DNA of 64,000 nt, taken from a virus. Its lineage: Duplodnaviria > Caudoviricetes. The translations under genes and the position numbers were made by a program. This document shows positions 1 through 64,000 of the stretch, piece after piece. The stretch lies in the IMG/VR virus record IMGVR_UViG_3300023047_000002; one strand, given 5' to 3'. The notes under the pieces are model-generated. The model was given only the letters and a program-made list of their open reading frames with translations. It ran no database searches and was not told the DNA's origin. How positions within the stretch are numbered: position 1 is the stretch's first letter; each line of letters opens with the position of its first letter.

Positions 1-3
1 GAT

Positions 4-216
4 GTGTCAACCATAAAGTGTACTCTCGCAGAGACTTGTTTTGTTATGGTTCCTCGTAATGATCCACATATGCCTGAGAGCTGGAAATCGATTATATACC
101 CTAAGACACCAAACGTTACGTTTTTCCCATATCACACATTGAAAGCAATCGGGCTTCCTGCAATACCTAAACTAGAAGACACAATAAACAACCTCACTTG
201 TGGTATTCAGCAATAA
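4..216 (+). CDS. hypothetical protein, probably the 3' end of a gene starting before the window
   Basis: Open frame at the window edge ending at TAA 214-216; no recognisable motif. Confidence 0.4.
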   Translation: MSTIKCTLAETCFVMVPRNDPHMPESWKSIIYPKTPNVTFFPYHTLKAIGLPAIPKLEDTINNLTCGIQQ

Positions 217-339
217 CCTCTAGGATAGTGATAAGTATTTTGTTTGCCCTGTAGCACTTGCTTTTATCAGATCCCTTGTATTGGTTTTTGCCCAATCAAA
301 GTTGTGAGCATAAAACCACCACGTTTGGAGAATTTGAGT

Positions 340-1800
340 ATGGCAAAACGTAAAACGAAGAGCGATGAAATTGTGAGTACGGTTTCGTTGGAAACCCCTG
401 TAGAGAACATGGAAACACTGGTTGATCCACCTGTAAGGAAATCAAGAAGGGTTAAGACCGAGAAAATGGAAACGGAGAAGACTGCATGTTCGTCCTCTGA
501 TGAGGAGTCTTTACTTCTTGTTGCTGATTCAGAAGTAAAGGAATCTGAACCTCAGGAGTATTCGCATGAGGTTACGGAAACAGAAACAGAGGAACCTGAA
601 CCTTTCCGTATTGCTTCTGTTCCTTGTAAGCCGAAAGAGTCTGACGGTGATGATTCTGTGATACAGCTTGTGCCAGATACTGATGTGCCGGCACAAGCAG
701 ATGCGTATGATGAGCCTGAACCTTTTCGTGTGGTTGATGTTCCGCCAAACAGCATAGCGTCTGATGATTACGATGCATGTCAGAGCATTAGCGTTCCTGT
801 TACGGAGAAACGTAAGGATGAGGGTTACCTTCGGTTAAACAGACCTAAACTCGGTATGCTTATGGTTAAACAAGAACTTGAGGACTCAGTCGAAAGTGAT
901 GATATTTCTTTAGTCAGTGAATCTGATGAGAATGATTCCGATGAAACTCATCCTGATACTGGTGATGCTTCACAGCAGGATATGGATGATTTCTTTGTCG
1001 TTCACAGGCGTGTGTCTTCTGATGATGTTCCTCAGGATTACGATGAACCTGATGAAACGATTCCAGATGATTTCGCTGATGAACCGAGTGATTATTTGGA
1101 TGACGGTGATGTCGAAGAACCTTGTGACCCGGATAGTTCATCTTATCCACCGTGTCTTGGAGCACCTGTTTATCCTGTGTCTATTTGTAAGGGTGTTTCT
1201 GATTTACCGTTCGTCAAAAAGTCTTCGTCAGACAAGTGCTATCTTGTACCTGGTGGAAAGAATGAAAAGTTGCGTTTCGAACACTCTTATACGGTGAAGA
1301 AATCACGTCCTTACAGACGCGATGTGAACTCTGAGCTTGAGGATACGTGCATTGCTGATATGCCTTATTACTGCTTCGATGGTCACGTTGTAGGCATGGC
1401 CAATGAGTTCGATCCGCTGTCTGGTATGTACGCGAATGAGGTCTACACGACACGCGGTGTGTATTTTTTCAGAACTTGTTCCGAATTGCCTGATCGTTCA
1501 TGTTCGTATGATGACTTTTTCCAGGCGATTTTGAATTCCGTCATTCTCTACGATGCAGAGTTTACTCCGTTATGTGATTTGCCTGGATATGACTGTGATT
1601 CTGTGGACAGCGAATGCGATGACATTTCCGTTGTGTGTATGGGTGTTCTTGAGGTGTGTGGTGTTCGCTATGGTATGCGTTCAGATTGCACGGTTGATTT
1701 TGAAAGCGTGATTAGAGCTTTGTGGGAAATCATAAACACAGATGACTCTGATGAAGATCTTGGATTTTATCGTGCGTACTTTAAACTTTTAGGAGACTGA
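340..1800 (+). CDS. acidic, low-complexity hypothetical protein
   Basis: ATG 340 follows GGAG; D/E-rich N-terminal two thirds with the internal repeat EPEPFR(I/V)xxVP. Confidence 0.75.
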   Translation: MAKRKTKSDEIVSTVSLETPVENMETLVDPPVRKSRRVKTEKMETEKTACSSSDEESLLLVADSEVKESEPQEYSHEVTETETEEPEPFRIASVPCKPKESDGDDSVIQLVPDTDVPAQADAYDEPEPFRVVDVPPNSIASDDYDACQSISVPVTEKRKDEGYLRLNRPKLGMLMVKQELEDSVESDDISLVSESDENDSDETHPDTGDASQQDMDDFFVVHRRVSSDDVPQDYDEPDETIPDDFADEPSDYLDDGDVEEPCDPDSSSYPPCLGAPVYPVSICKGVSDLPFVKKSSSDKCYLVPGGKNEKLRFEHSYTVKKSRPYRRDVNSELEDTCIADMPYYCFDGHVVGMANEFDPLSGMYANEVYTTRGVYFFRTCSELPDRSCSYDDFFQAILNSVILYDAEFTPLCDLPGYDCDSVDSECDDISVVCMGVLEVCGVRYGMRSDCTVDFESVIRALWEIINTDDSDEDLGFYRAYFKLLGD

Positions 1801-1801
1801 G

Positions 1802-2035
1802 ATGAAAAAAGATAACGTGTTTTCTTATGTGTATGAGAATACAGACTTGTCTGTATTCCATGAGTATCCGAATAATGTGTCCATTGTGTGTTCTGACGGT
1901 AGTGTTCAGAACATCGTGAACATGCACTCAAAGTCTCTTGGCGATGTGATTACTCGTGTGAACGCTCAGGACATTACGTCTTTTGAGTTTGACCGAGAGG
2001 GTGTTCAGACGGTAGTTGTGCTTCCGGATGAGTGA
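1802..2035 (+). CDS. hypothetical protein
   Basis: AGGAG RBS; abuts the upstream stop. Confidence 0.65.
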   Translation: MKKDNVFSYVYENTDLSVFHEYPNNVSIVCSDGSVQNIVNMHSKSLGDVITRVNAQDITSFEFDREGVQTVVVLPDE

Positions 2036-2041
2036 CTTTCG

Positions 2042-2081
2042 TGGTGCTGTGTGCTCTGTTACTTTAGTTTTGTGTTAAAAG
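2042..2081 (+). promoter_or_regulatory. TGGTGCT-N27-TAAAAG promoter (recA)
   Basis: Member of the 13-copy fixed-spacing motif; TGn precedes the -10. Confidence 0.6.
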
Positions 2082-2146
2082 GCATGATGAGGTAAAGGCG
2101 TCATGCCTTTGTTTTCACTGTCACATTTATTTTGTTCGGAGAAGTT

Positions 2147-3457
2147 ATGCCAAGAGTGTCTGCAAAAAGTACGGTAAAGAAGAGTTCATCACGTGGTGCG
2201 AAGAAGGAAACGTCAGATGCTGCGATTGAAAAGAAAACACGGAAATCCAGTAAATCAAGTAAACAAGACGAGCCCGTCGCAAATGAAGTTGTAAACGACA
2301 CTGAAGAAATCATTGAGGAGACTATTACAGAAGTAACAGAAGACGGTGAGCAGGTTTCTGTTCGTGTTACGAATGATTCCAATGCAGGTAAGGATGTTCA
2401 GATTGAGGATTCTGAGTGGGATGATGATAATCAGAAAGACTTGGATGCGTTTAATGCAATGCCGGAGGCACGTAGGAAGTACTATGACAATCTGACTGCT
2501 GCTGTTCTTCGAGAACGTAAGTATATAAAGTCTGGAAGTTTTGTACTCGACGCAATACTGTCTGATGGTCAAGGAATTCCTACAGGAACGTTCATTGAGC
2601 TGACTGCACCGTATGCTGTAGGTAAATCAAGTCTCCTCTTATTCATGTGTAAGAATCTTTGTGATCAAGGATATCGTTGTGCTTACATCGACACTGAGCG
2701 TGGATTGAACGACAGACAGCTTGCGAGTTTTGGCCTTACAAACCATACCAAGTCTCGAATGTTCTTACCGATGACTATCGACACGTTTGAAGAAATTGAT
2801 GAATTCTTATGCAATGCTTTGACTGATGATACGTTGAAATTTATCGTTGTCGATTCTTTGACGGCTGCTTCTGCGTCAGACATGATTGAGAAGGAAACTG
2901 GTCAGAGTCAGACATTGGCTATCCATGCACGTACAATTTCTTCGTTTTTACGACGGTTTAGGTCTAAATTCGGAACATCCGACAAGACTATATTTTTTGT
3001 GGCACAAAACCGAAAACAGTTTACTCAGTTCGGGGCACAGGACGGTGCAGCCGGTGGTGAGGCACAGAAGCACTACATGGATATCACTATCAGAATGAAG
3101 TTGAAAGACAAGCTGTCACGCAATATAAAAGGCTCTTCTGAGAAAATACAGTATGGGACAGTATGTTCGATTGTGTGCGACCCAAAGAATCGTTTTTGCA
3201 ATCCACGCATTCCTATGAATATTACGATTATTTGGGGAAAAGGTGTCTCAAATGCAGCCGCACTTTATGATGCTTTGGTAAGTCAGGGTAAAGTTGTTCA
3301 GAAAGGTTCATTTTACATGGTTGAGGGTGTCGATGGACGTGAAGAGCAGTTTCGTGGTAAGGAGGCAGCTGTGTTCTATATCTCACAGCATTCAGATTAT
3401 TACATAAGACTTGTTGAACGTCTTGGTGGTATCAGGCTTCCTAAAGTTTCAGGATAA
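2147..3457 (+). CDS. recA: RecA/UvsX-like recombinase with a charged N-terminal extension
   Basis: LDAILSDGQGIPTGTFIEL, Walker A APYAVGKS, YIDTE, Walker B IVVDSL, VAQNR, GGEAQKHY; RBS GGAG before ATG 2147. Confidence 0.9.
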   Translation: MPRVSAKSTVKKSSSRGAKKETSDAAIEKKTRKSSKSSKQDEPVANEVVNDTEEIIEETITEVTEDGEQVSVRVTNDSNAGKDVQIEDSEWDDDNQKDLDAFNAMPEARRKYYDNLTAAVLRERKYIKSGSFVLDAILSDGQGIPTGTFIELTAPYAVGKSSLLLFMCKNLCDQGYRCAYIDTERGLNDRQLASFGLTNHTKSRMFLPMTIDTFEEIDEFLCNALTDDTLKFIVVDSLTAASASDMIEKETGQSQTLAIHARTISSFLRRFRSKFGTSDKTIFFVAQNRKQFTQFGAQDGAAGGEAQKHYMDITIRMKLKDKLSRNIKGSSEKIQYGTVCSIVCDPKNRFCNPRIPMNITIIWGKGVSNAAALYDALVSQGKVVQKGSFYMVEGVDGREEQFRGKEAAVFYISQHSDYYIRLVERLGGIRLPKVSG

Positions 3458-3479
3458 GATGTCCACAATAAGGCGAGAT

Positions 3480-3513
3480 GAAGCCCACCCGATAAAGTGG
3501 GTGGGTAATTCAC
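3480..3513 (+). repeat. palindrome resembling an IS200/IS605 end
   Basis: GAAGCCCACCC-gataaagt-GGGTGGG-TAATTCAC; subterminal hairpin ending in TTCAC. Confidence 0.5.
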
Positions 3514-3584
3514 TCTTTATAAAAATCGAGCATGAATCCGATTCGAGTGTTGTACATGCGTTTTCAGTGATTGAGATTGCTGCT

Positions 3585-4151
3585 ATGCTTCCTTACAGTA
3601 TCGTTGGTATTGACCCGTCATTCTCCCGAACGGGTCTTTGTTGTGTTATGCAGGATGGATCTAAAAGAGTACTGTTCCATAATATCTCTCATCCGATAAC
3701 AGGAAAAGCATCTGTTGACGGCACTGTAAAACGTGGGTTTCATTCCGTGTTTGAGTCTGCTTTTGCGTTGGCGAACGATGTCACATCTTGGGTTATGTCT
3801 TTTGAGCCTGTACGTGTCGTAATGGAAGAACCTCTACCTGCAAGTTCTATGTCACCTGCGTTGTACTGCTTGGATTCGTTGATTTTTGAGCGTATTAAAG
3901 ACCATGTGTTACAGACGTACAATCCGTCAACTCTGAGGACTATCCATTCAAAACGCGATTACACAAAAACGGACTCTGTGAACAGGGCAACAAAGTTGCT
4001 TGAACGGTTCCATGCTGCCGGTTGGAGTGTTCCGATAGTTTCAAAGACAGGGAAGATCCGTCCGCCATGTCACGATTGCTGTGAAGCATTCTTGTACATC
4101 TGTCATTACCTGAATACACATGAAATGGACTTAAAAACTTTGACTTTCTGA
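3585..4151 (+). CDS. RuvC-like Holliday junction resolvase (RNase H fold)
   Basis: IVGIDPSFSRTG near ATG 3585, VVMEEP, and a C-terminal HDCCEA helix; the longer ORF from 3411 overlaps recA and a palindrome. Confidence 0.75.
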   Translation: MLPYSIVGIDPSFSRTGLCCVMQDGSKRVLFHNISHPITGKASVDGTVKRGFHSVFESAFALANDVTSWVMSFEPVRVVMEEPLPASSMSPALYCLDSLIFERIKDHVLQTYNPSTLRTIHSKRDYTKTDSVNRATKLLERFHAAGWSVPIVSKTGKIRPPCHDCCEAFLYICHYLNTHEMDLKTLTF

Positions 4152-4162
4152 TTTGAGGATCT

Positions 4163-4579
4163 ATGAGTGCTACGTTATACGTCAAGTTTCCTGAAAGTCA
4201 TTACGGCGGTTTTCCATGCTACGTGATGCCAAAACACATTCTGGATTCTGGGTACTGTTCCTGCATTTCTGACGGATGTGTTGAGTTAGGCAACATCACA
4301 GGCAATCTAGTCACGATGTGTCAGCATGTTCCTGTAAGCGAAACGGAATCGTTGTACGATGCGATTTGGCATACTGGCGAACATGGTTACACGACACAAG
4401 ATTTGTTGCGTATGTACACTGAAGCAGATACATTTGTGCTTCTACATAAGGAAATTCTGTCTGAGTATGATGCTGATAATGGATGGGGCACAGTGAGTTC
4501 ACTGCGTAATTTTCTTGGACAATCCATAGAAATCCTAAAGATTTTCGATGGGTTCCCGTGTTGTGTAATTCGTAATTGA
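4163..4579 (+). CDS. hypothetical phage protein
   Basis: GAGGA RBS; contains a YDADNGWG motif. Confidence 0.65.
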   Translation: MSATLYVKFPESHYGGFPCYVMPKHILDSGYCSCISDGCVELGNITGNLVTMCQHVPVSETESLYDAIWHTGEHGYTTQDLLRMYTEADTFVLLHKEILSEYDADNGWGTVSSLRNFLGQSIEILKIFDGFPCCVIRN

Positions 4580-4592
4580 AGAGGAGGTTTTA

Positions 4593-4805
4593 ATGAAAAA
4601 TCCGTATTACTGCAAGCAAGGGTATGAGGCGATAGACATTATTGAAGCGTATGGCTTGAACTTTTCTTTGGGCAATACGTTGAAATACCTGCTACGAGCC
4701 GGTGTTAAAACCGATGACCCATTGCCAGATCTGCGAAAGGCACTTGACTATCTTCAACACGAAATCCGTCGTATTGAGCAGAGCAAAGAAACGGGCAAAC
4801 CGTGA
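4593..4805 (+). CDS. DUF3310-like small phage protein
   Basis: NPYY..GYEAIDII..LNFSLGNTLKYLLRAG.K....DLRKALDYL pattern; GAGGAGG RBS. Confidence 0.8.
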   Translation: MKNPYYCKQGYEAIDIIEAYGLNFSLGNTLKYLLRAGVKTDDPLPDLRKALDYLQHEIRRIEQSKETGKP

Positions 4806-4900
4806 AATCGAAATTTCGTTGTGTTGCTTACTAATTTTTCTTGCGTGTTTACGAAACACGGAGTATCAAAGCATTCGAACAAGGACGATTGGTTTAGTCC

Positions 4901-4929
4901 TTGATTTAACACGTCCGATAGGATATATT
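4901..4929 (+). promoter_or_regulatory. sigma70-like promoter upstream of HU
   Basis: TTGATT-N17-TATATT. Confidence 0.45.
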
Positions 4930-4943
4930 ATAGGGGCATGGTT

Positions 4944-5291
4944 ATGAAAAAATCAGACATTATTGGAACTGTTTCTGAGTTCTTAAAAGTTAATGGTGAA
5001 GACCTTTCCAAGAAGAAAATCGAACTCGTTTACGATGCAATCATCAATGAGTTCGCAAGACTTCTTAAGTCAGGTGAAGACGTTGCGTTGAACGGGATCG
5101 GCATTCTCAAAGTTCGTGAACGAGCTGCCCGTGAAGCACGTAACCCGAGAACTGGCGAAGCTCTTCACATTCCTGCTCAGAAAGCAGTTGTGTTCAAGCA
5201 GTCTGCCGTCATTAAGAATGCGTTAAATTGTGAAGTCAAATGCGAGAAAAAAGCAGATAAGAAACCTTCCAAGAAAGCCGCAAAGAAGTAA
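4944..5291 (+). CDS. hup: HU/IHF-family DNA-binding protein with a Lys-rich tail
   Basis: MKKSDII..., VALNGIGILKVRERAAREARNPRTGEALHIPAQKAVVFK. Confidence 0.92.
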   Translation: MKKSDIIGTVSEFLKVNGEDLSKKKIELVYDAIINEFARLLKSGEDVALNGIGILKVRERAAREARNPRTGEALHIPAQKAVVFKQSAVIKNALNCEVKCEKKADKKPSKKAAKK

Positions 5292-5317
5292 TGTCGGTGA
5301 CTATTAGGTCTGACGTT

Positions 5318-5350
5318 AAAGGGGCAAACCAAATGGTTTGCCCCTTTTTT
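5318..5350 (+). terminator. intrinsic terminator
   Basis: AAAGGGGCAAACCA-aa-TGGTTTGCCCC followed by T6. Confidence 0.85.
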
Positions 5351-5352
5351 CG

Positions 5353-5392
5353 TGGTGCTGTTTGCTTCCGTCGTGTGTGTTTGTAGTATCTT
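5353..5392 (+). promoter_or_regulatory. TGGTGCT-N27-TATCTT promoter
   Basis: Fixed-spacing motif directly after a terminator. Confidence 0.65.
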
Positions 5393-5457
5393 CACAATGA
5401 TTCGAGTCTCTTGTTTAGAATCCTTAATGCTTCATATCTTTCTTTCAGGAGCTGGTT

Positions 5458-5835
5458 ATGAATATTGTCCTTTCTTTTTCTGAAAAACAAATGGCTGACT
5501 TGTGTAAAGCTGCTTCTGACCGTAATGTTACACTTGAAGAACTTGTTTTGTCTTGCTGTCTAAACGTAACTTTACCAGCCACATCAAATGAAGGTAACTC
5601 ACGTATTCCATCTCAGATAGGTGAACGTGTTTCTTCGCTTGGTGGCCTGTTTTCTTTCACAATACCTGTAAGAGCTCCTGTTTCATCCAATGCTCAAGAT
5701 CATCAGGAATCTTTAGACAAGAAGGTTCAAGACTTTCATGATAACGAAGATGATGTGAATGAAATTGTTGTCGAATATGAAAGTGAGGAAGAGCTTAACG
5801 AACACCTTGCAGCAATGGATAACGGGTTTTTCTAA
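5458..5835 (+). CDS. hypothetical protein (possible N-terminal ribbon-helix-helix)
   Basis: AGGAG RBS; N-terminal strand-helix-helix pattern; acidic C-terminus. Confidence 0.6.
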   Translation: MNIVLSFSEKQMADLCKAASDRNVTLEELVLSCCLNVTLPATSNEGNSRIPSQIGERVSSLGGLFSFTIPVRAPVSSNAQDHQESLDKKVQDFHDNEDDVNEIVVEYESEEELNEHLAAMDNGFF

Positions 5836-5853
5836 TTTTGGAGTTTATCTAAC

Positions 5854-7011
5854 ATGACCACATACATCTCACGTTCACTTGTGGAACATGCACGTGACTT
5901 TGACGTTTCACTTTCCAAGGCACCTACCGATTTTTACCGATACTCAAGCACACCAACACCTTATTACCTATTCACGTTTCAGAAACCAGGAATCGGCTCT
6001 GTTCTGATGAAATCCCGTGTTCCATGTACGTACTTTAAATACAGTGGAATTGTACCGTATCTTGATGTTATGGACGGGTGCGATAATTTGTCGTACACTG
6101 AGCGTGTCTACCTCACATGCGAACACACTGCGTTTTGCAATGATACTGACCGTTTCGGTCTTAGCCTTGACGAACTTAAGAAGCACTCATTGAAAAACCC
6201 AGTCACCGTTTTCGACAAAATACAAAGTGTTTATCCTGTGTACCACAATATCCCTCTCGTTGGATTTATGTACAGCTTTTTGTCGTCGTTGTCGAAGTCT
6301 ACAGAACGGAACATTGTGTGGTTATCTGAACATGGCGTCCGTTATTACGATACGTATTATGGTCTTGAAGTGTCCTATGTTCAGGGCGATGTCGAAGTTT
6401 ATACTCCTTTTCCAAAAGTTAGTGTGTCTTCTGTTTGCCGTGATTACGGGCTCTATGTGTATCTGGAAGATAACTGGTTCATTGCTTGCGATAAAAGTGA
6501 AACACCAATGTCTATTTACACTGACAGGCGCGGGTTGCTTTCTGACAAACTTGGATCGCCGCGTAAAGAGTTCTTCGGCACGGATCTGTCTCTCATGTGT
6601 GGGTTTACGATTCATGTGCCGAAAGCCAAGAATGAATCAGCCAATGGAAGTTTCGTTCCGTTCCCAAAGACCATGAAACTGATTCATGGTCTTGTCGATG
6701 GAAAACTTAAACTGTGTTATTACGACGAAAACAATAATGTGATTGAAACTGTTATGTGTGATGCACCGTTCGCAGACAACCTGTTGTTTGACGTGGTACC
6801 TATGGGATCATACCACAACTCTGTAATTGACTTTTTTAGAAACGGGTTCGATGGTCTGGTCTATCTGTACCGTGATATGTGTGATGGGAAACGGTACATG
6901 TGCGTATGCCTTGATGCGGTTTACACTCAAGACTTGGGTAATGGTTTTCGACGTATGTCTCCTGATAATAACAAACCTGTTTGTGTTCGATTCTTTTCAC
7001 GAATCGACTAA
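5854..7011 (+). CDS. hypothetical protein
   Basis: 385 aa ORF with GGAG RBS; no motif recognised. Confidence 0.7.
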   Translation: MTTYISRSLVEHARDFDVSLSKAPTDFYRYSSTPTPYYLFTFQKPGIGSVLMKSRVPCTYFKYSGIVPYLDVMDGCDNLSYTERVYLTCEHTAFCNDTDRFGLSLDELKKHSLKNPVTVFDKIQSVYPVYHNIPLVGFMYSFLSSLSKSTERNIVWLSEHGVRYYDTYYGLEVSYVQGDVEVYTPFPKVSVSSVCRDYGLYVYLEDNWFIACDKSETPMSIYTDRRGLLSDKLGSPRKEFFGTDLSLMCGFTIHVPKAKNESANGSFVPFPKTMKLIHGLVDGKLKLCYYDENNNVIETVMCDAPFADNLLFDVVPMGSYHNSVIDFFRNGFDGLVYLYRDMCDGKRYMCVCLDAVYTQDLGNGFRRMSPDNNKPVCVRFFSRID

Positions 7012-7016
7012 CCGGT

Positions 7017-7592
7017 TCACACGGTCTCGTCCCAGAAAGCCGCCTCTGTGTCTGCCTGTTGAAGCATGATTAGCAAGCGGCTTTTTCGCATTGCATTGTT
7101 CAAAGCAATCATTTCATTTGAACCAATCATCAGGCCGAAGTTGCCCATGTGCCATCTAACGGCCAGTGCTTCATCGTTCGTAAGATTAATGTGCCGCTGT
7201 ATCAGAAACAGACTTTTTTCACCATGTCCCAATGGGAATTGGTCGTCAAACGTGTAATAAGGCACTTTTACCCACTTGCCGTTTTCGTCTTTAGTGTTTC
7301 GTAAGTCTTGCTTGTAAAAGTTTGCTTTGCATAAGTCATGGAACAGGGATACGATTGCCAGACTTTCTCGGCTTATGCCATCACATGCTGATACTTTTGT
7401 CATAATCCGTTTGTGTACGTTTAGACTGTGTAAGCACAGTCCGCCCTTGAAACAGCTGTGGTACTTTGCGGATGCAGGTGCCGTATAGAAGTCCGTAGTT
7501 TCAAGCCAGGAAAGCAAGTTTTCGACACCATCTCTGTGGATTTCGTTCTGGACAGTATTAACAAATTGATCATGGAGTATGTTCAAGTTCAT
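7017..7592 (-). CDS. HD-domain phosphohydrolase
   Basis: FYTAPASAKYH, GGLCLHS, LFHDLCK, GHGEKS, RWHMG, QAD; GGAG RBS. Confidence 0.85.
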   Translation of the reverse strand: MNLNILHDQFVNTVQNEIHRDGVENLLSWLETTDFYTAPASAKYHSCFKGGLCLHSLNVHKRIMTKVSACDGISRESLAIVSLFHDLCKANFYKQDLRNTKDENGKWVKVPYYTFDDQFPLGHGEKSLFLIQRHINLTNDEALAVRWHMGNFGLMIGSNEMIALNNAMRKSRLLIMLQQADTEAAFWDETV

Positions 7593-7783
7593 CTGATTCG
7601 ATTCTCCTTTGTTTGTCTTCTATCAGTTTTTAACATCGTTCTAGTCGGATGTGGTTAAACACACAGTAGTCTAAGGATCTTAAGTACTTTCCGCATAACT
7701 CATCTCTATGATCATGGCAAGCATAAATATCAGGACAATATCTAACTTGTGACGCACACCGCGTCTGCTGGACAGAATAGTAG

Positions 7784-8329
7784 ATGCCTTTAATAATGCT
7801 CGTCGTATACGTAAAGACGAATGCCGTTGTGGTTGGTGTACTTGTGATGAGACAGATGATGACATGGTATGAAGAAGAGGTTTTAAGGCTTAATAGAAGA
7901 GCAATCGCTTTTGTCACTGATCGTGGAGGACGTAAATATGAATGCCGTTGCGGTTGGTGTACTGGTGGAGAGACTGATGATGAATTGCTTCACGGTATAT
8001 GCTATGATGCAGGAACATTCGATGACATTGCTTGCCGCGTTTTTCATTATGAGCAAGATGTTTCATCGTTGAAAGGGTATTTCCGAATCATCGCATCGTT
8101 CCCTTGTCAAACTTGTGAGCTTGTCTTCGCAAGCATTCTTGGAGACCATGGAGAGTTAGTAACTTACGATGATGCACTGTCCTGTATGAAGTATCTGATG
8201 CAGGATTTACAGTCTGATGTTCATCAGTACATGATAACGTATCGCAAGGAAATTGATGGCGATGTGTTTGACGATTACGGGATGACACTTTATTCAAATG
8301 ACGGTTTGGGATGGGGTGAAGTTTTTTAA
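7784..8329 (+). CDS. hypothetical protein, start uncertain, possibly degraded
   Basis: Contains CRCGWC; a near-copy of that segment lies upstream in another frame. Confidence 0.4.
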   Translation: MPLIMLVVYVKTNAVVVGVLVMRQMMTWYEEEVLRLNRRAIAFVTDRGGRKYECRCGWCTGGETDDELLHGICYDAGTFDDIACRVFHYEQDVSSLKGYFRIIASFPCQTCELVFASILGDHGELVTYDDALSCMKYLMQDLQSDVHQYMITYRKEIDGDVFDDYGMTLYSNDGLGWGEVF

Positions 8330-8548
8330 CATTGGCGAACTTAAAATCCAACGTGACTTTCTCCAGATCTTTCTTTAGTTCTTTATGGGTACACTCCTTT
8401 TCATTGGTACGTTTTGTTTTAGACGCTTCAAAGAAAGTGTAGTCGGCTTGTGATAATAAAAATTCGAATCACATGGTTCCTCGTTATTCCAGTCCATATT
8501 CCATTTCACATTTCACGAAAACAGCAGAATACCTACAGGTGAAAAGTC

Positions 8549-10727
8549 ATGTTCGATCGTGTTATTCTTTGTTCACAAGGCAACACAGGTGTGTTTGCAA
8601 ATAGTCAATCGTTACACGCGTTGTTACGTGCTAAGAAATTGATTTTGAATGAAGGTGATGTTCGTGTTTACTTTGTTCCAGGTGCACATCCACTCACTTC
8701 AAAACAGGTTACTGGACTCCGTAATTGGACAATTGATCAAAACAATCTCGACAATGTGGTTGTAGTCAACGAATCTGCTCAGTTTTCAGACGGAAAGAGC
8801 AGCCATATGGCATACGAGATAAAAGCTACTGTCTTTATGCTGTCAGAGCTTCATGTCGTGGCATGGGGTGATTTGAAAAGATTCTAATGCCAAGCCCATT
8901 GATGGTGCTTACTTTACTGGCTATTTAATCATTGTCACGGTATGTAATCGTGTGTTTCTTGCCGCGTATTCTGATGAAAAGTTAGAATGTTCACCTGACT
9001 TGAAGATGACTTTCGACGTTGAGGAAACAAATGGTGTTCTTCAAGCAACGGCAGACTTTGACGGAAAGATTACACAGGGCATTTTCGACAAACTGCATGA
9101 CAACTATTACACGAAAGAGGAAGTCGATACTCTTGTTGAGAATAGCATTTCTGGTTCTTCTTCTGGAAGTTATGTGACTCTGAACACAGATCAGACGATC
9201 AATTCACGAAAGACCTTTGAAGCATCGGGTCAAACCATATCGACAGAGATTTCATCCAACGGTGTTCTAATTAGCCGACCTGGCACTTACAGTGATGGCG
9301 ATTACGTCATGTCACAATGGACTTGTGATGGGATGTTTTTAGGGACTACGTCTGTTTCGATACGAAATGAATTGAATAGAAATGGTTCGTCATCAAATCT
9401 GTTATCCCTTGTTGTTTCCGATAAGAGTGATAGTAGCATTGATGCAGAATGCACACATGTGGACATAGAAAAAAGTGGTCTGTCTGTTTTTCATCGGAGA
9501 TCCAATGCATTTGATGATGTTCGTGTTCTTCAACTGGAAGAGTCTTACGGCAAATTTAGTAGAGATATGAATCTTTATCTGCCTAGGGATACTCAGATTC
9601 TAATCGGGGTGTCTTCCTTTGAGACCATTGGAGGTCTTTATTTTTACAGTGATTCCTCGGATGGTGAGACTGTCTATACGTTAATGTCAGGTGAAAAGAG
9701 TTACCAGCTTTCTTCTGAGCATCTCAGTGTTAGAGAATTTGACCCTGAGACACAGGAAGGTAGCACAGATTTGACTGCAGCAGTTCTTAGTGATGTGTTA
9801 ATGCAAGCATCTTCTCCGCGTGTGTTTATTTTCCTTGATAACATAGAGAGCATTGTATCTGGTAATGCTTTGACGCAAAGTGTTATGTCTCATATGGGTA
9901 TAGCGTTTGTGTTTATGTCGGAAACAGATTCTGTAACGGATTATACTAATGCCAGGATGTTTGTCATTCGTGATGTTTCCCTTCTGTCGTATTTCATTCC
10001 TGTGGGAGCTGTGTTTGACTTTTCCTATGGTTATGGCTATGTCAGGGTTATTCAACGTTATCCTTCTGATAAAATCGGAACAACTGACACAACAAGCGGT
10101 GATACAATCACGAAAGTTCATGATTATTCTGTTCAAATTGAAAATGCAGACAATTATATGTCGCTTTATTCGTATGTGCAGTCTTATGCACCCTCTGGCG
10201 GTTCTGGTTCAACGTCTTCATCGGTTGATTTTACATCGGTTTCGTCCGATATCATCAGCACTAATGACTTCTATAACTTAGGTTCACCTGAATTCAAATG
10301 GGGAACCGCATATGTCACTTCATTAAACGTAGATGGTCTCCCTCTTAGCAACTATAATCAGGGTCTTGACTGTTCATGTCATTTAACACCGTATAGTACG
10401 GATATATACAATCTTGGGTCTGCACTTTATAAGTGGGATAACGTTTATGCAAATACGTTGTACGGCATCAACGCCAATCTTTACAGTGATGGCATTGGAG
10501 GCATTTACTTTTTCTGTTTTGAATTTTCAAGGACAAATGGAACCTTACCTCGTGGAACTCGTGTAAGTGAGTTCTCCTCGCTTGGATTTGTTGTTGATAG
10601 CGTATTTGAGATGATTGATAATAAGGGTGGTTACGTCCAAACCACTTTGAACGGCGATTACATCACATTGATGTCTTGTGTTGCAAGTTCTTCACGTAAT
10701 TTCATACCTTGTCTTCGTATAAGTTAG
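8549..10727 (+). CDS. tail fibre-like protein, apparently interrupted by a one-base frameshift at 8876-8879
   Basis: ORF 8549-8887 and the frame of ORF 8952-10727 (open from 8877) join by dropping one A; fibre motifs YYTKEEVD, YVTLNTDQTINSRKTF and YNLGS...W (twice); followed by a fibre chaperone. Confidence 0.65.
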
Positions 10728-10751
10728 GTTCACACAGATTGGAGTTGTTTT

Positions 10752-11201
10752 ATGGTTGTTTCTAAGAATCGTTCGGAACCGGTTCAACCCCTCGAAATAG
10801 TTATTCATTCTGTAAAGTATTTCGGCGTGAATCCCAATCAGGTGCTTGCACGTGTTACTGTTCAAGGTATGAATGGTAATCAGCCTTTTGGTTATTTTGT
10901 TGCGTTGGACAAAGAATGTGGTACTGATATTGCTCGATTTGTTATTGACTCTATAAACACTAAACAGATAACGGTTTTACCTACGGATTCAGACATATCT
11001 GCATATCTTGCAAAACAGGCTAGAGAACAAAGAGACCATCTTTTGCAAGAGAGTGATTACTTGGTCAATTCCGATTACCCCATATCTCAAGAAGACCGCT
11101 CCCTTGTCATTGCGTATCGTCAGGCATTGCGTGACATTCCAGAGCAGCCTGGTTTCCCTGAAACAATCGTATGGCCAATGAAACCGACATTTCTTTTGTA
11201 A
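10752..11201 (+). CDS. tail fibre assembly chaperone
   Basis: C-terminal REQRDHLLQESDY..DYP..YRQALRDIPEQPGFPETIVWP. Confidence 0.85.
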   Translation: MVVSKNRSEPVQPLEIVIHSVKYFGVNPNQVLARVTVQGMNGNQPFGYFVALDKECGTDIARFVIDSINTKQITVLPTDSDISAYLAKQAREQRDHLLQESDYLVNSDYPISQEDRSLVIAYRQALRDIPEQPGFPETIVWPMKPTFLL

Positions 11202-11230
11202 GACGGTGATCGGTAAAATCCGCAGGATAA

Positions 11231-11270
11231 TGGTGCTGTTTTTTATCCGGTGGGAATAGTTTGTTAAGAT
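11231..11270 (+). promoter_or_regulatory. TGGTGCT-N27-TAAGAT promoter
   Basis: Fixed-spacing motif with a TGn extension. Confidence 0.65.
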
Positions 11271-11322
11271 GCTTCTTGTTCCATCTTGGAACAACTTCCC
11301 CCTTTCTTTTGGAGAAACGAAC

Positions 11323-11568
11323 ATGCACGAAGACACGAGTAAGAAACAGAGTACAAACCAGACTAGCGATGGTAGAATGATATACATCGAATGTCACTAT
11401 AACGAGCGTTGTAAAATCACATCAGCACAATCTCTTGAAGAGATGTATGACATCCGTAACGAATGCTTGCGCATCTGGAATGAAGAGGGTCGCGTTCGTT
11501 GGCATTTTCTTGCAAAATACGCTGACACAGGCGAACACATCAAAATCGCAAACGAGTTCAGTCGCTGA
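11323..11568 (+). CDS. hypothetical protein
   Basis: GGAG RBS before ATG 11323; lies downstream of a promoter motif. Confidence 0.55.
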   Translation: MHEDTSKKQSTNQTSDGRMIYIECHYNERCKITSAQSLEEMYDIRNECLRIWNEEGRVRWHFLAKYADTGEHIKIANEFSR

Positions 11569-11586
11569 TTAAGAAATAGAACAACT

Positions 11587-11628
11587 TTGTGAACTACCTA
11601 TTCGATTTAGCTGATGGGTAGTTCACAA
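11587..11628. repeat. inverted repeat with GGTAGTTCAC ends
   Basis: TTGTGAACTACC...GGTAGTTCACAA, 12 bp arms. Confidence 0.6.
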
Positions 11629-11649
11629 GAACTTTAGTGAGTCACTGCA

Positions 11650-12045
11650 ATGATTCAATGTCTATCAGAACTAGAATCTGAATATATTAGTTACCGTTCC
11701 AGACGTTTTCCTGATGAATACACATGGCTTACAGGCAACTGTTTTCAGTACGCTTGTATCCTTCGTGAGTGGTTGCTGCTTCATTGTGTTGCATCACGTA
11801 TAGTTTATGATGTGATTGACGGACATTTCCTCGTTATTTCTGAACTGCCTATGAACCGTAATGATACGGTTTTGTTTTCGTTTGTCTTGGACTATACCGG
11901 CGTTGTAGTTATCCATCCTGGGTTCATAAATGTTTTAGGTGAGATTTTTTATCATGATGGCAAACATTTCCTTGTGGATTGGGATTATTATGCCGAGATT
12001 GAGCCTCTTAATTGGAGTAGGATTTGTTCTTATTGCTGTTGCTGA
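11650..12045 (+). CDS. hypothetical phage protein
   Basis: GNCFQYA..L ... IVYD..DGHF ... LDYTG pattern (possible Cys-His-Asp fold). Confidence 0.6.
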   Translation: MIQCLSELESEYISYRSRRFPDEYTWLTGNCFQYACILREWLLLHCVASRIVYDVIDGHFLVISELPMNRNDTVLFSFVLDYTGVVVIHPGFINVLGEIFYHDGKHFLVDWDYYAEIEPLNWSRICSYCCC

Positions 12046-12099
12046 ATTATTTTGTTTTCGTCTTTGTTGCGTGATTCAGATTATTGTGTTATCTAAACA

Positions 12100-12713
12100 G
12101 TAAGATTGCGGCACATTAGACCTGTCGCAGTTCTTTGAAAGGTGAAGAATGGTTTGGTACATGGCTTTCCAACGTACAGGATCTTATACAAGCTGAGTTT
12201 GTGGGTTGTTTCCGAGCAAGAAAAAGCAAAGATTGGCTTCGCGGCTGTCTTAACTTGACTTACGTTTCCTATACACTTCTTCAGAAAGGTTATCACTCTT
12301 GTGGTAGGTTTTCTGAAGAAGTGTGGCGGGTGAGATGACTAACACGGATTGATCGTGGCGTGCACCTTCGTTTTGACGCTTGACTGTGACGAGGTTTTAC
12401 GGGTCTTCGGGCTTGCTTGCACAGTTCACCACCGGTATCGTGACGGTGGTGAGATGATGGCTAGGTGTGGGATGATCGTTGCACACAATTCCCGTAAAGG
12501 GCTGTACGTTGGAAAGCCATGTAACTTGCTTGGATGGTCACACTTTGTGGCTTACGGCAGAATCGCCAGGGCGCACGTTTTCGTGTGGGAATACTCCTGC
12601 CCTTAAAGTCTTTGGTTTATGATGTTGCTTGCATCATTGATTGTAAGGGCTTTGTGCCCTCCGTGTCGAATTGCATGAAAGAGCGTTCTGTTATCAGCAG
12701 AACGCTCTTTTTT
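12100..12713 (+). ncRNA. candidate large structured non-coding RNA, family unknown
   Basis: Perfect 22 bp long-range helix 12158-12179/12502-12523, 15 bp and 9 bp internal helices, many G.U-compatible stems on the + strand, a C(UUCG)G loop, a 3' terminator and no credible ORF. Confidence 0.7.
12678..12713 (+). terminator. intrinsic terminator
   Basis: AAAGAGCGTTCTG-ttatcag-CAGAACGCTC followed by T6. Confidence 0.85.
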
Positions 12714-12728
12714 GTGTCTCGTTTACCG

Positions 12729-12768
12729 TGGTGCTGTACTCTTTTCTATATCGACTTTGTGGTAGAGT
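12729..12768 (+). promoter_or_regulatory. TGGTGCT-N27-TAGAGT promoter (sbcC-N)
   Basis: Fixed-spacing motif with TGTGG before the -10. Confidence 0.7.
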
Positions 12769-12807
12769 TTATCTGTATCTGGTTCGTGTGAACCTTATGT
12801 CGCGTTT

Positions 12808-14118
12808 TTGGAGAGTACAGTGTTTAAAGTTGAATTGACAAATGTAGGTATTATTCGAGAGGCGAGCTTGTCTTTCGTACCTGGTGTAAACTTAATTCTC
12901 GGTGCAAGCTCTTCCGGTAAGTCTACGCTGTTGCGTGCTTTAAGAGGTCTTGCAGACAACAGCTTTACGGATGCTATGGTTACGCATGGTTCTGGTATGA
13001 TGCAGATTGATGTGGATACGGGTGACTCTCACGTTACCTATACCCGTGATACCAAAGCCCGTGATAGAAAAGCATGTTATGTTGTGAATGGTGAGGAGTA
13101 CACGAAACTCGGTAGGCAGCAGCTTGATGTTGTTGCTGACACCTTGCGTGTGTCTTCAGTTAAAATTGACTCAGAGTCAGTGAACTTTAACTTTTCCAGT
13201 CAGTTTGCAGGACCGTTCCTTCTCCTCGGTTCTCCTTCTACGTTGTATTCGGTTTTGACTTATCATGAGAGTTTCGATGTCTCAAGGCTTGATGACCTGT
13301 ATAAAGCTGACGTTAAAGATACTTCAGACAAGATAAAGTTGAGTACTGAATTGGTTTCACAGTTTGAGATTGAGCTAGAAAAGTCTGATGCACGTGTAAA
13401 AGAGTTGTCTGCAATCCCTGATTTATATGCACGTGTGATGCAGGTCAAAATGAAACGTGAACGAGTTGAAAGTCTTCGTTCTATTTTAACTCGGATTTCT
13501 ACGTTGCAGGCTGAACGTGTTCGATGTGTAGCCATGCTTCATAAGCATTCAGACATGCATAGTTCTATCGTCACGTGTATGCTTAAGATGCGTAAGCGTC
13601 ATCTGTTGTCTTCTCTTGTGATTCGCTATGAAGAACAACGTAAAGCACGTGAGATTCTTAGTCTGTGTAATGAAGTGTCTTCATTTCCCATTACCCGTGT
13701 TGAATCCGCACTGTCACATTACTTGACCGTTGTGAAATGGGTTGAAATGAATGATGCTTACAATAAGCAACTGTCTCGTTATCGCATGTCAGACAGTGTT
13801 GCTTCTGTGTCGGTAAACAAGTTCTTGGAAATCTTGTCAAGATTTGAGAAAATTTCACGCCTTGTAAATCTTTATCGTGATATCCGAAATTCAGCTGTCC
13901 GCCTTGGAAATTCTCCTGACTTAAAGTCACGGTACGAAATTATTGAGAAATGTATCTCCGCCATCTCTCTGTTTCGTGAAGTTGATGTTTCGTCACGGAA
14001 GATGCTTGGGTTCGATGTGGATTGCGATTTCGTTGATAGTCAACTGGCTGAGTTTAAGGTTTGCCCTTTATGCGGCAACCCTTTGTGTACTCACGATGAA
14101 GCGTCTGTGGTGCTGTAA
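12808..14118 (+). CDS. SbcC/Rad50-like ATPase, N-terminal half ending at the zinc hook
   Basis: GVNLILGASSSGKSTLLRAL (Walker A), Q-loop FSSQF, helical region, C-terminal CPLCG; no Walker B. Confidence 0.8.
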   Translation: MESTVFKVELTNVGIIREASLSFVPGVNLILGASSSGKSTLLRALRGLADNSFTDAMVTHGSGMMQIDVDTGDSHVTYTRDTKARDRKACYVVNGEEYTKLGRQQLDVVADTLRVSSVKIDSESVNFNFSSQFAGPFLLLGSPSTLYSVLTYHESFDVSRLDDLYKADVKDTSDKIKLSTELVSQFEIELEKSDARVKELSAIPDLYARVMQVKMKRERVESLRSILTRISTLQAERVRCVAMLHKHSDMHSSIVTCMLKMRKRHLLSSLVIRYEEQRKAREILSLCNEVSSFPITRVESALSHYLTVVKWVEMNDAYNKQLSRYRMSDSVASVSVNKFLEILSRFEKISRLVNLYRDIRNSAVRLGNSPDLKSRYEIIEKCISAISLFREVDVSSRKMLGFDVDCDFVDSQLAEFKVCPLCGNPLCTHDEASVVL

Positions 14119-14147
14119 GTTCATCTATGACGTCTTTATGATACATA
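14108..14147 (+). promoter_or_regulatory. TGGTGCT-N27-TACATA promoter
   Basis: Motif overlaps the last codons of sbcC-N; TGn extension. Confidence 0.55.
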
Positions 14148-14195
14148 AGCATTGTTTTCCTTCTGTTTTTGTTTCAACTTTATAGGAGATTTAAC

Positions 14196-14471
14196 ATGGA
14201 TATTAAAACACAGGACATGGTTACGAAATTTGAGGAACTTAAAAAGCGACGTGACAATATTATGCTTGAACGTGCAAAAGAAGAAGCACGTCTTGAGACG
14301 TTGACAAAAGAACTTGATGCCTTGAAAGAGTCATTGAGTGAATATGGTGTTGTAGATGAACTGTCTGCACGTGAGTTGCTTGAACGTACCTCAAGTGAAT
14401 TAGCGGTTGAACTGCATAACCTTGAACAGGCGTTACAGTCTTACGACAATGTACAAATTGCAGAGGCTTGA
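14196..14471 (+). CDS. small coiled-coil protein (candidate SbcC middle piece)
   Basis: AGGAG RBS; heptad-rich; lies between the SbcC halves. Confidence 0.7.
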   Translation: MDIKTQDMVTKFEELKKRRDNIMLERAKEEARLETLTKELDALKESLSEYGVVDELSARELLERTSSELAVELHNLEQALQSYDNVQIAEA

Positions 14472-15115
14472 AATACATGACTTTTGACGAAATTGAACAG
14501 CGGACAAGTGAGCTTTTTGTTGCATACAAGGCAGCTGTAGCTCAGGCTAAACAGAATGAAGAGATCCTGGAAGGTCATAGAGCACAACTAGAGTACTTGA
14601 AGGAACGCGGTCGTGTGTTTGATTCAGCTAAGCCTGTTATTGATGACATCGTTCACAAATTCTCAAGACGTGCCCTTGATCATCTTGAAAAGCTGCTGAC
14701 TTTCGGTTTGCGGAAAATTTTCACAGACCATGAGTATTCTCTTACCATTGTAACAACGGACAAGCGTGGCAACAAATGTGCTGAGTTGATTCTTGAGGAA
14801 GGTGGGTATCAGTATCCTTTGAAAGACTCTTCTGTTGCTGGTGGCATTCTTGTTACAGTCGGATTCCTAATCCAGTGCTTTTATGTGTCTAATCTACCAG
14901 TACGTAAAATCGTTTTTCTTGATGAGGCTTTCACGCAAATTTCCACTGCGTATCTTGAGAATTTCATGGCTTTTGTCTCGGAGCTGACAAAGCAAATTGG
15001 GCTCATAGTGGTCTTAATCACACATGACAAACGTTTCATTCCATACGGAAATCGTGTGTACAATGTCGTCAATGGAGTGTACACCCTTGAGCAGAATAAA
15101 GTCTCGGAGGCATGA
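14468..15115 (+). CDS. SbcC/Rad50-like ATPase, C-terminal half
   Basis: Coiled coil, then signature-like VAGG, Walker B VFLDEAF and H-loop LITHD; no Walker A. Confidence 0.8.
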   Translation: MKYMTFDEIEQRTSELFVAYKAAVAQAKQNEEILEGHRAQLEYLKERGRVFDSAKPVIDDIVHKFSRRALDHLEKLLTFGLRKIFTDHEYSLTIVTTDKRGNKCAELILEEGGYQYPLKDSSVAGGILVTVGFLIQCFYVSNLPVRKIVFLDEAFTQISTAYLENFMAFVSELTKQIGLIVVLITHDKRFIPYGNRVYNVVNGVYTLEQNKVSEA

Positions 15116-16056
15116 TGTCGGTATCACATGAAGAAAGTTTGGAACACATTGGCAAGGTGATGTTTGTCGGAGATGTTCATCTTAAGGCACAGAATCCTGC
15201 TTGCCGAAAGGATAACTACGCTGATGCTGTATTGCGTAAGCTGACATGGATAAAGACTTACTGTAATGACAAACACATAAATGTTGTTGTTTTCCTTGGT
15301 GATTTCTTTGACACTCCAACAGTCGCCTGGTCGTTGTTTACACAGGTTATGCAGATTCTTCAGACCTTCAAAGATTCAGGCATACGTTGTTATGCTATCG
15401 TTGGAAATCACGATATCCGTTATGACAGACTTGAAACTTTGAACGAGACTTCGCTTGGTGTTCTCTTTCTTTCCGGTCTTCTTATCCGATTGTCTGAGAA
15501 TCCAATCTTGTTACGTAGTGACGGTTCAAAGATTGTTGGGTTTGACTTCACCCAGAAAATTACTCCACCTTGCGAAGAGTGCGGAGAAGGTGCACAGGTC
15601 ATTTGTGTAGCCCATGAATATTTCCAGTGTGGTTTCTCAGACACGTCTTTGCAGTGTGAAGATTTGGACACCGCAGGTTATTCTTCGTATGTGTTTGGAC
15701 ATGACCATGCACCATACATGCCTCTTAAACAAGTGTCTTGGACGTTGTACCGTCCCGGAAGTCTTTCACGAAATTCGTCTGATGCACATAATCTGATGCG
15801 TATCCCTCGTGTCTTAGTGTATGATGTTTCAACGGATGTATTTACATTCGCTGAGGTGTCTGTCGCCAAGAAGCCTGAAGAGGTCATTATGCGTAATCAG
15901 GAAGAGGTATCATTGAGTATGTTCGATTTGGTTGAGACTTTGTGCAGTTCGTATGACGGAGGACAGACTTCTGTACGTGCATACGTTTCTGAAATGGGAC
16001 TGCCAAACGAAATTCATAACATCGTAACCCAGTATCTGGACAAACTTGGAGTGTAA
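15112..16056 (+). CDS. SbcD/Mre11-like metallophosphoesterase nuclease
   Basis: GDVH, LGDFFD, VGNHD, AH, FGHDH, PGSLSR. Confidence 0.88.
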   Translation: MMSVSHEESLEHIGKVMFVGDVHLKAQNPACRKDNYADAVLRKLTWIKTYCNDKHINVVVFLGDFFDTPTVAWSLFTQVMQILQTFKDSGIRCYAIVGNHDIRYDRLETLNETSLGVLFLSGLLIRLSENPILLRSDGSKIVGFDFTQKITPPCEECGEGAQVICVAHEYFQCGFSDTSLQCEDLDTAGYSSYVFGHDHAPYMPLKQVSWTLYRPGSLSRNSSDAHNLMRIPRVLVYDVSTDVFTFAEVSVAKKPEEVIMRNQEEVSLSMFDLVETLCSSYDGGQTSVRAYVSEMGLPNEIHNIVTQYLDKLGV

Positions 16057-16060
16057 ACTT

Positions 16061-17296
16061 ATGGCAGAGTTAGAAAATGTGTGCAGTGAAGACCAGTTAT
16101 TTGTGAACGAAGACTTGTCTGACGAAGAAGTCAACATATCTGAGCCGCACGTGACTATACGACGGAAAGCACTTAAAACGTTCTTGGATATAGTTCAGAG
16201 GTTGCCTGACCGTGTGAATGATTCCCATTGTGTTTTCTTTATGCTTGACGTTGACGCGTTTGAAACTGACAACGGTACTATGGAGAATCGTCTTACAGTA
16301 AGTGCGACGGATAATCCGTCTGCAACGATGATTAAGATGTCGATTCCTGTGCTGAATAAAACCGCTGTCTACGAAGGCAAGCCTGTTATTCTGAAACAGT
16401 CTATGCTTCAAAAACTTGACAACCTGTTACTTGGCGATAACCTCACTCTGAAATTTATTGAGGATGGTGATCATGTTCATGTAAGAGCTCTTGTGCTTGG
16501 TGGATGGCTTGATGTACCGACTGGTAATTTCTCAGAGAGCGTGTTCGATATTCCGTTGAACTCTCCTACTTGGGAGAAAGAATTGTCTGTGTCAGAAATG
16601 CAAGAAGTTCTTTCAAGTCTTTTGGTTGTCGCAAAAGCACAGAAGAATACACCTAATCCAAATCTTGTTTTTAAAGATGGATATGCTTTTGTTGATGACC
16701 CTGGCGGTTATGTCCGATATGATTGTGATTTGTTTGTTCACAGACTTCCTTTGTGGTCGGCTGAAATTCTTGCATCGTTTTTGTCTAAAACTCAGTCAAA
16801 GTCTCTTAGGGCTTTTATTCAGACAGAATCTAAGAACCACTATCCTTATGTTCGATTTGTAGGTGACCAGTTCGAGTTCGCTTTGGCGAGATTCGGAACT
16901 GTGTCCGTCGTACATGACAAAGTTCAAGTATCTTCTGGTCTTAGAACATCTTTGGATTCTCTCAGACGTATTGCGAGTATCCCTGCAGTTATGCAGGATG
17001 ACATGCGTGATTTCTTTAACGGTAACATTATTGTCAGCTTTGTTCAAGAGGGTGATGACGAAGAATTGTCGGTTACGTTATGTGGTAAGAATAATGGTAC
17101 AAAGCATGTAATTTATCACGATGTTTTTGGAGAGGTTCGTAATTACTTTACCGTGTGTGTGAATGCCGCTCAGTTGAGTATGTTACTTAAATCCTGCCCA
17201 TCATCATGTTGTGATGTTGTCGTGACAGCTGATGTTTCTGAATTACACATTTCATCAGGCGCTTGGTCTTGTCATTTGGACTTGATTAAGGAATAA
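16061..17296 (+). CDS. divergent DnaN-like sliding clamp
   Basis: VTIRRKALK...LTVSATD...IKMSIPV near the N-terminus and VNAAQLSMLLK near the C-terminus resemble the beta clamp; ~410 aa; dnaX-like gene nearby. Confidence 0.55.
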   Translation: MAELENVCSEDQLFVNEDLSDEEVNISEPHVTIRRKALKTFLDIVQRLPDRVNDSHCVFFMLDVDAFETDNGTMENRLTVSATDNPSATMIKMSIPVLNKTAVYEGKPVILKQSMLQKLDNLLLGDNLTLKFIEDGDHVHVRALVLGGWLDVPTGNFSESVFDIPLNSPTWEKELSVSEMQEVLSSLLVVAKAQKNTPNPNLVFKDGYAFVDDPGGYVRYDCDLFVHRLPLWSAEILASFLSKTQSKSLRAFIQTESKNHYPYVRFVGDQFEFALARFGTVSVVHDKVQVSSGLRTSLDSLRRIASIPAVMQDDMRDFFNGNIIVSFVQEGDDEELSVTLCGKNNGTKHVIYHDVFGEVRNYFTVCVNAAQLSMLLKSCPSSCCDVVVTADVSELHISSGAWSCHLDLIKE

Positions 17297-17303
17297 GGTT
17301 TCT

Positions 17304-17337
17304 ACCCAACACTGTTTGTTAGACAGTGTTGGGTTTT
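17304..17337 (+). terminator. intrinsic terminator
   Basis: ACCCAACACTGT...ACAGTGTTGGGT followed by TTT. Confidence 0.7.
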
Positions 17338-17352
17338 GCTTTTGGTAGAGTG

Positions 17353-17922
17353 ATGGCTAAGAAATTATTTTACGGGAAACGTGAAGTGCAAAAACGTAAG
17401 AAACTAAAGGTTGTGAAACCAAACTACCATGAATGTTCCGGATACATTACAGATGGTGTTGTCGCTACAGGTGAGTTTTTCAGCATTCCTTACGAAATAA
17501 CAGAGAGCCCTATCAAGAACGGGTTCACGTATAAGCTGTCTTCGCCAATCGTGACAATCTCACGTGCAGTTGACAGGTTATCGGATGAAAAGCGTTCGAT
17601 CATTATACGCTACATTTGCAAGGTTCGTGAATGTTATGAAGAGTACCATGCGACGTTCGATAGCGAGAAGTTCAATTCATCCCAAGGTCGTAAAGTTGCG
17701 TTAGATAACGCTTTACAATGGCTTAAATCAGAAATCGGTGACAAAAAAGCCCCCGCACTTTTGCACAGTTTCCAGGTGCAGTGCGATGCGTATGCACACG
17801 AAGTTTCAAAGAACAATGCTGCTTATGACCGTATGATGACAGAGCAATTTGGGTTACACCAGACGCTTCTTGATTCAGACGAACTTGACCCAAATGACCC
17901 TATGTGGTCTCTTGATATTTAA
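17353..17922 (+). CDS. hypothetical protein
   Basis: ORF from ATG 17353; basic N-terminus. Confidence 0.6.
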   Translation: MAKKLFYGKREVQKRKKLKVVKPNYHECSGYITDGVVATGEFFSIPYEITESPIKNGFTYKLSSPIVTISRAVDRLSDEKRSIIIRYICKVRECYEEYHATFDSEKFNSSQGRKVALDNALQWLKSEIGDKKAPALLHSFQVQCDAYAHEVSKNNAAYDRMMTEQFGLHQTLLDSDELDPNDPMWSLDI

Positions 17923-18723
17923 GTGTTTCGTATGGAATCCACAGACGTAAACTCATACATTCCTTACACAAAAGCTGACGCATGTGACCTTGTGAAGCGT
18001 ATGACGGATTTGTTCTCATCATTACCGACAGTTCCGTCAAAGGATGATTTGTGTATCCGTTACAGGAATCTTGAAGGTCGCTTAAGGATTCTTAACTCAG
18101 GATGTGCTGACAAGTATTTGTATTGGGCTTCACATCTTGGTTATAGGATGCTTGACGGACAAACTGCGTACTCGTGTGATTTTTTACCTGATTGGTTTCG
18201 CAAATTTGTTTGCTCTGAGGAACTCGTAATTGTTATGCCGTCACGTGATATGGAAGATAAAATTTATGGCGTGACGGTGCGCTCAGTTTTTTCTAAAAGT
18301 TTCCGCTCGTTTACGCCGTTTCCATATGTACCATATGGATTTTTAACTTCGAATAAACCGTATCACAAGCCTTGGTTATTGGTTGAAAGTGCTTTTGATT
18401 CTGACTGGTTGCGGTGTTTTTATCCGTATACGATTGCATCGGGAGGTGTGTCCGGTATGAATTTAGAGATGCTTACTCTTGTTTCACAGACAGCACCTAG
18501 GTGCGTTGTCGCATTCGATAACGACGATGCCGGAGACACGGGGTATTCCAGAGTGAATACCAAGATGAAGTTTTCACGAAAACCTCCGACTGTGGAGAGA
18601 GTTTACTCTCCGTATAAGAAAGACTTCGGAGATATTGCGCAGCTTGCTATGAATAATGACAGTATGTACAAGGTTTACAAGAACGTGGTGCTGGACTTGC
18701 TTCATGTGTCTGGTTTAGTTTAG
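17923..18723 (+). CDS. DnaG-like primase, TOPRIM domain only
   Basis: LLVESAFD, ASGG, VVAFDNDDAGDTG, KDFGD; no N-terminal CHC2 zinc finger. Confidence 0.75.
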   Translation: MFRMESTDVNSYIPYTKADACDLVKRMTDLFSSLPTVPSKDDLCIRYRNLEGRLRILNSGCADKYLYWASHLGYRMLDGQTAYSCDFLPDWFRKFVCSEELVIVMPSRDMEDKIYGVTVRSVFSKSFRSFTPFPYVPYGFLTSNKPYHKPWLLVESAFDSDWLRCFYPYTIASGGVSGMNLEMLTLVSQTAPRCVVAFDNDDAGDTGYSRVNTKMKFSRKPPTVERVYSPYKKDFGDIAQLAMNNDSMYKVYKNVVLDLLHVSGLV

Positions 18724-18726
18724 AAT
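18686..18726 (+). promoter_or_regulatory. TGGTGCT-N28-TAGAAT promoter (dnaX)
   Basis: Motif in the last codons of the primase gene. Confidence 0.55.
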
Positions 18727-18817
18727 ATAAAATTGACCAAAAAGCGAGCTTCAAGCACACATCCTTTAGGCAGTGGGCAGTTGTTCGCTGTTAATTCACG
18801 CATTGGAGTACAGTTAC

Positions 18818-19915
18818 GTGTTAGCTCAGGAAGAGAGACCATCAAAGTTTTCTGAAGTTGTCGGCGAAGATGAAAATAGTCGAATTCTTCTTAATATCGC
18901 TAAAGACCCTTCAAATACACCAAACACCATAATTCTGTCAGGTTCGTATGGCGGCGGCAAGACGAGTTCTGCACGTCTGTTTTATAAGGCATTATGTTGT
19001 GACCGACTTCGTTCTGGGCAGTCCAAGGATATCTGTGGTTTATGTGCTGCGTGTATGCGTAATAATGCACCTATCGGTGAGTGGAAGTTTTACCATGAGT
19101 ACGATTCGAGTACTGTGAACAGAAAGGACGCAATCCGTGGTATCATCGATTCGTTTTCTTATGGAACAGGTGGCAGGTGGAGTGTTGTAGTTCTGGATGA
19201 GTGTCACCAGCTTACTCGTGACGTGCAGACATTGCTTCTGAAGGACTTTGAAGAAGGGCATCCTTTCCGTAAGTTTTTGTTATGCACAACAGATCCAGAT
19301 AATCTGTTACCTACTATACGTTCTCGTGCTGTTGAACTTCACTACACGACGAAGTCTGTAGTTCTTATCGAAAAGACGTTACGTAAATGTGCTGACAAGC
19401 GAAATATTAACGTTCCTGACGAGGTGTGTCGTATTCTCGCACAGCGTAGTCGTGGTTCGATGCGTAATGCGTATATGCTTATGGACCGTTATCTTTTGTC
19501 CGGTCGTGACGTTTTCATGCAGGATACCGAACGGTTTTATCGCGGAATTATTGCCTTTGTTCGGCTTTTACTTCAACGGAATCTTAATTCAGGTTCCGTA
19601 CAGATAAAAACGGAATACATTGAGAAAGTATTTGAGAGTCTTTTATCGTTACCCATCGCGATGTTTGTTGAGGAATACAAACGTTTCTTTAGCGAGATGC
19701 TTCGTGTGTCATTGTTCCCTGACAGCCCCGATGTTTCGGATGCAGTTAGGCGATTTGTTTGTGATAAGCCTTTGAGCGACCGGCACATTAACTGGAACGG
19801 ACTTGTTCGATACTGTATGCAGTCTTGGGTTCTTGAAGGATTTACAGATGATCTTGGTGTTCAAACGATGCTCTTATCTTTACTGTCAGGGTCTGATTCG
19901 TTCGAGATTGGGTAA
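18818..19915 (+). CDS. dnaX: DNA polymerase III gamma/tau-like clamp loader subunit
   Basis: ERPSKFSEVVG, GSYGGGKTSSAR, Zn module C..CGLCAAC, VLDECHQLT, TIRSRA, GSMRNA; GTG start after GGAG. Confidence 0.85.
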   Translation: MLAQEERPSKFSEVVGEDENSRILLNIAKDPSNTPNTIILSGSYGGGKTSSARLFYKALCCDRLRSGQSKDICGLCAACMRNNAPIGEWKFYHEYDSSTVNRKDAIRGIIDSFSYGTGGRWSVVVLDECHQLTRDVQTLLLKDFEEGHPFRKFLLCTTDPDNLLPTIRSRAVELHYTTKSVVLIEKTLRKCADKRNINVPDEVCRILAQRSRGSMRNAYMLMDRYLLSGRDVFMQDTERFYRGIIAFVRLLLQRNLNSGSVQIKTEYIEKVFESLLSLPIAMFVEEYKRFFSEMLRVSLFPDSPDVSDAVRRFVCDKPLSDRHINWNGLVRYCMQSWVLEGFTDDLGVQTMLLSLLSGSDSFEIG

Positions 19916-20011
19916 GTGAAAGCAGCACAAATTTTCTGTCAATTTCTTGTCGTAAGTTTGGTGTTGTGTTAAACATAGGAAAGTCGGACTTTTGGTTCAC
20001 GGGGTGTGTCC

Positions 20012-20701
20012 ATGTACGAGTTAAATGGTGAGTTGTCGTGGGAAACTGCGGAGTACGTTGGTGATGATACGGGTGAGGAGCTTGAGCTTTTTTCCGAAAA
20101 TGCTGACGATTCGGATGATACGCAAGATGGGTCTATTCCAAACGAGGAAGCCCTTGATTTAGCAGCGGTTTTCTCAGCACGAAAAGCAACACAGCTTTTA
20201 CTTAAGAAGTATCCTGATGCATTCAAATACGATCCAAAGTCCATGACTTTGGATAAGTTTCTTGACGATAAGGGTTTGACTGAGTTCGGATGGCTTTACA
20301 TTCAAATGCTTGCATATTCTGTGTCTGGAAAGTATTACAGAAATGAGGACCAGAACAGTTTAAACACACTCGCTGTCTCTGACTGTGCATCTTGGTTAAA
20401 TCACAAGGTACGATTTTTCACAGGTAAGATATTGAACCTTCGAGCAATTCTGTACACACGTATTCGCAACACGATGTCTAACAGTCTGTACAAGGATAAT
20501 AAATACCTTCCGACTGAGGATACTGTGCTTGATCTTAATGCTTATAACGACAAGTCAATACACACGTATGGGGTTTCTGATGAAGTTTTGGATTACGTGT
20601 TCAGTAACAAAGAAGAAGCTCATGCCATGACGTTAAAGATTTTTGACTTGTCAAGAGGTATTACGAAGCAACCCAATAAAACTCTGTTTCGTCTGTCTTA
20701 A
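20012..20701 (+). CDS. hypothetical protein, weakly sigma region-2-like
   Basis: Acidic N-terminus; LRAILYTRIRNTMSNSLYK resembles sigma region 2.3-2.4. Confidence 0.5.
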   Translation: MYELNGELSWETAEYVGDDTGEELELFSENADDSDDTQDGSIPNEEALDLAAVFSARKATQLLLKKYPDAFKYDPKSMTLDKFLDDKGLTEFGWLYIQMLAYSVSGKYYRNEDQNSLNTLAVSDCASWLNHKVRFFTGKILNLRAILYTRIRNTMSNSLYKDNKYLPTEDTVLDLNAYNDKSIHTYGVSDEVLDYVFSNKEEAHAMTLKIFDLSRGITKQPNKTLFRLS

Positions 20702-20793
20702 CATGAATTGTAGGCGGTAATGGATAGTGGTGAAGATAACCAAGACTGATAAGCTGTTAATCTGTCAGTTCGTTTGCATACAGGAGTTTTACG

Positions 20794-21150
20794 ATGCCAA
20801 GAAAGCCTGGCGGTTTAGTTGTTTACACAGAAATGCCTGTGTCGCACAGGGAAGTTTTATCTGAGTTGCTTGATAGCATGAGTGACGGCAATATCTTTCG
20901 ATCATTAGAGTATGCACTCGGTGATAAGTTCATTGAGATACTTGATTTGTGTCAAGGCGACAAGATAGAATTTCCTACATTTGAAGAGATTGAACGTCGC
21001 ATTCTATGCGTACAGATTTACATGCATTACAGGCAGACAAAAGACTATAAAGCTACGGCGGTTAAGTTTAAGAAGACTGCTGCATTCGTTGAAAAAGTTG
21101 TGAAGACAGTTCGGGCAGAACTGGAAGAAATGGATTCAGAATACGTTTAA
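20794..21150 (+). CDS. Mor/C-family transcription activator-like protein
   Basis: LGDKFIEILDLCQGDKIEFP resembles the Mor GG..IYIP segment; C-terminal HTH DYKATAVKFKKTAAFVEKVV; 118 aa; AGGAG RBS. Confidence 0.6.
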   Translation: MPRKPGGLVVYTEMPVSHREVLSELLDSMSDGNIFRSLEYALGDKFIEILDLCQGDKIEFPTFEEIERRILCVQIYMHYRQTKDYKATAVKFKKTAAFVEKVVKTVRAELEEMDSEYV

Positions 21151-21166
21151 CTTTAAGGAGAAAATC

Positions 21167-21970
21167 ATGGCTGTCGAAGAAAGACTTGTTTTACCTTCAC
21201 GTGGACTCATTTATCCTGAAATGAATGGTTTAGAGTATGTAACCATTACGCCTTACAAGTCAAAAGCATTTCGCGATCATATTCTGAGTGGTTCATCGGA
21301 AGCATCCATTGGTCGGTTAATTGACACGTGTCTTGTTGATTGTCCACTCAAGTCTTCTGACTTTCATGCTTCTGACTGGACGGCTATTATTTTCAAAGTG
21401 CGTGCGATGTCGCTTGGAAACCTACTTAAAATGAAAGCCACATGTCCGTACTGCAATGATGTGCATGATATTGAATGGGATTTGTCTTCAATTCCAGTAA
21501 ATTACTTTACACCTGACCAATACCCGTTTGAAGTCGAACTTCCTGAATCACATGACCATGTTACTGTTATGGTAACAACACCGGCAATGATCGAGAGAGC
21601 ACAAAACCTTGCTAAAGAGCGTGCAAATAAAATGAGGTGGGATGCTAAAACTCTCAAATCTGTAACCTCTGCGTACACATACGTGTGTAATCTGTTCCGT
21701 GCTGGTTCTGATATAGTTGCCATAGCTGACTGGTATGACAACCTTCCTGTACGTGATGCTGTCTACCTTACTCATATAAATAAATCTATTGGAGAGTTTG
21801 GTCCCGACATTGAAAAGCATATTGAATGTGCATCATGTGGTCAGACTTATTCTGTGATGTTGAGGGTAGATGAGAGCTTTTTTCTGCCCAACGTCGGAGA
21901 GTTTGGAGGGGTTAAAACAACGACAGGAACTCTGGAAGGGGGTTTTCAGGCTCCAAGTAATGCTGAGTAA
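21167..21970 (+). CDS. baseplate hub / tail assembly chaperone-like protein (T4 gp26-like)
   Basis: LPSRGLIY, R..SLG, CPYC, VELPES, CASCG, then FF near the end. Confidence 0.7.
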   Translation: MAVEERLVLPSRGLIYPEMNGLEYVTITPYKSKAFRDHILSGSSEASIGRLIDTCLVDCPLKSSDFHASDWTAIIFKVRAMSLGNLLKMKATCPYCNDVHDIEWDLSSIPVNYFTPDQYPFEVELPESHDHVTVMVTTPAMIERAQNLAKERANKMRWDAKTLKSVTSAYTYVCNLFRAGSDIVAIADWYDNLPVRDAVYLTHINKSIGEFGPDIEKHIECASCGQTYSVMLRVDESFFLPNVGEFGGVKTTTGTLEGGFQAPSNAE

Positions 21971-22160
21971 ACATGCAAACATCGGGTTCGATGTGACTGA
22001 CAACATGACAATATTTGAGATAAACAGTGCTACGGAAGTCCTTGACGAGTATTACAAGGAGCTTCGTAAACAGGCTAAAGAAGTGCAAAAGACCGCTGAG
22101 GGTTCGGTCTCTACTACACGAAATGTCTCTGACGGTGACTTGATGGATTTCCTTCCATGA
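21879..22160 (+). CDS. small tail/baseplate chaperone partner, possible frameshift extension of the upstream gene
   Basis: Overlapping +1 frame with F.LQ..L.KH....F...DNMT.FE pattern; start unclear. Confidence 0.45.
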   Translation, partial: FFCPTSESLEGLKQRQELWKGVFRLQVMLSKHANIGFDVTDNMTIFEINSATEVLDEYYKELRKQAKEVQKTAEGSVSTTRNVSDGDLMDFLP

Positions 22161-22783
22161 AAATTAGACTTCATATCGATAACCAAATGTGCATTGGTTC
22201 TGGACTCCATCATACCGACACGGTTGTGATGGAAGTCTCTTTCTTTATGTGGTTAAAGGCTTTCTTTTTTGGATTGGACTTGTGTTGTACTTCGATGATG
22301 TTTCCAAAACTCGAAGCAGACAAAGATGAACACACAAACGAGATTAATCCTTCCTTGATACAGACTTCAACGTCTACTCCGTCTCGTTATGAACGACGTA
22401 AATCTGAAACCAAACGTGTTGTGCATAAAAAGACAAAACCAAAGAAGATTGACAAAGTCGTGCATAACGATGTTGATGTGTTTGGTATTCAGTTTGATGA
22501 CAGTACGGTTATCTTCCCAGACGGTCGAAAGGAATTTGTTACGTCTTCGTCTGTTCCAGAGTATGAATCAAAAGAGAATCATGTAACAGATGAAGACGTT
22601 ATAAAGGAGCTTCCAATTCAGCCATCTTCTGTACAGTCATCGACACCGCTTAACCTTGTGCAGCACGTTCAGTCAGAGGATAAGGTTGAGGTTGATTTCA
22701 GAAATCCTCCACATTCGCCGAGATGGAAGCCTCGTAATCTTCCACCTGGGCCAGTTCGTAAACCAAGAACGGAGAGTTTGTAA
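22157..22783 (+). CDS. hypothetical protein
   Basis: ATGA overlap upstream and TAATG overlap downstream. Confidence 0.65.
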   Translation: MKIRLHIDNQMCIGSGLHHTDTVVMEVSFFMWLKAFFFGLDLCCTSMMFPKLEADKDEHTNEINPSLIQTSTSTPSRYERRKSETKRVVHKKTKPKKIDKVVHNDVDVFGIQFDDSTVIFPDGRKEFVTSSSVPEYESKENHVTDEDVIKELPIQPSSVQSSTPLNLVQHVQSEDKVEVDFRNPPHSPRWKPRNLPPGPVRKPRTESL

Positions 22784-23334
22784 TGGCATTGAAATTCTTT
22801 TACGGTACTGTAAACAGTGCAAAGTCAATGACTCTTTTGGCACGTGCACACGCATGGAAAAAAACCGGAAAGCGCGTGTGCATTATAAAACCTTCTGTTG
22901 ACACGCGATGTGATGGCGTACAATCCCGAATTGGAATATCAGAACATGCAGACATAATACTCAATACAGATGATTCTCTAGCTTTATATTCTTCAATGTT
23001 GCGAAACTTTGACCTTGTTCTTGTTGATGAGGTTCAGTTTCTTACTTCATCACAAGTACATGAACTTCGATTGATGTCTGCAGGGTTGTTGTGTGACGGT
23101 GTACTTCCGGTTGACGTTCAATGCTTCGGTTTAAGAACTGTTTCTGATGGGCATCTGTGGGATAGTATTAAAGTGCTTATGGCTGAAGCTGATGAGCTGA
23201 TTGAAGTGTCAACGGTTTGTGCTTTCTGTCACGAAAAGGCTGTTTTCTCCAAGGCTTTGGAAGAAACAGATGAAGACATAAACGTGTCTTGGGGAGCTTT
23301 CATCCCTGTTTGTGCCTACCATTTCTACAAATAG
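22783..23334 (+). CDS. tdk: thymidine kinase
   Basis: YGTVNSAKS, KPSVDTR, VQSRIG, LVDEVQFL, FGLR, CAFC...VCAYH. Confidence 0.93.
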   Translation: MALKFFYGTVNSAKSMTLLARAHAWKKTGKRVCIIKPSVDTRCDGVQSRIGISEHADIILNTDDSLALYSSMLRNFDLVLVDEVQFLTSSQVHELRLMSAGLLCDGVLPVDVQCFGLRTVSDGHLWDSIKVLMAEADELIEVSTVCAFCHEKAVFSKALEETDEDINVSWGAFIPVCAYHFYK

Positions 23335-23365
23335 GTTAAAATTCTTTGTCGCCATGTCTCGTCAG

Positions 23366-23405
23366 TGGTGCTGTCACATTCCTATTGGGTATTGTGTGGT
23401 ATTCT
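23366..23405 (+). promoter_or_regulatory. TGGTGCT-N27-TATTCT promoter (polA)
   Basis: Fixed-spacing motif enclosed by inverted repeat 23349-23358/23410-23419. Confidence 0.7.
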
Positions 23406-23457
23406 GCGTGACATGGCGATTTTCGTTTAACGCCATATTGACCATAGGAGAATCATA

Positions 23458-26400
23458 ATGGCTGATGATAAGAAGAATTTGCATAAGGGTTATGTTCATT
23501 ACATTCCTGCCGTTGAAGAGAAAGATGATTGGGACAAAGATTTGACCTTTGTGCTTATTCGCACTCTTGATGAGCTTCGCGTTCACGATGTCGAACATGA
23601 CTTTACTGCATGGGATACTGAAACAAGCGGACTCGACCCGGACATGGATTATCTTGTTGGGTTTTCTTTTTCCTTTGACGGTAAGACAGGGTACTATGTT
23701 CCTGTCGCCCATGATGACATGGCTCTTGGTACTGAAGCTGTTGAAATTTTCTATTCCATTCTTAAAAAGACACGTAAAACACAGTTCCTTTTTAACTGTC
23801 GATTTGACCAGCGATTCCTTGAGGCTGCACTAAAGCATAAAGGTTGGACGCTTGATGGGATGTCGTACTACGATGTTCAAAATGCAATATGGCTTGCTGA
23901 TACTAATGTGGTTATGCCTTCACTCAAAGCGTCCGCTCGCCACTTTCTTGGGTGGAAGCCGAAGACGTTCGATGAGACATTGGGCGATGCAGTCACATTC
24001 CAACACGTTCCCGCCGAAGACGCTTATTTTTATGCTTGCACTGATGCGTTAATGACATATCAGTTGGCTCTTGTATCGAATAAATTCTACCGTGAAAATC
24101 TCCCGGCAAGTCGGTTCGATAACAATATGCTTTATCCACTGATGCGGCTTGAGAATACACCTCAGCGTCTTGATACGGAGTATTTAAAGAGCCTTGTTCC
24201 TCAAGTCGAAGCTATAATCGAACGCACACGTGAAGAAGTTTACCGTTTAGCCGGAACACAATTCAATCTGAATGCTCCGCAGCAGTTCGGAAAAATTCTT
24301 GTTGAACGCTTTGGTGTTGATACAGGTGCACGTACAGCAACCGGAGCCATGAAAGCTGACCTGAAAACCATTGATGCATGGATGGTGAAACACAATGCAG
24401 TAATCGGACAGGACATTAAGGATTTCATTAAGGCTTACAAGGAATACAAGAAGACAGTCAAGTTCAAGTCATCGTACCTTGACAAGTACATTAAGGCAGC
24501 AAGTGAGCAGGATATTTACCCAGTTCGTTTTTCTTACAAGACTAACAGTGTTCCCACTGGGAGGCTAAGTTGTGGCACCTCTGCAAAGAATAAATTTTTC
24601 ACGAATAATAACGTCCAGTGCCTTGAAGAGAATACGTCTGTTATCACATCAGAAGGAATAAAGCCTATAAAACATGTAAATACTGGTGACTTAGTTTGGA
24701 CAGGTTCTGCTTTCGTTCCGTGTGTGCAGCTCGGTTCAAAGCAGAAGAGATGTGAAACAGTGTGGACGTATTTCGGAAAGATTACTGCATCTCTTGAGCA
24801 TAAGTTCTATACGCTTAACTTGTATACTTTCGAGCTTGAATGGGATGCACTTGCTTCTGCTATTGCACAAGGAAAACCCATCGTAAGAAATACCGAAGAC
24901 GGTGGATTTACATTACGTGAATTGCTTGAGAATGAGACGTTTAAGAAATCTATGCTTCTTAAACCTGAACTTTCAGGTGAGCGTATTAAAGAACTTGAAA
25001 ACCTTTACGCTGATATCCGTTTCGATATGATACGTAAAACTGATAATTTCTGGTACCCGAACATCATTCCTCCAAAAGTTACCGTATACGATTTAGAAGT
25101 GCCTACGTATGAACGGTTTACGGCAAATGGGTTTATCGTTCATAACAGCACACCAAAGCCTCATGCTGTCCTGCTTAAAGGGCGTAAGGCTACTGAGCAG
25201 GAAATAGCTGAGAAGAAAGACATTCTTGGATGGTATTTCTCTAACGACATTCCAGACGAAGAAGCAAAGGGGCTTGTAGAGGGGATGGACCCTGACAATC
25301 TCAATATCCGACGTGCTTTCTTGTCTGAAAATGACCAGTGTTATGTGGTTTCAATCGACATGTGCCTTGAGGGTGGTTCGCCTGTTCAGACGAAACACGG
25401 GTATATGGGAATATGCGAGATAAAGCCAGGCGATGAAGTATTGTCGCCGCAAGGATGGGTTACCGTGAGCCGCGTGATGCGTACAGGCGTGGAAAAAGTA
25501 ATCAAAGTTTTCCCTGATAATGGTGGTCAGGCAATCTACTGTACTGAGAATCATCCGTTTGTCATCAATGGGGAAAAGGTAAAAGCAAAAGATATTAAGG
25601 GTAAAGTTCCTAGCGTTCCGTTTCATGCTTATGTAAAGGAAAGCGTTGAGCGTAATAAAGTGATTGAATGTTTGTCTTATTTGAAACAGTGCAAAACAAT
25701 AAAAGAGGCTTCACATTATGTTCTCGAACATGACTTGAAACTCCTTATTGAGGATGCCTTGGAAACTTACACACGTGCAGAGGTCTCTAAATGGTGCGGC
25801 ATACGTGTGTCGTCTTTCGGTCATTTTATGAATGATCTTGGAATTCAACCTACTGGAAAGGAATTTTGTTATCGTCAGAGCAAATTTTACAATAATGTGT
25901 TTGAAGGCGAAAGCACTCCCACGTCAGCATATCTTTTCGGGTTCATTCTGGGCGATGGGAACATCAGTCGGCGGCGAGGTGATTATCTCACGTTGAACAT
26001 ATCGTCAAAAGACGAAGCACATCTGCGTCAGATATGCAACATCTTTGGCGAGGATTTGAACATTCGCCATAATGAAAAGAAAGGTTGTGAATGGTGGTGC
26101 TTGAACATACCTAGTCGCGACATCTGCAATCGTTTGCTTGAGTTGGGTATTAGCGAGCGTAAATCAACAGAACCTAGTCATGTAAACTTTGAATGGTTAG
26201 GTGATAACTTCCGTCATTTCATTCGCGGACTTTTCGATGCGGATGGTTATGTGAGAATTACGTCCGTGCTCGACGTTAGTTTTGTTGGGCATGATTCCTA
26301 TATCACGGAAATAAAGAAACGCATTGAGGGTCAGTGGAGTTATAAATACACGTCGTCCTTGTCTCATCTGTCGTTGCTTGGAACTGTTGAACAGCGAAAG

Positions 26401-28818
26401 TTTATCTACGAATACTTGTATCAGGAAGCGACTATCTGGTTACAACGTAAACGTGACATCATTGAATCGTGGTATCAGGACAAGTTCGGCGATTTGGTAT
26501 TTCCTGTATGGAATTGTACAGTTGACACTACTGAACACCAGTTGTATGTTCAGTGTACAAATGTGCACCAGTGCGCAGAGGAACTCCGGATAGTAGCCAA
26601 CCTTTATCACGAGGATACATGGATAAATGCATTCAACAGCGGTGCAGACGTTCACAAGGCATGTTATTCGCCTGACACAGAGTTCTATGTCAAATCACAC
26701 GGTTGGATGTATGCTGAGAACATAACACCTGAGATGGAGATTGCCTATTATGACGTAAGATCTGATTCGTTCAAGTTTACGAAAGCAGATAAGCGGGCTA
26801 CACAGAAAGGTCGAGATGTATATGTACGTAGTGGTGTTTTCAATGTCACTGGTAATCATCGTATGTACGTAAATTTCGATACTCAGGGATATCACATCGA
26901 ACGTGCAGATAACCTGAAAAATTGCGGCAATGCAAAGCAGCGTTTCCACATGAAGACCGCAGTAGGAACACGTGTTGAGTTCTCAAAAGAACGTAATAAG
27001 GATAACGCTACTGCCTTCGCTCTTGGGTTCTTGTCTTCTATTGATAAGGAATTTGATGGTACACGAATGATCGTGAAATGTTCAACATTGTACCCTGAGG
27101 TCTTTCAAATCCTAAAGGACTACGCATGTAATTCTACGAACAAAACGTTGTTTGCGTTTAGTGATAAAGGTGTCTCTTATTTGACCAGTCTTGGTTTCTC
27201 TACGTCTCTTGGTCGTGTTGTCGATGACGCTCAAATCTTAACGTCACGTAATCGTTATAGAGGATTCATTTGCGGGTTATTGCACGGGTTATCATGTCGA
27301 AAAGACAGCGAGATTTATCTTGGAGACGGTTCCGATTTACATGGTCGAACTTATGTCAAAGACAAAGCTCTAGCTGACTGGATTCAATGGCATCTCACAT
27401 GTAACGGATACTCGTGCAGGGTAACGCATAATGTTCTCTCTGACAGGTATGCGTTATACATTGAGTCACGACAAGACAAAGATGTCTGTATGACGTTCCA
27501 TTCTGTGAAGGGTCATAGTTTGACAAATGGAGGAATATACTCGTGCTTCGAGGTTCCTAGTGGTCTTCTCGTTACACGGTATGATGGACGTATTACAGTT
27601 AATGGTAATACGGCTATTAAGTTATTTGGTGAGGAGAATTACACTAAAGACGCACGTAAGAAAGCAAAGTGCCTGTCAGGCGATACAATGGTTCACACAG
27701 TTGACGGACGTTCTATTCAGATACGCAATCTTGTTTCTGAAGAAACGCATATGAATGCAGTTGAAGGTAATCCGGTTGATATACGGTACAAAGATATTAA
27801 GATTTCTACACCTGATGGGTGGAGTGATGTCACACACTGGATTTATAATGGATTCCGTGAAACGTTGAAGATCACTATTGATCGGCGTCTGATGCTTGAA
27901 GTAACTCCTGATCATTTGGTTGGTAAGTATGAACCTGATGCACATGAAGATGACTCAAAGAAATATACACTTGTTCGTGCTGACTCCTTGTCAGTAGGAG
28001 ACATGGTCTTATGGGATTATTGTCCTATGCGTATAACAAGCATCCAAAAAGGGTACAGTGATGTTTACGACATTACGGTTGACAATGTGTCTCACACGTT
28101 CCATGCAAACGGAGTAGTCGTCCATAACTGTGCGAGCTTCGGGATTCTTTATGGTTCTGGTGCACAAGGTTTTAACAACTCTTTCCCAGACATGACATTG
28201 GATGAGTGTCGTGACTTTATGAAAAAGTTCAAAGATGCACTCCCTGCAATCAGTCAAGGTCAAGCAGAGAATATAGCGTATGCTAGACAGTATGGTGATA
28301 TTAACACAGGGTTCGGTCGTCATCGCCGTGTGAAGTTTTGGCTTTCAAGTCCTGACCGTGCAAAACAGGCATTTGGTGAGAGAACTACTAAAAATACTGC
28401 AGTTCAAGGGACCGCTGCTGATGTATTGAAAATCATATTCTGTCGTTTGTGGGAGAAAGTTTTCAAGCCGTATCCGCAGGTGAAATTCATGTCAACCATT
28501 CACGATGAGGTCAATTTTTCGATTCCTATTGAATTGGCACGTGAAGTTATTCCTTTGTGTGTCGAATGTATGACCATCGAACGTGAAGACTGGCCAGTAC
28601 CTCTAAAGTGTTCATTATCGTTGAGTCGTACTGATTTGGGTAGTCTTATTCCATTTACGTATGATGCTGCTACGGACACGTATGAGCCTGAATGGGATAC
28701 ACTTGAAGTGAAGCCAAAAGTCACGCATACTGTAGAAGCTAATGTCGTTGCTACAGAAGACGAAAACAACTTTGACGATTGTGTGTATGGCGTATCTTTA
28801 GATGAAATAGACTTTTAG
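23458..28818 (+). CDS. polA: family A DNA polymerase (3'-5' exonuclease + polymerase) with four inteins
   Basis: Exo motifs WDTETSGL, FNCRFD, YACTDA; TGRLS; after intein removal motif A SIDM|CAEELR, motif B RKKAK|CASFGILYG, NTAVQGTAAD, motif C TIHDEV; mature protein ~738 aa. Confidence 0.93.
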   Translation: MADDKKNLHKGYVHYIPAVEEKDDWDKDLTFVLIRTLDELRVHDVEHDFTAWDTETSGLDPDMDYLVGFSFSFDGKTGYYVPVAHDDMALGTEAVEIFYSILKKTRKTQFLFNCRFDQRFLEAALKHKGWTLDGMSYYDVQNAIWLADTNVVMPSLKASARHFLGWKPKTFDETLGDAVTFQHVPAEDAYFYACTDALMTYQLALVSNKFYRENLPASRFDNNMLYPLMRLENTPQRLDTEYLKSLVPQVEAIIERTREEVYRLAGTQFNLNAPQQFGKILVERFGVDTGARTATGAMKADLKTIDAWMVKHNAVIGQDIKDFIKAYKEYKKTVKFKSSYLDKYIKAASEQDIYPVRFSYKTNSVPTGRLSCGTSAKNKFFTNNNVQCLEENTSVITSEGIKPIKHVNTGDLVWTGSAFVPCVQLGSKQKRCETVWTYFGKITASLEHKFYTLNLYTFELEWDALASAIAQGKPIVRNTEDGGFTLRELLENETFKKSMLLKPELSGERIKELENLYADIRFDMIRKTDNFWYPNIIPPKVTVYDLEVPTYERFTANGFIVHNSTPKPHAVLLKGRKATEQEIAEKKDILGWYFSNDIPDEEAKGLVEGMDPDNLNIRRAFLSENDQCYVVSIDMCLEGGSPVQTKHGYMGICEIKPGDEVLSPQGWVTVSRVMRTGVEKVIKVFPDNGGQAIYCTENHPFVINGEKVKAKDIKGKVPSVPFHAYVKESVERNKVIECLSYLKQCKTIKEASHYVLEHDLKLLIEDALETYTRAEVSKWCGIRVSSFGHFMNDLGIQPTGKEFCYRQSKFYNNVFEGESTPTSAYLFGFILGDGNISRRRGDYLTLNISSKDEAHLRQICNIFGEDLNIRHNEKKGCEWWCLNIPSRDICNRLLELGISERKSTEPSHVNFEWLGDNFRHFIRGLFDADGYVRITSVLDVSFVGHDSYITEIKKRIEGQWSYKYTSSLSHLSLLGTVEQRKFIYEYLYQEATIWLQRKRDIIESWYQDKFGDLVFPVWNCTVDTTEHQLYVQCTNVHQCAEELRIVANLYHEDTWINAFNSGADVHKACYSPDTEFYVKSHGWMYAENITPEMEIAYYDVRSDSFKFTKADKRATQKGRDVYVRSGVFNVTGNHRMYVNFDTQGYHIERADNLKNCGNAKQRFHMKTAVGTRVEFSKERNKDNATAFALGFLSSIDKEFDGTRMIVKCSTLYPEVFQILKDYACNSTNKTLFAFSDKGVSYLTSLGFSTSLGRVVDDAQILTSRNRYRGFICGLLHGLSCRKDSEIYLGDGSDLHGRTYVKDKALADWIQWHLTCNGYSCRVTHNVLSDRYALYIESRQDKDVCMTFHSVKGHSLTNGGIYSCFEVPSGLLVTRYDGRITVNGNTAIKLFGEENYTKDARKKAKCLSGDTMVHTVDGRSIQIRNLVSEETHMNAVEGNPVDIRYKDIKISTPDGWSDVTHWIYNGFRETLKITIDRRLMLEVTPDHLVGKYEPDAHEDDSKKYTLVRADSLSVGDMVLWDYCPMRITSIQKGYSDVYDITVDNVSHTFHANGVVVHNCASFGILYGSGAQGFNNSFPDMTLDECRDFMKKFKDALPAISQGQAENIAYARQYGDINTGFGRHRRVKFWLSSPDRAKQAFGERTTKNTAVQGTAADVLKIIFCRLWEKVFKPYPQVKFMSTIHDEVNFSIPIELAREVIPLCVECMTIEREDWPVPLKCSLSLSRTDLGSLIPFTYDAATDTYEPEWDTLEVKPKVTHTVEANVVATEDENNFDDCVYGVSLDEIDF
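24619..25146 (+). mobile_element. PolA intein 1 (mini-intein, 176 aa)
   Basis: Q|CLEENTSV...SLEH...VYDLEV...ANGFIVHN|S. Confidence 0.9.
25363..26571 (+). mobile_element. PolA intein 2 (403 aa, LAGLIDADG endonuclease, C-terminal Gln)
   Basis: M|CLEGGSPV...CTENHPF...YLFGFILGDG...FIRGLFDADG...NVHQ|C. Confidence 0.9.
26662..27609 (+). mobile_element. PolA intein 3 (316 aa, degenerate endonuclease)
   Basis: A|CYSPDTEF...VTGNHRM...CFEVPSG...ITVNGN|T. Confidence 0.88.
27670..28128 (+). mobile_element. PolA intein 4 (mini-intein, 153 aa)
   Basis: K|CLSGDTMV...VTPDH...VYDITV...ANGVVVHN|C. Confidence 0.92.
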
Positions 28819-28923
28819 TCCTTTAGTGTGCAGACGCAGTATCTAAAAAGTGTATTGCGTCTGCGTCTTCGTTATGCCTGTAGTGCATTACAGTTAAAAG
28901 AAAACCTGTTTGGAGGGTTTGCC

Positions 28924-29994
28924 ATGTTGATTAAGAAAAAAAAGCAAGAAGCTCGTCGTTCATGGACAGGTGAAGACATTGCACGTCTTCACAAAGAAAG
29001 TTCCTATGGTCGAAATCGTCGTGTTCGTCGTTATGAAGCTGACGATGATAACGATAAACCTATTGAGACTCCGTCTGAGTTCTCAAACAAGCAGTCTTAC
29101 ACAAATTTCGTCAAGCACCTGTTGGATGGTGTAAATGACGACAAAGCAAAAGCGTGGATTGATTATGCTTTTGGTGGAAAGAATGGCGATATAACCTTTA
29201 CCGCAGAAGCTGAGAAAGGTTATGATGTTCATTCATTGTACCCGACACAGAATTTCATCGGTCTTGAAAATTCCATTGGTTTTACTGTGAACAATCCTGA
29301 TAAAGCCAAAGACAGCTTCCGTAAGATGCTCATGGAAGACCGTCCTGAGATTAAGGCAGGTTCTGCCATTTGGATTTTTGAGGGTAAGTACATCATTGAT
29401 GGACATCACCGTTGGTCTCAGGTTTATGCTTTCAATCCGAATGCAAAAGTCGTTGCGGTCAATTTCAAGTGTTCTGAGAAACTTCAACCTAAACAAGCAC
29501 TGGCTGCTGTCCAGGGTGTCATTGCTTCAGTTACAGGTAAAGTACCTATCGCAACAAGCAAGGTTGATGGAAAGGATAATGTAACTGCATCGAACGTTCT
29601 GAAAGACAGCGATACCACAATGTTAAAAGCCGCACAGGTTTGTTTGGAGTCTTCACCTGCTCACGACGAGTTTAACAAACTTTGTGATGAAGTGCTTGAA
29701 ACTGGAGAAGGTGCGTCAACTCGCATTTCACGTATTGACGCAAAGTTCGATGACAATTCAAGCGGATCTAAAGTTCTAACTTATGCAGTGAACAATTGCC
29801 TTGCTCTTAAATCAGGCAACAATGCTGTCGAGGGTGCACCTGATCGTGAGTATATGCCTCAGACGGATGGTGGAAAGGGTGCTCCTGCCGATATTCCTGA
29901 CCAAGTAAAGAAGACACTTGGCTCTGGTGTTGATGACGTCGTTAAAAATGTTGAACACCGTATCCCGAAAGCCATTCGTAAGCGTTACATGTGA
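28924..29994 (+). CDS. ParB/Srx-like domain protein
   Basis: LYPTQ and YIIDGHHRW motifs; GGAGG RBS. Confidence 0.65.
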   Translation: MLIKKKKQEARRSWTGEDIARLHKESSYGRNRRVRRYEADDDNDKPIETPSEFSNKQSYTNFVKHLLDGVNDDKAKAWIDYAFGGKNGDITFTAEAEKGYDVHSLYPTQNFIGLENSIGFTVNNPDKAKDSFRKMLMEDRPEIKAGSAIWIFEGKYIIDGHHRWSQVYAFNPNAKVVAVNFKCSEKLQPKQALAAVQGVIASVTGKVPIATSKVDGKDNVTASNVLKDSDTTMLKAAQVCLESSPAHDEFNKLCDEVLETGEGASTRISRIDAKFDDNSSGSKVLTYAVNNCLALKSGNNAVEGAPDREYMPQTDGGKGAPADIPDQVKKTLGSGVDDVVKNVEHRIPKAIRKRYM

Positions 29995-30035
29995 GCAATC
30001 AATTTAAAGAAAAGTTCTTTTGTTGCTTGACGTTT

Positions 30036-30069
30036 AAAGGCTCATGTACTCAAATACATGAGCCTTTTT
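30036..30069 (+). terminator. intrinsic terminator
   Basis: AAAGGCTCATGTA-ctcaaa-TACATGAGCC followed by T5. Confidence 0.85.
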
Positions 30070-30076
30070 GTCTTAA

Positions 30077-30116
30077 TGGTGCTGTTGTGAGTAAATCGTT
30101 TATTTTGTTGTAAGTT
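30077..30116 (+). promoter_or_regulatory. TGGTGCT-N27-TAAGTT promoter
   Basis: Fixed-spacing motif right after a terminator. Confidence 0.65.
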
Positions 30117-30166
30117 CTTCTTGATTTTTTAGTACTGTTTCTCTTGTCATAGAAGGACGTTAAAAT

Positions 30167-30430
30167 ATGTTGAACTCGCCAGCAGCTGTTGCACATAAAT
30201 TGAATGAACTAGCACCCAACATAGGTATTGGTTATCAGGAACGTAAACGTATGGTGGACACACGTCTTTTCCTTTTCGGTATGTTTGTACTTGACATCAC
30301 TGCATTGGGAGAATGGATGGAAGCGAATTACCCTGAATACCGTGATAAATCTCTTGAGCATTTTTTGTTGGATAAAGATGCCGAACACATCAACGAGTGG
30401 AAAGAACTTCTTGGTATCAGTGAAAATTAG
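30167..30430 (+). CDS. hypothetical protein
   Basis: AAGGA RBS; bracketed by two promoter motifs. Confidence 0.65.
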   Translation: MLNSPAAVAHKLNELAPNIGIGYQERKRMVDTRLFLFGMFVLDITALGEWMEANYPEYRDKSLEHFLLDKDAEHINEWKELLGISEN

Positions 30431-30432
30431 TG

Positions 30433-30472
30433 TGGTGCTGATACTCAAGTTCTACATAAATTGTGGTAGAGT
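30433..30472 (+). promoter_or_regulatory. TGGTGCT-N27-TAGAGT promoter
   Basis: Fixed-spacing motif with TGTGG before the -10. Confidence 0.7.
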
Positions 30473-30508
30473 CATACTTGCGTTTTTCTTTTTGTTTGGT
30501 GGTGTATT

Positions 30509-31375
30509 ATGGCAAAAAGCACAAAGTCAACGGAATCCAATCGTGACGTTCTTGAGAAAATCGACCAAGTGACACGGATAAAGTTCAGAAAGGCAGCTCT
30601 TCATAGTATGGGCGGTATCCCTGAACACAACAGACCTACACATGACGAACTGAATAGAATGCTTGTCATTGAGAGAGAGCGGTTTTTATCTATGCTGTCA
30701 AGGGATACTGTTACGGTATGGCTCTATAACAAGCCGGTACTGAGAGGTCTTATTTATGCTCTTCTTATGATGTACACTGATAATGATGGTGATTGCTTTC
30801 CTCCTGCTATGGATGGATTCTCTTATGTCGATGATGCACAAATACTTGACCACTCGTTTTCTTCCGGAGACTTTTGGTTTCCGTCAGAGTGTATGTGTGT
30901 TGTCATGTTGGGCGTTGCGAAACGCAATAGTTATCTGACAGAGATAATCAATTCTTTTGTTCGCAGAAGGATGGTTGTTAAAAAGCAGCGAACGATTTTT
31001 TTGTTTGAGGGTACACGGAACGATTTTGCACGTCTTTATGGCGAAGTTTCGTCTTTTGAACTCAACAGAGATTCTTATATCATCGACTGGAACGAACGTG
31101 CTTCTGAAAACAGTAACTCGGCACGTCATATAGAAGAAGGTCAGAGGTCGTTTACAGAGAAGTCCGCTTCTGTTGCGTCAAAAGAATTTAATGGTGATTC
31201 TGAGATTCATTTACGTTCCGATACCTCAACGAAGAAATCAGCACTCAAATCTGGAAACACTAAATCTAAAGGTCGTACTAAAAAAGACACATCGTCTCGT
31301 ATTGAACTTGATGACTACAAGCCACAGGAATCTGAGATTCCTGAGCGTAAGTCAAAGACATCCACAATTTTTTAA
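30509..31375 (+). CDS. hypothetical protein (weak resemblance to a degenerate DnaC/IstB-type loader)
   Basis: YLTEIINSFVRRR...RTIF; no Walker A; near the helicase. Confidence 0.5.
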   Translation: MAKSTKSTESNRDVLEKIDQVTRIKFRKAALHSMGGIPEHNRPTHDELNRMLVIERERFLSMLSRDTVTVWLYNKPVLRGLIYALLMMYTDNDGDCFPPAMDGFSYVDDAQILDHSFSSGDFWFPSECMCVVMLGVAKRNSYLTEIINSFVRRRMVVKKQRTIFLFEGTRNDFARLYGEVSSFELNRDSYIIDWNERASENSNSARHIEEGQRSFTEKSASVASKEFNGDSEIHLRSDTSTKKSALKSGNTKSKGRTKKDTSSRIELDDYKPQESEIPERKSKTSTIF

Positions 31376-31396
31376 CACGGAACACAGGAGTTTAAA

Positions 31397-32464
31397 ATGC
31401 AGGGGTTCTCGCTTAAAAGCAACATGGAATTTGTCAAAAAGTCATTACCTATCCCTTTCGGGTTTTTACGCGGCGGCATAAAGAAGATTTCATTCATCAA
31501 TGAAGCACTTGAAGTAACGTTGGTCGAAAAAATCCACGATGGAACATGTGACGGATTCCTCATACCGGGTAGCCTAGTTCGGAAGAAAATTCTACCTGTC
31601 ATTGGTTTGACCGGACTTCTTTTGAAAGACTACCTTAATGACAATATTGGCACTTATTCAGATGCTATACAGAGTGTCGTTATTGAAAGTATTATGTTTA
31701 ACATCAATCATTTCATCTTTTACATTCCTGCACATTCTGTTGAAGCTGTTGACGTTCTCCCCATGTTCAATAAAGACTTGTCTCCGATGGGTGAGGATTT
31801 CACTGATTTGCAGTCAAATTATGAGAAGTATACACCATTGTCGTATATTACTGGATTGTTTGCACCTAAAGACGATGAGAATGCACTTAAATTCGTTCCG
31901 TCAGGTGTCAACGTGACGTATTACAACTGTTCTGATGACAAATTCGAGATGGATTTTTCAGCCGATGACCCTGACACTGATGAGGATTGGTCAAGATGTT
32001 TTACTTTAAAAATGCCTGTTTCCTCTTCAGTTCCACAGAGTCTTACTGGATACCTTTGTAGACCTTCTTTCCCTGTTGACATAACTTTCACATCGAATTT
32101 CGTAAAGGGTAAATATGAGTCTCTTACGCACAATGAACGATTCGATGTGCTGACGACTTATCGAAAGCAACTATCTCCTGACAGCGAAGCAAACTGGTTT
32201 GATGCATTGAACAGCACGCTTGATTGGGATAAATGTTCGGGTAAGGCTTTTGAGTTTTTTCAGTACGTACAACAAAATATGGTAACAAGATGTGAGAGTA
32301 GACAGTGCACCTTTGAAGAACTGAGTACTGAACTCAGGTCTGCGTGGTCAGAATGGAAAACAAGTGACTCGTTGGGTAAGAATGTAGGTAAGTGCCTTGG
32401 GTATATGGTTTCATGGTTTCGTTTTGGATGTCGTACTTGCGAGCATTTACCTAAGGATATCTGA
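31397..32464 (+). CDS. hypothetical protein
   Basis: AGGAG RBS; 355 aa. Confidence 0.7.
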   Translation: MQGFSLKSNMEFVKKSLPIPFGFLRGGIKKISFINEALEVTLVEKIHDGTCDGFLIPGSLVRKKILPVIGLTGLLLKDYLNDNIGTYSDAIQSVVIESIMFNINHFIFYIPAHSVEAVDVLPMFNKDLSPMGEDFTDLQSNYEKYTPLSYITGLFAPKDDENALKFVPSGVNVTYYNCSDDKFEMDFSADDPDTDEDWSRCFTLKMPVSSSVPQSLTGYLCRPSFPVDITFTSNFVKGKYESLTHNERFDVLTTYRKQLSPDSEANWFDALNSTLDWDKCSGKAFEFFQYVQQNMVTRCESRQCTFEELSTELRSAWSEWKTSDSLGKNVGKCLGYMVSWFRFGCRTCEHLPKDI

Positions 32465-32477
32465 TGCCTGTTTGTGA

Positions 32478-32518
32478 TGGTGCTGTGACGTTATGCGTGT
32501 AACGTCACAGTGTATAGT
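32478..32518 (+). promoter_or_regulatory. TGGTGCT-N28-TATAGT promoter (dnaB) with a palindromic spacer
   Basis: Spacer is CTGTGACGTTA-tgcgtg-TAACGTCACAG. Confidence 0.65.
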
Positions 32519-32563
32519 ACGTAGATACTGACCTTACGAAACTTAAACAGACAGGTTATTGAA

Positions 32564-34108
32564 ATGCATGAAACTCAATCAAGCAAGGAAGCATTACAAG
32601 ACATTCAGACAGAAGTTAAAACGTGTTTCTTGAATGTCTTACGCTCATGCTTCGGAGAGAAATCTGAACAGCTATTTTTACAGGTTAAACGTCTTTGCAG
32701 AGTAGACTTTCAGGACATACTGAATTCTGAAATTGCTTACAACGCTTATGATATCCTTTGCTTTATGAAAGCATCGTTTGAGCAGATGGACACGTTTCCA
32801 TCTGCTGCGTCTTTCGCTTCAAGGTATCCTGACTACAAAGGCATTACCCCACTTCAAGGTAGACTTCCCAAGGAATTTGAAGAGGATGTTTCAAGGATAG
32901 AGCGTTTTACGCAGCATTCAAATTTTGCGCGAAAGATGTTCTCTATCGCAAGCGATGTTCGTCTTCGTGGTATCACTACTGAGACACTAGCCCTTGTACA
33001 AGATATGTATGAGGAAACACACAAGGGTTCATCCTCTAAAGACAGGGACTACAAAAAGGAAGTTCAGGAGAATGCTAAAGAAGGGTTCTACCGTCTGTAT
33101 GTCGATCCCGTTGACCGTCTAACCAGAGGTTTCCATAAAGGTTATATAACGACGATTGCAGCTTACGCTGGCGGTTGTAAAACCACATGGGCATTGAACG
33201 CAGCATTACACAATGCTCTTGAAGGTCTGCATGTCGTTTATATGTCGTTTGAAGTAGCATCTGACCAAATGTGGGCGAAGCTGATGTCTGTTTATTCATT
33301 CATAAATGAAAGCCCTATCGGTACACGTAATGCAATCCCATTTCAGGATATTCTTTCTGATGACCTTACACATGAACAACGTAAGAATCTTGATATACTT
33401 GATGCATCGTGGAAGCAGAAAATTCAGCCAAATCTAACGTTACTTGATGAATCGGACATTGCTGAAACTGATATGGAAGAAGAGTCTGTACGACAGCTTC
33501 TGTATCGTATAGACGACAAACATCCAATTGATTTGATCATCATCGACCATATTACCTTCTTAAAGTTTTACAACGGTCATGGACGTAATCCATCGTCCAA
33601 GGATGAGTATGGGAAGTTGAACAACTACGTTGCCTTTTTTAGAAAGCTCGCGACCACATTTAGAATAAAGGAAGGAAAGCCTCAGAAAATAGGCGTAATC
33701 CTGCTTAGCCAGATTAACCGAAAAGGGTACGAAGCAGCATTGAAAAGCATGGATACAGATAGCAAGAACGTTCAAGGTAAGTACACCATGACTGCTCTTG
33801 CGGAGGCAAATGAGCTTGACCGTTCCTCTGGATATGTCCTGTCGATTTTCAGAAATGCAAGTTCAGACACTGCATTGATTCAATTGCTGAAAAACCGTAA
33901 CGGTGATACTTGTGAAGATGGAGTTACTGCGACAACACAATTAAAGTATGGAGTCTTTGGAGACACCATAACCATGTCAAATGAAGATTTCAGGCGTGAG
34001 GTTCGCTCAAATAAAAAGTCACAGGAGACACCTTCTGATGACTTGAACGCAAACTCATTGGAGTGGAGCAATATATTTGAGTCAGAAGAAGACTTGTTTA
34101 AAATTTAA
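32564..34108 (+). CDS. dnaB: DnaB-like (SF4) replicative helicase
   Basis: TIAAYAGGCKT, YMSFEV, IIIDHI, LLSQINR, LKNRNG. Confidence 0.85.
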   Translation: MHETQSSKEALQDIQTEVKTCFLNVLRSCFGEKSEQLFLQVKRLCRVDFQDILNSEIAYNAYDILCFMKASFEQMDTFPSAASFASRYPDYKGITPLQGRLPKEFEEDVSRIERFTQHSNFARKMFSIASDVRLRGITTETLALVQDMYEETHKGSSSKDRDYKKEVQENAKEGFYRLYVDPVDRLTRGFHKGYITTIAAYAGGCKTTWALNAALHNALEGLHVVYMSFEVASDQMWAKLMSVYSFINESPIGTRNAIPFQDILSDDLTHEQRKNLDILDASWKQKIQPNLTLLDESDIAETDMEEESVRQLLYRIDDKHPIDLIIIDHITFLKFYNGHGRNPSSKDEYGKLNNYVAFFRKLATTFRIKEGKPQKIGVILLSQINRKGYEAALKSMDTDSKNVQGKYTMTALAEANELDRSSGYVLSIFRNASSDTALIQLLKNRNGDTCEDGVTATTQLKYGVFGDTITMSNEDFRREVRSNKKSQETPSDDLNANSLEWSNIFESEEDLFKI

Positions 34109-34128
34109 AGATGCATCGGAGGTAATCA

Positions 34129-34557
34129 ATGGCAACACTTGACCCAGCACAGTATACGTTCATAAAAAAGGTTGAAGAGGGAATCCGTCGATGGCTTCTT
34201 CCTGATACTTTAGAACCGATAGAGATTATCGCCATAACCGAAAATACATCACCTGATGAAATTTCACATCTGTACACGTCTGTCATGCAGCAGATGCAAG
34301 ATTTTTCTCGTTCCGTTCTTGAACTTCGTAAAATCTCAGCAGGGCTTAGAGGACAAATGAACATTGCCGCTGCACAGGGGAATGAAGCACAGTATGAGCT
34401 GTACAGAATGAAGTCAAGCATTGACCGGTTGCTCGCTACCATAGACAACTACGTTGAAGCATATAGTGGTCATCTTGAAACTCTCAAGACCATTGCACGA
34501 GGTCTAAACAGTGAGTGTTATCTTTACAATCAGCGGTTTGCCGCTTACAATTTCTAA
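34129..34557 (+). CDS. hypothetical helical protein
   Basis: GGAGG RBS. Confidence 0.7.
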   Translation: MATLDPAQYTFIKKVEEGIRRWLLPDTLEPIEIIAITENTSPDEISHLYTSVMQQMQDFSRSVLELRKISAGLRGQMNIAAAQGNEAQYELYRMKSSIDRLLATIDNYVEAYSGHLETLKTIARGLNSECYLYNQRFAAYNF

Positions 34558-34574
34558 GACAGGAGATCATTACC

Positions 34575-34790
34575 TTGAAAAACGACAACTCACAGAATGC
34601 ACAGGTATTCAGTTACTTGCGTTCAAGTCAGCCTTGGTACAGAGAGCAGAAGAAGTGTAGTGAAGAGTTCGACCGTCTTGTTGACCGTGTGTCACATATT
34701 ACGGACTTAATCGACCAAAAAGTAAAAGCACTCGGATATGCAACCTATGAAACGAATACCGATGGGAGAAATTCAAATGACAGACAGTAA
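34575..34790 (+). CDS. hypothetical protein
   Basis: AGGAG RBS before TTG 34575. Confidence 0.5.
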   Translation: MKNDNSQNAQVFSYLRSSQPWYREQKKCSEEFDRLVDRVSHITDLIDQKVKALGYATYETNTDGRNSNDRQ

Positions 34791-35505
34791 GTCCTGCAAA
34801 ACTGATTTAGATTTTTCCGTACAAGAAGTCACTAAAGAACAGTCAACCCTTAGTACGTACCCTAAAGTCATCATAACCTGTCCATCATTTGAAGTGATCA
34901 CACCGTTAGATGGCCTGTATATTTTGAAGTACATTGAAGAAATAGGAAGGACTTGTTATCAGTCTTATCGCAACACGAAAGATGATTCATGTTATGACTT
35001 TGTTCGGATGCTCATCAGACGTGGACATGAATCTATGCTTGAGCACTTTTCCTTTTCTGTTCGATTTGTTGTTGACCGTGCAGTTCAGAACGAGCTCGTC
35101 AGGCATCGGTTGAGTTCATTAGCGGTTGAGTCATCCAGGTATGTTAATTATTCTCTTGAGAAGAACGGAGGCGTGATACGTGTAATTTGTCCACCACAAA
35201 TCAAATATGGTACTGTTGAGTACGACATGTGGGTTGCGTCAATGCAAAAAAGTTCCGACACCTACTTTGAGTTATTGAAAACAACTACACCAGAAATCGC
35301 ACGAAGCGTGCTTCCACTGGCTCTGAAAACGGAGATGGTTATGTCGGCTAACTTACGACAATGGCGTAACGTGTTCAAACTACGATGTGATAATGCAGCA
35401 CATCCACAGATGCGTATGCTTATGCTACCACTGCTTAGCTATGTTAAGAAGCAGATTCCCGTCGTTTTCGATGATCTTGACTACCCGGAAGAGCTTGAAC
35501 TTTAG
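34777..35505 (+). CDS. thyX: flavin-dependent thymidylate synthase
   Basis: GRTCYQS, RRGHESMLEH, ELVRHR...ESSRYVNY, ARSVLP, NLRQWR, AHPQMR. Confidence 0.95.
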   Translation: MTDSKSCKTDLDFSVQEVTKEQSTLSTYPKVIITCPSFEVITPLDGLYILKYIEEIGRTCYQSYRNTKDDSCYDFVRMLIRRGHESMLEHFSFSVRFVVDRAVQNELVRHRLSSLAVESSRYVNYSLEKNGGVIRVICPPQIKYGTVEYDMWVASMQKSSDTYFELLKTTTPEIARSVLPLALKTEMVMSANLRQWRNVFKLRCDNAAHPQMRMLMLPLLSYVKKQIPVVFDDLDYPEELEL

Positions 35506-35538
35506 TCGTACAACGCAACAACCTGTGTTTTGTTTCTG

Positions 35539-35571
35539 AAAAAGAGCCGAAAACCCTCCACGGCTCTTTTT
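35539..35571 (+). terminator. intrinsic terminator, possibly bidirectional
   Basis: AAAAAGAGCCG...CGGCTCTTTTT. Confidence 0.7.
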
Positions 35572-35611
35572 CATTATGCACCACCACAAACCATTCATTG
35601 ATGAGGTGTCT

Positions 35612-37363
35612 ATGAGTAAAGATTGCCTAAGCATTTCAGTCCTGAAAAAGAATAATTCCGTTGTCCCATTTGACGGAGATAAAATAAAATCTGCGATACG
35701 TAAATCTGCTGAACGTGTGAATGTTACTATGACCACAGAACAGGAAGACTTCGTTGTTTCTTATGTTGAAAATCTTTGTCCTGTGAATGAGCCTGTACAG
35801 GTGAAGGCGTTGCATAATTATGTCGAGTGTGCCCTTGATTCAGTGAACACAGAAGTAGCACGCTCTTATCGTGAGTATCGCAATTACAAGACGCAGTTCG
35901 TTAAGATGCTTGATCAGGTATACCGAAAGAAGCTCGAACTTTCAGACAAGCGGGACGCATCGAATGCCAATGCCGATTCTGACCTTATTACAACTCAGAA
36001 AGCAATCGCATACGCTGAATTGAATGGCGAGCTTTACAAACGGTTCTTCCTGACGGACGAGGAAAACAAAGCACAGGAAGACGGGTATATTTACATCCAT
36101 GACAAAGGCGCAAGACTAGATACCACGAATTGTTTCAGTAGGAATACACGCTTTATCACGTCTGCTGGCATCCGTTCGTTCAATGACTTTGTTGACGGTG
36201 ACACGGTGCAGGTGTTATCGCATCGCGGTCTGTGGCGTATTGGGACAGTTCATTGCTTTGGTGAGCAGGAGACTCAGATCGTCACGTTCGTAAATGAGGA
36301 CATGTCTGTAAGGCATACCGTTGAATGCACTCCCAACCATAGGTGGATACTCTCTGACAGTAGCATTACAACTGAGCTTAAAAAGGACGATGTCTTAGTC
36401 AAATCACCATGCGACATAGAGGGCAGGATTACACAGTTTCGTGGCGTTGTTTGGACAGTAGAAGACATTGAGAAAACAGACAGAGTTGAACCCGTATGGT
36501 GTCTTACGGTGGATACGGATCATTCATTCGTTCTTGAATCAGGCATCCCGACTGGCAACTGTTGTTTGTTTGACATGAAATCCCTTTTGAAAGGCGGTTT
36601 TCGTATGGGCAACATAAGTTATCGTGAGCCGAAGACAGCCGGAACAGCATTGTCTCTTATCGCTGATATCGCATTGAATGCAGGTGCAAGTCAGTACGGT
36701 GGTTTCACAATATCGGAGATTGACAAACTGCTTGAGCCGTATGCACATGAATCATACGACCGTTATTATGCTGAGTATGTTGAACTTACTGGTAAAAAAG
36801 ATCCGATGGGTGCAACGATTTATGCGAATAAAAAGTTACGTCAAGAACTTGAAGATGGTGCGATTGCCATTGAATGTAAATGGAATTCATGTTCTACGGC
36901 TCGCGGCGATTATCCCTTCACGTCCATCTCGTTCGGTTTGTCAAGAGACCGTTTAGGTCAAATGGTGACATCGGCTTTTTTAAAGGTTCGTAAAGAAGGT
37001 GCTGGAACCTCTGACCATATTCCCGTTCTGTTCCCCAAACTGACGTTTCTTTATGACGAGGATATGCACGGAGCAGGTAAGGAACAGGAATGGCTTTTCA
37101 AGGAAGCCGTTGAATGCACACAAAGGGCGCAGTATCCTGATTTCCTCTCGATGACAGGCGACGGTTATGCACCTTCGATGTATAAGAAATATGGCGTGTC
37201 TATTAGCCGTATGGGATGTAGAGCCAACCTGTCCCCGTGGTATGAGATGGGTGGTCAGGAACCCGCTGATGACTTGTATGAAATTGAATATGACGATGGT
37301 ACAAAGGAGATTGTTCAAAAAGGCTTCTTGATCGGTGATCAGAAAGTTGAAGATATGGTGTAG
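35612..37363 (+). CDS. nrdD: anaerobic ribonucleotide reductase NrdD, N-terminal fragment (ATP cone, intein, finger-loop Cys)
   Basis: VLKKNNSVVPFDGDKIKSAI (ATP cone), GYIYIHD, N|CCL, QYGG, LFPKL, QYPDF, MGCR; stops after a 29 aa non-NrdD tail. Confidence 0.92.
   Translation: MSKDCLSISVLKKNNSVVPFDGDKIKSAIRKSAERVNVTMTTEQEDFVVSYVENLCPVNEPVQVKALHNYVECALDSVNTEVARSYREYRNYKTQFVKMLDQVYRKKLELSDKRDASNANADSDLITTQKAIAYAELNGELYKRFFLTDEENKAQEDGYIYIHDKGARLDTTNCFSRNTRFITSAGIRSFNDFVDGDTVQVLSHRGLWRIGTVHCFGEQETQIVTFVNEDMSVRHTVECTPNHRWILSDSSITTELKKDDVLVKSPCDIEGRITQFRGVVWTVEDIEKTDRVEPVWCLTVDTDHSFVLESGIPTGNCCLFDMKSLLKGGFRMGNISYREPKTAGTALSLIADIALNAGASQYGGFTISEIDKLLEPYAHESYDRYYAEYVELTGKKDPMGATIYANKKLRQELEDGAIAIECKWNSCSTARGDYPFTSISFGLSRDRLGQMVTSAFLKVRKEGAGTSDHIPVLFPKLTFLYDEDMHGAGKEQEWLFKEAVECTQRAQYPDFLSMTGDGYAPSMYKKYGVSISRMGCRANLSPWYEMGGQEPADDLYEIEYDDGTKEIVQKGFLIGDQKVEDMV
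36131..36559 (+). mobile_element. NrdD mini-intein (143 aa)
   Basis: N|CFSRNTRF...CTPNHRW...VWCLTV...GIPTGN|C. Confidence 0.9.
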
Positions 37364-37375
37364 TCGTGTTAAACT
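37347..37375 (+). promoter_or_regulatory. sigma70-like promoter for the endonuclease gene
   Basis: TTGAAG-N17-TAAACT with a TGn extension, overlapping the nrdD-N stop. Confidence 0.55.
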
Positions 37376-37465
37376 GCAAAAAGGGCTAGGTCGGCCAACC
37401 GAAAAGAAGCCTTATCCACTTCCTGCCCTTTTTCTCTGTGGATAGCGTGTTGAGGATAGAGCACC

Positions 37466-39265
37466 ATGAAATCAAAAAAAGTGTATCCGGAGTGGTTTCT
37501 TGCGGAACTTGCGGATGAAGAAACCAGACATCGTTTTGAGAAAGGGGATTGTAAGGTCTCTGAGTGTGTATATTTCACATGTCCAAACGGTCATCCTGCG
37601 TATAAGCAACTTGTTAAGAATCATATTACATCGTCAGGTACACCAAGGAATAAGTGTCCTGTATGTGCAAAGTTGAATCAAACCACGTTTGTTCCACCTG
37701 ATTGGGTTGTCGAGGACTTAGCGAATGAAACGGAGCGTGAAGCTCTTCGTGGAACTGCGTGCAATTCAAAATCGAAATTTTCTTTCGTCTGTAAGCAGTG
37801 TGGAACTGTTTACGAACAAACTATATGGAATCATTCTATCGGTAAGCGGGTATGTCATGCTTGTGCAAGTAAATGTAGAGGAAAATCTTACAGTGAGACA
37901 ATAGGACAAAGAAGAAAGCCTTATCCAGAATGGTTTGTGAATGAACTGGTTAATGACAGTGACAAAGAGAGGGCATTACGTGGCGATATTACCGGTACGG
38001 AAAATGTTACGTTCAGATGCCTTGCAGGTTTAGAGCATCCGAATTATGTTCAGACTGTTAAGAGTCATATATGTATTTCTACCGGGCATCCTAAAAACGG
38101 ATGCCCCGTGTGTAGGTATATCAAGTCATCAAAAGGCATATCTGAATTTTACAAGGGTGTTAGAAAGGAGTTTCCGCCTGAGCTTTATGACGAGGTTTAT
38201 AAGGATGAGGACAGGGACAAACTGCGCAACCGACAGTTGTCATATAATGAGTCCATTGATTGGGTATGTCAGTCATGTGGTCGTGTTTACAGTCAGATGA
38301 TTAAAGATCACATTCGTGGGAAACGTTGTAACTACTGTGCCGGTAAGATTTCCGATGAGGAGTGCATTCTAAGGGAAATGATCACTCCATATTACAACGG
38401 TGAAATTCTCTACAACACAAGGGATGGGTTTGACGGTTATGAGGTTGACATCTACATACCGGAATACAAGATAGCTATTGAGTATAATGGTTCCTTTTGG
38501 CACAAATCGCTTCCGAGTGGCTTTGCATCCAGAGACCGTCTGTACCACCTTCACAAATTCGAGCTGTGCCAACGCAAAGGGATAAGGCTTTTAAGCATTT
38601 TTGACGTTGACCTGTTATTTAGGAAGGAAATCTTATCGAGGTTTTTTATGGACTTGTTTGTGCCTAAAAAGGTCTTGTATGCAAGAAAGTGCCGTGTGGA
38701 ATGTATTAGCTCCTCTATGGCTAATTCTATGTATGCACAGCATCATTTACTTGGAAGCACTCCAAATTTGTCCGTGTCTTATGGGTTGTTCCATGAGGGC
38801 GAACTCGTGTCCTGTATGTCTTTTCAAAAGGGAAGGTATAAAGTTTCAGGTCATCCAGTGTGGTGTTTGACTCGGTTTGTCACGAAGTCCGGCATCTCTG
38901 TTATTGGCGGAGCGTCAAAACTCTTGTGTCAGTTCGAGCAGGCATATAGTCCATCGTGTATAGTGTCTTACTCTGATAATGATTTCTTTCAAGGTGGCGT
39001 ATATGAGAAACTTGGATTCACTTGCCTCGGCGTTACAAAGACACCAAGGTATTACTGGTTTTTGCATGGTTTGGAATATAGCCGGGAACAGTGTCAGCTT
39101 AAAAATTTATCTAAAAATTACCCTGATTTGTTTGAGGAAGCAAAGAGTATACATGGGAATAAAGAAGACTTTATTATGCTTAGATTAGGTGCATTTAAAG
39201 TCTTTCGTTCGGGGCATACAAAGTGGGTTAAACACTATGAGGGAGAAATTTATGAAAAAGGTTAA
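37466..39265 (+). mobile_element. free-standing homing endonuclease (Zn-ribbon repeats + Vsr/Hef-like nuclease) inserted in nrdD
   Basis: Repeated YPEWF...C..H/CxxC units, EVDIYIPEYKIAIEYNGSFWH, C-terminal YARKC...GGASKLL...SYSD...YEKLGF. Confidence 0.8.
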
Positions 39266-40190
39266 AGCGGTAAGAAAGTTCGCGGATAACCCTGTTTACG
39301 AAGGGAGACTTAATTGTGGCGCGATTTCACTTAATTTCCCGATGATTGTGAAAAAAGCACAGGATGAGGGCAATGATTTCTATGAGGTTTTGACATATTA
39401 CCTTGACCTGTGCCGTAAAATCCATATCCGAACATTGGAATACCTTGCACATAAAAAGGCTGGCATCAATCCGTTAGGTTTCTGCGAGGGCGGTTTCTAT
39501 GGCGGTCACTTCAAAGAGAATGAGGAAATCGGTCGTGAGTTTTTCAGACCTATGACGGTTTCATTCGGCATCGCCGCCTTGAATGAAGCAACGGTGATGT
39601 ACAAGGGTAAATCGTTATATGAAGATAAAGCGCAGTTTGCCGAAGAAGTTTTGCGTTTTATTAACGATTACGCAAATAAATACAAAAAAGAGGACGGAAT
39701 CCTGTATGCGATTTATGGTACGCCCGGAGAGTCGATGTGCTCATTACAGGTAGAGCAGTTCCGAAAGAAGTATGGCATGATTAAGGGAGTGTCAGACCGT
39801 AAGTATATGTCCAATTCTTTCCATGTTCATGTTTCTGAGGATATCACGCCTGTGGATAAGATGGATACAGAGTACAAATGCTTCCATTTGTGCAACGGTG
39901 GTAACATCATCTACAACAGATTCGGATCTGATTATAACACAAAAGCCTACGTGACGCTTATTCGGGAAGCAATGAAACGTGGGTATTATTACGGGTGCAA
40001 CATCAGCAAGAATTACTGCTGTACATGTGGAGCAGAGTTTTTGGATGAAGACAAGTGCCCGTCCTGTGGAAGTGATGATTTGGTTCGTATTTCAAGGGTG
40101 TGTGGATACCTTGGCCTTGAACGTGTGCACGGCGACACCCGAATGAACGGAGGCAAACGTGCTGAAATAGACGACAGAAAGTGCATGTGA
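39252..40190 (+). CDS. nrdD: NrdD C-terminal fragment with the glycyl radical motif
   Basis: Own RBS (GAGGGAG) and ATG; GRLNCGAISLN, YGTPGES, SNSFH, NGG, CCTC..CPSC, RVCGYL. Confidence 0.92.
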   Translation: MKKVKAVRKFADNPVYEGRLNCGAISLNFPMIVKKAQDEGNDFYEVLTYYLDLCRKIHIRTLEYLAHKKAGINPLGFCEGGFYGGHFKENEEIGREFFRPMTVSFGIAALNEATVMYKGKSLYEDKAQFAEEVLRFINDYANKYKKEDGILYAIYGTPGESMCSLQVEQFRKKYGMIKGVSDRKYMSNSFHVHVSEDITPVDKMDTEYKCFHLCNGGNIIYNRFGSDYNTKAYVTLIREAMKRGYYYGCNISKNYCCTCGAEFLDEDKCPSCGSDDLVRISRVCGYLGLERVHGDTRMNGGKRAEIDDRKCM

Positions 40191-40191
40191 G

Positions 40192-40231
40192 TGGTGCTGG
40201 TATCCGAAATCTAACCTTTATGTGGTATAAG
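40192..40231 (+). promoter_or_regulatory. TGGTGCT-N27-TATAAG promoter
   Basis: Fixed-spacing motif immediately after the nrdD-C stop. Confidence 0.7.
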
Positions 40232-40297
40232 AACCAGTGAGAAGCATAGTTGCTTCTCACTGGGTAATAAGCAGATTTGTGTAATGGAGAATTGGTT

Positions 40298-41107
40298 ATG
40301 TTAATCAAACATCATACGAACGAAGTAAAATCGTGGCAGGTAAAGCAACTTAAGGATGCTGTGCAAGGTAAAAGTTCTCTTGTTCGGTCGTGGGGTATTA
40401 TGACTTCCGAGAACCCTATGGGCAAATCCATGAAACGTGCCGTCAACAGAAATCTTGTCATTCAATGTAAACAGGCTTTGAAGCAGCGTGGACTGGAATA
40501 CATTCCTGTCAAGGGACGATATGGCGGAGATGAGAACTCATTGTTTGTCATTAACCCTCTTCTCAAGGACATGATGGAACTATCCAGGCAGTTCGACCAA
40601 GAGTCCTTCATCTTTGTCACCTGTGATGACGGCGGATGCGACATGGGATACTATGAAAAGGGGCAGGGCGATTCACCGTACATCTTGAAACATTCACGTA
40701 ACCAGGTGGTCGGAATGGACGATGCCGAGGACTTCTTTACGTCTGTCAAGGCACGCTCAAAACGAGCCTTCAAGTTTCAGATTCCTTTCTTTGATGGTCA
40801 GGACGACACGGCTATATCCTCAGAAAGCATCGTCCGTACATTGGAGCATTATGTCATAGAACGTTATGGTTATCAGGGCATTGTGTCGCTGTCTGAACGT
40901 ATCAACGAGACCTTCTCAAGGAATATCACGGAACGTCATAGGCATTCTTTACGTTCAATGATTTACGAAACACGTAGTGCACGGGTACGCCGTCTTGAGT
41001 CTTGTATCAGGTCTCTTGAGTCCGTTGTTGTTTCTCAGGGAGCATCACGTGAGATTGAACGTTCCATACAAGTTATTCGAGAGGAACTTGAAAGTATTCG
41101 CCGTTAA
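40298..41107 (+). CDS. conserved-looking phage hypothetical protein (DUF3293-like)
   Basis: IMTSENP, VKGRYG, ENSLFV, FDQESFIF pattern. Confidence 0.6.
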   Translation: MLIKHHTNEVKSWQVKQLKDAVQGKSSLVRSWGIMTSENPMGKSMKRAVNRNLVIQCKQALKQRGLEYIPVKGRYGGDENSLFVINPLLKDMMELSRQFDQESFIFVTCDDGGCDMGYYEKGQGDSPYILKHSRNQVVGMDDAEDFFTSVKARSKRAFKFQIPFFDGQDDTAISSESIVRTLEHYVIERYGYQGIVSLSERINETFSRNITERHRHSLRSMIYETRSARVRRLESCIRSLESVVVSQGASREIERSIQVIREELESIRR

Positions 41108-41133
41108 GTTACGGTGAGATTGGAGAACACCTT

Positions 41134-41649
41134 ATGAATTACTCAGGCTTAAAGTATTGTGACATGGTGAATGGCGAAGGTCTTAGAACCGTCCTGTTTG
41201 TAAGTGGGTGTTCCCACAAATGCCCTTCATGTCACAACCCTCAGACACATGACCCTTGTTACGGTCAGCCGTTTTCCCTAGGAACCATGCAGGATATTAT
41301 GGATTCTCTTCGTATGGAGTTTTGCTCAGGACTGACCTTGTCTGGCGGTGACCCATTATATCCTGACAATCGTGAAGAGGTGATGCATATCGTTGAAACT
41401 GTCAAAGGTGAGTTCGGAGATGAAAAGACGATATGGCTTTACACAGGTTATACGTATGGTGAACTTAAAAAGCAGATTGAGGACGGAGATGTAATGCTTA
41501 GTCGTATTCTTTATTGTGTGGATGTGTTGGTTGACGGCCCGTTCATTCTGTCAAGAAAACGACAAGGTCTTCTTTGGAGAGGTTCTGATAATCAATGTCT
41601 GCTTCGCCTTAAGTACGGAGAAGTTGTTTCGGAAGTAGTTGAGTCATGA
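41134..41649 (+). CDS. nrdG: anaerobic RNR activating enzyme (radical SAM)
   Basis: DMVNGEGLRTVLFVSGCSHKCPSCHNP, LSGGDP, YTGY, DVLVDGPF, RGSDNQ. Confidence 0.96.
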   Translation: MNYSGLKYCDMVNGEGLRTVLFVSGCSHKCPSCHNPQTHDPCYGQPFSLGTMQDIMDSLRMEFCSGLTLSGGDPLYPDNREEVMHIVETVKGEFGDEKTIWLYTGYTYGELKKQIEDGDVMLSRILYCVDVLVDGPFILSRKRQGLLWRGSDNQCLLRLKYGEVVSEVVES

Positions 41650-42404
41650 CATGGAATTACAGTGTGTTCGATACGGTTGACAAGCCTACGGTCAAAGAGC
41701 TTCAGGAGCAGTATATCAGGGATGGTCTTGATTCCTCCAGTGCATTCAGCATGGCATGTTCCGAGTATGAAAAGAATACATATAAGACTGATAGAGTGTT
41801 GCATAAGATTTCAGATGATGAGTTGAAATCAATACCCAAAGAATTCAAGGACAAACCTTCTGGGGTGGGTAGGTATTTTTGGCGTGCTCCGTCTTTTCAG
41901 TATTTGGAAATTGCGAGCTGCGAAGGCGACGATCCAATGATTAATTATGTACAGCTTCTTCTTGGAAATCTCAAACCGGGAGACCTCTTACCTGTCCGTA
42001 TGATTCCGAAGAAGCCGTTTGGCTATGAAATGGAGTTTCTTACGTTTGTGAAGTACAAGCATACGTTTCCGACAAACCGTCGTTATATCCACTCTGAAAC
42101 GTTGACGTTCACGGACAGTTATGGAAAGAAGGCATACTTTAAAGGTATGCCGACTTACGTTTTTCGAGACAAGCTATGGGATACCGTTCGGAGGATTGCG
42201 GACATATTGAGTTTCTGGAACTCGTGCCGTAACTCGAATAATGAGGAGTTGTTCGGAGATTTGTTCAACATCATCCGTAGGGAAAAGTGCCTGTCTTGGA
42301 CACGGGAGTATGGTTTACAGTACCATCAGGACTTCGAACGTTATTCATCTGTTATAGAAGAACCTGTATGTCGCCTTCGTACTTTCTCATTAGGAGCCTT
42401 ATGA
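41646..42404 (+). CDS. hypothetical protein
   Basis: ATGA overlap with nrdG. Confidence 0.7.
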   Translation: MTWNYSVFDTVDKPTVKELQEQYIRDGLDSSSAFSMACSEYEKNTYKTDRVLHKISDDELKSIPKEFKDKPSGVGRYFWRAPSFQYLEIASCEGDDPMINYVQLLLGNLKPGDLLPVRMIPKKPFGYEMEFLTFVKYKHTFPTNRRYIHSETLTFTDSYGKKAYFKGMPTYVFRDKLWDTVRRIADILSFWNSCRNSNNEELFGDLFNIIRREKCLSWTREYGLQYHQDFERYSSVIEEPVCRLRTFSLGAL

Positions 42405-42413
42405 TTGGATGTT

Positions 42414-42441
42414 AAGGGAGCATGGTTTCATGCTCCTTTTT
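42414..42441 (+). terminator. intrinsic terminator
   Basis: AAGGGAGCATG-gttt-CATGCTCC followed by T5. Confidence 0.85.
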
Positions 42442-42595
42442 GTTTGAGTTTGTACTACGCACGTGAGTGATGCATAGACCCGTCAAATTTACGCCATACT
42501 AAAAAGTTACGACCTTACCCTAGTAAGTACACGTCTAATCCATAAAATCGCGAGAAACGCATTCTAGACCAATTTATGGACGTGTTTCATTTTCA

Positions 42596-42635
42596 TGGTG
42601 CTACTCTTCTTGATTTTCAGTTTCTGTGGTATTGT
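42596..42635 (+). promoter_or_regulatory. TGGTGCT-N27-TATTGT promoter
   Basis: Fixed-spacing motif with TGTGG before the -10. Confidence 0.7.
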
Positions 42636-42702
42636 TTCCATGTCATGTGAAGCACACATGCACGATTCAACATGACGCAATCAATATAGGAGCAAAGCAC
42701 AT

Positions 42703-43299
42703 ATGACAAAGGACTGGACAGGAAACGAGAATAGTACATACTCGATGTTGGGGGCATCGAACCATGTGGACTATGACAGGGCTGAGCATGACTATTATTC
42801 GACAGACCCGAAAGCGGCAGAAATGCTTTTGGAAATGGAGCCGCTTTTAGCTGACTCCATCTGGGAATGTGCATGTGGAGAGAATGCTTTGAGCAATGTG
42901 TTTAAAGCACATGGCAAGACAGTACGTTGCAGTGATTTGGTTGTTCGATGTGACGGAATCGAGCAGTTGGATTTCTTAACATGTAATGAATCTATGCACG
43001 GAACGGACATTGTTACTAATCCCCCTTATAAATGGGCATTACCTTTCATCGAAAAGGCGTTATCACTTGTTGATGATGGGCGTTATGTGTGTATGTTCTT
43101 GAAGCTGACGTTCCTTGAGGGTAAAGCACGTCGTTTGTTTTTTGAGCAAAATCCTCCAATACGTGTATGGGTATCATCCTCGCGACTGAATTGTAGGCTT
43201 AACGGAATCGTATCGAACCGCACATCTGCGGTGTGCTATGCATGGTTTGTATGGCAGAAAGGGTACAAGGGGTATCCTGAAATCCGATGGTTTAACTGA
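42703..43299 (+). CDS. small phage amino-DNA methyltransferase (probably N6-adenine)
   Basis: DYYSTDP, IWECACG, DFL, IVTNPPY, YAWFVW. Confidence 0.88.
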   Translation: MTKDWTGNENSTYSMLGASNHVDYDRAEHDYYSTDPKAAEMLLEMEPLLADSIWECACGENALSNVFKAHGKTVRCSDLVVRCDGIEQLDFLTCNESMHGTDIVTNPPYKWALPFIEKALSLVDDGRYVCMFLKLTFLEGKARRLFFEQNPPIRVWVSSSRLNCRLNGIVSNRTSAVCYAWFVWQKGYKGYPEIRWFN

Positions 43300-43356
43300 C
43301 AAATTGAATGGTTCGAGTCCTGAACATGGCATTCTTGTAAATCGATAATATTTGCT

Positions 43357-43857
43357 ATGAACGACACACAAGTAAAGCAAGAAACCTTTTCCAATGAATT
43401 TGTACAGCAGGTCATAGACAGGTTCATTCCGTTTGAAGATCTGCTTCAGTCAAAGTACAGTATCGTTCCGTCAGGACTTGGTGTGACTGGAAGTGGTTCG
43501 TGCTTTTGTCCGTTCCATGACAATACTGATACACGTGCTGCAAAGCTGTACCAGGATGATGACGGAGAACGCATTTTCTGCTTTGCCGAGAATCGCATGT
43601 ACAGACCGCACGACCTCCTCACACGAGGTTTAGTCGAGATTGACCCTAAAGCACTGTTTTCCTTAATCTGGAAATCACTTAACGTAACAGATCGTGATGA
43701 CATTATAAGTAAAGCCGGCACTCAGGCTAAGAATTTTGAGCGACACGATTTTTCTGTGCTGCACGACGGGTACATGAAAGGAGAACTGTGTCTAAAAGAC
43801 GTTGTGTACGCTATGCTTGATTACGATAAATTCCCTTTGATTCGTAATTCAAAATGA
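43357..43857 (+). CDS. stand-alone CHC2-type primase zinc-finger protein
   Basis: CPFHDNTDTRAAKLY...IFCFAE. Confidence 0.7.
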   Translation: MNDTQVKQETFSNEFVQQVIDRFIPFEDLLQSKYSIVPSGLGVTGSGSCFCPFHDNTDTRAAKLYQDDDGERIFCFAENRMYRPHDLLTRGLVEIDPKALFSLIWKSLNVTDRDDIISKAGTQAKNFERHDFSVLHDGYMKGELCLKDVVYAMLDYDKFPLIRNSK

Positions 43858-43909
43858 AGCGAGCCGAAAGCCTAAACTGGAATCTGCATATAAAAATATG
43901 TTACTTCCA

Positions 43910-43950
43910 TGGTGCTGAAAAGTTCCGTTCGGATAAAAGTACGGTATAAC
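43910..43950 (+). promoter_or_regulatory. TGGTGCT-N28-TATAAC promoter
   Basis: Motif ~190 nt upstream of the exported-protein gene. Confidence 0.6.
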
Positions 43951-44138
43951 ACGTATCGTTCAACAGGAAAGGATAGTCGTCCTTACCGAATCAACCTTAA
44001 ATGGAGTTTGAGTGTAACATGAGCGAGTAGAAAGTAAAAGACAGCGTAAATCGAACACATACAAATGACTTATCATTGAAACTAAAACTGTAACAACGAA
44101 AACAAACAAAACAAGTATTATATACAGGAGTTACAACC

Positions 44139-45032
44139 ATGATAGACAGTACGAATGCAATCAACCGTATCGCCAGCACCATCGTCCTCTTTTTTGCTCT
44201 TTTCGGAACATCAGCTAATGCATTATCACAAGACTACACGTGCCCTGTAAATGACACTGAACGTGACAAGTTAGTTGCAGAAATGAACTATACTTTAAAA
44301 GAAGATGTACACGAACTTAGAAGTATCACTGGACGAGACTCATACGAGGAAGCACAACGTTATTGCGATCAAACAATGAAAGAAAAAATCGCAAGCGTGA
44401 ACGAACTCCATATTGAAGATTACGATGAAACGTTTGCTCAAATGAAACTCGAAAAAGACGAAACGAAAGCATTACTTGAACAGCAAACAACATCATGCCA
44501 TGCTTGCCTTGCGTCAAAAAAAGAAGCATACGAAAAGAAGTTCATCAAAAAGCACGGCGACCATCGTTATGATACAAAGGGTTATCGTACAAAAGTCGTT
44601 GTCGTGTGGGGCGAGGCTGAACGCATTCCTACAGACGCACAAGCTAAATACGATTTGCTTTATGACGAATACATGAGAGATTACGATCCTTCCAACGACA
44701 GACAGTCTTGTTTTGAAAGTACACCTGCATGTAATGATGCAGTCGAAACAGAAGCTAAAATCAGATCTCTGAGTAACAAGATGTATTCATTTCAAGAACG
44801 TCATAAGATGGAACGCTTAGAACAAGACAGTTTGAAACGTACAACAGAATTTTGTGATCGCGTAGCTAAAATCACAGAAGAACATAACGAACATTTGAAT
44901 TATGTTGAGTTTCTTAAAGAATGCCAATACCTTGATAAGCCGTCGGTTGATTCTTCAAACAAAAACCGTTTGCAACAGGCAAACAAAGCAATCAATACTG
45001 CACGTTCGGTAGGTCGTGTTTTCGGTTTTTAA
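44139..45032 (+). CDS. exported, Cys-containing helical protein
   Basis: Sec-type signal peptide ending in ANA; AGGAG RBS. Confidence 0.7.
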   Translation: MIDSTNAINRIASTIVLFFALFGTSANALSQDYTCPVNDTERDKLVAEMNYTLKEDVHELRSITGRDSYEEAQRYCDQTMKEKIASVNELHIEDYDETFAQMKLEKDETKALLEQQTTSCHACLASKKEAYEKKFIKKHGDHRYDTKGYRTKVVVVWGEAERIPTDAQAKYDLLYDEYMRDYDPSNDRQSCFESTPACNDAVETEAKIRSLSNKMYSFQERHKMERLEQDSLKRTTEFCDRVAKITEEHNEHLNYVEFLKECQYLDKPSVDSSNKNRLQQANKAINTARSVGRVFGF

Positions 45033-45062
45033 TGTAAGTGGGAAGTTGTTTACAAATAGCGA

Positions 45063-45152
45063 TTCGAAAGCCCACGGTGTTTGTACCGTTGGCTTTCGAA
45101 TAACTTTTGTTGTTAGTTGAAGCCTTCCGCCTTTAGTAGGTGTGTCGTTCAC
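45063..45152 (+). repeat. hairpin plus IS200/IS605-end-like element between convergent genes
   Basis: TTCGAAAGCC..GGCTTTCGAA hairpin; GAAGCCTTCCGCCTTTAGTAGGTGTGTCGTTCAC. Confidence 0.45.
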
Positions 45153-45544
45153 TCTGTTCCGGATCCATTTTCCTGTTCTCCGCCTTGATTGTTTTCTTCG
45201 CTTTCCATGTTTACGGTTTTCATCGTTTCGACGTACTGAATAACTGCAGACATACGTGCAGAGCAAACCGCATATTTTGTTGACAGGTCGATGAGGGACA
45301 TCAACATCTCTCCGTTCGTTGTGAAGTTCAACTCACCCTGTTCAGGACATGGCGTGAGTAAAGCATCTGATGGATAGAGGTACTCAGTTCTGAACACATT
45401 AACGTACTCGGTCTTAGTTTTGGTGGTCTGGCAAGCAGACAGAATCATCAGGATAAACGCAACTGTTGAATACATCCAAAATTGAGTCAGGAACTTTTTC
45501 GTCAAACCAGTTGTATGCCTTTTCATCATTTCGTACTGCTTCAT
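45149..45544 (-). CDS. o-spanin (Rz1-like lipoprotein)
   Basis: GGAGGGAG RBS; basic N-region, hydrophobic core and lipobox LSAC; P..LL.PC motif; overlaps the i-spanin in another frame. Confidence 0.8.
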   Translation of the reverse strand: MKQYEMMKRHTTGLTKKFLTQFWMYSTVAFILMILSACQTTKTKTEYVNVFRTEYLYPSDALLTPCPEQGELNFTTNGEMLMSLIDLSTKYAVCSARMSAVIQYVETMKTVNMESEENNQGGEQENGSGTE

Positions 45545-45887
45545 ACACTCCCTCCACGACTTTTGTCTCTGTCTCAATGACCTGTGTTTCGGTCTTGTTT
45601 CGTTCATTTAATGTGGATATTTCGGCATCTCTTTGTGCAGCCTTGTCGGCGAGCATGTTAATTTCTGATTGCATTCCGTCCATGCATATCTGCATCTGTA
45701 CTTTTTCATTTTCTACTTCATGCAGCGTTTTTTGTAACTGTTGAATTGCTTCAAGCCGTTCATTGTCACGTTTAGTTGCCTTGCATGAACGCACACCGGT
45801 CAGCACAAAGGACAGAAATGTGGCCAGTAAAAGAACACCGCAAATCACTTTCCATGATGTAGACGAAATTCCGTTGAGGTCGAACAT
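45414..45887 (-). CDS. i-spanin (Rz-like)
   Basis: One N-terminal TM helix, coiled coil, C-terminal W...VP motif. Confidence 0.8.
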   Translation of the reverse strand: MFDLNGISSTSWKVICGVLLLATFLSFVLTGVRSCKATKRDNERLEAIQQLQKTLHEVENEKVQMQICMDGMQSEINMLADKAAQRDAEISTLNERNKTETQVIETETKVVEGVYEAVRNDEKAYNWFDEKVPDSILDVFNSCVYPDDSVCLPDHQN

Positions 45888-45932
45888 AAATCACTCCACC
45901 TTTAAGTTCGATGTACTACGTAGTACATTTCA

Positions 45933-46394
45933 TTAGTTCACACGTTCTGACAACTTTTTCGACAATTCATTAAGGTCACGTTCCATCTGAAAAGCAATCT
46001 CTTTCATGTCTTTAGCGACATCAAGAACGTTCCTTGTAAGGAACAACGTATAATCCATTACATCCCAATATGCTCTATCTTCGCAGAACTCAATAAGTTC
46101 TTCCATAGACGTAATACCTTTTTGAATGGCTTTATCCATAAAACCGTTCTGAAGACACTGTCGTTTGTAGTCCATAAATTCAACGTGAACGTCAATTCCA
46201 GATCCAGAGTACATGCGTTTCACAATAATCTGACCAATGACTTTACCTTTACCTGGAACGATATAGAAACAATCCTCATCTGCACCGTCTAGAGGAAGTC
46301 CCATGGAATCCAAACGATCATACAGAGCTTCGAATAAATCCGTCATAGAGATCTCCGTATTAAAATTTCTTATGGAATACGGTGGCATGGTCAA
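45933..46394 (-). CDS. hypothetical protein
   Basis: ORF; the real start may be the internal ATG after GGAG (46346). Confidence 0.55.
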   Translation of the reverse strand: MTMPPYSIRNFNTEISMTDLFEALYDRLDSMGLPLDGADEDCFYIVPGKGKVIGQIIVKRMYSGSGIDVHVEFMDYKRQCLQNGFMDKAIQKGITSMEELIEFCEDRAYWDVMDYTLFLTRNVLDVAKDMKEIAFQMERDLNELSKKLSERVN

Positions 46395-46478
46395 ACATAA
46401 GTTTGGCGTCGCATGGAATTAAAGTGCCACCGTACTCATTTTGATATGTTCGTGTGACTTTATCAGAAGGCTATCGAT

Positions 46479-46512
46479 AAAACCCACGGGCTTTATCGGG
46501 TGGGTAGTTGAC
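46479..46512 (+). repeat. palindrome resembling an IS200/IS605 end
   Basis: The - strand reads GTCAACTACCCACCCGATAAAGCCCGTGGG. Confidence 0.55.
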
Positions 46513-49037
46513 TACGCAATACGTTGCAGCAGTAGCGGCATTCCAGAAGGAATGTAGTGAGAAGAAAATGAAATCTCCGACAATGAACGATAAGTGCCGG
46601 GTTCTAGGTAATGTCCTGAGGATTTGTACATGAGCCCAATGCCTTCGTCAGGGTCTGTAGAAAAATAAAAAACAGCTACTGTGAACCCGTCTAGGTATCC
46701 AGACCCAGCCTCCCCAAAATCTTCAGGTTCAGACACCTCAATTTCAGAACCCGCTGAAATTGTTTCTCCTGCATCCGCAACATTATTCGCAAATTTCCGT
46801 GATGGGTAGGCTAGAACAAGACCTCCAATAGGAACTTTGTAGAAGATATACGAGGTGGCTTCCGAAGCACCTGTATCCACACTCTTTGTAGAAATCGCAA
46901 TATTGTCAACAGAGTGAACTTTTGATTGGTCTTCAAGTGACGACAAATAAAGCAAACCATCTAACCGTGCCTGCTTAATTGCAATATTACCAGCAGACGT
47001 GAATGATTCTTCATATTCAATCATCATAACGTTCATATGACTGGTGCTCACGGAAACAGATTCAACTGCGTTAGATTTCACAGTTGAATTTACATTAATG
47101 CTTCTGTTGAAAATAACTTCCTGTGCGGTACTGTATGTAATAGTGGCGTAGTCTTGATGATTGTGTTCATAGATTGTTATGGACTCAATCATGTTTTGTT
47201 CATTCCCGGATTGGTTAATTAACGTATTCAGAGTACTTGAATTTAGAGTCACATCTCCAACTGTGAGTGTTACAGTAGACAGAGACTTTGTGTGGATCTC
47301 TTTGACGCACTTATCCTCTGAACCAATTGAGTTTAAATTGTCGTGCATAGGTTCAAGTGAACCATACCATGTAATAGTTCCGACATCTGAAGAGTCTCCA
47401 TAGGCAGCTTCGATTGTACGAACGCCTGATATTTTCGGAAGTACGGCATTCCCACCTTCGCCGTTTTCACGTGATTCATCAAAAGTTTCGTTTAAATACA
47501 GATTTCCGTAAATTACCGTGTCACCATTTAATTCAGTTGTTGACTGAGAAGGTACGATGTTTCCAGATCCTGATGTGATGTGGCTACCTACAACTAAGCG
47601 ATCCGACACAGATGACTTTACGGAACTTATGGTATTAGGTACTACAATACCATCACTGAAAACGACTCCACGATCAATATCGTATGTAATCGTGACATAG
47701 GACTGGTGATTTGGTTCGTAAATTAACAAGAAATCAGGTTCGTTACTTGAGCTACCTGAATTGCCAGAGCTTCCTGATTGGTTAAGCAGTTCAATAAAGG
47801 TTGATTCGGTCAGCGTCAGGTTCCCGACTTTAAGAGATTCAGCAATGTCAACTGTGTTAGCTTTCACCTTGTAGGGAACTTCAATACTGTCATCAAAAAT
47901 AATTCCTCGTCCTGCATTGTACGTAATGGTAGCGTGGTCTTGGTAGCTAGGATCATAAACTGTCAAATACACAGAAGGATCTGACTCATTACTTGAATTG
48001 CCAGAATTTCCTGATTGACTCAGTAACGCATTCAGTGTTGTTTCATTCAGTATCACATTACCAACTTTTATCGAGTCCGTAAGATTTAATGAATACGCAT
48101 TGATTGAAATATAATATCCTTCACTGTCTTTGAAACTGAGTCCTTGTGATATATCGTATGTGATCATTGCGTGATCTTGATGATTTGGTTCGTAGACTGA
48201 CAAATATTCTGATTCATTTACATGGCTGCTTGAACCTCCTGACTGACTCAGTAACGTATTCAGGTCTGTTTCATTCAGTGTCACATTACCAACTTTAATG
48301 GATCCAGTGAGGTTCAGCGTGTTTGCATTGACTGTGTTAGAGTATACAAATGGCCACGGGTCACTTTCAGATCCAAGAGCAAATGTTGTGTGATTGATAC
48401 CGTTTGAAGAAGGAATCAAGCTGCCTTGTACTTCTATGGAATCATACGAGTGCCCATTGTCATGTCCGATCAACTTCTCTACCTCTTCGATGTAGGGAAC
48501 ACTGATATACCCTCCACCGGTACTGTGAGCTGAGAATGATTTTGTCTTAACGACTCTAATAGTACCGTAAACATCAACGCGACCATTCATATCCGAGATG
48601 TTTCCGGAATTGGTTATAGAACCGTCAGACTGGTTTACTGTATGACTTCCAACACGGAACGAATCCGTACTTTCTTGTGCTGCAACAATATTCTTAAATG
48701 TTGCATTCCCATTAAACGTAGCGGATGAATAAACCGAAAAAGGACCCGTAACCTGTGTGTTGCCATTTAGCATAACACTAGCACTTAGAGTTGTTTCACC
48801 CGTAAATACGACCGTTTGAGGGACATTCACGTCACTCATACCTGTCGTTTCAAGAGGACCGGACACCAGTCTGAGTGTATATCTTGAAGACCCGGGATAT
48901 GGATGACTGATGTCGAACATTGCAACATTTTCTAAGCCCTGTCCATTCAGAATAAGACTGTCGCATGTTAGCTGACCTAGTTGCATTTCGTAACGTTCTT
49001 CGTTTTCGTTCCAAAAAACAATTTTTGCCGCTTTCAT
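46512..49037 (-). CDS. tail fibre / receptor-binding-like protein with ~80 aa internal repeats
   Basis: Beta-rich; repeats of KVGNVTLN..TLN.LL.QSG...YEPNHQD.A.ITY; N-terminus shared with the next paralog. Confidence 0.7.
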   Translation of the reverse strand: MKAAKIVFWNENEERYEMQLGQLTCDSLILNGQGLENVAMFDISHPYPGSSRYTLRLVSGPLETTGMSDVNVPQTVVFTGETTLSASVMLNGNTQVTGPFSVYSSATFNGNATFKNIVAAQESTDSFRVGSHTVNQSDGSITNSGNISDMNGRVDVYGTIRVVKTKSFSAHSTGGGYISVPYIEEVEKLIGHDNGHSYDSIEVQGSLIPSSNGINHTTFALGSESDPWPFVYSNTVNANTLNLTGSIKVGNVTLNETDLNTLLSQSGGSSSHVNESEYLSVYEPNHQDHAMITYDISQGLSFKDSEGYYISINAYSLNLTDSIKVGNVILNETTLNALLSQSGNSGNSSNESDPSVYLTVYDPSYQDHATITYNAGRGIIFDDSIEVPYKVKANTVDIAESLKVGNLTLTESTFIELLNQSGSSGNSGSSSNEPDFLLIYEPNHQSYVTITYDIDRGVVFSDGIVVPNTISSVKSSVSDRLVVGSHITSGSGNIVPSQSTTELNGDTVIYGNLYLNETFDESRENGEGGNAVLPKISGVRTIEAAYGDSSDVGTITWYGSLEPMHDNLNSIGSEDKCVKEIHTKSLSTVTLTVGDVTLNSSTLNTLINQSGNEQNMIESITIYEHNHQDYATITYSTAQEVIFNRSINVNSTVKSNAVESVSVSTSHMNVMMIEYEESFTSAGNIAIKQARLDGLLYLSSLEDQSKVHSVDNIAISTKSVDTGASEATSYIFYKVPIGGLVLAYPSRKFANNVADAGETISAGSEIEVSEPEDFGEAGSGYLDGFTVAVFYFSTDPDEGIGLMYKSSGHYLEPGTYRSLSEISFSSHYIPSGMPLLLQRIA

Positions 49038-49050
49038 AATCTACCTCGTA

Positions 49051-49321
49051 GGAAACCCACGGTCTTTAGCCTGTGGGAGGAATGCGAAAAATCTCGCTTG
49101 TTAAATGATGCCTAGTATTTAAGTGTCTGAGATAAAACCGTTCTGTACTTTGACTGAAGGCACACTCTAAAATTTAAACACCAATAACTTTGTTTACGTA
49201 GTCATGGAACATGTTCCATGACTACACCCCACAATGTAACGATAAAAGGTAGAATATTTAATCACTTGCATAACTATTTATCAGCTATAAGTCCACCGAC
49301 ATTAGGCGGTTGCTAGTTGAC
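49051..49321. repeat. intergenic cluster: two IS-end-like hairpins and a perfect 28 bp palindrome
   Basis: GGAAACCCACGGTCTTTAGCCTGTGGGAGG (49051-49080), GTAGTCATGGAACATGTTCCATGACTAC (49198-49225), AAGTCCACCGACATTAGGCGGTTGCTAGTTGAC (49289-49321). Confidence 0.55.
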
Positions 49322-49374
49322 ACGTTAATTTCTAGTTCAACCGTACCGAGCACAAAACACGTCACATGTTCATG

Positions 49375-50697
49375 TTACCGAATTCTTTGAAGAAGAATCG
49401 GCTTGTCGAATGGACCACGTACATTTCCGCTATATGTTTCTACAATAGTAAATCCCATAACAATTCTGTACAAACCATCTTCCAGGATATGATTTCCTTC
49501 GATGTACTCATCTCCGCTCGACGCATCGAACCCGTAAAGAGCCTCTGTCCATTGGTTTGCACGACTTATATCGTTAATTTCAAGTACACATCCGGCATGG
49601 AACTCTTCATCTTTATGTGCCTGTGCAAACTCCTGCGGCATTTGTGCCATTACAAGACCACCAATAGGAACATGTAATTTCTGAACTGTGTCTCCGCTAA
49701 AAGACACATCAGAAAGACTACGCAAGTCTAATGTGAAGTTTTGTGGGACTTCCATTGATGATGAACCATCGCGTAGTGTTTCAAGAGTCAGCTTGTATCC
49801 ATCTTCAGAGGACATTTCGTCCCAAACCAGGGAAACACCTTTGTCCATAGAACCTATTTGTGCATTGTATTGCGAGTATCGATTCCTTATGAAGGTAAGA
49901 TCACTAACATACTGTTGAAAGATCCTTCCAGAAACGCTTATTCTTGAAATTGTGTGTTGAGTGTCACTTTCTGCTGTAAACATGATGTCATTGGTATAGA
50001 GTGTTTTAGAGCAGACAGATTCCCAACGCGTATTCTCGTTTCCAAGTGAGTGTTCGCCTTCAGGCATCAAATCTCCTTTTATTGAGATCTGAGAGAAACT
50101 TCCACCTGACTGAACACCACTGATAACTTCAATCCCTCTTAGTTCTGATGCATAGATGAATCCACCGCCCGTAGAAAACGCTTGAACACTGTTTGTCTTT
50201 CTAACATGGATGCCACCATACACATCAAAACGCCCATTGCATTCGTATATGCTGTTTGACGGCGTTATGGAATTATCTGAGGCATTTATTGTATGACTGC
50301 CGAGTTTGAATGTGTCACCGTCATTCTGTGCTACAATAAGGTTTTTCACAGAGGCTGTGTCCTGAACGTCAAGCGTGATCGTGTGTACTTCTTTCAGAGC
50401 CTTTATCGTGTTTGCGTGCAATACGTCGGTGTGGATTTCTTTTACCACTCTATCCTGAGAACCAATATACATGGTCTCGGAGGATTCAGGTTCTAGGTTT
50501 CCGTTAAAGATAAGGTTGCCATATACACGCACCTCGCCATTCATTTCTGTTGTTGAATTTGAAGGAACAATGTTTCCTGTCTCCTGGTTAGTTTCATGGC
50601 TGCCGATGATAAGTTTATTGTCACATACCAGATGACCAAGTTGCATTTCGTAGCGTTCTTCATTCTCGTTCCAGAAAACAATTTTTGCAGCTTTCAT
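49375..50697 (-). CDS. tail fibre / receptor-binding-like protein, paralog of 46512-49037
   Basis: Identical first 21 aa MKAAKIVFWNENEERYEMQLG; shared VPIGGLV and LLQRI; GGAGG RBS. Confidence 0.7.
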   Translation of the reverse strand: MKAAKIVFWNENEERYEMQLGHLVCDNKLIIGSHETNQETGNIVPSNSTTEMNGEVRVYGNLIFNGNLEPESSETMYIGSQDRVVKEIHTDVLHANTIKALKEVHTITLDVQDTASVKNLIVAQNDGDTFKLGSHTINASDNSITPSNSIYECNGRFDVYGGIHVRKTNSVQAFSTGGGFIYASELRGIEVISGVQSGGSFSQISIKGDLMPEGEHSLGNENTRWESVCSKTLYTNDIMFTAESDTQHTISRISVSGRIFQQYVSDLTFIRNRYSQYNAQIGSMDKGVSLVWDEMSSEDGYKLTLETLRDGSSSMEVPQNFTLDLRSLSDVSFSGDTVQKLHVPIGGLVMAQMPQEFAQAHKDEEFHAGCVLEINDISRANQWTEALYGFDASSGDEYIEGNHILEDGLYRIVMGFTIVETYSGNVRGPFDKPILLQRIR

Positions 50698-50713
50698 AAT
50701 GTTTTCCTCCAAA

Positions 50714-51979
50714 TTATTCCGTAATGTTTATGTAGTCCAATTTCTGGTATTTGACCTGATAAATCACGGCTTCCGTACCGTTTGACGAAATCTCAGGCGT
50801 CTTATCGAGAATTTCATTGATTTCACTAATAAGAGGCTCATACTCACTCCCTAGTGCATTAAGTACGTTGACGAACGATTTTACACATGGTTTCAACGTG
50901 TTGAAGGATTTTAGACCTTCTTCTTCAATATCGTATGCCGTGTCTTCACATGAATCAGGTTCAAAATCAGAAGGTGAAAATGCAAGATTTACAGGTTTGA
51001 GTTTTTTACCAGAACCAAAGAAAGACTGACAACGTTGTTCTCCCGAAGAAAGTTCATTCCACAGACCGCTTAAATGTTCGCTTAACATTGTCGAGTCTGC
51101 CATGATTTGTTCCAGCGTCTTACGCTGTGAAGGGTCGCTTGCGTCAAGTTCTCCTGACTTTATATTGCTTAAAATGTCTGATGCTTTTCGTGCAAGTGAA
51201 ATGGCTTTGTTGAAGTCAAGTTCGTAGTCACCACCGAACAAATCTTTTCCGTTGTACATTTTATGTGCATCGTCAGATAATGATTCGAGACCTACCATGA
51301 TTGAACCTAACTCATCTACAGCATTGTCCATGGTTGTTATAACGACCATCGGGTTGATGTTTCTTCCACGTCCACGTTCTTGGTCAGGTGGAAAATATTT
51401 GAATGTACCGTCACGGTATTCTTTAAGGTCATCATTGATTTGAGCTTCAAGCTCTTGAGTCGCTTCTGAAACCGCAGTGTTAATCGCATTTACAACTTCT
51501 GATGCAGACATCTTTTCCATATTCTGAATGGATGTCGTAGACTCATACGGTTTTGCAGAATAAGAAGTGTTTTTGTCAATGAGCATGTATGCCGTCGTTC
51601 CCTGAATTTTAATCAGCCGTGAGGTTGCTCCGTCTATGACTCCTGTGATGTTGTCTTCGTTAGCAACATTAAAATCAGGAATGGAACACTTAATATTTAA
51701 ACCCATATCCGTACACCAAATGTTCGCTGTCCCTTCTAGGTCTTTATCGAACATTGCTTCGTCGTTGCTGAAATGTGCTCTAAGCGTTGCCTCAAGCATC
51801 ACTGGACCATTACGTTTTCTGCTAAGAGAAAACACACCCAAACCCTCACGGATTTTTTTAGTTGCAGCTCCTGTAGCGAACCATTCCTGTAAAGTCTTTG
51901 CCTGTTCACGTGCTTCATACGCACCACTGTGAGTTACCTTCAACATATCTTCACGCTCCGTTTGAAAAGTCTTTTGCAT
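50714..51979 (-). CDS. hypothetical protein in the virion gene cluster
   Basis: 421 aa ORF; start uncertain. Confidence 0.65.
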   Translation of the reverse strand: MQKTFQTEREDMLKVTHSGAYEAREQAKTLQEWFATGAATKKIREGLGVFSLSRKRNGPVMLEATLRAHFSNDEAMFDKDLEGTANIWCTDMGLNIKCSIPDFNVANEDNITGVIDGATSRLIKIQGTTAYMLIDKNTSYSAKPYESTTSIQNMEKMSASEVVNAINTAVSEATQELEAQINDDLKEYRDGTFKYFPPDQERGRGRNINPMVVITTMDNAVDELGSIMVGLESLSDDAHKMYNGKDLFGGDYELDFNKAISLARKASDILSNIKSGELDASDPSQRKTLEQIMADSTMLSEHLSGLWNELSSGEQRCQSFFGSGKKLKPVNLAFSPSDFEPDSCEDTAYDIEEEGLKSFNTLKPCVKSFVNVLNALGSEYEPLISEINEILDKTPEISSNGTEAVIYQVKYQKLDYINITE

Positions 51980-52028
51980 GAGAAATCCGTTATGATTTCT
52001 TAATGTTAATTCGATAGTTTCAGACAGT

Positions 52029-52316
52029 CTAAGAGATTCCGTTTAGTTCAGGAATCCTGACACGTGTACCTGCTTGCAGATTGTCTGGGTCTGAAAATCC
52101 GTTAAACCGACACAGAACCCACCACATACGTGCATCACCAAATATGCGTTGAGCTAGAAGCTCAGGATGGTTCTCTTCTTCATTACGAACAAAGGTCTCA
52201 GTGAAAGGGACGTTCATTTTCTTGAAGTCTTCCATGATAAATCCGTTCTCGTTTCCAGAATTGTTGTACCTTGACAGTTTCGTGTAAAGCACTTCCGGTG
52301 TTTGTACAGTAGTCAT
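52029..52316 (-). CDS. baseplate wedge protein, LysM/T4 gp53-like
   Basis: PELLAQRIFGDARMWWVLCRFNGFSDPDNLQAGTRVRIP; GGAG RBS. Confidence 0.75.
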   Translation of the reverse strand: MTTVQTPEVLYTKLSRYNNSGNENGFIMEDFKKMNVPFTETFVRNEEENHPELLAQRIFGDARMWWVLCRFNGFSDPDNLQAGTRVRIPELNGIS

Positions 52317-52338
52317 AACGTATCTCCGCTCGCATAAG

Positions 52339-55300
52339 TTAAAGTGATGGATATGCCCACCCGTTTCTCTCAAATAATTCAGCAACAGCTGTCTTTTGTT
52401 TGTTGGTTCCGTAAAACCAACCAATTACACGTACCACAAGGTCATCTATTTCAAGATACATGCTTCCATTACGCGGCAATCCTTGTGCAGGGTAAAATCC
52501 TGTTTCACCGTTTTTTAGAAGAACCTTGTTAATCCATCCACTGTTTCTGTCTGCAGGTGGTGTGTTGTTTACAGCTGCGTAAAAGTCTCCCCATGTAAGT
52601 TCTCCCCATAATGCTTTCATATCATCTGTCGGTGACATCAGCGTGTTGATGATTTTGTCTGTGTTTAAAAGACCGACACGTTGTGTTCGCATTACATGGT
52701 ATACATCAGTTGTCATTCCAAGATTGCGTAATAATGTTATGGCTTTTGCAGCATTTCCATAAATTGTTTCTTGAATTGATTTCGCTGGCAAACACATTTC
52801 ATTGCCTGACGCATCAGTAGTTATAACTTCAAGCATCAACATTTGTCTGTGAAGTTCGTTTGCTACCTGTGTGTCCCTTGATACAGTTTTGAGATTCTTC
52901 AATCTATCCATAAAGTCATTATAGAGTGCAAGTGTTTCATGGACATAGTCTCTTGATGCATAATTGTCTGCTTCTGGATTTTCCCAGTACTCCTCCAACC
53001 AGTTCCTTTTTCCAAGTGTCCATTTATTTTGTAAATAACGTCCGTCTGACAAGCATACGGCTATGGCATAATCGAGTTCCATGACATCTTTTATGTGATC
53101 CTCGTCAACACTGTTATCCAATGACAAGTCTTTATCGACAACATTCTTGTCAGACTCGAAACTTGAGTTTTTTCCATTTACTATGCGTGTGTTTGACCAA
53201 CGATCCTTTCCTGGATTGTTATTTGGCCATGCAAATCCTACTCCTTCTTCTTTAGGGTCTCTAAACGTATTATAAGACCCTAAAGTGCCATTATAGTGCA
53301 GATTGATTACTGTACTTTCGAGCCACCAGTTGAACTTTACTTTCATTATGAAATCGTCCCATTCAGGGCCAACAGGACCTTCTGTAACCAGTTTTAGTTC
53401 ACCTGGTTCGTACCATCCACTGCCTGTTTTTGTTAGAAGATTTTTGAACGTCATATCGTAATCTGTCTTATTTGAACCTTCTGCCACCATAACCCAATCC
53501 CTGGACGATTCACACTCCCCCCAAAATGCTGTGCCATCAATATCTCTGTTTTCGTAGTTATAGAATGTGACAAAGGTTCCAAGGTGGAACTCAAAGTGAC
53601 TACTAGATACAAGGTCATGCCATCTACTCAACCTGCTTTTCAAATTGCTATGCATGGTCTCCATCTCGTTTGCGTTTGGAATATCCATGGCATTAAAATC
53701 AACGCTGCTTGCATCACCTGAATTTACGTTCTCGATGAGAGTTAAATACGCACACTGCATAAGACGGAAGAGATACACAAGATTTGCAAAATATTTGTCT
53801 TCGCCGTTGTTTGTCGTTTTTTCATGGATTTCTTTTACATGATCTCCGTCAGTTCCATACGTTACTGCTTTTTCAACTATCGTTTTTGCCGAGTTTACTG
53901 CCTTTCCTGCCAAATCAGTACCTGAGTTATTCAGTGATTCACACAAGCCTCTTCCTATTGCTTTGAAGGCCAAGGTCAAAAATTGTAAGTGCGGATGAAT
54001 CAGTAACGGTTTATCACTAAACTTTGTCACAAGACACCCGTTCTCACACAATGGTGTTTTCTCAACAAGCGTCACTTTTGTTTCATTGATCAACCGCTCT
54101 AACTTGTTTGTTTTGAAAAAATCAAGTTTTATATTCTGAAAATATGGTCTAATGTCTTTCATATCTTCAAGAAATCCAAACAATGGGAATGGACCCTGAA
54201 CAGATTCAGCCAGTTTCTCTGTACCTTGAAGCATATTAAGTGCTTTTGAAAAGTGTTCGTAAGGGAACGGTACTTCTCGGTCAGGGAGTCCGAATAACCG
54301 ATAGAGGAAAAATCCAATTTCTTGTATTACTTCCTGAATTTCTTTTACAGCTGAGTCAAGAACAGTTCCATTTTTGCCAAAAATTAATGACGACTCAAAA
54401 GCCACAGGGCTTATCGTAGCCGTCGTTGTAAGGGTTGCCATCTTGACTGCCTTTAAAAGTGCCAACCATGAAGAATCTGTCGTGTCAACGTAGTCATTCC
54501 GTAAAGGGTATACGGTTTTGAATTTTTCGTAATTTTTAGAAAAGACTTCTTCAAACGTGTAGTTTGAATTCAAAATTCTTGGGTCTGTAAGTAAATGTTC
54601 ATCCAAGAAGTTCTTTTCTCCGAGCATTATTCCTGTAATTGTCTTATATCCATCACGGTATGTATACGCATACTCAAGGGCTGCTTCAAACATTATAAGA
54701 AATGACAGGGTACCTTCACTTCGTTTGTCTGCAAGGTAATATCGTTGCAGGTCGTTCATTTCAGAGTTCGTCATAGTGGATAAGTCTGCATCCAATGTAT
54801 CCATCTTGTCCACATTGTCTGAAATCATTTTCTTGAGTCTCTTAACCCACTCGCGCACTTCCTGAATATCCGCAATACGGAAATCAGAAGAAGACGCAAG
54901 TAAACTTTTAACAAAGTTTTTGTCCGGATTACCTGGAAGTTCCATATTTTCCGCCGCGTCCCCCAACACCACGGCTCCTGCTTGTTCATTTGGAAGCTCT
55001 TCATACTTTATTGCATATTTTTCATCTGACTTTACCTGTTTCAACGTAATATTTTCGTCAATCAGAAATGAAATGCTGCATTCTAGTTGCCCATAAGAGT
55101 ATTGCTCACTTGTTGTGTTCTGAATCTTACCTGATGCGGGTTGCGGCAATTCGTCGTTCCATGTCGTGTAAAGGTCGCCTTTGAAATTACACTGCACTGT
55201 GTTGATGTATCCCTCAAATGTCATACCTGGAAGGTATATCTGGCATCGCTTCGGTTCGACATGAAGGTCTGGGTATTGGTACGGTCTTGAGAAATTTTGT

Positions 55301-56781
55301 AGAATGTTTGAAATGTGCATTAAAGGAGTATCAGGATATTCCTGCTGATGAAGTGTAAACGACAAATTCAACGAACGTGCATTGTGGTTTGTGTAATAAA
55401 ACCCCATTGCATTCTGACCTGCAGGAGGTACAGGGTTCTGAATGTTTGCATTACTTGAAAAAGACCCTACGGTTTCAATGCGTGAATAAACACGAAATTC
55501 CTGTGCTTCTCCAAACGTCTTCATGTCAACCCCGACAGGAGGAATCTCTACAATCTTCAGACCGTATTCGTAGTACGTTGCATTTTTCGTATTGTCCAAA
55601 GGGTCTGAAGATATTTGACCATAACTGGCTAGTCTTATGGGTTCTCTGTCTAAGGATACACGCCATGTACGTTCAATTCCTGTCTTTTTGTCGGAAAGAA
55701 GTTCGTCAAAACGTCCACGGTCTAAGGCCCATTCGCCCTCAACGGAATCCATGTTCATGGTATCGATTCCAACACCATCATCATGGTTAAGTGTGTCATC
55801 AGTGTGTTCCTTAATGTCTTTTAAGTCGTTTGGTTCTTCTGCATGACACATATCAGAAGAAGACACAAAGCATTCGTTTGAAACAGGCAGCAGGATATCG
55901 TATTTCAGGTCATCACTTGTGAAAGGGACTTTTGATGTGCATACGTTATTTACCGCATCGTAATACCCACCAGCTTCTTCCACTTCTGTAGGTGTATTCA
56001 TTGTTGCATACAAATCCATTCCGCCAAGAGACTGTTGCATTTCAGCATAAGAATCACGTGCAGACTGTAATGCCTCCGTGGCATCCTCATTCTTTTCGCC
56101 GCTTGCGTCATAAATCTCATCGGAAATACAGACGTAAGCATCCGGAGATGTTCTGCTTTGAACATAGATACCGGATGCTTTCACATAGGAGGAAACCAAT
56201 GACATCATGTCATAATTTCCGTTTGCAGAATTGGTCACAGTGACCTTTTTGCTTGCACCGTCTACAGAAGTCATTCCTACCGCCACCTGTGAGGCAACGA
56301 TAGTCGAGACCTGTTCCTGCGAATCACCTGACGGAGCATAAAAGTTCTGAACCGAGCGTATTGTTGTGTCATCATATTTAGACTCACGCATCGTTGTCTC
56401 CTGGCTTTTGAATCCAGGAGACAACTTTAGAATTATCTTTTCACTAAGTCCTTCAAGATTCGCATCTTCTTTCGTACCGGGTAAAGTTGAGTACCCATTT
56501 TTTATAGCGTAAGCACACTCTTCAATGAACTGCTTAACAGACAATGTCCACATCTCATACGATTCATACTTGAATGTGTAATCAGTAAGGAATTGTCTGA
56601 ATATGTCAAGAGCTTGGTCTCGGTTTGTATAAGATACGGAATCTTTTACGATATTCTCAATCTCATTTTCAACCTTTCTGTACTGAAGTGACTTTGTGTC
56701 TATCCTGTAAGCTCGTTGAAAATCTGTGTTCTTGTTCTTGTACAAAGACGTTGTGTGCGTTTTATTTGATGTACCAGCCAT
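52339..56781 (-). CDS. large virion protein containing a tail-tube-initiator-like domain
   Basis: YTNHNARSLNLSFTL...RPYQY...P.RCQIYL...FEGYINTVQCNF resembles contractile-tail tube initiators; next to the LysM gene. Confidence 0.55.
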   Translation of the reverse strand: MAGTSNKTHTTSLYKNKNTDFQRAYRIDTKSLQYRKVENEIENIVKDSVSYTNRDQALDIFRQFLTDYTFKYESYEMWTLSVKQFIEECAYAIKNGYSTLPGTKEDANLEGLSEKIILKLSPGFKSQETTMRESKYDDTTIRSVQNFYAPSGDSQEQVSTIVASQVAVGMTSVDGASKKVTVTNSANGNYDMMSLVSSYVKASGIYVQSRTSPDAYVCISDEIYDASGEKNEDATEALQSARDSYAEMQQSLGGMDLYATMNTPTEVEEAGGYYDAVNNVCTSKVPFTSDDLKYDILLPVSNECFVSSSDMCHAEEPNDLKDIKEHTDDTLNHDDGVGIDTMNMDSVEGEWALDRGRFDELLSDKKTGIERTWRVSLDREPIRLASYGQISSDPLDNTKNATYYEYGLKIVEIPPVGVDMKTFGEAQEFRVYSRIETVGSFSSNANIQNPVPPAGQNAMGFYYTNHNARSLNLSFTLHQQEYPDTPLMHISNILQNFSRPYQYPDLHVEPKRCQIYLPGMTFEGYINTVQCNFKGDLYTTWNDELPQPASGKIQNTTSEQYSYGQLECSISFLIDENITLKQVKSDEKYAIKYEELPNEQAGAVVLGDAAENMELPGNPDKNFVKSLLASSSDFRIADIQEVREWVKRLKKMISDNVDKMDTLDADLSTMTNSEMNDLQRYYLADKRSEGTLSFLIMFEAALEYAYTYRDGYKTITGIMLGEKNFLDEHLLTDPRILNSNYTFEEVFSKNYEKFKTVYPLRNDYVDTTDSSWLALLKAVKMATLTTTATISPVAFESSLIFGKNGTVLDSAVKEIQEVIQEIGFFLYRLFGLPDREVPFPYEHFSKALNMLQGTEKLAESVQGPFPLFGFLEDMKDIRPYFQNIKLDFFKTNKLERLINETKVTLVEKTPLCENGCLVTKFSDKPLLIHPHLQFLTLAFKAIGRGLCESLNNSGTDLAGKAVNSAKTIVEKAVTYGTDGDHVKEIHEKTTNNGEDKYFANLVYLFRLMQCAYLTLIENVNSGDASSVDFNAMDIPNANEMETMHSNLKSRLSRWHDLVSSSHFEFHLGTFVTFYNYENRDIDGTAFWGECESSRDWVMVAEGSNKTDYDMTFKNLLTKTGSGWYEPGELKLVTEGPVGPEWDDFIMKVKFNWWLESTVINLHYNGTLGSYNTFRDPKEEGVGFAWPNNNPGKDRWSNTRIVNGKNSSFESDKNVVDKDLSLDNSVDEDHIKDVMELDYAIAVCLSDGRYLQNKWTLGKRNWLEEYWENPEADNYASRDYVHETLALYNDFMDRLKNLKTVSRDTQVANELHRQMLMLEVITTDASGNEMCLPAKSIQETIYGNAAKAITLLRNLGMTTDVYHVMRTQRVGLLNTDKIINTLMSPTDDMKALWGELTWGDFYAAVNNTPPADRNSGWINKVLLKNGETGFYPAQGLPRNGSMYLEIDDLVVRVIGWFYGTNKQKTAVAELFERNGWAYPSL

Positions 56782-56797
56782 GACGTTTCTCCTCGTG

Positions 56798-59700
56798 TTA
56801 GATTATGGTCATCGTGGTCGGATTGATTCTTTCTGGATAAATAAGAGAGGGTTCGGTTTCGTAGGGTCTGAAACTGGCATTTTTATAACAAGGTTCATAC
56901 ATAGTAGTAGAGTCGGTGATACCTAAGTTCAGAGTTTTAGTGAATGTCATGTATTTTATCTTGTTAAGTCTCACAGTTTCAGGTGACAACTTAATACCTG
57001 CTGTCAACTCAATAATTGGCCCAATTTCTATTGTAACAATAGTACTCTTGTAATAATCACGCAAACACTTGTGAATCACTTTAAGTGCATCGTTGTCCGA
57101 ATCTTGTGGAGGTTGAATGATACTTGGAACATCCAACTCTTCAGAACCTTCAGAAGAAATATACACATTTATAACACCATCCATCGCTTTCAGAACGATC
57201 AACCCTTCCGGGTTCTTTGGGTACAACGTTACTGGCTCTTCAGATGGTATAGATAAGCTGTCTGGTGTGATCTTATATACATAACCTCCACTAATTGTAA
57301 TTGGCTCGTCTTCTTGGATTATACGTGCCATCATGTAATGGATTTCTGTGTCGTCTATAAGATTGGTATTTTCCAGTGATTCAAAAGCCCCGGTAAGACC
57401 TGTCAAATCCTTGTTAAGGCTCAGGAACTTGTCATTCACAGGATTGTAAATTCCGAACTCAAGTATATCTACTTTCCACTCACCCATTTCCATGAAAGAT
57501 TTAAATGTTTGTTCTTTATTAGGTAAGAACCCAGGTATTGGACTTGCTCCATGTTTCTTTCTGAACTTTATAGCACTGTAAGCAAAGTTTCCGATAGTCC
57601 TGTAATATGGGATACCTAGAATAGAATTTGTGATTTCATTACTTTTGCTTTCAATGTTAATGGTATAGATGTAACCATGTTTAGGATACAGATCAAAAGA
57701 CTTACGTGGAAGCACTAATGACCCATCACTCAATTCAAGCATCTTAGCAAATTGGGATGAAGGATAAATTGTTATCCTTTCGCCGATGAGTGTTATTTTG
57801 TCTGAAGGGATCTGACAATAACTTTTATTTGAATCACTCACGCTTCTTACACTGTCAGAAATTTTCTGCATTAAGACCACGCCTTTTGAGTATTCATTTT
57901 CATCAAAAACTCCAACATCGGTAGGAAGTAGAGACATCATGCGGTACGTGCCTTTCTGTAACAACTTGTCACTGTGTCTGGAATACCAGTTGTTTTCCTC
58001 AGCATTGTAGCGTGCCATCCTGAATGGCAGACAACCCGACCATGTCCAGTTACTTACTACTACACTTTCGTTTACATCTACTTCAAGAGATTGTGTAATA
58101 TAAAGCGTATCATCAATTATACGTATAATTTCGTTTGAAAACTGTCTGTGTGGATTTGCAAGCACAATCCCACCAACAGGAACTTCTACAATGTGCGATT
58201 TGTCTTTCATCAACGAAGATATACCGCATAAATATTCCGGACAGTCTATGGTGTTCGCAACCAAGTGATTTGTCTGGACTTCTCCAAGACCATTGAAGTT
58301 CACGACCGTAGATGATGGATTTGACGGACTTACAGTCACAACCCCCTGAGAACCGACAATTTTCAATCCACCGTCATCAAGAGCCTCTTCTACATAGCAT
58401 AATCCAGTCGTGATTACTCTTACAATACCAAACGCTCTGTCCGCAAAGCCCAGACTTATCCAATTGAGAGAGTTCGCCATTACAGAAAATCTAAACTGGT
58501 TTGTTGTGACATTATTTCCTGATAGCTGTACGTTTGGAGATGTGTTCGCGTATGGGAAAATTAAAGCATCCAGGCCTGAAAGTTGAAGGTCAAGATTGCG
58601 TGGAGAGGTCTGGATGTACGTGCTAAACTTATCAAGAAAAGGAATCATAAGCAGTAAAAGTGCGAGGTATAAGAAACTCGGTTCGCTTACAAGCTGTTTA
58701 AAAATTTCAAGCACACTGCGAAATGCTTCGATGTAAATACCCTCCTGTAACAGAGATACGATTTTTCCTGTAGGGTCATACTCTCCTAATGCTGTGACAA
58801 TTTCTTCGTACTCTTGCTTGATAATCATCGCATCGTAAATAGAAGTGTCCAGTCCTGACACATGACCATGACGTTTAAGAAGGTCATCAAGATACACATC
58901 AAGAAGCTCACCACTAAACGGTGCGATAATCTCATAGAGTTTCTGTAAGGATTTTCCATCGGAACCTGCAAACCATCCTTCAATGATGTCAAACACTTGT
59001 TGATTCACTGTCGGAGTGAACACACCTTCCCACGGATATGTGCGATCGAGGCATTTTGAATAGTCACCGTACCCGTCAATATAATCCATCAAATAGTCAC
59101 GTCTGTACTTAGACACATTGATGTTTTTTGCAGCGTACACATCAAAAGGTAACAGTTCAGACAGTGTTTTGCCCATCCCCGTCCCTAAACGAGATATTAC
59201 AGAAAACACAATGACTCTTAGGTATTCATAAACACAGGTTCGTTTTATTGAACTGTTTATGGGAAAACTTAAGAACGTAAGTTTGTTTAGACGGATAATC
59301 AGATCATCGAGTGTTTGGCTTGCATATTGTGATGTACACCATTCATACAGTTCTGTAAGGTTCTTATCACCTGTGCTGTTAATGACGTCGTAAACCGGCA
59401 TGACATCAGGAACAATGTTTAACAGACTGTCCGGAATCGAATTTTCAGTCATAAGTCTGTAGATACGGCTTGCGTATGTCGTACCGTTAGTTATTGCCTG
59501 GTTATGATCGTCATTTTCACTTATTGTCCTGTTTTCAAGTAACATCATCAGAAGTAACTTGCTTCCGAAAGGAAGTGATCTTACGGGAACTCGGTGTGGA
59601 GAACTCGTGATGTCTCGTGCATTCAACTGTATTCCATCCGTTTTTGAAGCACCCATGTTAATGTAAAAGTTCTTATTGCCTAGGGATGCAGAAGTTTCCC

Positions 59701-60196
59701 ACCCTTCAGTACCACGTAAAGAAGAGAATAAAAGACCTGCATTGGCCTTGCTCATCATAACCTTTTCACCAAGACCGCTAAAGGTTTGTGTTGCAACGCC
59801 AAGCCCTGAGTAAGACTCACGACCTTCAGTCTGTTCAGGGTCTTCTGTCACAAGACGATTTTTTGCAAACAAACTCATCACAGGGAACTTTCCGCTGTCA
59901 GTGTACACATTACTGTCGCGATCTGTTTCCTGCTGTGTTCTCATATACCCTGAGTAAAATGGGTCTCTGTCAACCATCTGAATGGTGTCGTTAAAGCGTT
60001 TGTGACCACGAACAAGTTGGTTGTCTCCAATGTTTTTATCGTCTTTTGAATGAATCGTTATACGACGTTCCAACTCAAGGTCTATTGGGTTTGTGTCGAA
60101 CCCCTGTGTTCTGTCTCCGTTCTGTTTCGGTCGAATTAAGCTATTCTCTCTGTATCGGAGGCGTTTTGCAAAAAAGTTCTTCCCTCTCTTAGCCAT
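56798..60196 (-). CDS. large virion/baseplate-associated protein
   Basis: 1132 aa; contains the VPVGGIVLA...GTYR...LMQKI module shared with the fibre C-termini. Confidence 0.6.
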   Translation of the reverse strand: MAKRGKNFFAKRLRYRENSLIRPKQNGDRTQGFDTNPIDLELERRITIHSKDDKNIGDNQLVRGHKRFNDTIQMVDRDPFYSGYMRTQQETDRDSNVYTDSGKFPVMSLFAKNRLVTEDPEQTEGRESYSGLGVATQTFSGLGEKVMMSKANAGLLFSSLRGTEGWETSASLGNKNFYINMGASKTDGIQLNARDITSSPHRVPVRSLPFGSKLLLMMLLENRTISENDDHNQAITNGTTYASRIYRLMTENSIPDSLLNIVPDVMPVYDVINSTGDKNLTELYEWCTSQYASQTLDDLIIRLNKLTFLSFPINSSIKRTCVYEYLRVIVFSVISRLGTGMGKTLSELLPFDVYAAKNINVSKYRRDYLMDYIDGYGDYSKCLDRTYPWEGVFTPTVNQQVFDIIEGWFAGSDGKSLQKLYEIIAPFSGELLDVYLDDLLKRHGHVSGLDTSIYDAMIIKQEYEEIVTALGEYDPTGKIVSLLQEGIYIEAFRSVLEIFKQLVSEPSFLYLALLLLMIPFLDKFSTYIQTSPRNLDLQLSGLDALIFPYANTSPNVQLSGNNVTTNQFRFSVMANSLNWISLGFADRAFGIVRVITTGLCYVEEALDDGGLKIVGSQGVVTVSPSNPSSTVVNFNGLGEVQTNHLVANTIDCPEYLCGISSLMKDKSHIVEVPVGGIVLANPHRQFSNEIIRIIDDTLYITQSLEVDVNESVVVSNWTWSGCLPFRMARYNAEENNWYSRHSDKLLQKGTYRMMSLLPTDVGVFDENEYSKGVVLMQKISDSVRSVSDSNKSYCQIPSDKITLIGERITIYPSSQFAKMLELSDGSLVLPRKSFDLYPKHGYIYTINIESKSNEITNSILGIPYYRTIGNFAYSAIKFRKKHGASPIPGFLPNKEQTFKSFMEMGEWKVDILEFGIYNPVNDKFLSLNKDLTGLTGAFESLENTNLIDDTEIHYMMARIIQEDEPITISGGYVYKITPDSLSIPSEEPVTLYPKNPEGLIVLKAMDGVINVYISSEGSEELDVPSIIQPPQDSDNDALKVIHKCLRDYYKSTIVTIEIGPIIELTAGIKLSPETVRLNKIKYMTFTKTLNLGITDSTTMYEPCYKNASFRPYETEPSLIYPERINPTTMTII

Positions 60197-60361
60197 TGTG
60201 TCTTCTCCTGTTTACTGTTCGCTAAGCCCTTTAAGTCGCCTACTCCACAAATGTTTCGGCTTTATGATTGATAGGCTGTTAAGTATCAAATACGAAGCAA
60301 TTAAGCCGTTTGAAAGGTGAACGGCATTCACAATGACGACTGTATTTTGCCGGAGACTTTT

Positions 60362-60901
60362 ATGCTTGACCCTTACATCGCAACAATCATAATTATCGCA
60401 ATTATATTTCTTTTTGCATTTGTTCTTCCGATGCTAGATTCCATTAAATTCTTCAACAACTCAATATCGACAAGATGGAGTATCGTTGTCCTTTATATGG
60501 CATTGGGTATTGGATGCGTTGTTGATTTTGAGGGTCTGTCTGAAGATACGAGACATTTTGTTCTGCTTGGGTGTTTCGTCATTTCTATTCTTTATGTCGT
60601 GTTCATTTCTATTGAAAAGTGGTTCTCAAACAGATGGATTGGGAAGTTTGGTGTCACATTGCAGCATGGAAAAACCAAAGTCCATGCAGGAATTGGTTCT
60701 GATTCAGATGAAGCACTTAAAAAAGAATCTGTAATTAAAGGGTTGTTTAAAGGGAAATCACACAAGAATAAAAATGATGAACCGATGGAAGAACAAACAG
60801 ATGAAGACGTAATGGACGAAGCATCTTCATCTGACGAAGACCTTCAAGTTGAGGAAGAAATTTCCAACGGCGAAGATGGCAGTGAAGTTAAAGACGTTTA
60901 A
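60362..60901 (+). CDS. membrane protein with three TM helices and a charged C-tail (holin-like topology)
   Basis: Three hydrophobic segments; GGAG RBS. Confidence 0.6.
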   Translation: MLDPYIATIIIIAIIFLFAFVLPMLDSIKFFNNSISTRWSIVVLYMALGIGCVVDFEGLSEDTRHFVLLGCFVISILYVVFISIEKWFSNRWIGKFGVTLQHGKTKVHAGIGSDSDEALKKESVIKGLFKGKSHKNKNDEPMEEQTDEDVMDEASSSDEDLQVEEEISNGEDGSEVKDV

Positions 60902-60958
60902 CGTCAATACATAGTCAGGAAAGTGCACGACCTGTCTCTAACATATAGGAGCATTCGT

Positions 60959-63679
60959 ATGATCATACACAGCATCGTAAACGGTAAGCATAAACATGTG
61001 CGTAAGACTCTTGAAGCCAAAAGGTCAACAAAACTTTTGAAAAAGAAAGCTCACCTGTTGTTCCCGACTGACAACCTGCCAAATTTTATCTCGTTATCCG
61101 GTTCAGCAAATGTTGCTGATACCGCATTACAGATCGATTACAGTCATGGAAAGAAAACAAAAGGTGTAGGTGCTCTTCAAGAACTGAAGTCTTTTTTGAA
61201 GACGATTCCATCAAACACTTTTAAGGCATTTCTCGACCACATTTCTAAATTTTCTGGATCACGTGCATGGGACGAAATCATCTATATTCTGAGCGATATT
61301 CGAGATGGCAACCCTTCACCTGATGGAATCAGCAGTAATGATTGGCAATCCATCAGTTCTGCTCTGTCGCCGAATGTAGATGGTTTGATCGCTATTCTTC
61401 AAAATCTTGAGTCTTTCAGTTCAGAGCTTCCTCTACCGAAACTTCTTGATGATCTGTATAACGACAAAGAAAGCCAAAAGGATGCACAAGGAAATGAAAT
61501 CGGTATCATCAGTAAGATGAAAGGGATGATTGATTCCAGTGGCTCTGCACTAGCAAATACCTTGCAGAATGATATGGCAACTCTTCGGGAACCCCAATTG
61601 AATGATGACCTTAAATTGTTCTGGTCTGCGTTTTCTGCGAACGACAAACGATATCCTGATGGAACTAACGTAGAACAGCTCGAAGGGTTTAAAAATAGAC
61701 GTTACAGAATCATATGTGCTTTACCCGGCGGTATCGTTCTGGAACACATGAAAGGTGCGATAAATAATATCGCAGATATGCTCATAACGTCTGTTGATTT
61801 GGACAGCTCGTTGCAAAGAAAAGTCATCAGTGCAATCAATCGTTTCATTGCACAAGATTTCCAATGCAACAACTGCACGGAAGACACTCATGCTCTTGCG
61901 TATATCATTCAGGCTGTCGGTCATAACGATTCAAAGTACGATGAGGCTGACAGGATTACTGATGCAAATGACATGTTTGTGGTTGGTCGTGAATGCATTG
62001 GTTCCCTTATTACGGATGCAGACCACTTCGCCGGATTTGAGGGTGAGCAAAGCGGTGATGTTATTTTCTCAAGTAAACAGGCTATGGATGCAGTGTCACA
62101 GGCCCTTGAAGCGTTTTATGTCGCATACAATAACGTCAAGAATGCAATCATGGCAGACGAAAAGCGTTCAGAAAAAGATGCTCCAAAGGCTGTTGGATGC
62201 ATCGTAGATAACGGAGACACGTTGGAGCTTCGTTATTGCGGCAGACCTATGATTCCTAAGACGAAAGCCGATGGAAAACCTGAACAGGAAGTTGATTCGA
62301 CTGATTACCATCCTGTTAGCTTTGTTATCCCAAAAGGCGGAAGTTCCAAGTCGTTCTTACGAATGGCAAAAAAGATGACCAATGCTTTAAGCACACAGTT
62401 CCCTGAACAGTTCAGATACACAGAAACACTTGAAGACTTTAATGAACTTATTGTCGCGAATATTCGTCTTTATGGAAATTCTACCGAAGGAATTAACATT
62501 GAAGATGAACGAATCCAGAAAGAACTTAAACATTTTTCTGGATTTGCTCAGGAAGCAAAAGAGAAAATTCTCGGTGTTATGCACGAAGCTCTTGATGTCA
62601 CTGAGTTTACTGCATCGTATAATCGGGAAGATGACGTTACGTCTGCATACGTTATCATGTCAGACATTAACGATACTGTAACTAGAAGTAACCAAGGTAC
62701 AGGGTTTGTCATTGATTTCTCAACAGAGAGCAAGAAAAGTGGCGAAGTGAAAATGGTCATTGCAACTCCGTCAGGAGACACACGCGGTGTTTGGGAGAAA
62801 GCAATAGTTCCTTGTCACACGAAGTGTGAAGCAGAGGATGAAGAAGGAAAAACTGTTGAGTATGAAGCCGACTACGACCTTCATGTTGCTTGGTATGGTG
62901 GGAACAGAAAAGATAACAAGCAGTCAGAAGTTGTGTCTGCAAAGGGAAATACCGTTCTTCGTTGCTTAATGGCAGGAGCTGTCAAGAGTGCAGAAGACGG
63001 TGAAAATGCACTTCCTCAAGACCTGAAAACCTTAGTGCTTCAGAAACGTAATGAACTCAATGCTTCTCTCGAAAGAACAGAATACGTGATTGACATTGAT
63101 GATAAAGAGTCCATCTTGTCTGCACTGAACTCTGTTAAAGCCGCACTGTCTTTGTGGAGTGACTTTATTAACGATGCGATTAAAGTATGTTACGAAAATC
63201 TGGCGGGTCTTGCAGAGTACTTAAAGATTTCAAGCAAAGGTGAAATTCGTCGTTTCGTTCGCTTTACTGAGTTCGACAAGACAATGCACGCTCCAAGTCC
63301 AAATGACCGTATACAGGATTACGCAGCCGGTAAAGAGCAGACTCCGTATCAGCGTTTCCAGACCTCTAAAGGAAAGACAAATTATTCAGCGTCTACAGCT
63401 ACAGGTCTTTACTATGACCAAATTGCATCCATGCTTGGTACTAAAGGTATGAAAGAGATGCTCGGTGGTAAATCTTCTCGTGATTCTTTTGCTGAATTTA
63501 TCAAAGCAAACAAATTGAGAACTCCTGAAGCTGCACGTGATATGATGCTCAACGTCCCGTCGTTCTCTGACTTGGTTCCGAGTGACCAGGACGCTCTCGT
63601 CTCTTTGATTGCACAAGCATACCCTGCTATTGCAGAAGGTAGAAATCCTTTGTTGCATATCGACCGAAAGTACAACTAA
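60959..63679 (+). CDS. large hypothetical protein
   Basis: AGGAG RBS; ~906 aa; no motif recognised. Confidence 0.7.
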   Translation: MIIHSIVNGKHKHVRKTLEAKRSTKLLKKKAHLLFPTDNLPNFISLSGSANVADTALQIDYSHGKKTKGVGALQELKSFLKTIPSNTFKAFLDHISKFSGSRAWDEIIYILSDIRDGNPSPDGISSNDWQSISSALSPNVDGLIAILQNLESFSSELPLPKLLDDLYNDKESQKDAQGNEIGIISKMKGMIDSSGSALANTLQNDMATLREPQLNDDLKLFWSAFSANDKRYPDGTNVEQLEGFKNRRYRIICALPGGIVLEHMKGAINNIADMLITSVDLDSSLQRKVISAINRFIAQDFQCNNCTEDTHALAYIIQAVGHNDSKYDEADRITDANDMFVVGRECIGSLITDADHFAGFEGEQSGDVIFSSKQAMDAVSQALEAFYVAYNNVKNAIMADEKRSEKDAPKAVGCIVDNGDTLELRYCGRPMIPKTKADGKPEQEVDSTDYHPVSFVIPKGGSSKSFLRMAKKMTNALSTQFPEQFRYTETLEDFNELIVANIRLYGNSTEGINIEDERIQKELKHFSGFAQEAKEKILGVMHEALDVTEFTASYNREDDVTSAYVIMSDINDTVTRSNQGTGFVIDFSTESKKSGEVKMVIATPSGDTRGVWEKAIVPCHTKCEAEDEEGKTVEYEADYDLHVAWYGGNRKDNKQSEVVSAKGNTVLRCLMAGAVKSAEDGENALPQDLKTLVLQKRNELNASLERTEYVIDIDDKESILSALNSVKAALSLWSDFINDAIKVCYENLAGLAEYLKISSKGEIRRFVRFTEFDKTMHAPSPNDRIQDYAAGKEQTPYQRFQTSKGKTNYSASTATGLYYDQIASMLGTKGMKEMLGGKSSRDSFAEFIKANKLRTPEAARDMMLNVPSFSDLVPSDQDALVSLIAQAYPAIAEGRNPLLHIDRKYN

Positions 63680-63712
63680 CATAACATCTATGTCTGAATA
63701 CAGACAGCTTTT

Positions 63713-63770
63713 GGCTTCATGAAATTCTCATCTATCGAATTGTGTTAGGGGATTTTGTGGAGCCTTTTTT
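63713..63770 (+). terminator. probable terminator
   Basis: GGCTTCAT...GTGGAGCC followed by T6. Confidence 0.5.
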
Positions 63771-63798
63771 ATATGTTCACATCACATGAGGTTTTATT

Positions 63799-64000
63799 AT
63801 GGCGCAGTTACGTCTTGTTACAAACAAAGGGTTGCAGATGCTCGGCGAGGCAACAGGTGAAGATGTCATCATCTTCGCACGGGCGTATCTGTCAGAAGAA
63901 ACATTTACAGAAGAACAAATCTACGCTATGACTGTGGCATCAGGTGAACAGTCAACAGAACGTGTGTCTGCGAACTTTGTAAATGACAAATATATCGTCA
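63799..64000 (+). CDS. tail fibre-like protein N-terminus (truncated by the window end)
   Basis: GAGG RBS; MAQLRLVTNKGLQML resembles fibre anchoring domains; frame open to the end. Confidence 0.55.
   Translation, partial: MAQLRLVTNKGLQMLGEATGEDVIIFARAYLSEETFTEEQIYAMTVASGEQSTERVSANFVNDKYIV

Follow-up and report, generated by a model that had tools for sequence, protein, structure and literature searches.

A predicted family of large structured phage RNAs with a leader resembling that of ribosomal RNA operons

Introduction

What does a large phage keep in a stretch of DNA that holds no credible gene? The question is raised by a locus in a piece of a large phage genome, which is analyzed here as a window of 64,000 nt. 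The list of open reading frames contains no credible gene between 12046 and 12819, in agreement with the gene-free gap of ~760 nt reported in a preliminary description of this DNA, and the downstream product on record starts at GTG 12820. Only a handful of RNAs that exceed 500 nt and have an extensively conserved structure are known from bacteria and phages (OLE, GOLLD, ROOL, HEARO, and raiA). ROOL and GOLLD are phage and prophage RNAs whose function is not known; they form nanocages held together by kissing loops and A-minor contacts. The preliminary description had proposed that the gap holds a stand-alone RNA as well, and the comparison with homologous loci reported here was used to ask what the gap encodes, how its product may be made, and whether it belongs to a known family.

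Results

The gap and its neighborhood

A tail-fiber assembly gene and two small genes lie upstream of the gap. Downstream are the genes for an SbcC-like ATPase (12820-14118) and an SbcD-like phosphoesterase, and further on those for a family-A DNA polymerase with inteins, a RecA-like protein, and an anaerobic NrdD. The polymerase gene (23458-28818, 1786 aa) is split by intein, Hint, and LAGLIDADG segments. An Rfam int-alpA RNA match at 37379-37447 (40.4 bits, gathering score 35.8) sits between an NrdD-like ORF (35576-37363) and a DUF4379 zinc-finger ORF (37466-39265), and the NrdD region around it may be split or invaded.

The gene directly upstream of the gap (11650-12045) is conserved and encodes 131 aa. 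Its AlphaFold model (pLDDT 90) has a fold like that of Phage_YunG or the transglutaminase core, with invariant Cys31, His59, and Asp residues. Foldseek gave no PDB match at E ≤ 0.001, and no Pfam or PHROG match was found by sequence. Judged from the model, the protein may be a small thiol enzyme; it has no obvious RNA-binding fold.

Within the gap, positions 12158-12179 and 12502-12523 form a perfect 22-nt inverted repeat with arms 322 nt apart, for which the chance expectation is ~3e-8 such pairs per 1 kb. The shorter helices that had been listed together with it are also in place: one of 15 bp forms the perfect outer pairs of a hairpin at 12273-12296 / 12301-12324, and one of 9 bp lies at 12426-12434 / 12444-12452. 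Folded as RNA, the + strand of the gap reaches −244.6 kcal/mol (z = −9.5 against dinucleotide shuffles); the − strand reaches −185.7 kcal/mol (z = −7.2 by the same measure). Neither the 64-kb window nor the seven homologous loci described below contain a tRNA by ARAGORN, and no tmRNA was found. A tRNA-like reading of the element was rejected on this search.

Homologous loci

Searching with the ATPase recovered seven other metagenomic phage contigs with the same gene order and a long gene-free gap upstream of the ATPase gene. The ATPase identity of the homologous loci to that of the window is 48–94%.

L001: ATPase 94% identical to that of the window; IMG/VR contig of 138 kb, the nearest relative
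L087: ATPase 83% identical; WGS contig of 238 kb
L112: ATPase 82% identical; Logan
L109: ATPase 56% identical; ENA
L110: ATPase 52% identical; Logan
L002: ATPase 49% identical; IMG/VR contig of 228 kb
L113: ATPase 49% identical; Logan

A further locus, L115, carries a partial copy of the element. The landmarks of the gap are common to all homologous loci, and the gaps align end to end. With nhmmer, one copy of the RNA was located at each homologous locus and no second copy in the 64-kb window. The comparative set consists of eight sequences, including that of the window, from about four lineages.

One of these loci differs in a neighboring gene. Two genes upstream of the RNA, L112 has a 229-aa gene (1130-1819) with a Cas12f1-like_TNB (TnpB C-terminal) domain in place of the 99-aa ORF of the window; this replacement suggests IS200/IS605-type traffic in the region.

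Comparative evidence for a folded + strand RNA

Base pairs were counted on a hand-set six-helix structure laid over a MAFFT alignment of the eight sequences. In the core helices, 96.6% of cells hold standard pairs, a value that falls to 35–44% when the 3′ partners are slid by one to three columns. Changes on both sides were seen for 19 pairs, compared with four to six in the slid controls; this is the covariation among homologs to which the preliminary description had tied its proposal. In 500 shuffles, the observed figure was never reached, whether for percentage paired, for double changes, or for covariation score.

The strand can be read from the same helices. That description had taken G.U-compatible pairs on the + strand as a mark of RNA, and the counts bear it out: the core helices contain 33 G.U cells and 3 A.C cells. 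The minimum free energy of the + strand lies 23–92 kcal/mol below that of the − strand in all eight homologs, and for L002, a distant homolog, the fold has z = −14.4. No ORF is conserved: those of at least 35 aa change frame between close relatives, and the ones that are left, one in L002 and one in L113, are at different places.

These results bear on the proposal that the gap works as DNA, as a replication origin, packaging site, or cruciform, or that it is a cluster of small ORFs. The element adjoins recombination and replication genes, and inverted repeats could form in DNA too. Against this stand the ratio of G.U to A.C cells and the energy advantage of the + strand, both of which argue for RNA. 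Cumulative GC skew in the window tracks gene orientation and has no turn at 12 kb; the earlier preference for RNA over a DNA origin thus agrees with the lack of a replication-type switch. Small ORFs are opposed by the frame shifts between homologs. We regard a DNA-level element or ORF cluster as highly improbable; together these results speak strongly against protein coding, against a cruciform or origin in the DNA, and against an RNA from the − strand. Because of the covariation, the G.U bias, the fold energies, the lack of a conserved ORF, and the lack of a skew switch, we predict that the gap is a real gene for a stand-alone, highly folded, noncoding + strand RNA of ~610–900 nt. Compensatory base-pair changes preserve its helices across a small phage clade.

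The transcription unit

Signals for transcription surround the element, and a different type of signal precedes the ATPase gene.

12067-12072 / 12090-12095, + strand: predicted sigma-70-type promoter, −35 TTGCGT, 17-nt spacer, and −10 TATCTA, recognized by sequence
12677-12716, + strand: intrinsic terminator from a terminator scan, a 16-pair G+C-containing hairpin followed by a U run
12728-12764, + strand: separate phage-type promoter of the SbcC-like ATPase gene, outside the RNA and marking its 3′ boundary
12728-12764, 23365-23401, 30432-30468, and 40191-40227, + strand: copies of GTGGTGCT-N21-TGTGGTA, before the genes for the ATPase, the DNA polymerase, and others

One base separates the −10 hexamer from a TG on its 5′ side, and with this extension the −10 element spans 12087-12095. 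The hexamers, their spacing, and the TG are kept in six of the eight homologs, while the sequence of the spacer varies. Transcription probably starts near 12100-12103. The arms of the terminator hairpin are at 12678-12690 and 12698-12710; hairpin and U run are found in all eight homologs, with compensatory changes in the stem. The bracketing of the element by promoter and strong terminator, as described earlier, is therefore a property of most or all homologs (6/8 and 8/8, respectively). The predicted RNA of the window spans 12102-12716 on the + strand and is ~610 nt long. Six homologs have RNAs of ~610–645 nt; insertions in the 3′ domain bring that of L109 to ~800 nt and that of L110 to ~900 nt.

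The motif GTGGTGCT-N21-TGTGGTA has four exact copies on the + strand of the window, where none is expected, and each copy is just 5′ of a gene. It probably represents a phage-specific promoter class, unlike the promoter of the RNA itself.

The element is always upstream of the same ATPase gene, as would be expected of a cis-acting leader (a riboswitch or attenuator) of the SbcC/SbcD-like operon. The strong terminator and then the separate, conserved phage promoter nevertheless intervene before that gene. An extra small gene lies between RNA and ATPase in L002, and ~230 nt separate the two in L109. More distant ATPase relatives, at ~30% identity (L088, L089, and L114), have neither such an upstream gap nor a homologous RNA. 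We give a cis-acting leader very little credence. Because of the terminator, the separate downstream promoter, and the gene in L002 and spacing in L109, the RNA is taken to be its own transcription unit. With its own promoter and terminator, a long closing helix, and no conserved ORF, it fits the stand-alone phage RNA that was first proposed.

Architecture of the RNA

The elements of the predicted structure are given below in 5′ to 3′ order.

12104-12113 / 12123-12132, + strand: P1, the 5′-terminal leader hairpin, in the position of boxB
12132-12140, + strand: boxA-like motif UCUUUGAAA, immediately 3′ of P1
12158-12179 / 12502-12523, + strand: P2, the long-range closing helix, perfect over 22 bp
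12181-12336, + strand: subdomain enclosed by P3, with variable hairpins, an A-rich single strand, and P5
12181-12187 / 12330-12336, + strand: P3, a proposed pairing in which both strands are invariant, compatible with pairing and not proof of it
12273-12296 / 12301-12324, + strand: P5, a long hairpin of ~24 bp
12337-12359, + strand: junction strand and hairpin P6 (12343-12347 / 12353-12357), the block with the highest sequence conservation in the family
12360-12484, + strand: subdomain closed by P7 (12360-12364 / 12480-12484), in which three pairs are changed on both sides
12383-12393 / 12416-12425, + strand: P9, within the P7 subdomain
12400-12415, + strand: P9a, a UUCG-capped hairpin within the P7 subdomain
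12426-12434 / 12444-12452, + strand: P10, within the P7 subdomain
12379-12384 with 12453-12463, + strand: candidate C/D-like kink-turn at a three-way junction, read by eye
12485-12490, + strand: conserved junction strand
12491-12501, + strand: P11, a mini-hairpin in which a C-G pair becomes U.G in L002 and L113
12524-12676, + strand: 3′ domain, with hairpins at 12536-12552, 12573-12587, 12588-12598, and 12619-12637, plus P17
12646-12660, + strand: P17, a conserved hairpin with a G-C to U-A change among homologs

The closing helix P2 has the clearest comparative record. Over the eight sequences, 21 consecutive columns are without any nonstandard pair, and 13 of the 22 pairs are changed on both sides. 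The helix is present in every homolog, with a length of 22 to ~35 bp, and encloses a core of ~320–340 nt, after which the 3′ hairpin domain follows. For P1, P5, and the 3′ domain, MAFFT sets divergent stems out of register, and the support comes from folds of the individual sequences. A P1 hairpin is predicted in all eight homologs from differing stem sequences, and the pairs of its aligned core covary. P5 has at least 23 pairs in each of the eight, built from at least three unrelated stem sequences. The hairpins of the 3′ domain recur in homologs with altered stems, in an alignment too poor for a formal pair count. Together with P1, they represent the additional 5′ and 3′ stems of the preliminary description.

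Inside P2, the A-rich single strand at about 12218-12232 is conserved in all eight sequences. Some minimum free energy folds pair the 5′ strand of P3 with the loop of P11 instead of with its proposed partner. The junction/P6 block contains a 28-nt motif, common to the eight sequences, with 22 fixed positions; one pair of P6 changes from A-U to G-C in L109. In L087 and L112 a perfect stem of unrelated sequence stands in place of P10, and in L001 a C-to-U change in P10 gives G.U. A kink-turn has tandem sheared G.A pairs beside a 3-nt bulge, with a canonical stem on one flank and a noncanonical stem on the other. By eye, the candidate kink-turn has YUGA in seven and GAUGR in all eight sequences, and in the stem next to it a C-G pair is exchanged once for U-A; L110 deviates. 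The stretch 12485-12523, comprising the junction strand, P11, and the 3′ arm of P2, is the second most conserved block.

Two further pairings were considered and rejected. A pseudoknot between the P6 loop and the strand at 12485-12490 was dropped, as by eye it fits three of the eight sequences. The 8-bp pairing of 12396-12403 with 12491-12498 that had been proposed earlier exists as a sequence match in the window and does not hold up as a conserved pairing: it is broken in L001 and absent from L002 and L113. Positions 12491-12498 belong instead to the conserved local mini-hairpin P11.

Sequence conservation is highest in the strands that join P2, P3, P6, P7, and P11, and peripheral stems and loops vary freely. 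We read this as the mark of a compact core that carries the function, with struts that can be exchanged. In the proposed model, helices P3, P6, P7, and P11 would meet at one junction inside P2; the bases on which P3 and this junction model depend are invariant. The 3′ domain is larger in L109 (2330-2676) and L110 (2455-2912), by ~190 and ~290 nt of extra hairpins, respectively. As size variants that occur in nature, they indicate which parts the RNA can do without.

Family assignment and distribution

The earlier statement that the RNA cannot be assigned to a family was borne out by cmscan against Rfam 15. With permissive filters, no family was assigned to the element in the window or to four homologs, and at the gathering score a scan of the whole window gave no match for the element. 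The covariance models of ROOL (RF03087) and GOLLD, including the conserved 3′ region of GOLLD, matched neither the element in the window at E up to 10 nor the four homologs at E up to 5. The only matches of any kind were sub-threshold hits of microRNA-type hairpins on P5. The predicted RNA thus founds a new family, unrelated to known ones, of an already known kind: ornate phage RNAs without an assigned function.

An exact scan with the core motif of 22 specified bases returned two IMG/VR contigs that were already known; among 185,579 species genomes it had no match. With a shorter motif of 15 bases, 83 loci were obtained, and a gapped pattern added 3; when these were examined with nhmmer, the known homologs alone were real, the rest being chance, and no RNA copy was present in the ~85 chance motif loci. 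Species genomes searched with the ATPase yielded a P-loop match only. A DNA search of GenBank phages with the element gave no match, and protein searches of the same phages with both neighboring genes gave almost nothing. Because motif scans, distant ATPase relatives, and nhmmer add no further copies, the family is small, and all members known to date come from a single clade of large uncultured phages (contigs of 138–243 kb).

The likeness in kind to ROOL and GOLLD (~580 to >800 nt) raises the possibility of a homo-oligomeric assembly made of RNA alone. P2 and P5 would then be struts and not processing sites, and the junction and A-rich strands would make contacts between molecules of a cage or multimer. 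The element is, like those RNAs, phage-encoded, large (610–900 nt), ornate, stand-alone, and defined by covariation, with no evident partner protein, and its conserved A-rich single strand invites comparison with the A-minor contacts of the known nanocages. It differs from both in matching neither covariance model, in sharing no common sequence motif, and in its position: ROOL and GOLLD are often beside tRNA islands, whereas no tRNA genes are near this RNA. Its apical loops are variable, and no conserved self-complementary loop was seen. We consider an assembly of this kind unlikely; it is compatible with the rrn-like biogenesis described in the next section and does not exclude it.

A possible leader of the rRNA-operon type

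In the rrn operons of Bacillus subtilis, the boxA-like sequence to which NusB binds comes immediately after a small hairpin at the 5′ end (PMC13753749). The order in such operons is boxB, boxA, and leader-trailer helix, and RNase III cleaves that helix (PMC10250234). The boxA recruits an antitermination complex, and tethering through boxA has been proposed to aid formation of the leader-trailer helix (PMC10250234). The 5′ end of the phage RNA looks like the leader of a ribosomal RNA operon, with a hairpin, a boxA-like motif, and a long helix. The motif at 12132-12140 is identical in 9/9 positions to the core of the boxA consensus of B. subtilis rrn operons (PMC13753749). Five other homologs have CCUUGAAA, which matches the core in 8/9 positions, L001 has two differences, and L110 is without the motif; in five homologs the motif contains just two U. 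A helix comparable to the leader-trailer helix surrounds the structured RNA in all eight sequences in the form of P2, which by analogy may be regarded as its formal equivalent. RNase III needs a helix of about 20 bp. P2 and P5 are both kept at ~20 bp or more in all homologs.

From this analogy we propose, tentatively and at somewhat less than even odds, that synthesis of the RNA follows the scheme of a ribosomal RNA operon in miniature, P1 and the boxA-like motif recruiting the NusB/S10 antitermination complex of the host. With this complex in place, the long untranslated transcript would be protected from Rho, and the leader strand would be retained until its trailer partner has emerged, allowing P2 to form. 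P2 and perhaps P5 (~24 bp) may then serve as RNase III substrates, by which the core would be freed from the 3′ domain; this step, too, we hold to be a little less probable than its opposite. Once mature, the RNA would use the conserved junction to scaffold a partner, either protein or RNA. Taken as a whole, the explanation that we favor combines a new-family RNA of ~610 nt, rrn-like biogenesis, possible release by RNase III, and a junction scaffold, and we consider it slightly more probable than not.

A bolder version, which we regard as doubtful, is a phage "rRNA-like operon" in which the antitermination complex of the host and RNase III build and release a core of ~340 nt with the conserved junction as its active site or assembly interface. 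That core would be a new ribozyme, RNP machine, or RNA nanostructure used in infection.

The same helices can be turned to a different account, in which an abundant early RNA acts as a decoy or sponge in anti-defense or host takeover and titrates RNase III, a kink-turn binder, a ribosomal protein, or a defense sensor. The host-type promoter of the RNA, unlike the phage motif that drives neighboring genes, is in keeping with this idea, as are the two helices of at least 22 bp kept in all homologs and the presence of a candidate kink-turn. The kink-turn is a candidate read by eye, however, and no defense or counter-defense gene is linked to the element. We judge a decoy or sponge to have a low probability.

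Discussion

The favored reading, a new-family RNA with rrn-like biogenesis, can be set beside three known systems. The combination of a putative rrn-like hairpin-boxA leader with a closing helix of 22 to ~35 bp distinguishes the RNA from ROOL and GOLLD. With the leader of a bacterial rRNA operon it appears to share the order of elements: the 5′ hairpin, the boxA-like motif directly after it, and the long helix formed from sequences that flank a structured RNA. The enclosed RNA, unlike that of an rRNA operon, is ~320 nt long and has no rRNA match in Rfam, and most homologs have a weaker form of the boxA-like motif, with one lacking it altogether. Outside rrn operons, boxA occurs on long untranslated or leader RNAs, including those of CRISPR arrays and the suhB leader (PMC13753749). 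The phage RNA resembles these in carrying a boxA-like motif on an untranslated transcript; whereas they belong to host genes of Gammaproteobacteria, here the motif is found in a phage gene for a highly folded RNA.

Each of the few large RNAs known from bacteria and phages opened new biology, RNA-only nanocages being the most recent case. The element described here represents a further, unrelated large-RNA family with clear covariation, well-defined predicted ends, a compact conserved junction, and size variants from 610 to 900 nt. Its ends, junction, and size variants make the RNA suited to in vitro transcription, chemical probing, and cryo-EM. To our knowledge, there is no earlier phage case in which boxA-type antitermination and a leader-trailer helix serve a nonribosomal RNA. 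If the proposal is true, the rrn-like leader would mean that a phage uses both to make a structured RNA of its own.

Follow-up and report, generated by a model that had tools for sequence, protein, structure and literature searches.

A class III ribonucleotide reductase gene divided by a homing endonuclease cassette in a large gut phage and its probable assembly from two tailed chains

In the stretch of 64,000 nucleotides analyzed here (the window), which belongs to a large gut phage, the nrdD gene for class III ribonucleotide reductase (RNR) is broken into two open reading frames, with the gene for a homing endonuclease lying between them. We consider it likely that this cassette-split gene gives rise to a two-chain class III RNR, made without splicing and reassembled non-covalently with the help of short, oppositely charged tails at the break. 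The observations that carry this reading are the anatomy of the locus, the absence of splicing signatures, the carriage of the tails by the endonuclease cassette, the mobility of that cassette, and purifying selection.

The upstream half, nrdD-N (35612–37363, plus strand, with a second possible ATG further upstream at 35576), was delimited by the Pfam ATP-cone, by NRDD profile positions 53–270 and by alignment to intact NrdD. It encodes the ATP-cone as well as the first half of the 10-stranded barrel, the finger loop that bears the radical cysteine, and a 29-aa tail. The downstream half, nrdD-C (39252–40190, plus strand), matches NRDD profile positions 268–560 and Gly_radical, and contains the second half-barrel (with the Asn of GRLN), Zn-ribbon cysteines at 40017 and 40056, and the glycyl-radical motif RVCGYL. 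Residues 189–307 of T4 NrdD align to the N ORF and residues 301–598 to the C ORF, and in the alignment with 1H78 the radical Cys290 of T4 falls on the N chain. The first-pass annotation had described a two-ORF nrdD with an endonuclease ORF that overlaps the start of nrdD-C, and had placed the catalytic cysteine and the glycyl site on different chains; the coordinates bear out both points, with the Cys codon at 37217 on nrdD-N and the Gly codon at 40104 on nrdD-C. The ATP-cone, finger-loop Cys, active-site Asn, Zn ribbon, RVxGY motif and adjacent NrdG that identify a class III NrdD are thus all found. The activase gene nrdG (41134–41649, plus strand; Pfam Fer4_12 and Radical_SAM) is syntenic in the related genomes L009 and L010, and its presence near the split nrdD makes the RNR system complete. 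That earlier description of nrdD-N was incomplete in one respect, since it overlooked a mini-intein of 143 aa (36131–36559, plus strand) inserted into the conserved active-site motif N^CC. This segment is missing in the intact genes of L002 and L003, carries Cys1 and a TPNH block B, ends in an Asn that is followed by Cys, and has a sub-threshold match to Pfam Intein_splicing (E 0.0066).

The break itself lies 10 residues past the radical cysteine, and no host residues are lost or duplicated there (EPADD^...^ADNPVY as compared to EPADD-NDRPVY in intact homologs). The tails sit precisely at this junction. The N-tail (37274–37360, plus strand) has 29 residues, a net charge of -5 and a pI of 4.1, and consists of a hairpin motif (YEIEY-DG-KE) and an IGD strand, followed by the stop codon. 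The C-tail (39252–39281, plus strand) has the 10 residues MKKVKAVRKF, a net charge of +5 and a pI of 11.3, and begins at its own ATG, with the Shine-Dalgarno sequence GAGGGAG 7 nt ahead of it. Lengths, charges and ribosome-binding site agree with what had first been noted. Both lineages of the split gene keep the Shine-Dalgarno sequence and the ATG, as would be expected for independent translation. Opposite-charge extensions of this kind are missing from intact homologs: 165 of the 166 NrdD homologs have an 11-residue loop with no tail insertion at this position. The exception is the metagenomic contig L004, in which the tails are fused in cis and the endonuclease is absent. AlphaFold2 predicts this cis form to be a strand-strand-helix-linker-strand unit (a hairpin and, after a short helix, a third strand; mean pLDDT 86), where strands 20–24 and 30–34 correspond to the N-tail and strand 47–52 to the C-tail. 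The block 41–50 has a pLDDT of 62 and spans the linker, the position that the endonuclease occupies in split genes. The in-frame tail insertion of L004 allows a history in which the insert came first, and loss of the endonuclease explains it equally well.

The ORF between the two halves (37466–39265, plus strand) encodes a free-standing Hef-like endonuclease of 599 aa, which matches phrog_559 (E 1e-80). Its four treble-clef zinc fingers are combined with a nuclease core that is weakly Vsr-like and with a C-terminal domain resembling Mom/GNAT; in Pfam it matches DUF4379, while the Vsr and Mom matches are weak (Vsr sub-threshold, E 0.017). In tblastn searches it matched annotated Hef-like homing endonuclease genes (HEGs) of Campylobacter phages and of AR9. 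By these sequence features it belongs to the Hef-like/Vsr-like homing family, with cleavage as its predicted activity. The ORF overlaps the start of nrdD-C by 14 nt, and the non-coding gap ahead of it (37364–37465, plus strand) measures 102 nt, close to the roughly 100 nt first claimed. Four in-frame stops in this leader preclude read-through. The leader contains a structured RNA (37379–37447) that matches Rfam int-alpA (RF02996) with 40.4 bits, above the gathering score of 35.8, and that is also found in L014; its fold is no stabler than that of shuffled sequence (z -0.5). The end of nrdD-N is able to pair with the start region of the endonuclease gene.

That the tails are carried by the endonuclease cassette had been proposed at the outset, and is supported by L010, a syntenic phage of 90% nucleotide identity whose nrdD is intact. 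Tails and endonuclease are jointly absent from this allele, so that both are carried by one 2008-bp cassette (37274–39281). The first-pass annotation had held that an intact homolog with the same residues as a normal insertion would speak against such an origin; L004 is a homolog of this kind, but it is the only one among the 166 and fits endonuclease loss just as well. Relatives of 95% and of 64–69% identity share this split arrangement; in one of them (L011), three extra ORFs lie between nrdD-N and the endonuclease gene, which brings the gap to about 4 kb and its ORFs to four. The dS of the endonuclease gene (0.10–0.17, with an omega of 0.12) is far below that of the host gene (0.5–0.97), which indicates that the cassette is mobile. 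Identical tails are found on host sequences that are only 76–84% identical. Directly 3' of the insertion lies a hyper-divergent patch (39282–39340, plus strand), which is identical to the intact L010 allele at 35 of 60 nt, as compared to about 54 of 60 elsewhere, and which is common to other HEG-positive alleles (27–30 of 30). This patch is a candidate for the endonuclease target, an immunity region or a co-conversion tract.

In the scenario that we favor, a Hef-like cassette would have inserted in frame into a surface loop 10 residues past the finger-loop cysteine, where the two five-stranded halves of the RNR barrel meet. The cassette would supply the upstream half with the acidic 29-aa extension and a stop codon, bring in the endonuclease gene behind a structured leader that probably throttles its translation, and supply the downstream half with a Shine-Dalgarno sequence, an ATG and the basic 10-aa extension. 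NrdD would then be made as two separately translated chains, with neither RNA nor protein splicing at the break, and the halves would rejoin at the native barrel interface by non-covalent contacts. Together, the hairpin of the N-tail and the strand of the C-tail would most likely complete a small, electrostatically steered β-sheet that aids assembly, as the mobE-derived tails do in phage Aeh1. Through intron-less homing, the cassette would spread to nrdD alleles without tails, dragging flanking sequence along.

The closest known system is NrdA-a/mobE/NrdA-b of Aeh1 (Friedrich 2007; Crona 2011, PMC3045599). The first-pass annotation rightly cited its non-covalent assembly, but understated the precedent, because oppositely charged, HEG-derived tails have already been demonstrated there to be essential for activity (PMC3045599). 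In both cases an RNR catalytic subunit is broken just past the finger-loop cysteine, between adjacent barrel strands, into two adjacent ORFs separated by the ORF of a free-standing endonuclease, with no intron or intein; for nrdD, the close relative L010 has an intact allele. Both endonuclease ORFs overlap the downstream half, both are preceded by RNA structure, and in both the charged tails are missing from intact homologs. Aeh1 NrdA, however, is a class Ia enzyme and MobE an HNH endonuclease, whereas NrdD is a class III glycyl-radical enzyme, known here from its sequence, that is split by a zinc-finger endonuclease with a weakly Vsr-like core. The charge polarity is also reversed, with the N half acidic and the C half basic in our case. 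Unlike those of Aeh1, the nrdD tails are kept across diverged lineages, occur as a cis fusion in L004 and apparently have a counterpart in a second host gene. By analogy with Aeh1, we infer that the nrdD tails dock and are needed for activity.

The same precedent gives some weight to an alternative, namely that the chains assemble by the native barrel interface alone and that the tails are tolerated leftovers providing the stop and start signals. The Aeh1 halves associate without their tails, which are needed only for higher-order assembly (PMC3045599), and for this reason a clasp may be the wrong picture for the nrdD tails as well. The second half of the N-tail is also poorly kept (pN 0.43), and its hairpin motif is a common structural element. 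The cores of the tails nevertheless behave differently: pN and pS are 0.17 and 0.72 for the first 16 codons of the N-tail in comparison to L011, and 0.14 and 0.82 for the C-tail in the L011/L005 lineage. These cores are at least as conserved as NrdD itself while their synonymous sites are saturated and, judged by this pattern, they are under purifying selection at the protein level. Moreover, charge complementarity is held in every variant, including those of a split dnaE gene (-3 to -5 for the N-tail, +3 to +5 for the C-tail), and the tails persist both in dnaE alleles that have no endonuclease and in the cis form L004. We therefore regard the leftover explanation as unlikely, although it survives better than the other alternatives, and retain tail-assisted assembly as the preferred reading.

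It is less probable still that the endonuclease resides in a group I intron, bounded either by the host junction or by sites within the tail-coding region, and that splicing of the mRNA yields a continuous NrdD. Hef-like endonucleases can be intron-borne, as in the RNA polymerase gene of AR9, where one lies beside a group I core, and L004 would represent the intron-less allele if the intron lay between the tails. In an Intron_gpI covariance search, neither the window nor L011, L014 or L005 gave any match at E ≤ 10, while the AR9 positive control scored 86.7 bits; the same search also missed the HNH-containing insertions that interrupt two other nrdD genes (L020 and L022), so this negative is weak and not proof. 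Apart from the search, there is little room for a P3–P9 core in 102 nt of non-coding sequence next to an endonuclease ORF that extends into the start of nrdD-C, and the gap of L011 is filled by several ORFs. The conserved Shine-Dalgarno sequence and ATG ahead of the C-tail and the apparent protein-level selection on the tails also argue against an intron. The first-pass view that no splicing element is present at the break thus agrees with both the intron search and the residues of the tails.

Decay of the split nrdD into a pseudogene, with the phage relying on host or other RNRs, appears very improbable. The gene is certainly heavily parasitized (nrdD of L014 contains up to three inteins in addition to the cassette), but both halves are under strong purifying selection in the split genomes (omega 0.10 for the N half and 0.04 for the C half, and the same relative to the intact allele), the catalytic motifs, the Zn ribbon and nrdG are all kept, and the arrangement is conserved across the lineages of 64–69% identity. 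Least credible is that the tails together make up an atypically split intein, one half each, which would join the chains by trans-splicing: the N-tail does have the size and shape of a short IntN found beside the same endonuclease family (L149 TerL, L127 dnaE), an IntN of 15 aa is documented for a natural split intein (PolB16 OarG, PMC10189870) and the fractured-gene layout is typical of split inteins (Dassa 2009, PMC2677866), but the tails total 39 aa as against about 120 aa or more for a HINT fold, they lack the catalytic residues, as already observed in the first reading (Leu at position 1, Phe or Val at the end, no terminal His-Asn, no block B or F), the +1 residue varies by lineage between Ala, Val, Ser and Asp, and genuine inteins of the same gene are readily recognized.

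Two chains that assemble with the help of their tails remain the preferred reading, and the locus can be placed among other fractured genes accordingly. Those described by Dassa 2009 have the same order: host-N plus extension comes first, then a hairpin, then a free-standing endonuclease ORF that runs into the start of host-C with its own extension. They are associated with Vsr-like or GIY-YIG endonucleases, and nrdD is not among the reported hosts (PMC2677866). Most of them contain catalytically complete split inteins, whereas the nrdD tails lack the residues for catalysis and the greater part of the HINT fold. One SbcD-like locus, however, is fractured and intein-less and has extensions of 25 and 9 aa (PMC2677866), close to the 29 and 10 aa of nrdD when compared by length. 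Atypically split inteins (the TerL type; PolB16 OarG, PMC10189870) likewise have a short N fragment (15–37 aa) that ends soon past the first hairpin, but theirs is paired with a long catalytic IntC (100–170 aa) and has nucleophiles at positions 1 and +1, while the C-tail has 10 residues and none of these. Endonuclease genes also split essential phage genes in T4 topoisomerase gp39/gp60 (mobA) and in the gut Jug phages, where 95 of 104 genomes have a fragmented nrdD and no mRNA splicing was seen at one junction (PMC12880540). A conserved tail pair has not been described in these systems, and many of the Jug breaks are group I introns.

The first-pass annotation had suggested looking for the same tail pair around endonucleases in other genes. 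Indeed, a very similar pair flanks a split dnaE gene in other metagenomes, where a related endonuclease may be present or absent, and the tail-pair system is thus probably present in a DNA polymerase gene too. The dnaE break lies at profile position 100/101; in L063 a phrog_559-type endonuclease lies between the tails, and some alleles keep the tails after endonuclease loss. The match came from a motif-based search, so the similarity of the N-tails is partly ascertained, and many unrelated proteins contain the hairpin motif. Short IntN fragments that bear Cys1 are also found immediately 5' of Hef-like endonuclease genes, in TerL of L149 and in dnaE of L127, and the latter has the same hairpin motif as the N-tail. 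This fits the earlier impression that the tails are intein-like, as they resemble the ends of short-IntN split inteins adjoining the same endonuclease family. It is quite possible, if short of probable, that the two tails are a portable docking module without catalytic function (an acidic N hairpin, YEIEY-DG-KE...IGD, and a basic C strand, MKK-hydrophobic-K-x-hydrophobic-K/R) that travels with zinc-finger Vsr-like (Hef-like) endonucleases and derives from short-IntN split inteins minus their catalytic parts. Such a module would be a third route, besides introns and inteins, to neutralize the damage of insertion into an essential gene, used in nrdD, dnaE and possibly the SbcD-like gene of Dassa 2009, and it could outlive the endonuclease and leave permanently split genes behind.

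The concept was established by Aeh1 NrdA/mobE (Crona 2011), a fractured SbcD that has no intein had been noted by Dassa 2009, and nrdD represents a known trick in a new enzyme. If our reading is correct, the enzyme would be the first class III RNR made of two chains, with the thiyl-radical cysteine and the glycyl-radical site on separate polypeptides, and would offer a natural setting in which to study how radicals cross a subunit seam. The idea of tails as an antidote would be widened from the one phage Aeh1 to a conserved, mobile cassette, and the parallel in dnaE points to a module that can be reused, not to tails that arose by chance in a single insertion. A docking module of this kind would inform the origin of split inteins and of gene fissions, and might provide small natural tags for non-covalent protein complementation. 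For annotation, a "fragmented" nrdD in large gut phages is not necessarily a pseudogene or an intron-containing gene.

The split of nrdD is a real feature of the window, and the first-pass annotation, which had read it as a class III ribonucleotide reductase gene fractured by a homing endonuclease, gave coordinates that were all correct on re-check. On the + strand, nrdD-N (35576/35612-37363) carries the Pfam ATP-cone and NRDD profile positions 53-270, the endonuclease ORF (37466-39265, + strand) follows after a gap of 102 nt, and nrdD-C (39252-40190 counted from its ATG, + strand) overlaps the endonuclease ORF by 14 nt and holds Pfam NRDD positions 268-560 and the glycyl-radical domain; a GAGGGAG Shine-Dalgarno sequence lies upstream of its ATG. 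In alignments with T4 NrdD (1H78), residues 189-307, Cys290 among them, correspond to the N chain, and the C chain begins at residue 301. Compared with intact relatives, nrdD-N runs to EPADD and then has 29 extra residues before its stop, while nrdD-C opens with 10 extra residues before ADNPVY, host residues being neither missing nor duplicated. These N- and C-tails have charges of -5 and +5, respectively. The ORF positions given for the N half stand, but a 143-aa mini-intein at 36131-36559 (+ strand) had been overlooked. It sits at the conserved N/CC active-site motif, has Cys1, a TPNH block B and a GN/C end without the penultimate His, and is missing from Ounavirinae NrdD and the P0131 lineage.

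We rejected the possibility that a group I or II intron at the break is spliced from the mRNA. In agreement with the annotation, which had argued against a group I intron, an Rfam search at E<=10 that covered 35000-42000 of the window and three related loci found no group I or II intron, and the group I core adjoining the Hef-like endonuclease gene of AR9, our positive control, was detected at 86.7 bits. This negative result is weakened, and not decisive, because two other phage-like nrdD genes (L020, 4100-5000; L022, 5255-6086), which carry ~850-nt insertions with small HNH ORFs precisely at MG^C and YEGR^(F)N, gave no Rfam intron match either. Further evidence against splicing comes from the locus itself: just 102 nt at the break are non-coding, in the split relative L011 the endonuclease gene and three additional ORFs separate the nrdD halves by ~4 kb, the Shine-Dalgarno sequence and ATG of nrdD-C are kept in both lineages, and the tails are conserved at the protein level despite saturated synonymous sites. 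A split intein at the break was also discarded; the tails total only 39 aa and, as had been noted from the sequence, they lack intein catalytic residues, with no nucleophile at position 1 or +1 and no terminal Asn. Ribosomes reading past the end of nrdD-N would be in frame with the endonuclease ORF but would be halted by four intervening stop codons. The T4 nrdD intron was dismissed as a homologous site: it sits after ~residue 175, elsewhere in the gene.

A direct view of the insertion is provided by L010, a syntenic contig in which nrdD is intact at the break site and contains the same mini-intein. This contig has DnaB, ThyX, nrdD, DUF3293 and nrdG in common with the window at ~90% nucleotide identity, and the difference between the two is exactly 37274-39281, so that the tails and the endonuclease were gained or lost together. 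An 11-residue loop occupies the break site in 165 of the 166 homologs spanning it. When the window is compared with L014 and L009, relatives that also have a split nrdD, dS is 0.10-0.17 for the endonuclease, 0.50 for nrdD-N and 0.88-0.97 for nrdD-C; the highly similar tract extends across both tails and ~400 nt of 3' flank, and nrdD alleles that are just 76-84% identical bear identical N-tails. The first 55-60 nt 3' of the junction show 58% identity to the intact allele versus a 90% background, and this divergent patch is common to the alleles with the homing endonuclease, as would be expected of intron-less homing accompanied by co-conversion or by immunity of the target site.

The endonuclease ORF matches phrog_559 end to end (E 1e-80) as well as homing endonucleases annotated as Hef-like in Campylobacter phages, phiR1-37 and AR9. 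It contains DUF4379 treble-clef zinc fingers, a sub-threshold match to the Vsr catalytic motif and a weakly Mom-like C-terminal domain. No second copy was found in the window by tblastn, and a megablast search of the phage collection with the split nrdD region returned 0 matches. The 5' leader of the gene holds an Rfam int-alpA RNA match (37379-37447; 40.4 bits, above the gathering score) that recurs in L014 at 8308-8376. Its predicted fold shows no excess stability over shuffled sequences (z -0.5), and base pairing is possible between the end of nrdD-N and the region around the endonuclease start codon. This int-alpA-like leader fits the known translational hairpins preceding free-standing endonuclease genes. 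Of 80 IMG/VR loci with a Hef-like endonuclease gene (L085-L164) whose flanks were inspected, most have an intergenic copy. Many of these genes lie directly 3' of T4-type tail-sheath genes, which suggests that this neighbourhood is a preferred intergenic homing site.

Between the window and L011, pN is 0.17 and pS 0.72 for the first 16 N-tail codons, 0.14 and 0.82 for the C-tail, and 0.43 with saturated pS for the remaining N-tail; the charge pattern is retained in all variants. A six-frame motif scan found no further tail copies in the window. In one JGI contig, L004, the two tails form a single in-frame insertion of 33 aa, joined in cis and not separated by an endonuclease. In the AF2 model of this natural fusion (mean pLDDT 86), two strands (20-24 and 30-34) lead into a helix (35-40), which a linker connects to a further strand (47-52); the rest of the model superposes on solved NrdD structures. 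Confidence is weakest for block 41-50 (pLDDT 62), which covers the linker, the position of the endonuclease in the split genes. From this model we infer that the tail strands would pair with each other. The cis form may be either the ancestral insertion or, being rare, a product of endonuclease loss.

Scanning metagenomes with a degenerate DNA pattern of the N-tail hairpin led to nine contigs in which dnaE, encoding Pol III alpha, is divided between DNA_pol3_alpha profile positions 100 and 101, directly before the PDxDxDF motif. At the end of the N half, the same hairpin is followed by a 14-aa insertion and an IGD/VGD strand before the stop codon, and the C half starts with MKKIKNIKIV or a close variant. 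This C-tail, which lay outside the search pattern, agrees with that of nrdD at 6 of 10 positions, the others being conservative. Eight of the nine contigs lack an endonuclease, four of them with a stop/start overlap; in the ninth, L063, a 267-aa phrog_559-type endonuclease lies exactly between the tails with a 5-nt repeat at its bounds. The same dnaE has a 385-nt insertion without ORF or Rfam match within its PDV^DTDF catalytic motif (3799-4183), which may be a small intron. Applied to IMG/VR and GTDB genomes, the pattern returned generic hairpins in unrelated proteins and nothing else. Because the hairpin by itself is frequent in unrelated proteins, the argument for homology draws on position, C-tail, charge and endonuclease family, and on their combination we consider the dnaE and nrdD tails to be quite likely homologous.

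The nrdD of L014, a 292-kb relative (6001-12061), contains three inteins in addition to the endonuclease cassette. Besides the N/CC mini-intein, one of 176 aa interrupts the gene precisely at the radical Cys (MG^C), and an HNH intein of 314 aa lies at YGTPGESM^C. Among the 80 Hef-like endonuclease loci from IMG/VR, only L127 and L149 have tail-like or IntN-like ends. In L149 (3-4730), TerL contains a LAGLIDADG intein and has at its C-terminus a Cys1-bearing short IntN of 30 aa; two Hef-like endonuclease genes lie in tandem downstream. L127, a 329-kb contig, has dnaE broken into three or more pieces (344-3481). One of them opens with a canonical 27-aa IntC ending VVVHN/S and closes with a short, Cys1-bearing IntN-like tail, after which comes a Hef-like endonuclease gene; this tail bears the same hairpin motif nine residues past Cys1. 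Natural split inteins with a short IntN are documented (PMC10189870), and it is plausible that the tails derive from such an intein via loss of its catalytic parts.

Several observations bear on whether the split enzyme is in use. Compared between split genomes, nrdD-N has an omega of 0.10 and nrdD-C one of 0.04, in agreement with 0.065 and 0.054 against the intact allele. The split arrangement is retained in a lineage at 64-69% protein identity, the catalytic motifs are complete and nrdG is present. No TGGTGCT promoter motif occurs on the + strand between 32478 and 40192, consistent with co-transcription of the nrdD halves; one lies at 40192, directly after the nrdD stop. A conserved DUF3293 gene (40277-41107) separates nrdD-C from nrdG and is syntenic in L009 and L010. 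Computation largely supports the interpretation in the first-pass annotation of a two-chain NrdD assembled without splicing, with docking as a putative function of the tails.

Parts of this arrangement have precedents. In Aeh1, the split NrdA requires the oppositely charged tails that mobE created on inserting, their role being heterodimer dimerisation and not association of the halves (Crona et al., 2011, PMC3045599). The fractured-gene layout, hairpins regulating endonuclease genes from upstream and Vsr-like endonucleases have been described, together with one SbcD-like locus without an intein that has extensions of 25 aa and 9 aa (Dassa et al., 2009, PMC2677866), and nrdD is commonly fragmented in gut Jug phages (PMC12880540). 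New relative to these precedents are the class III enzyme as host, a conserved and demonstrably mobile cassette of tails plus endonuclease, its natural cis form and, probably, a second host gene, dnaE.
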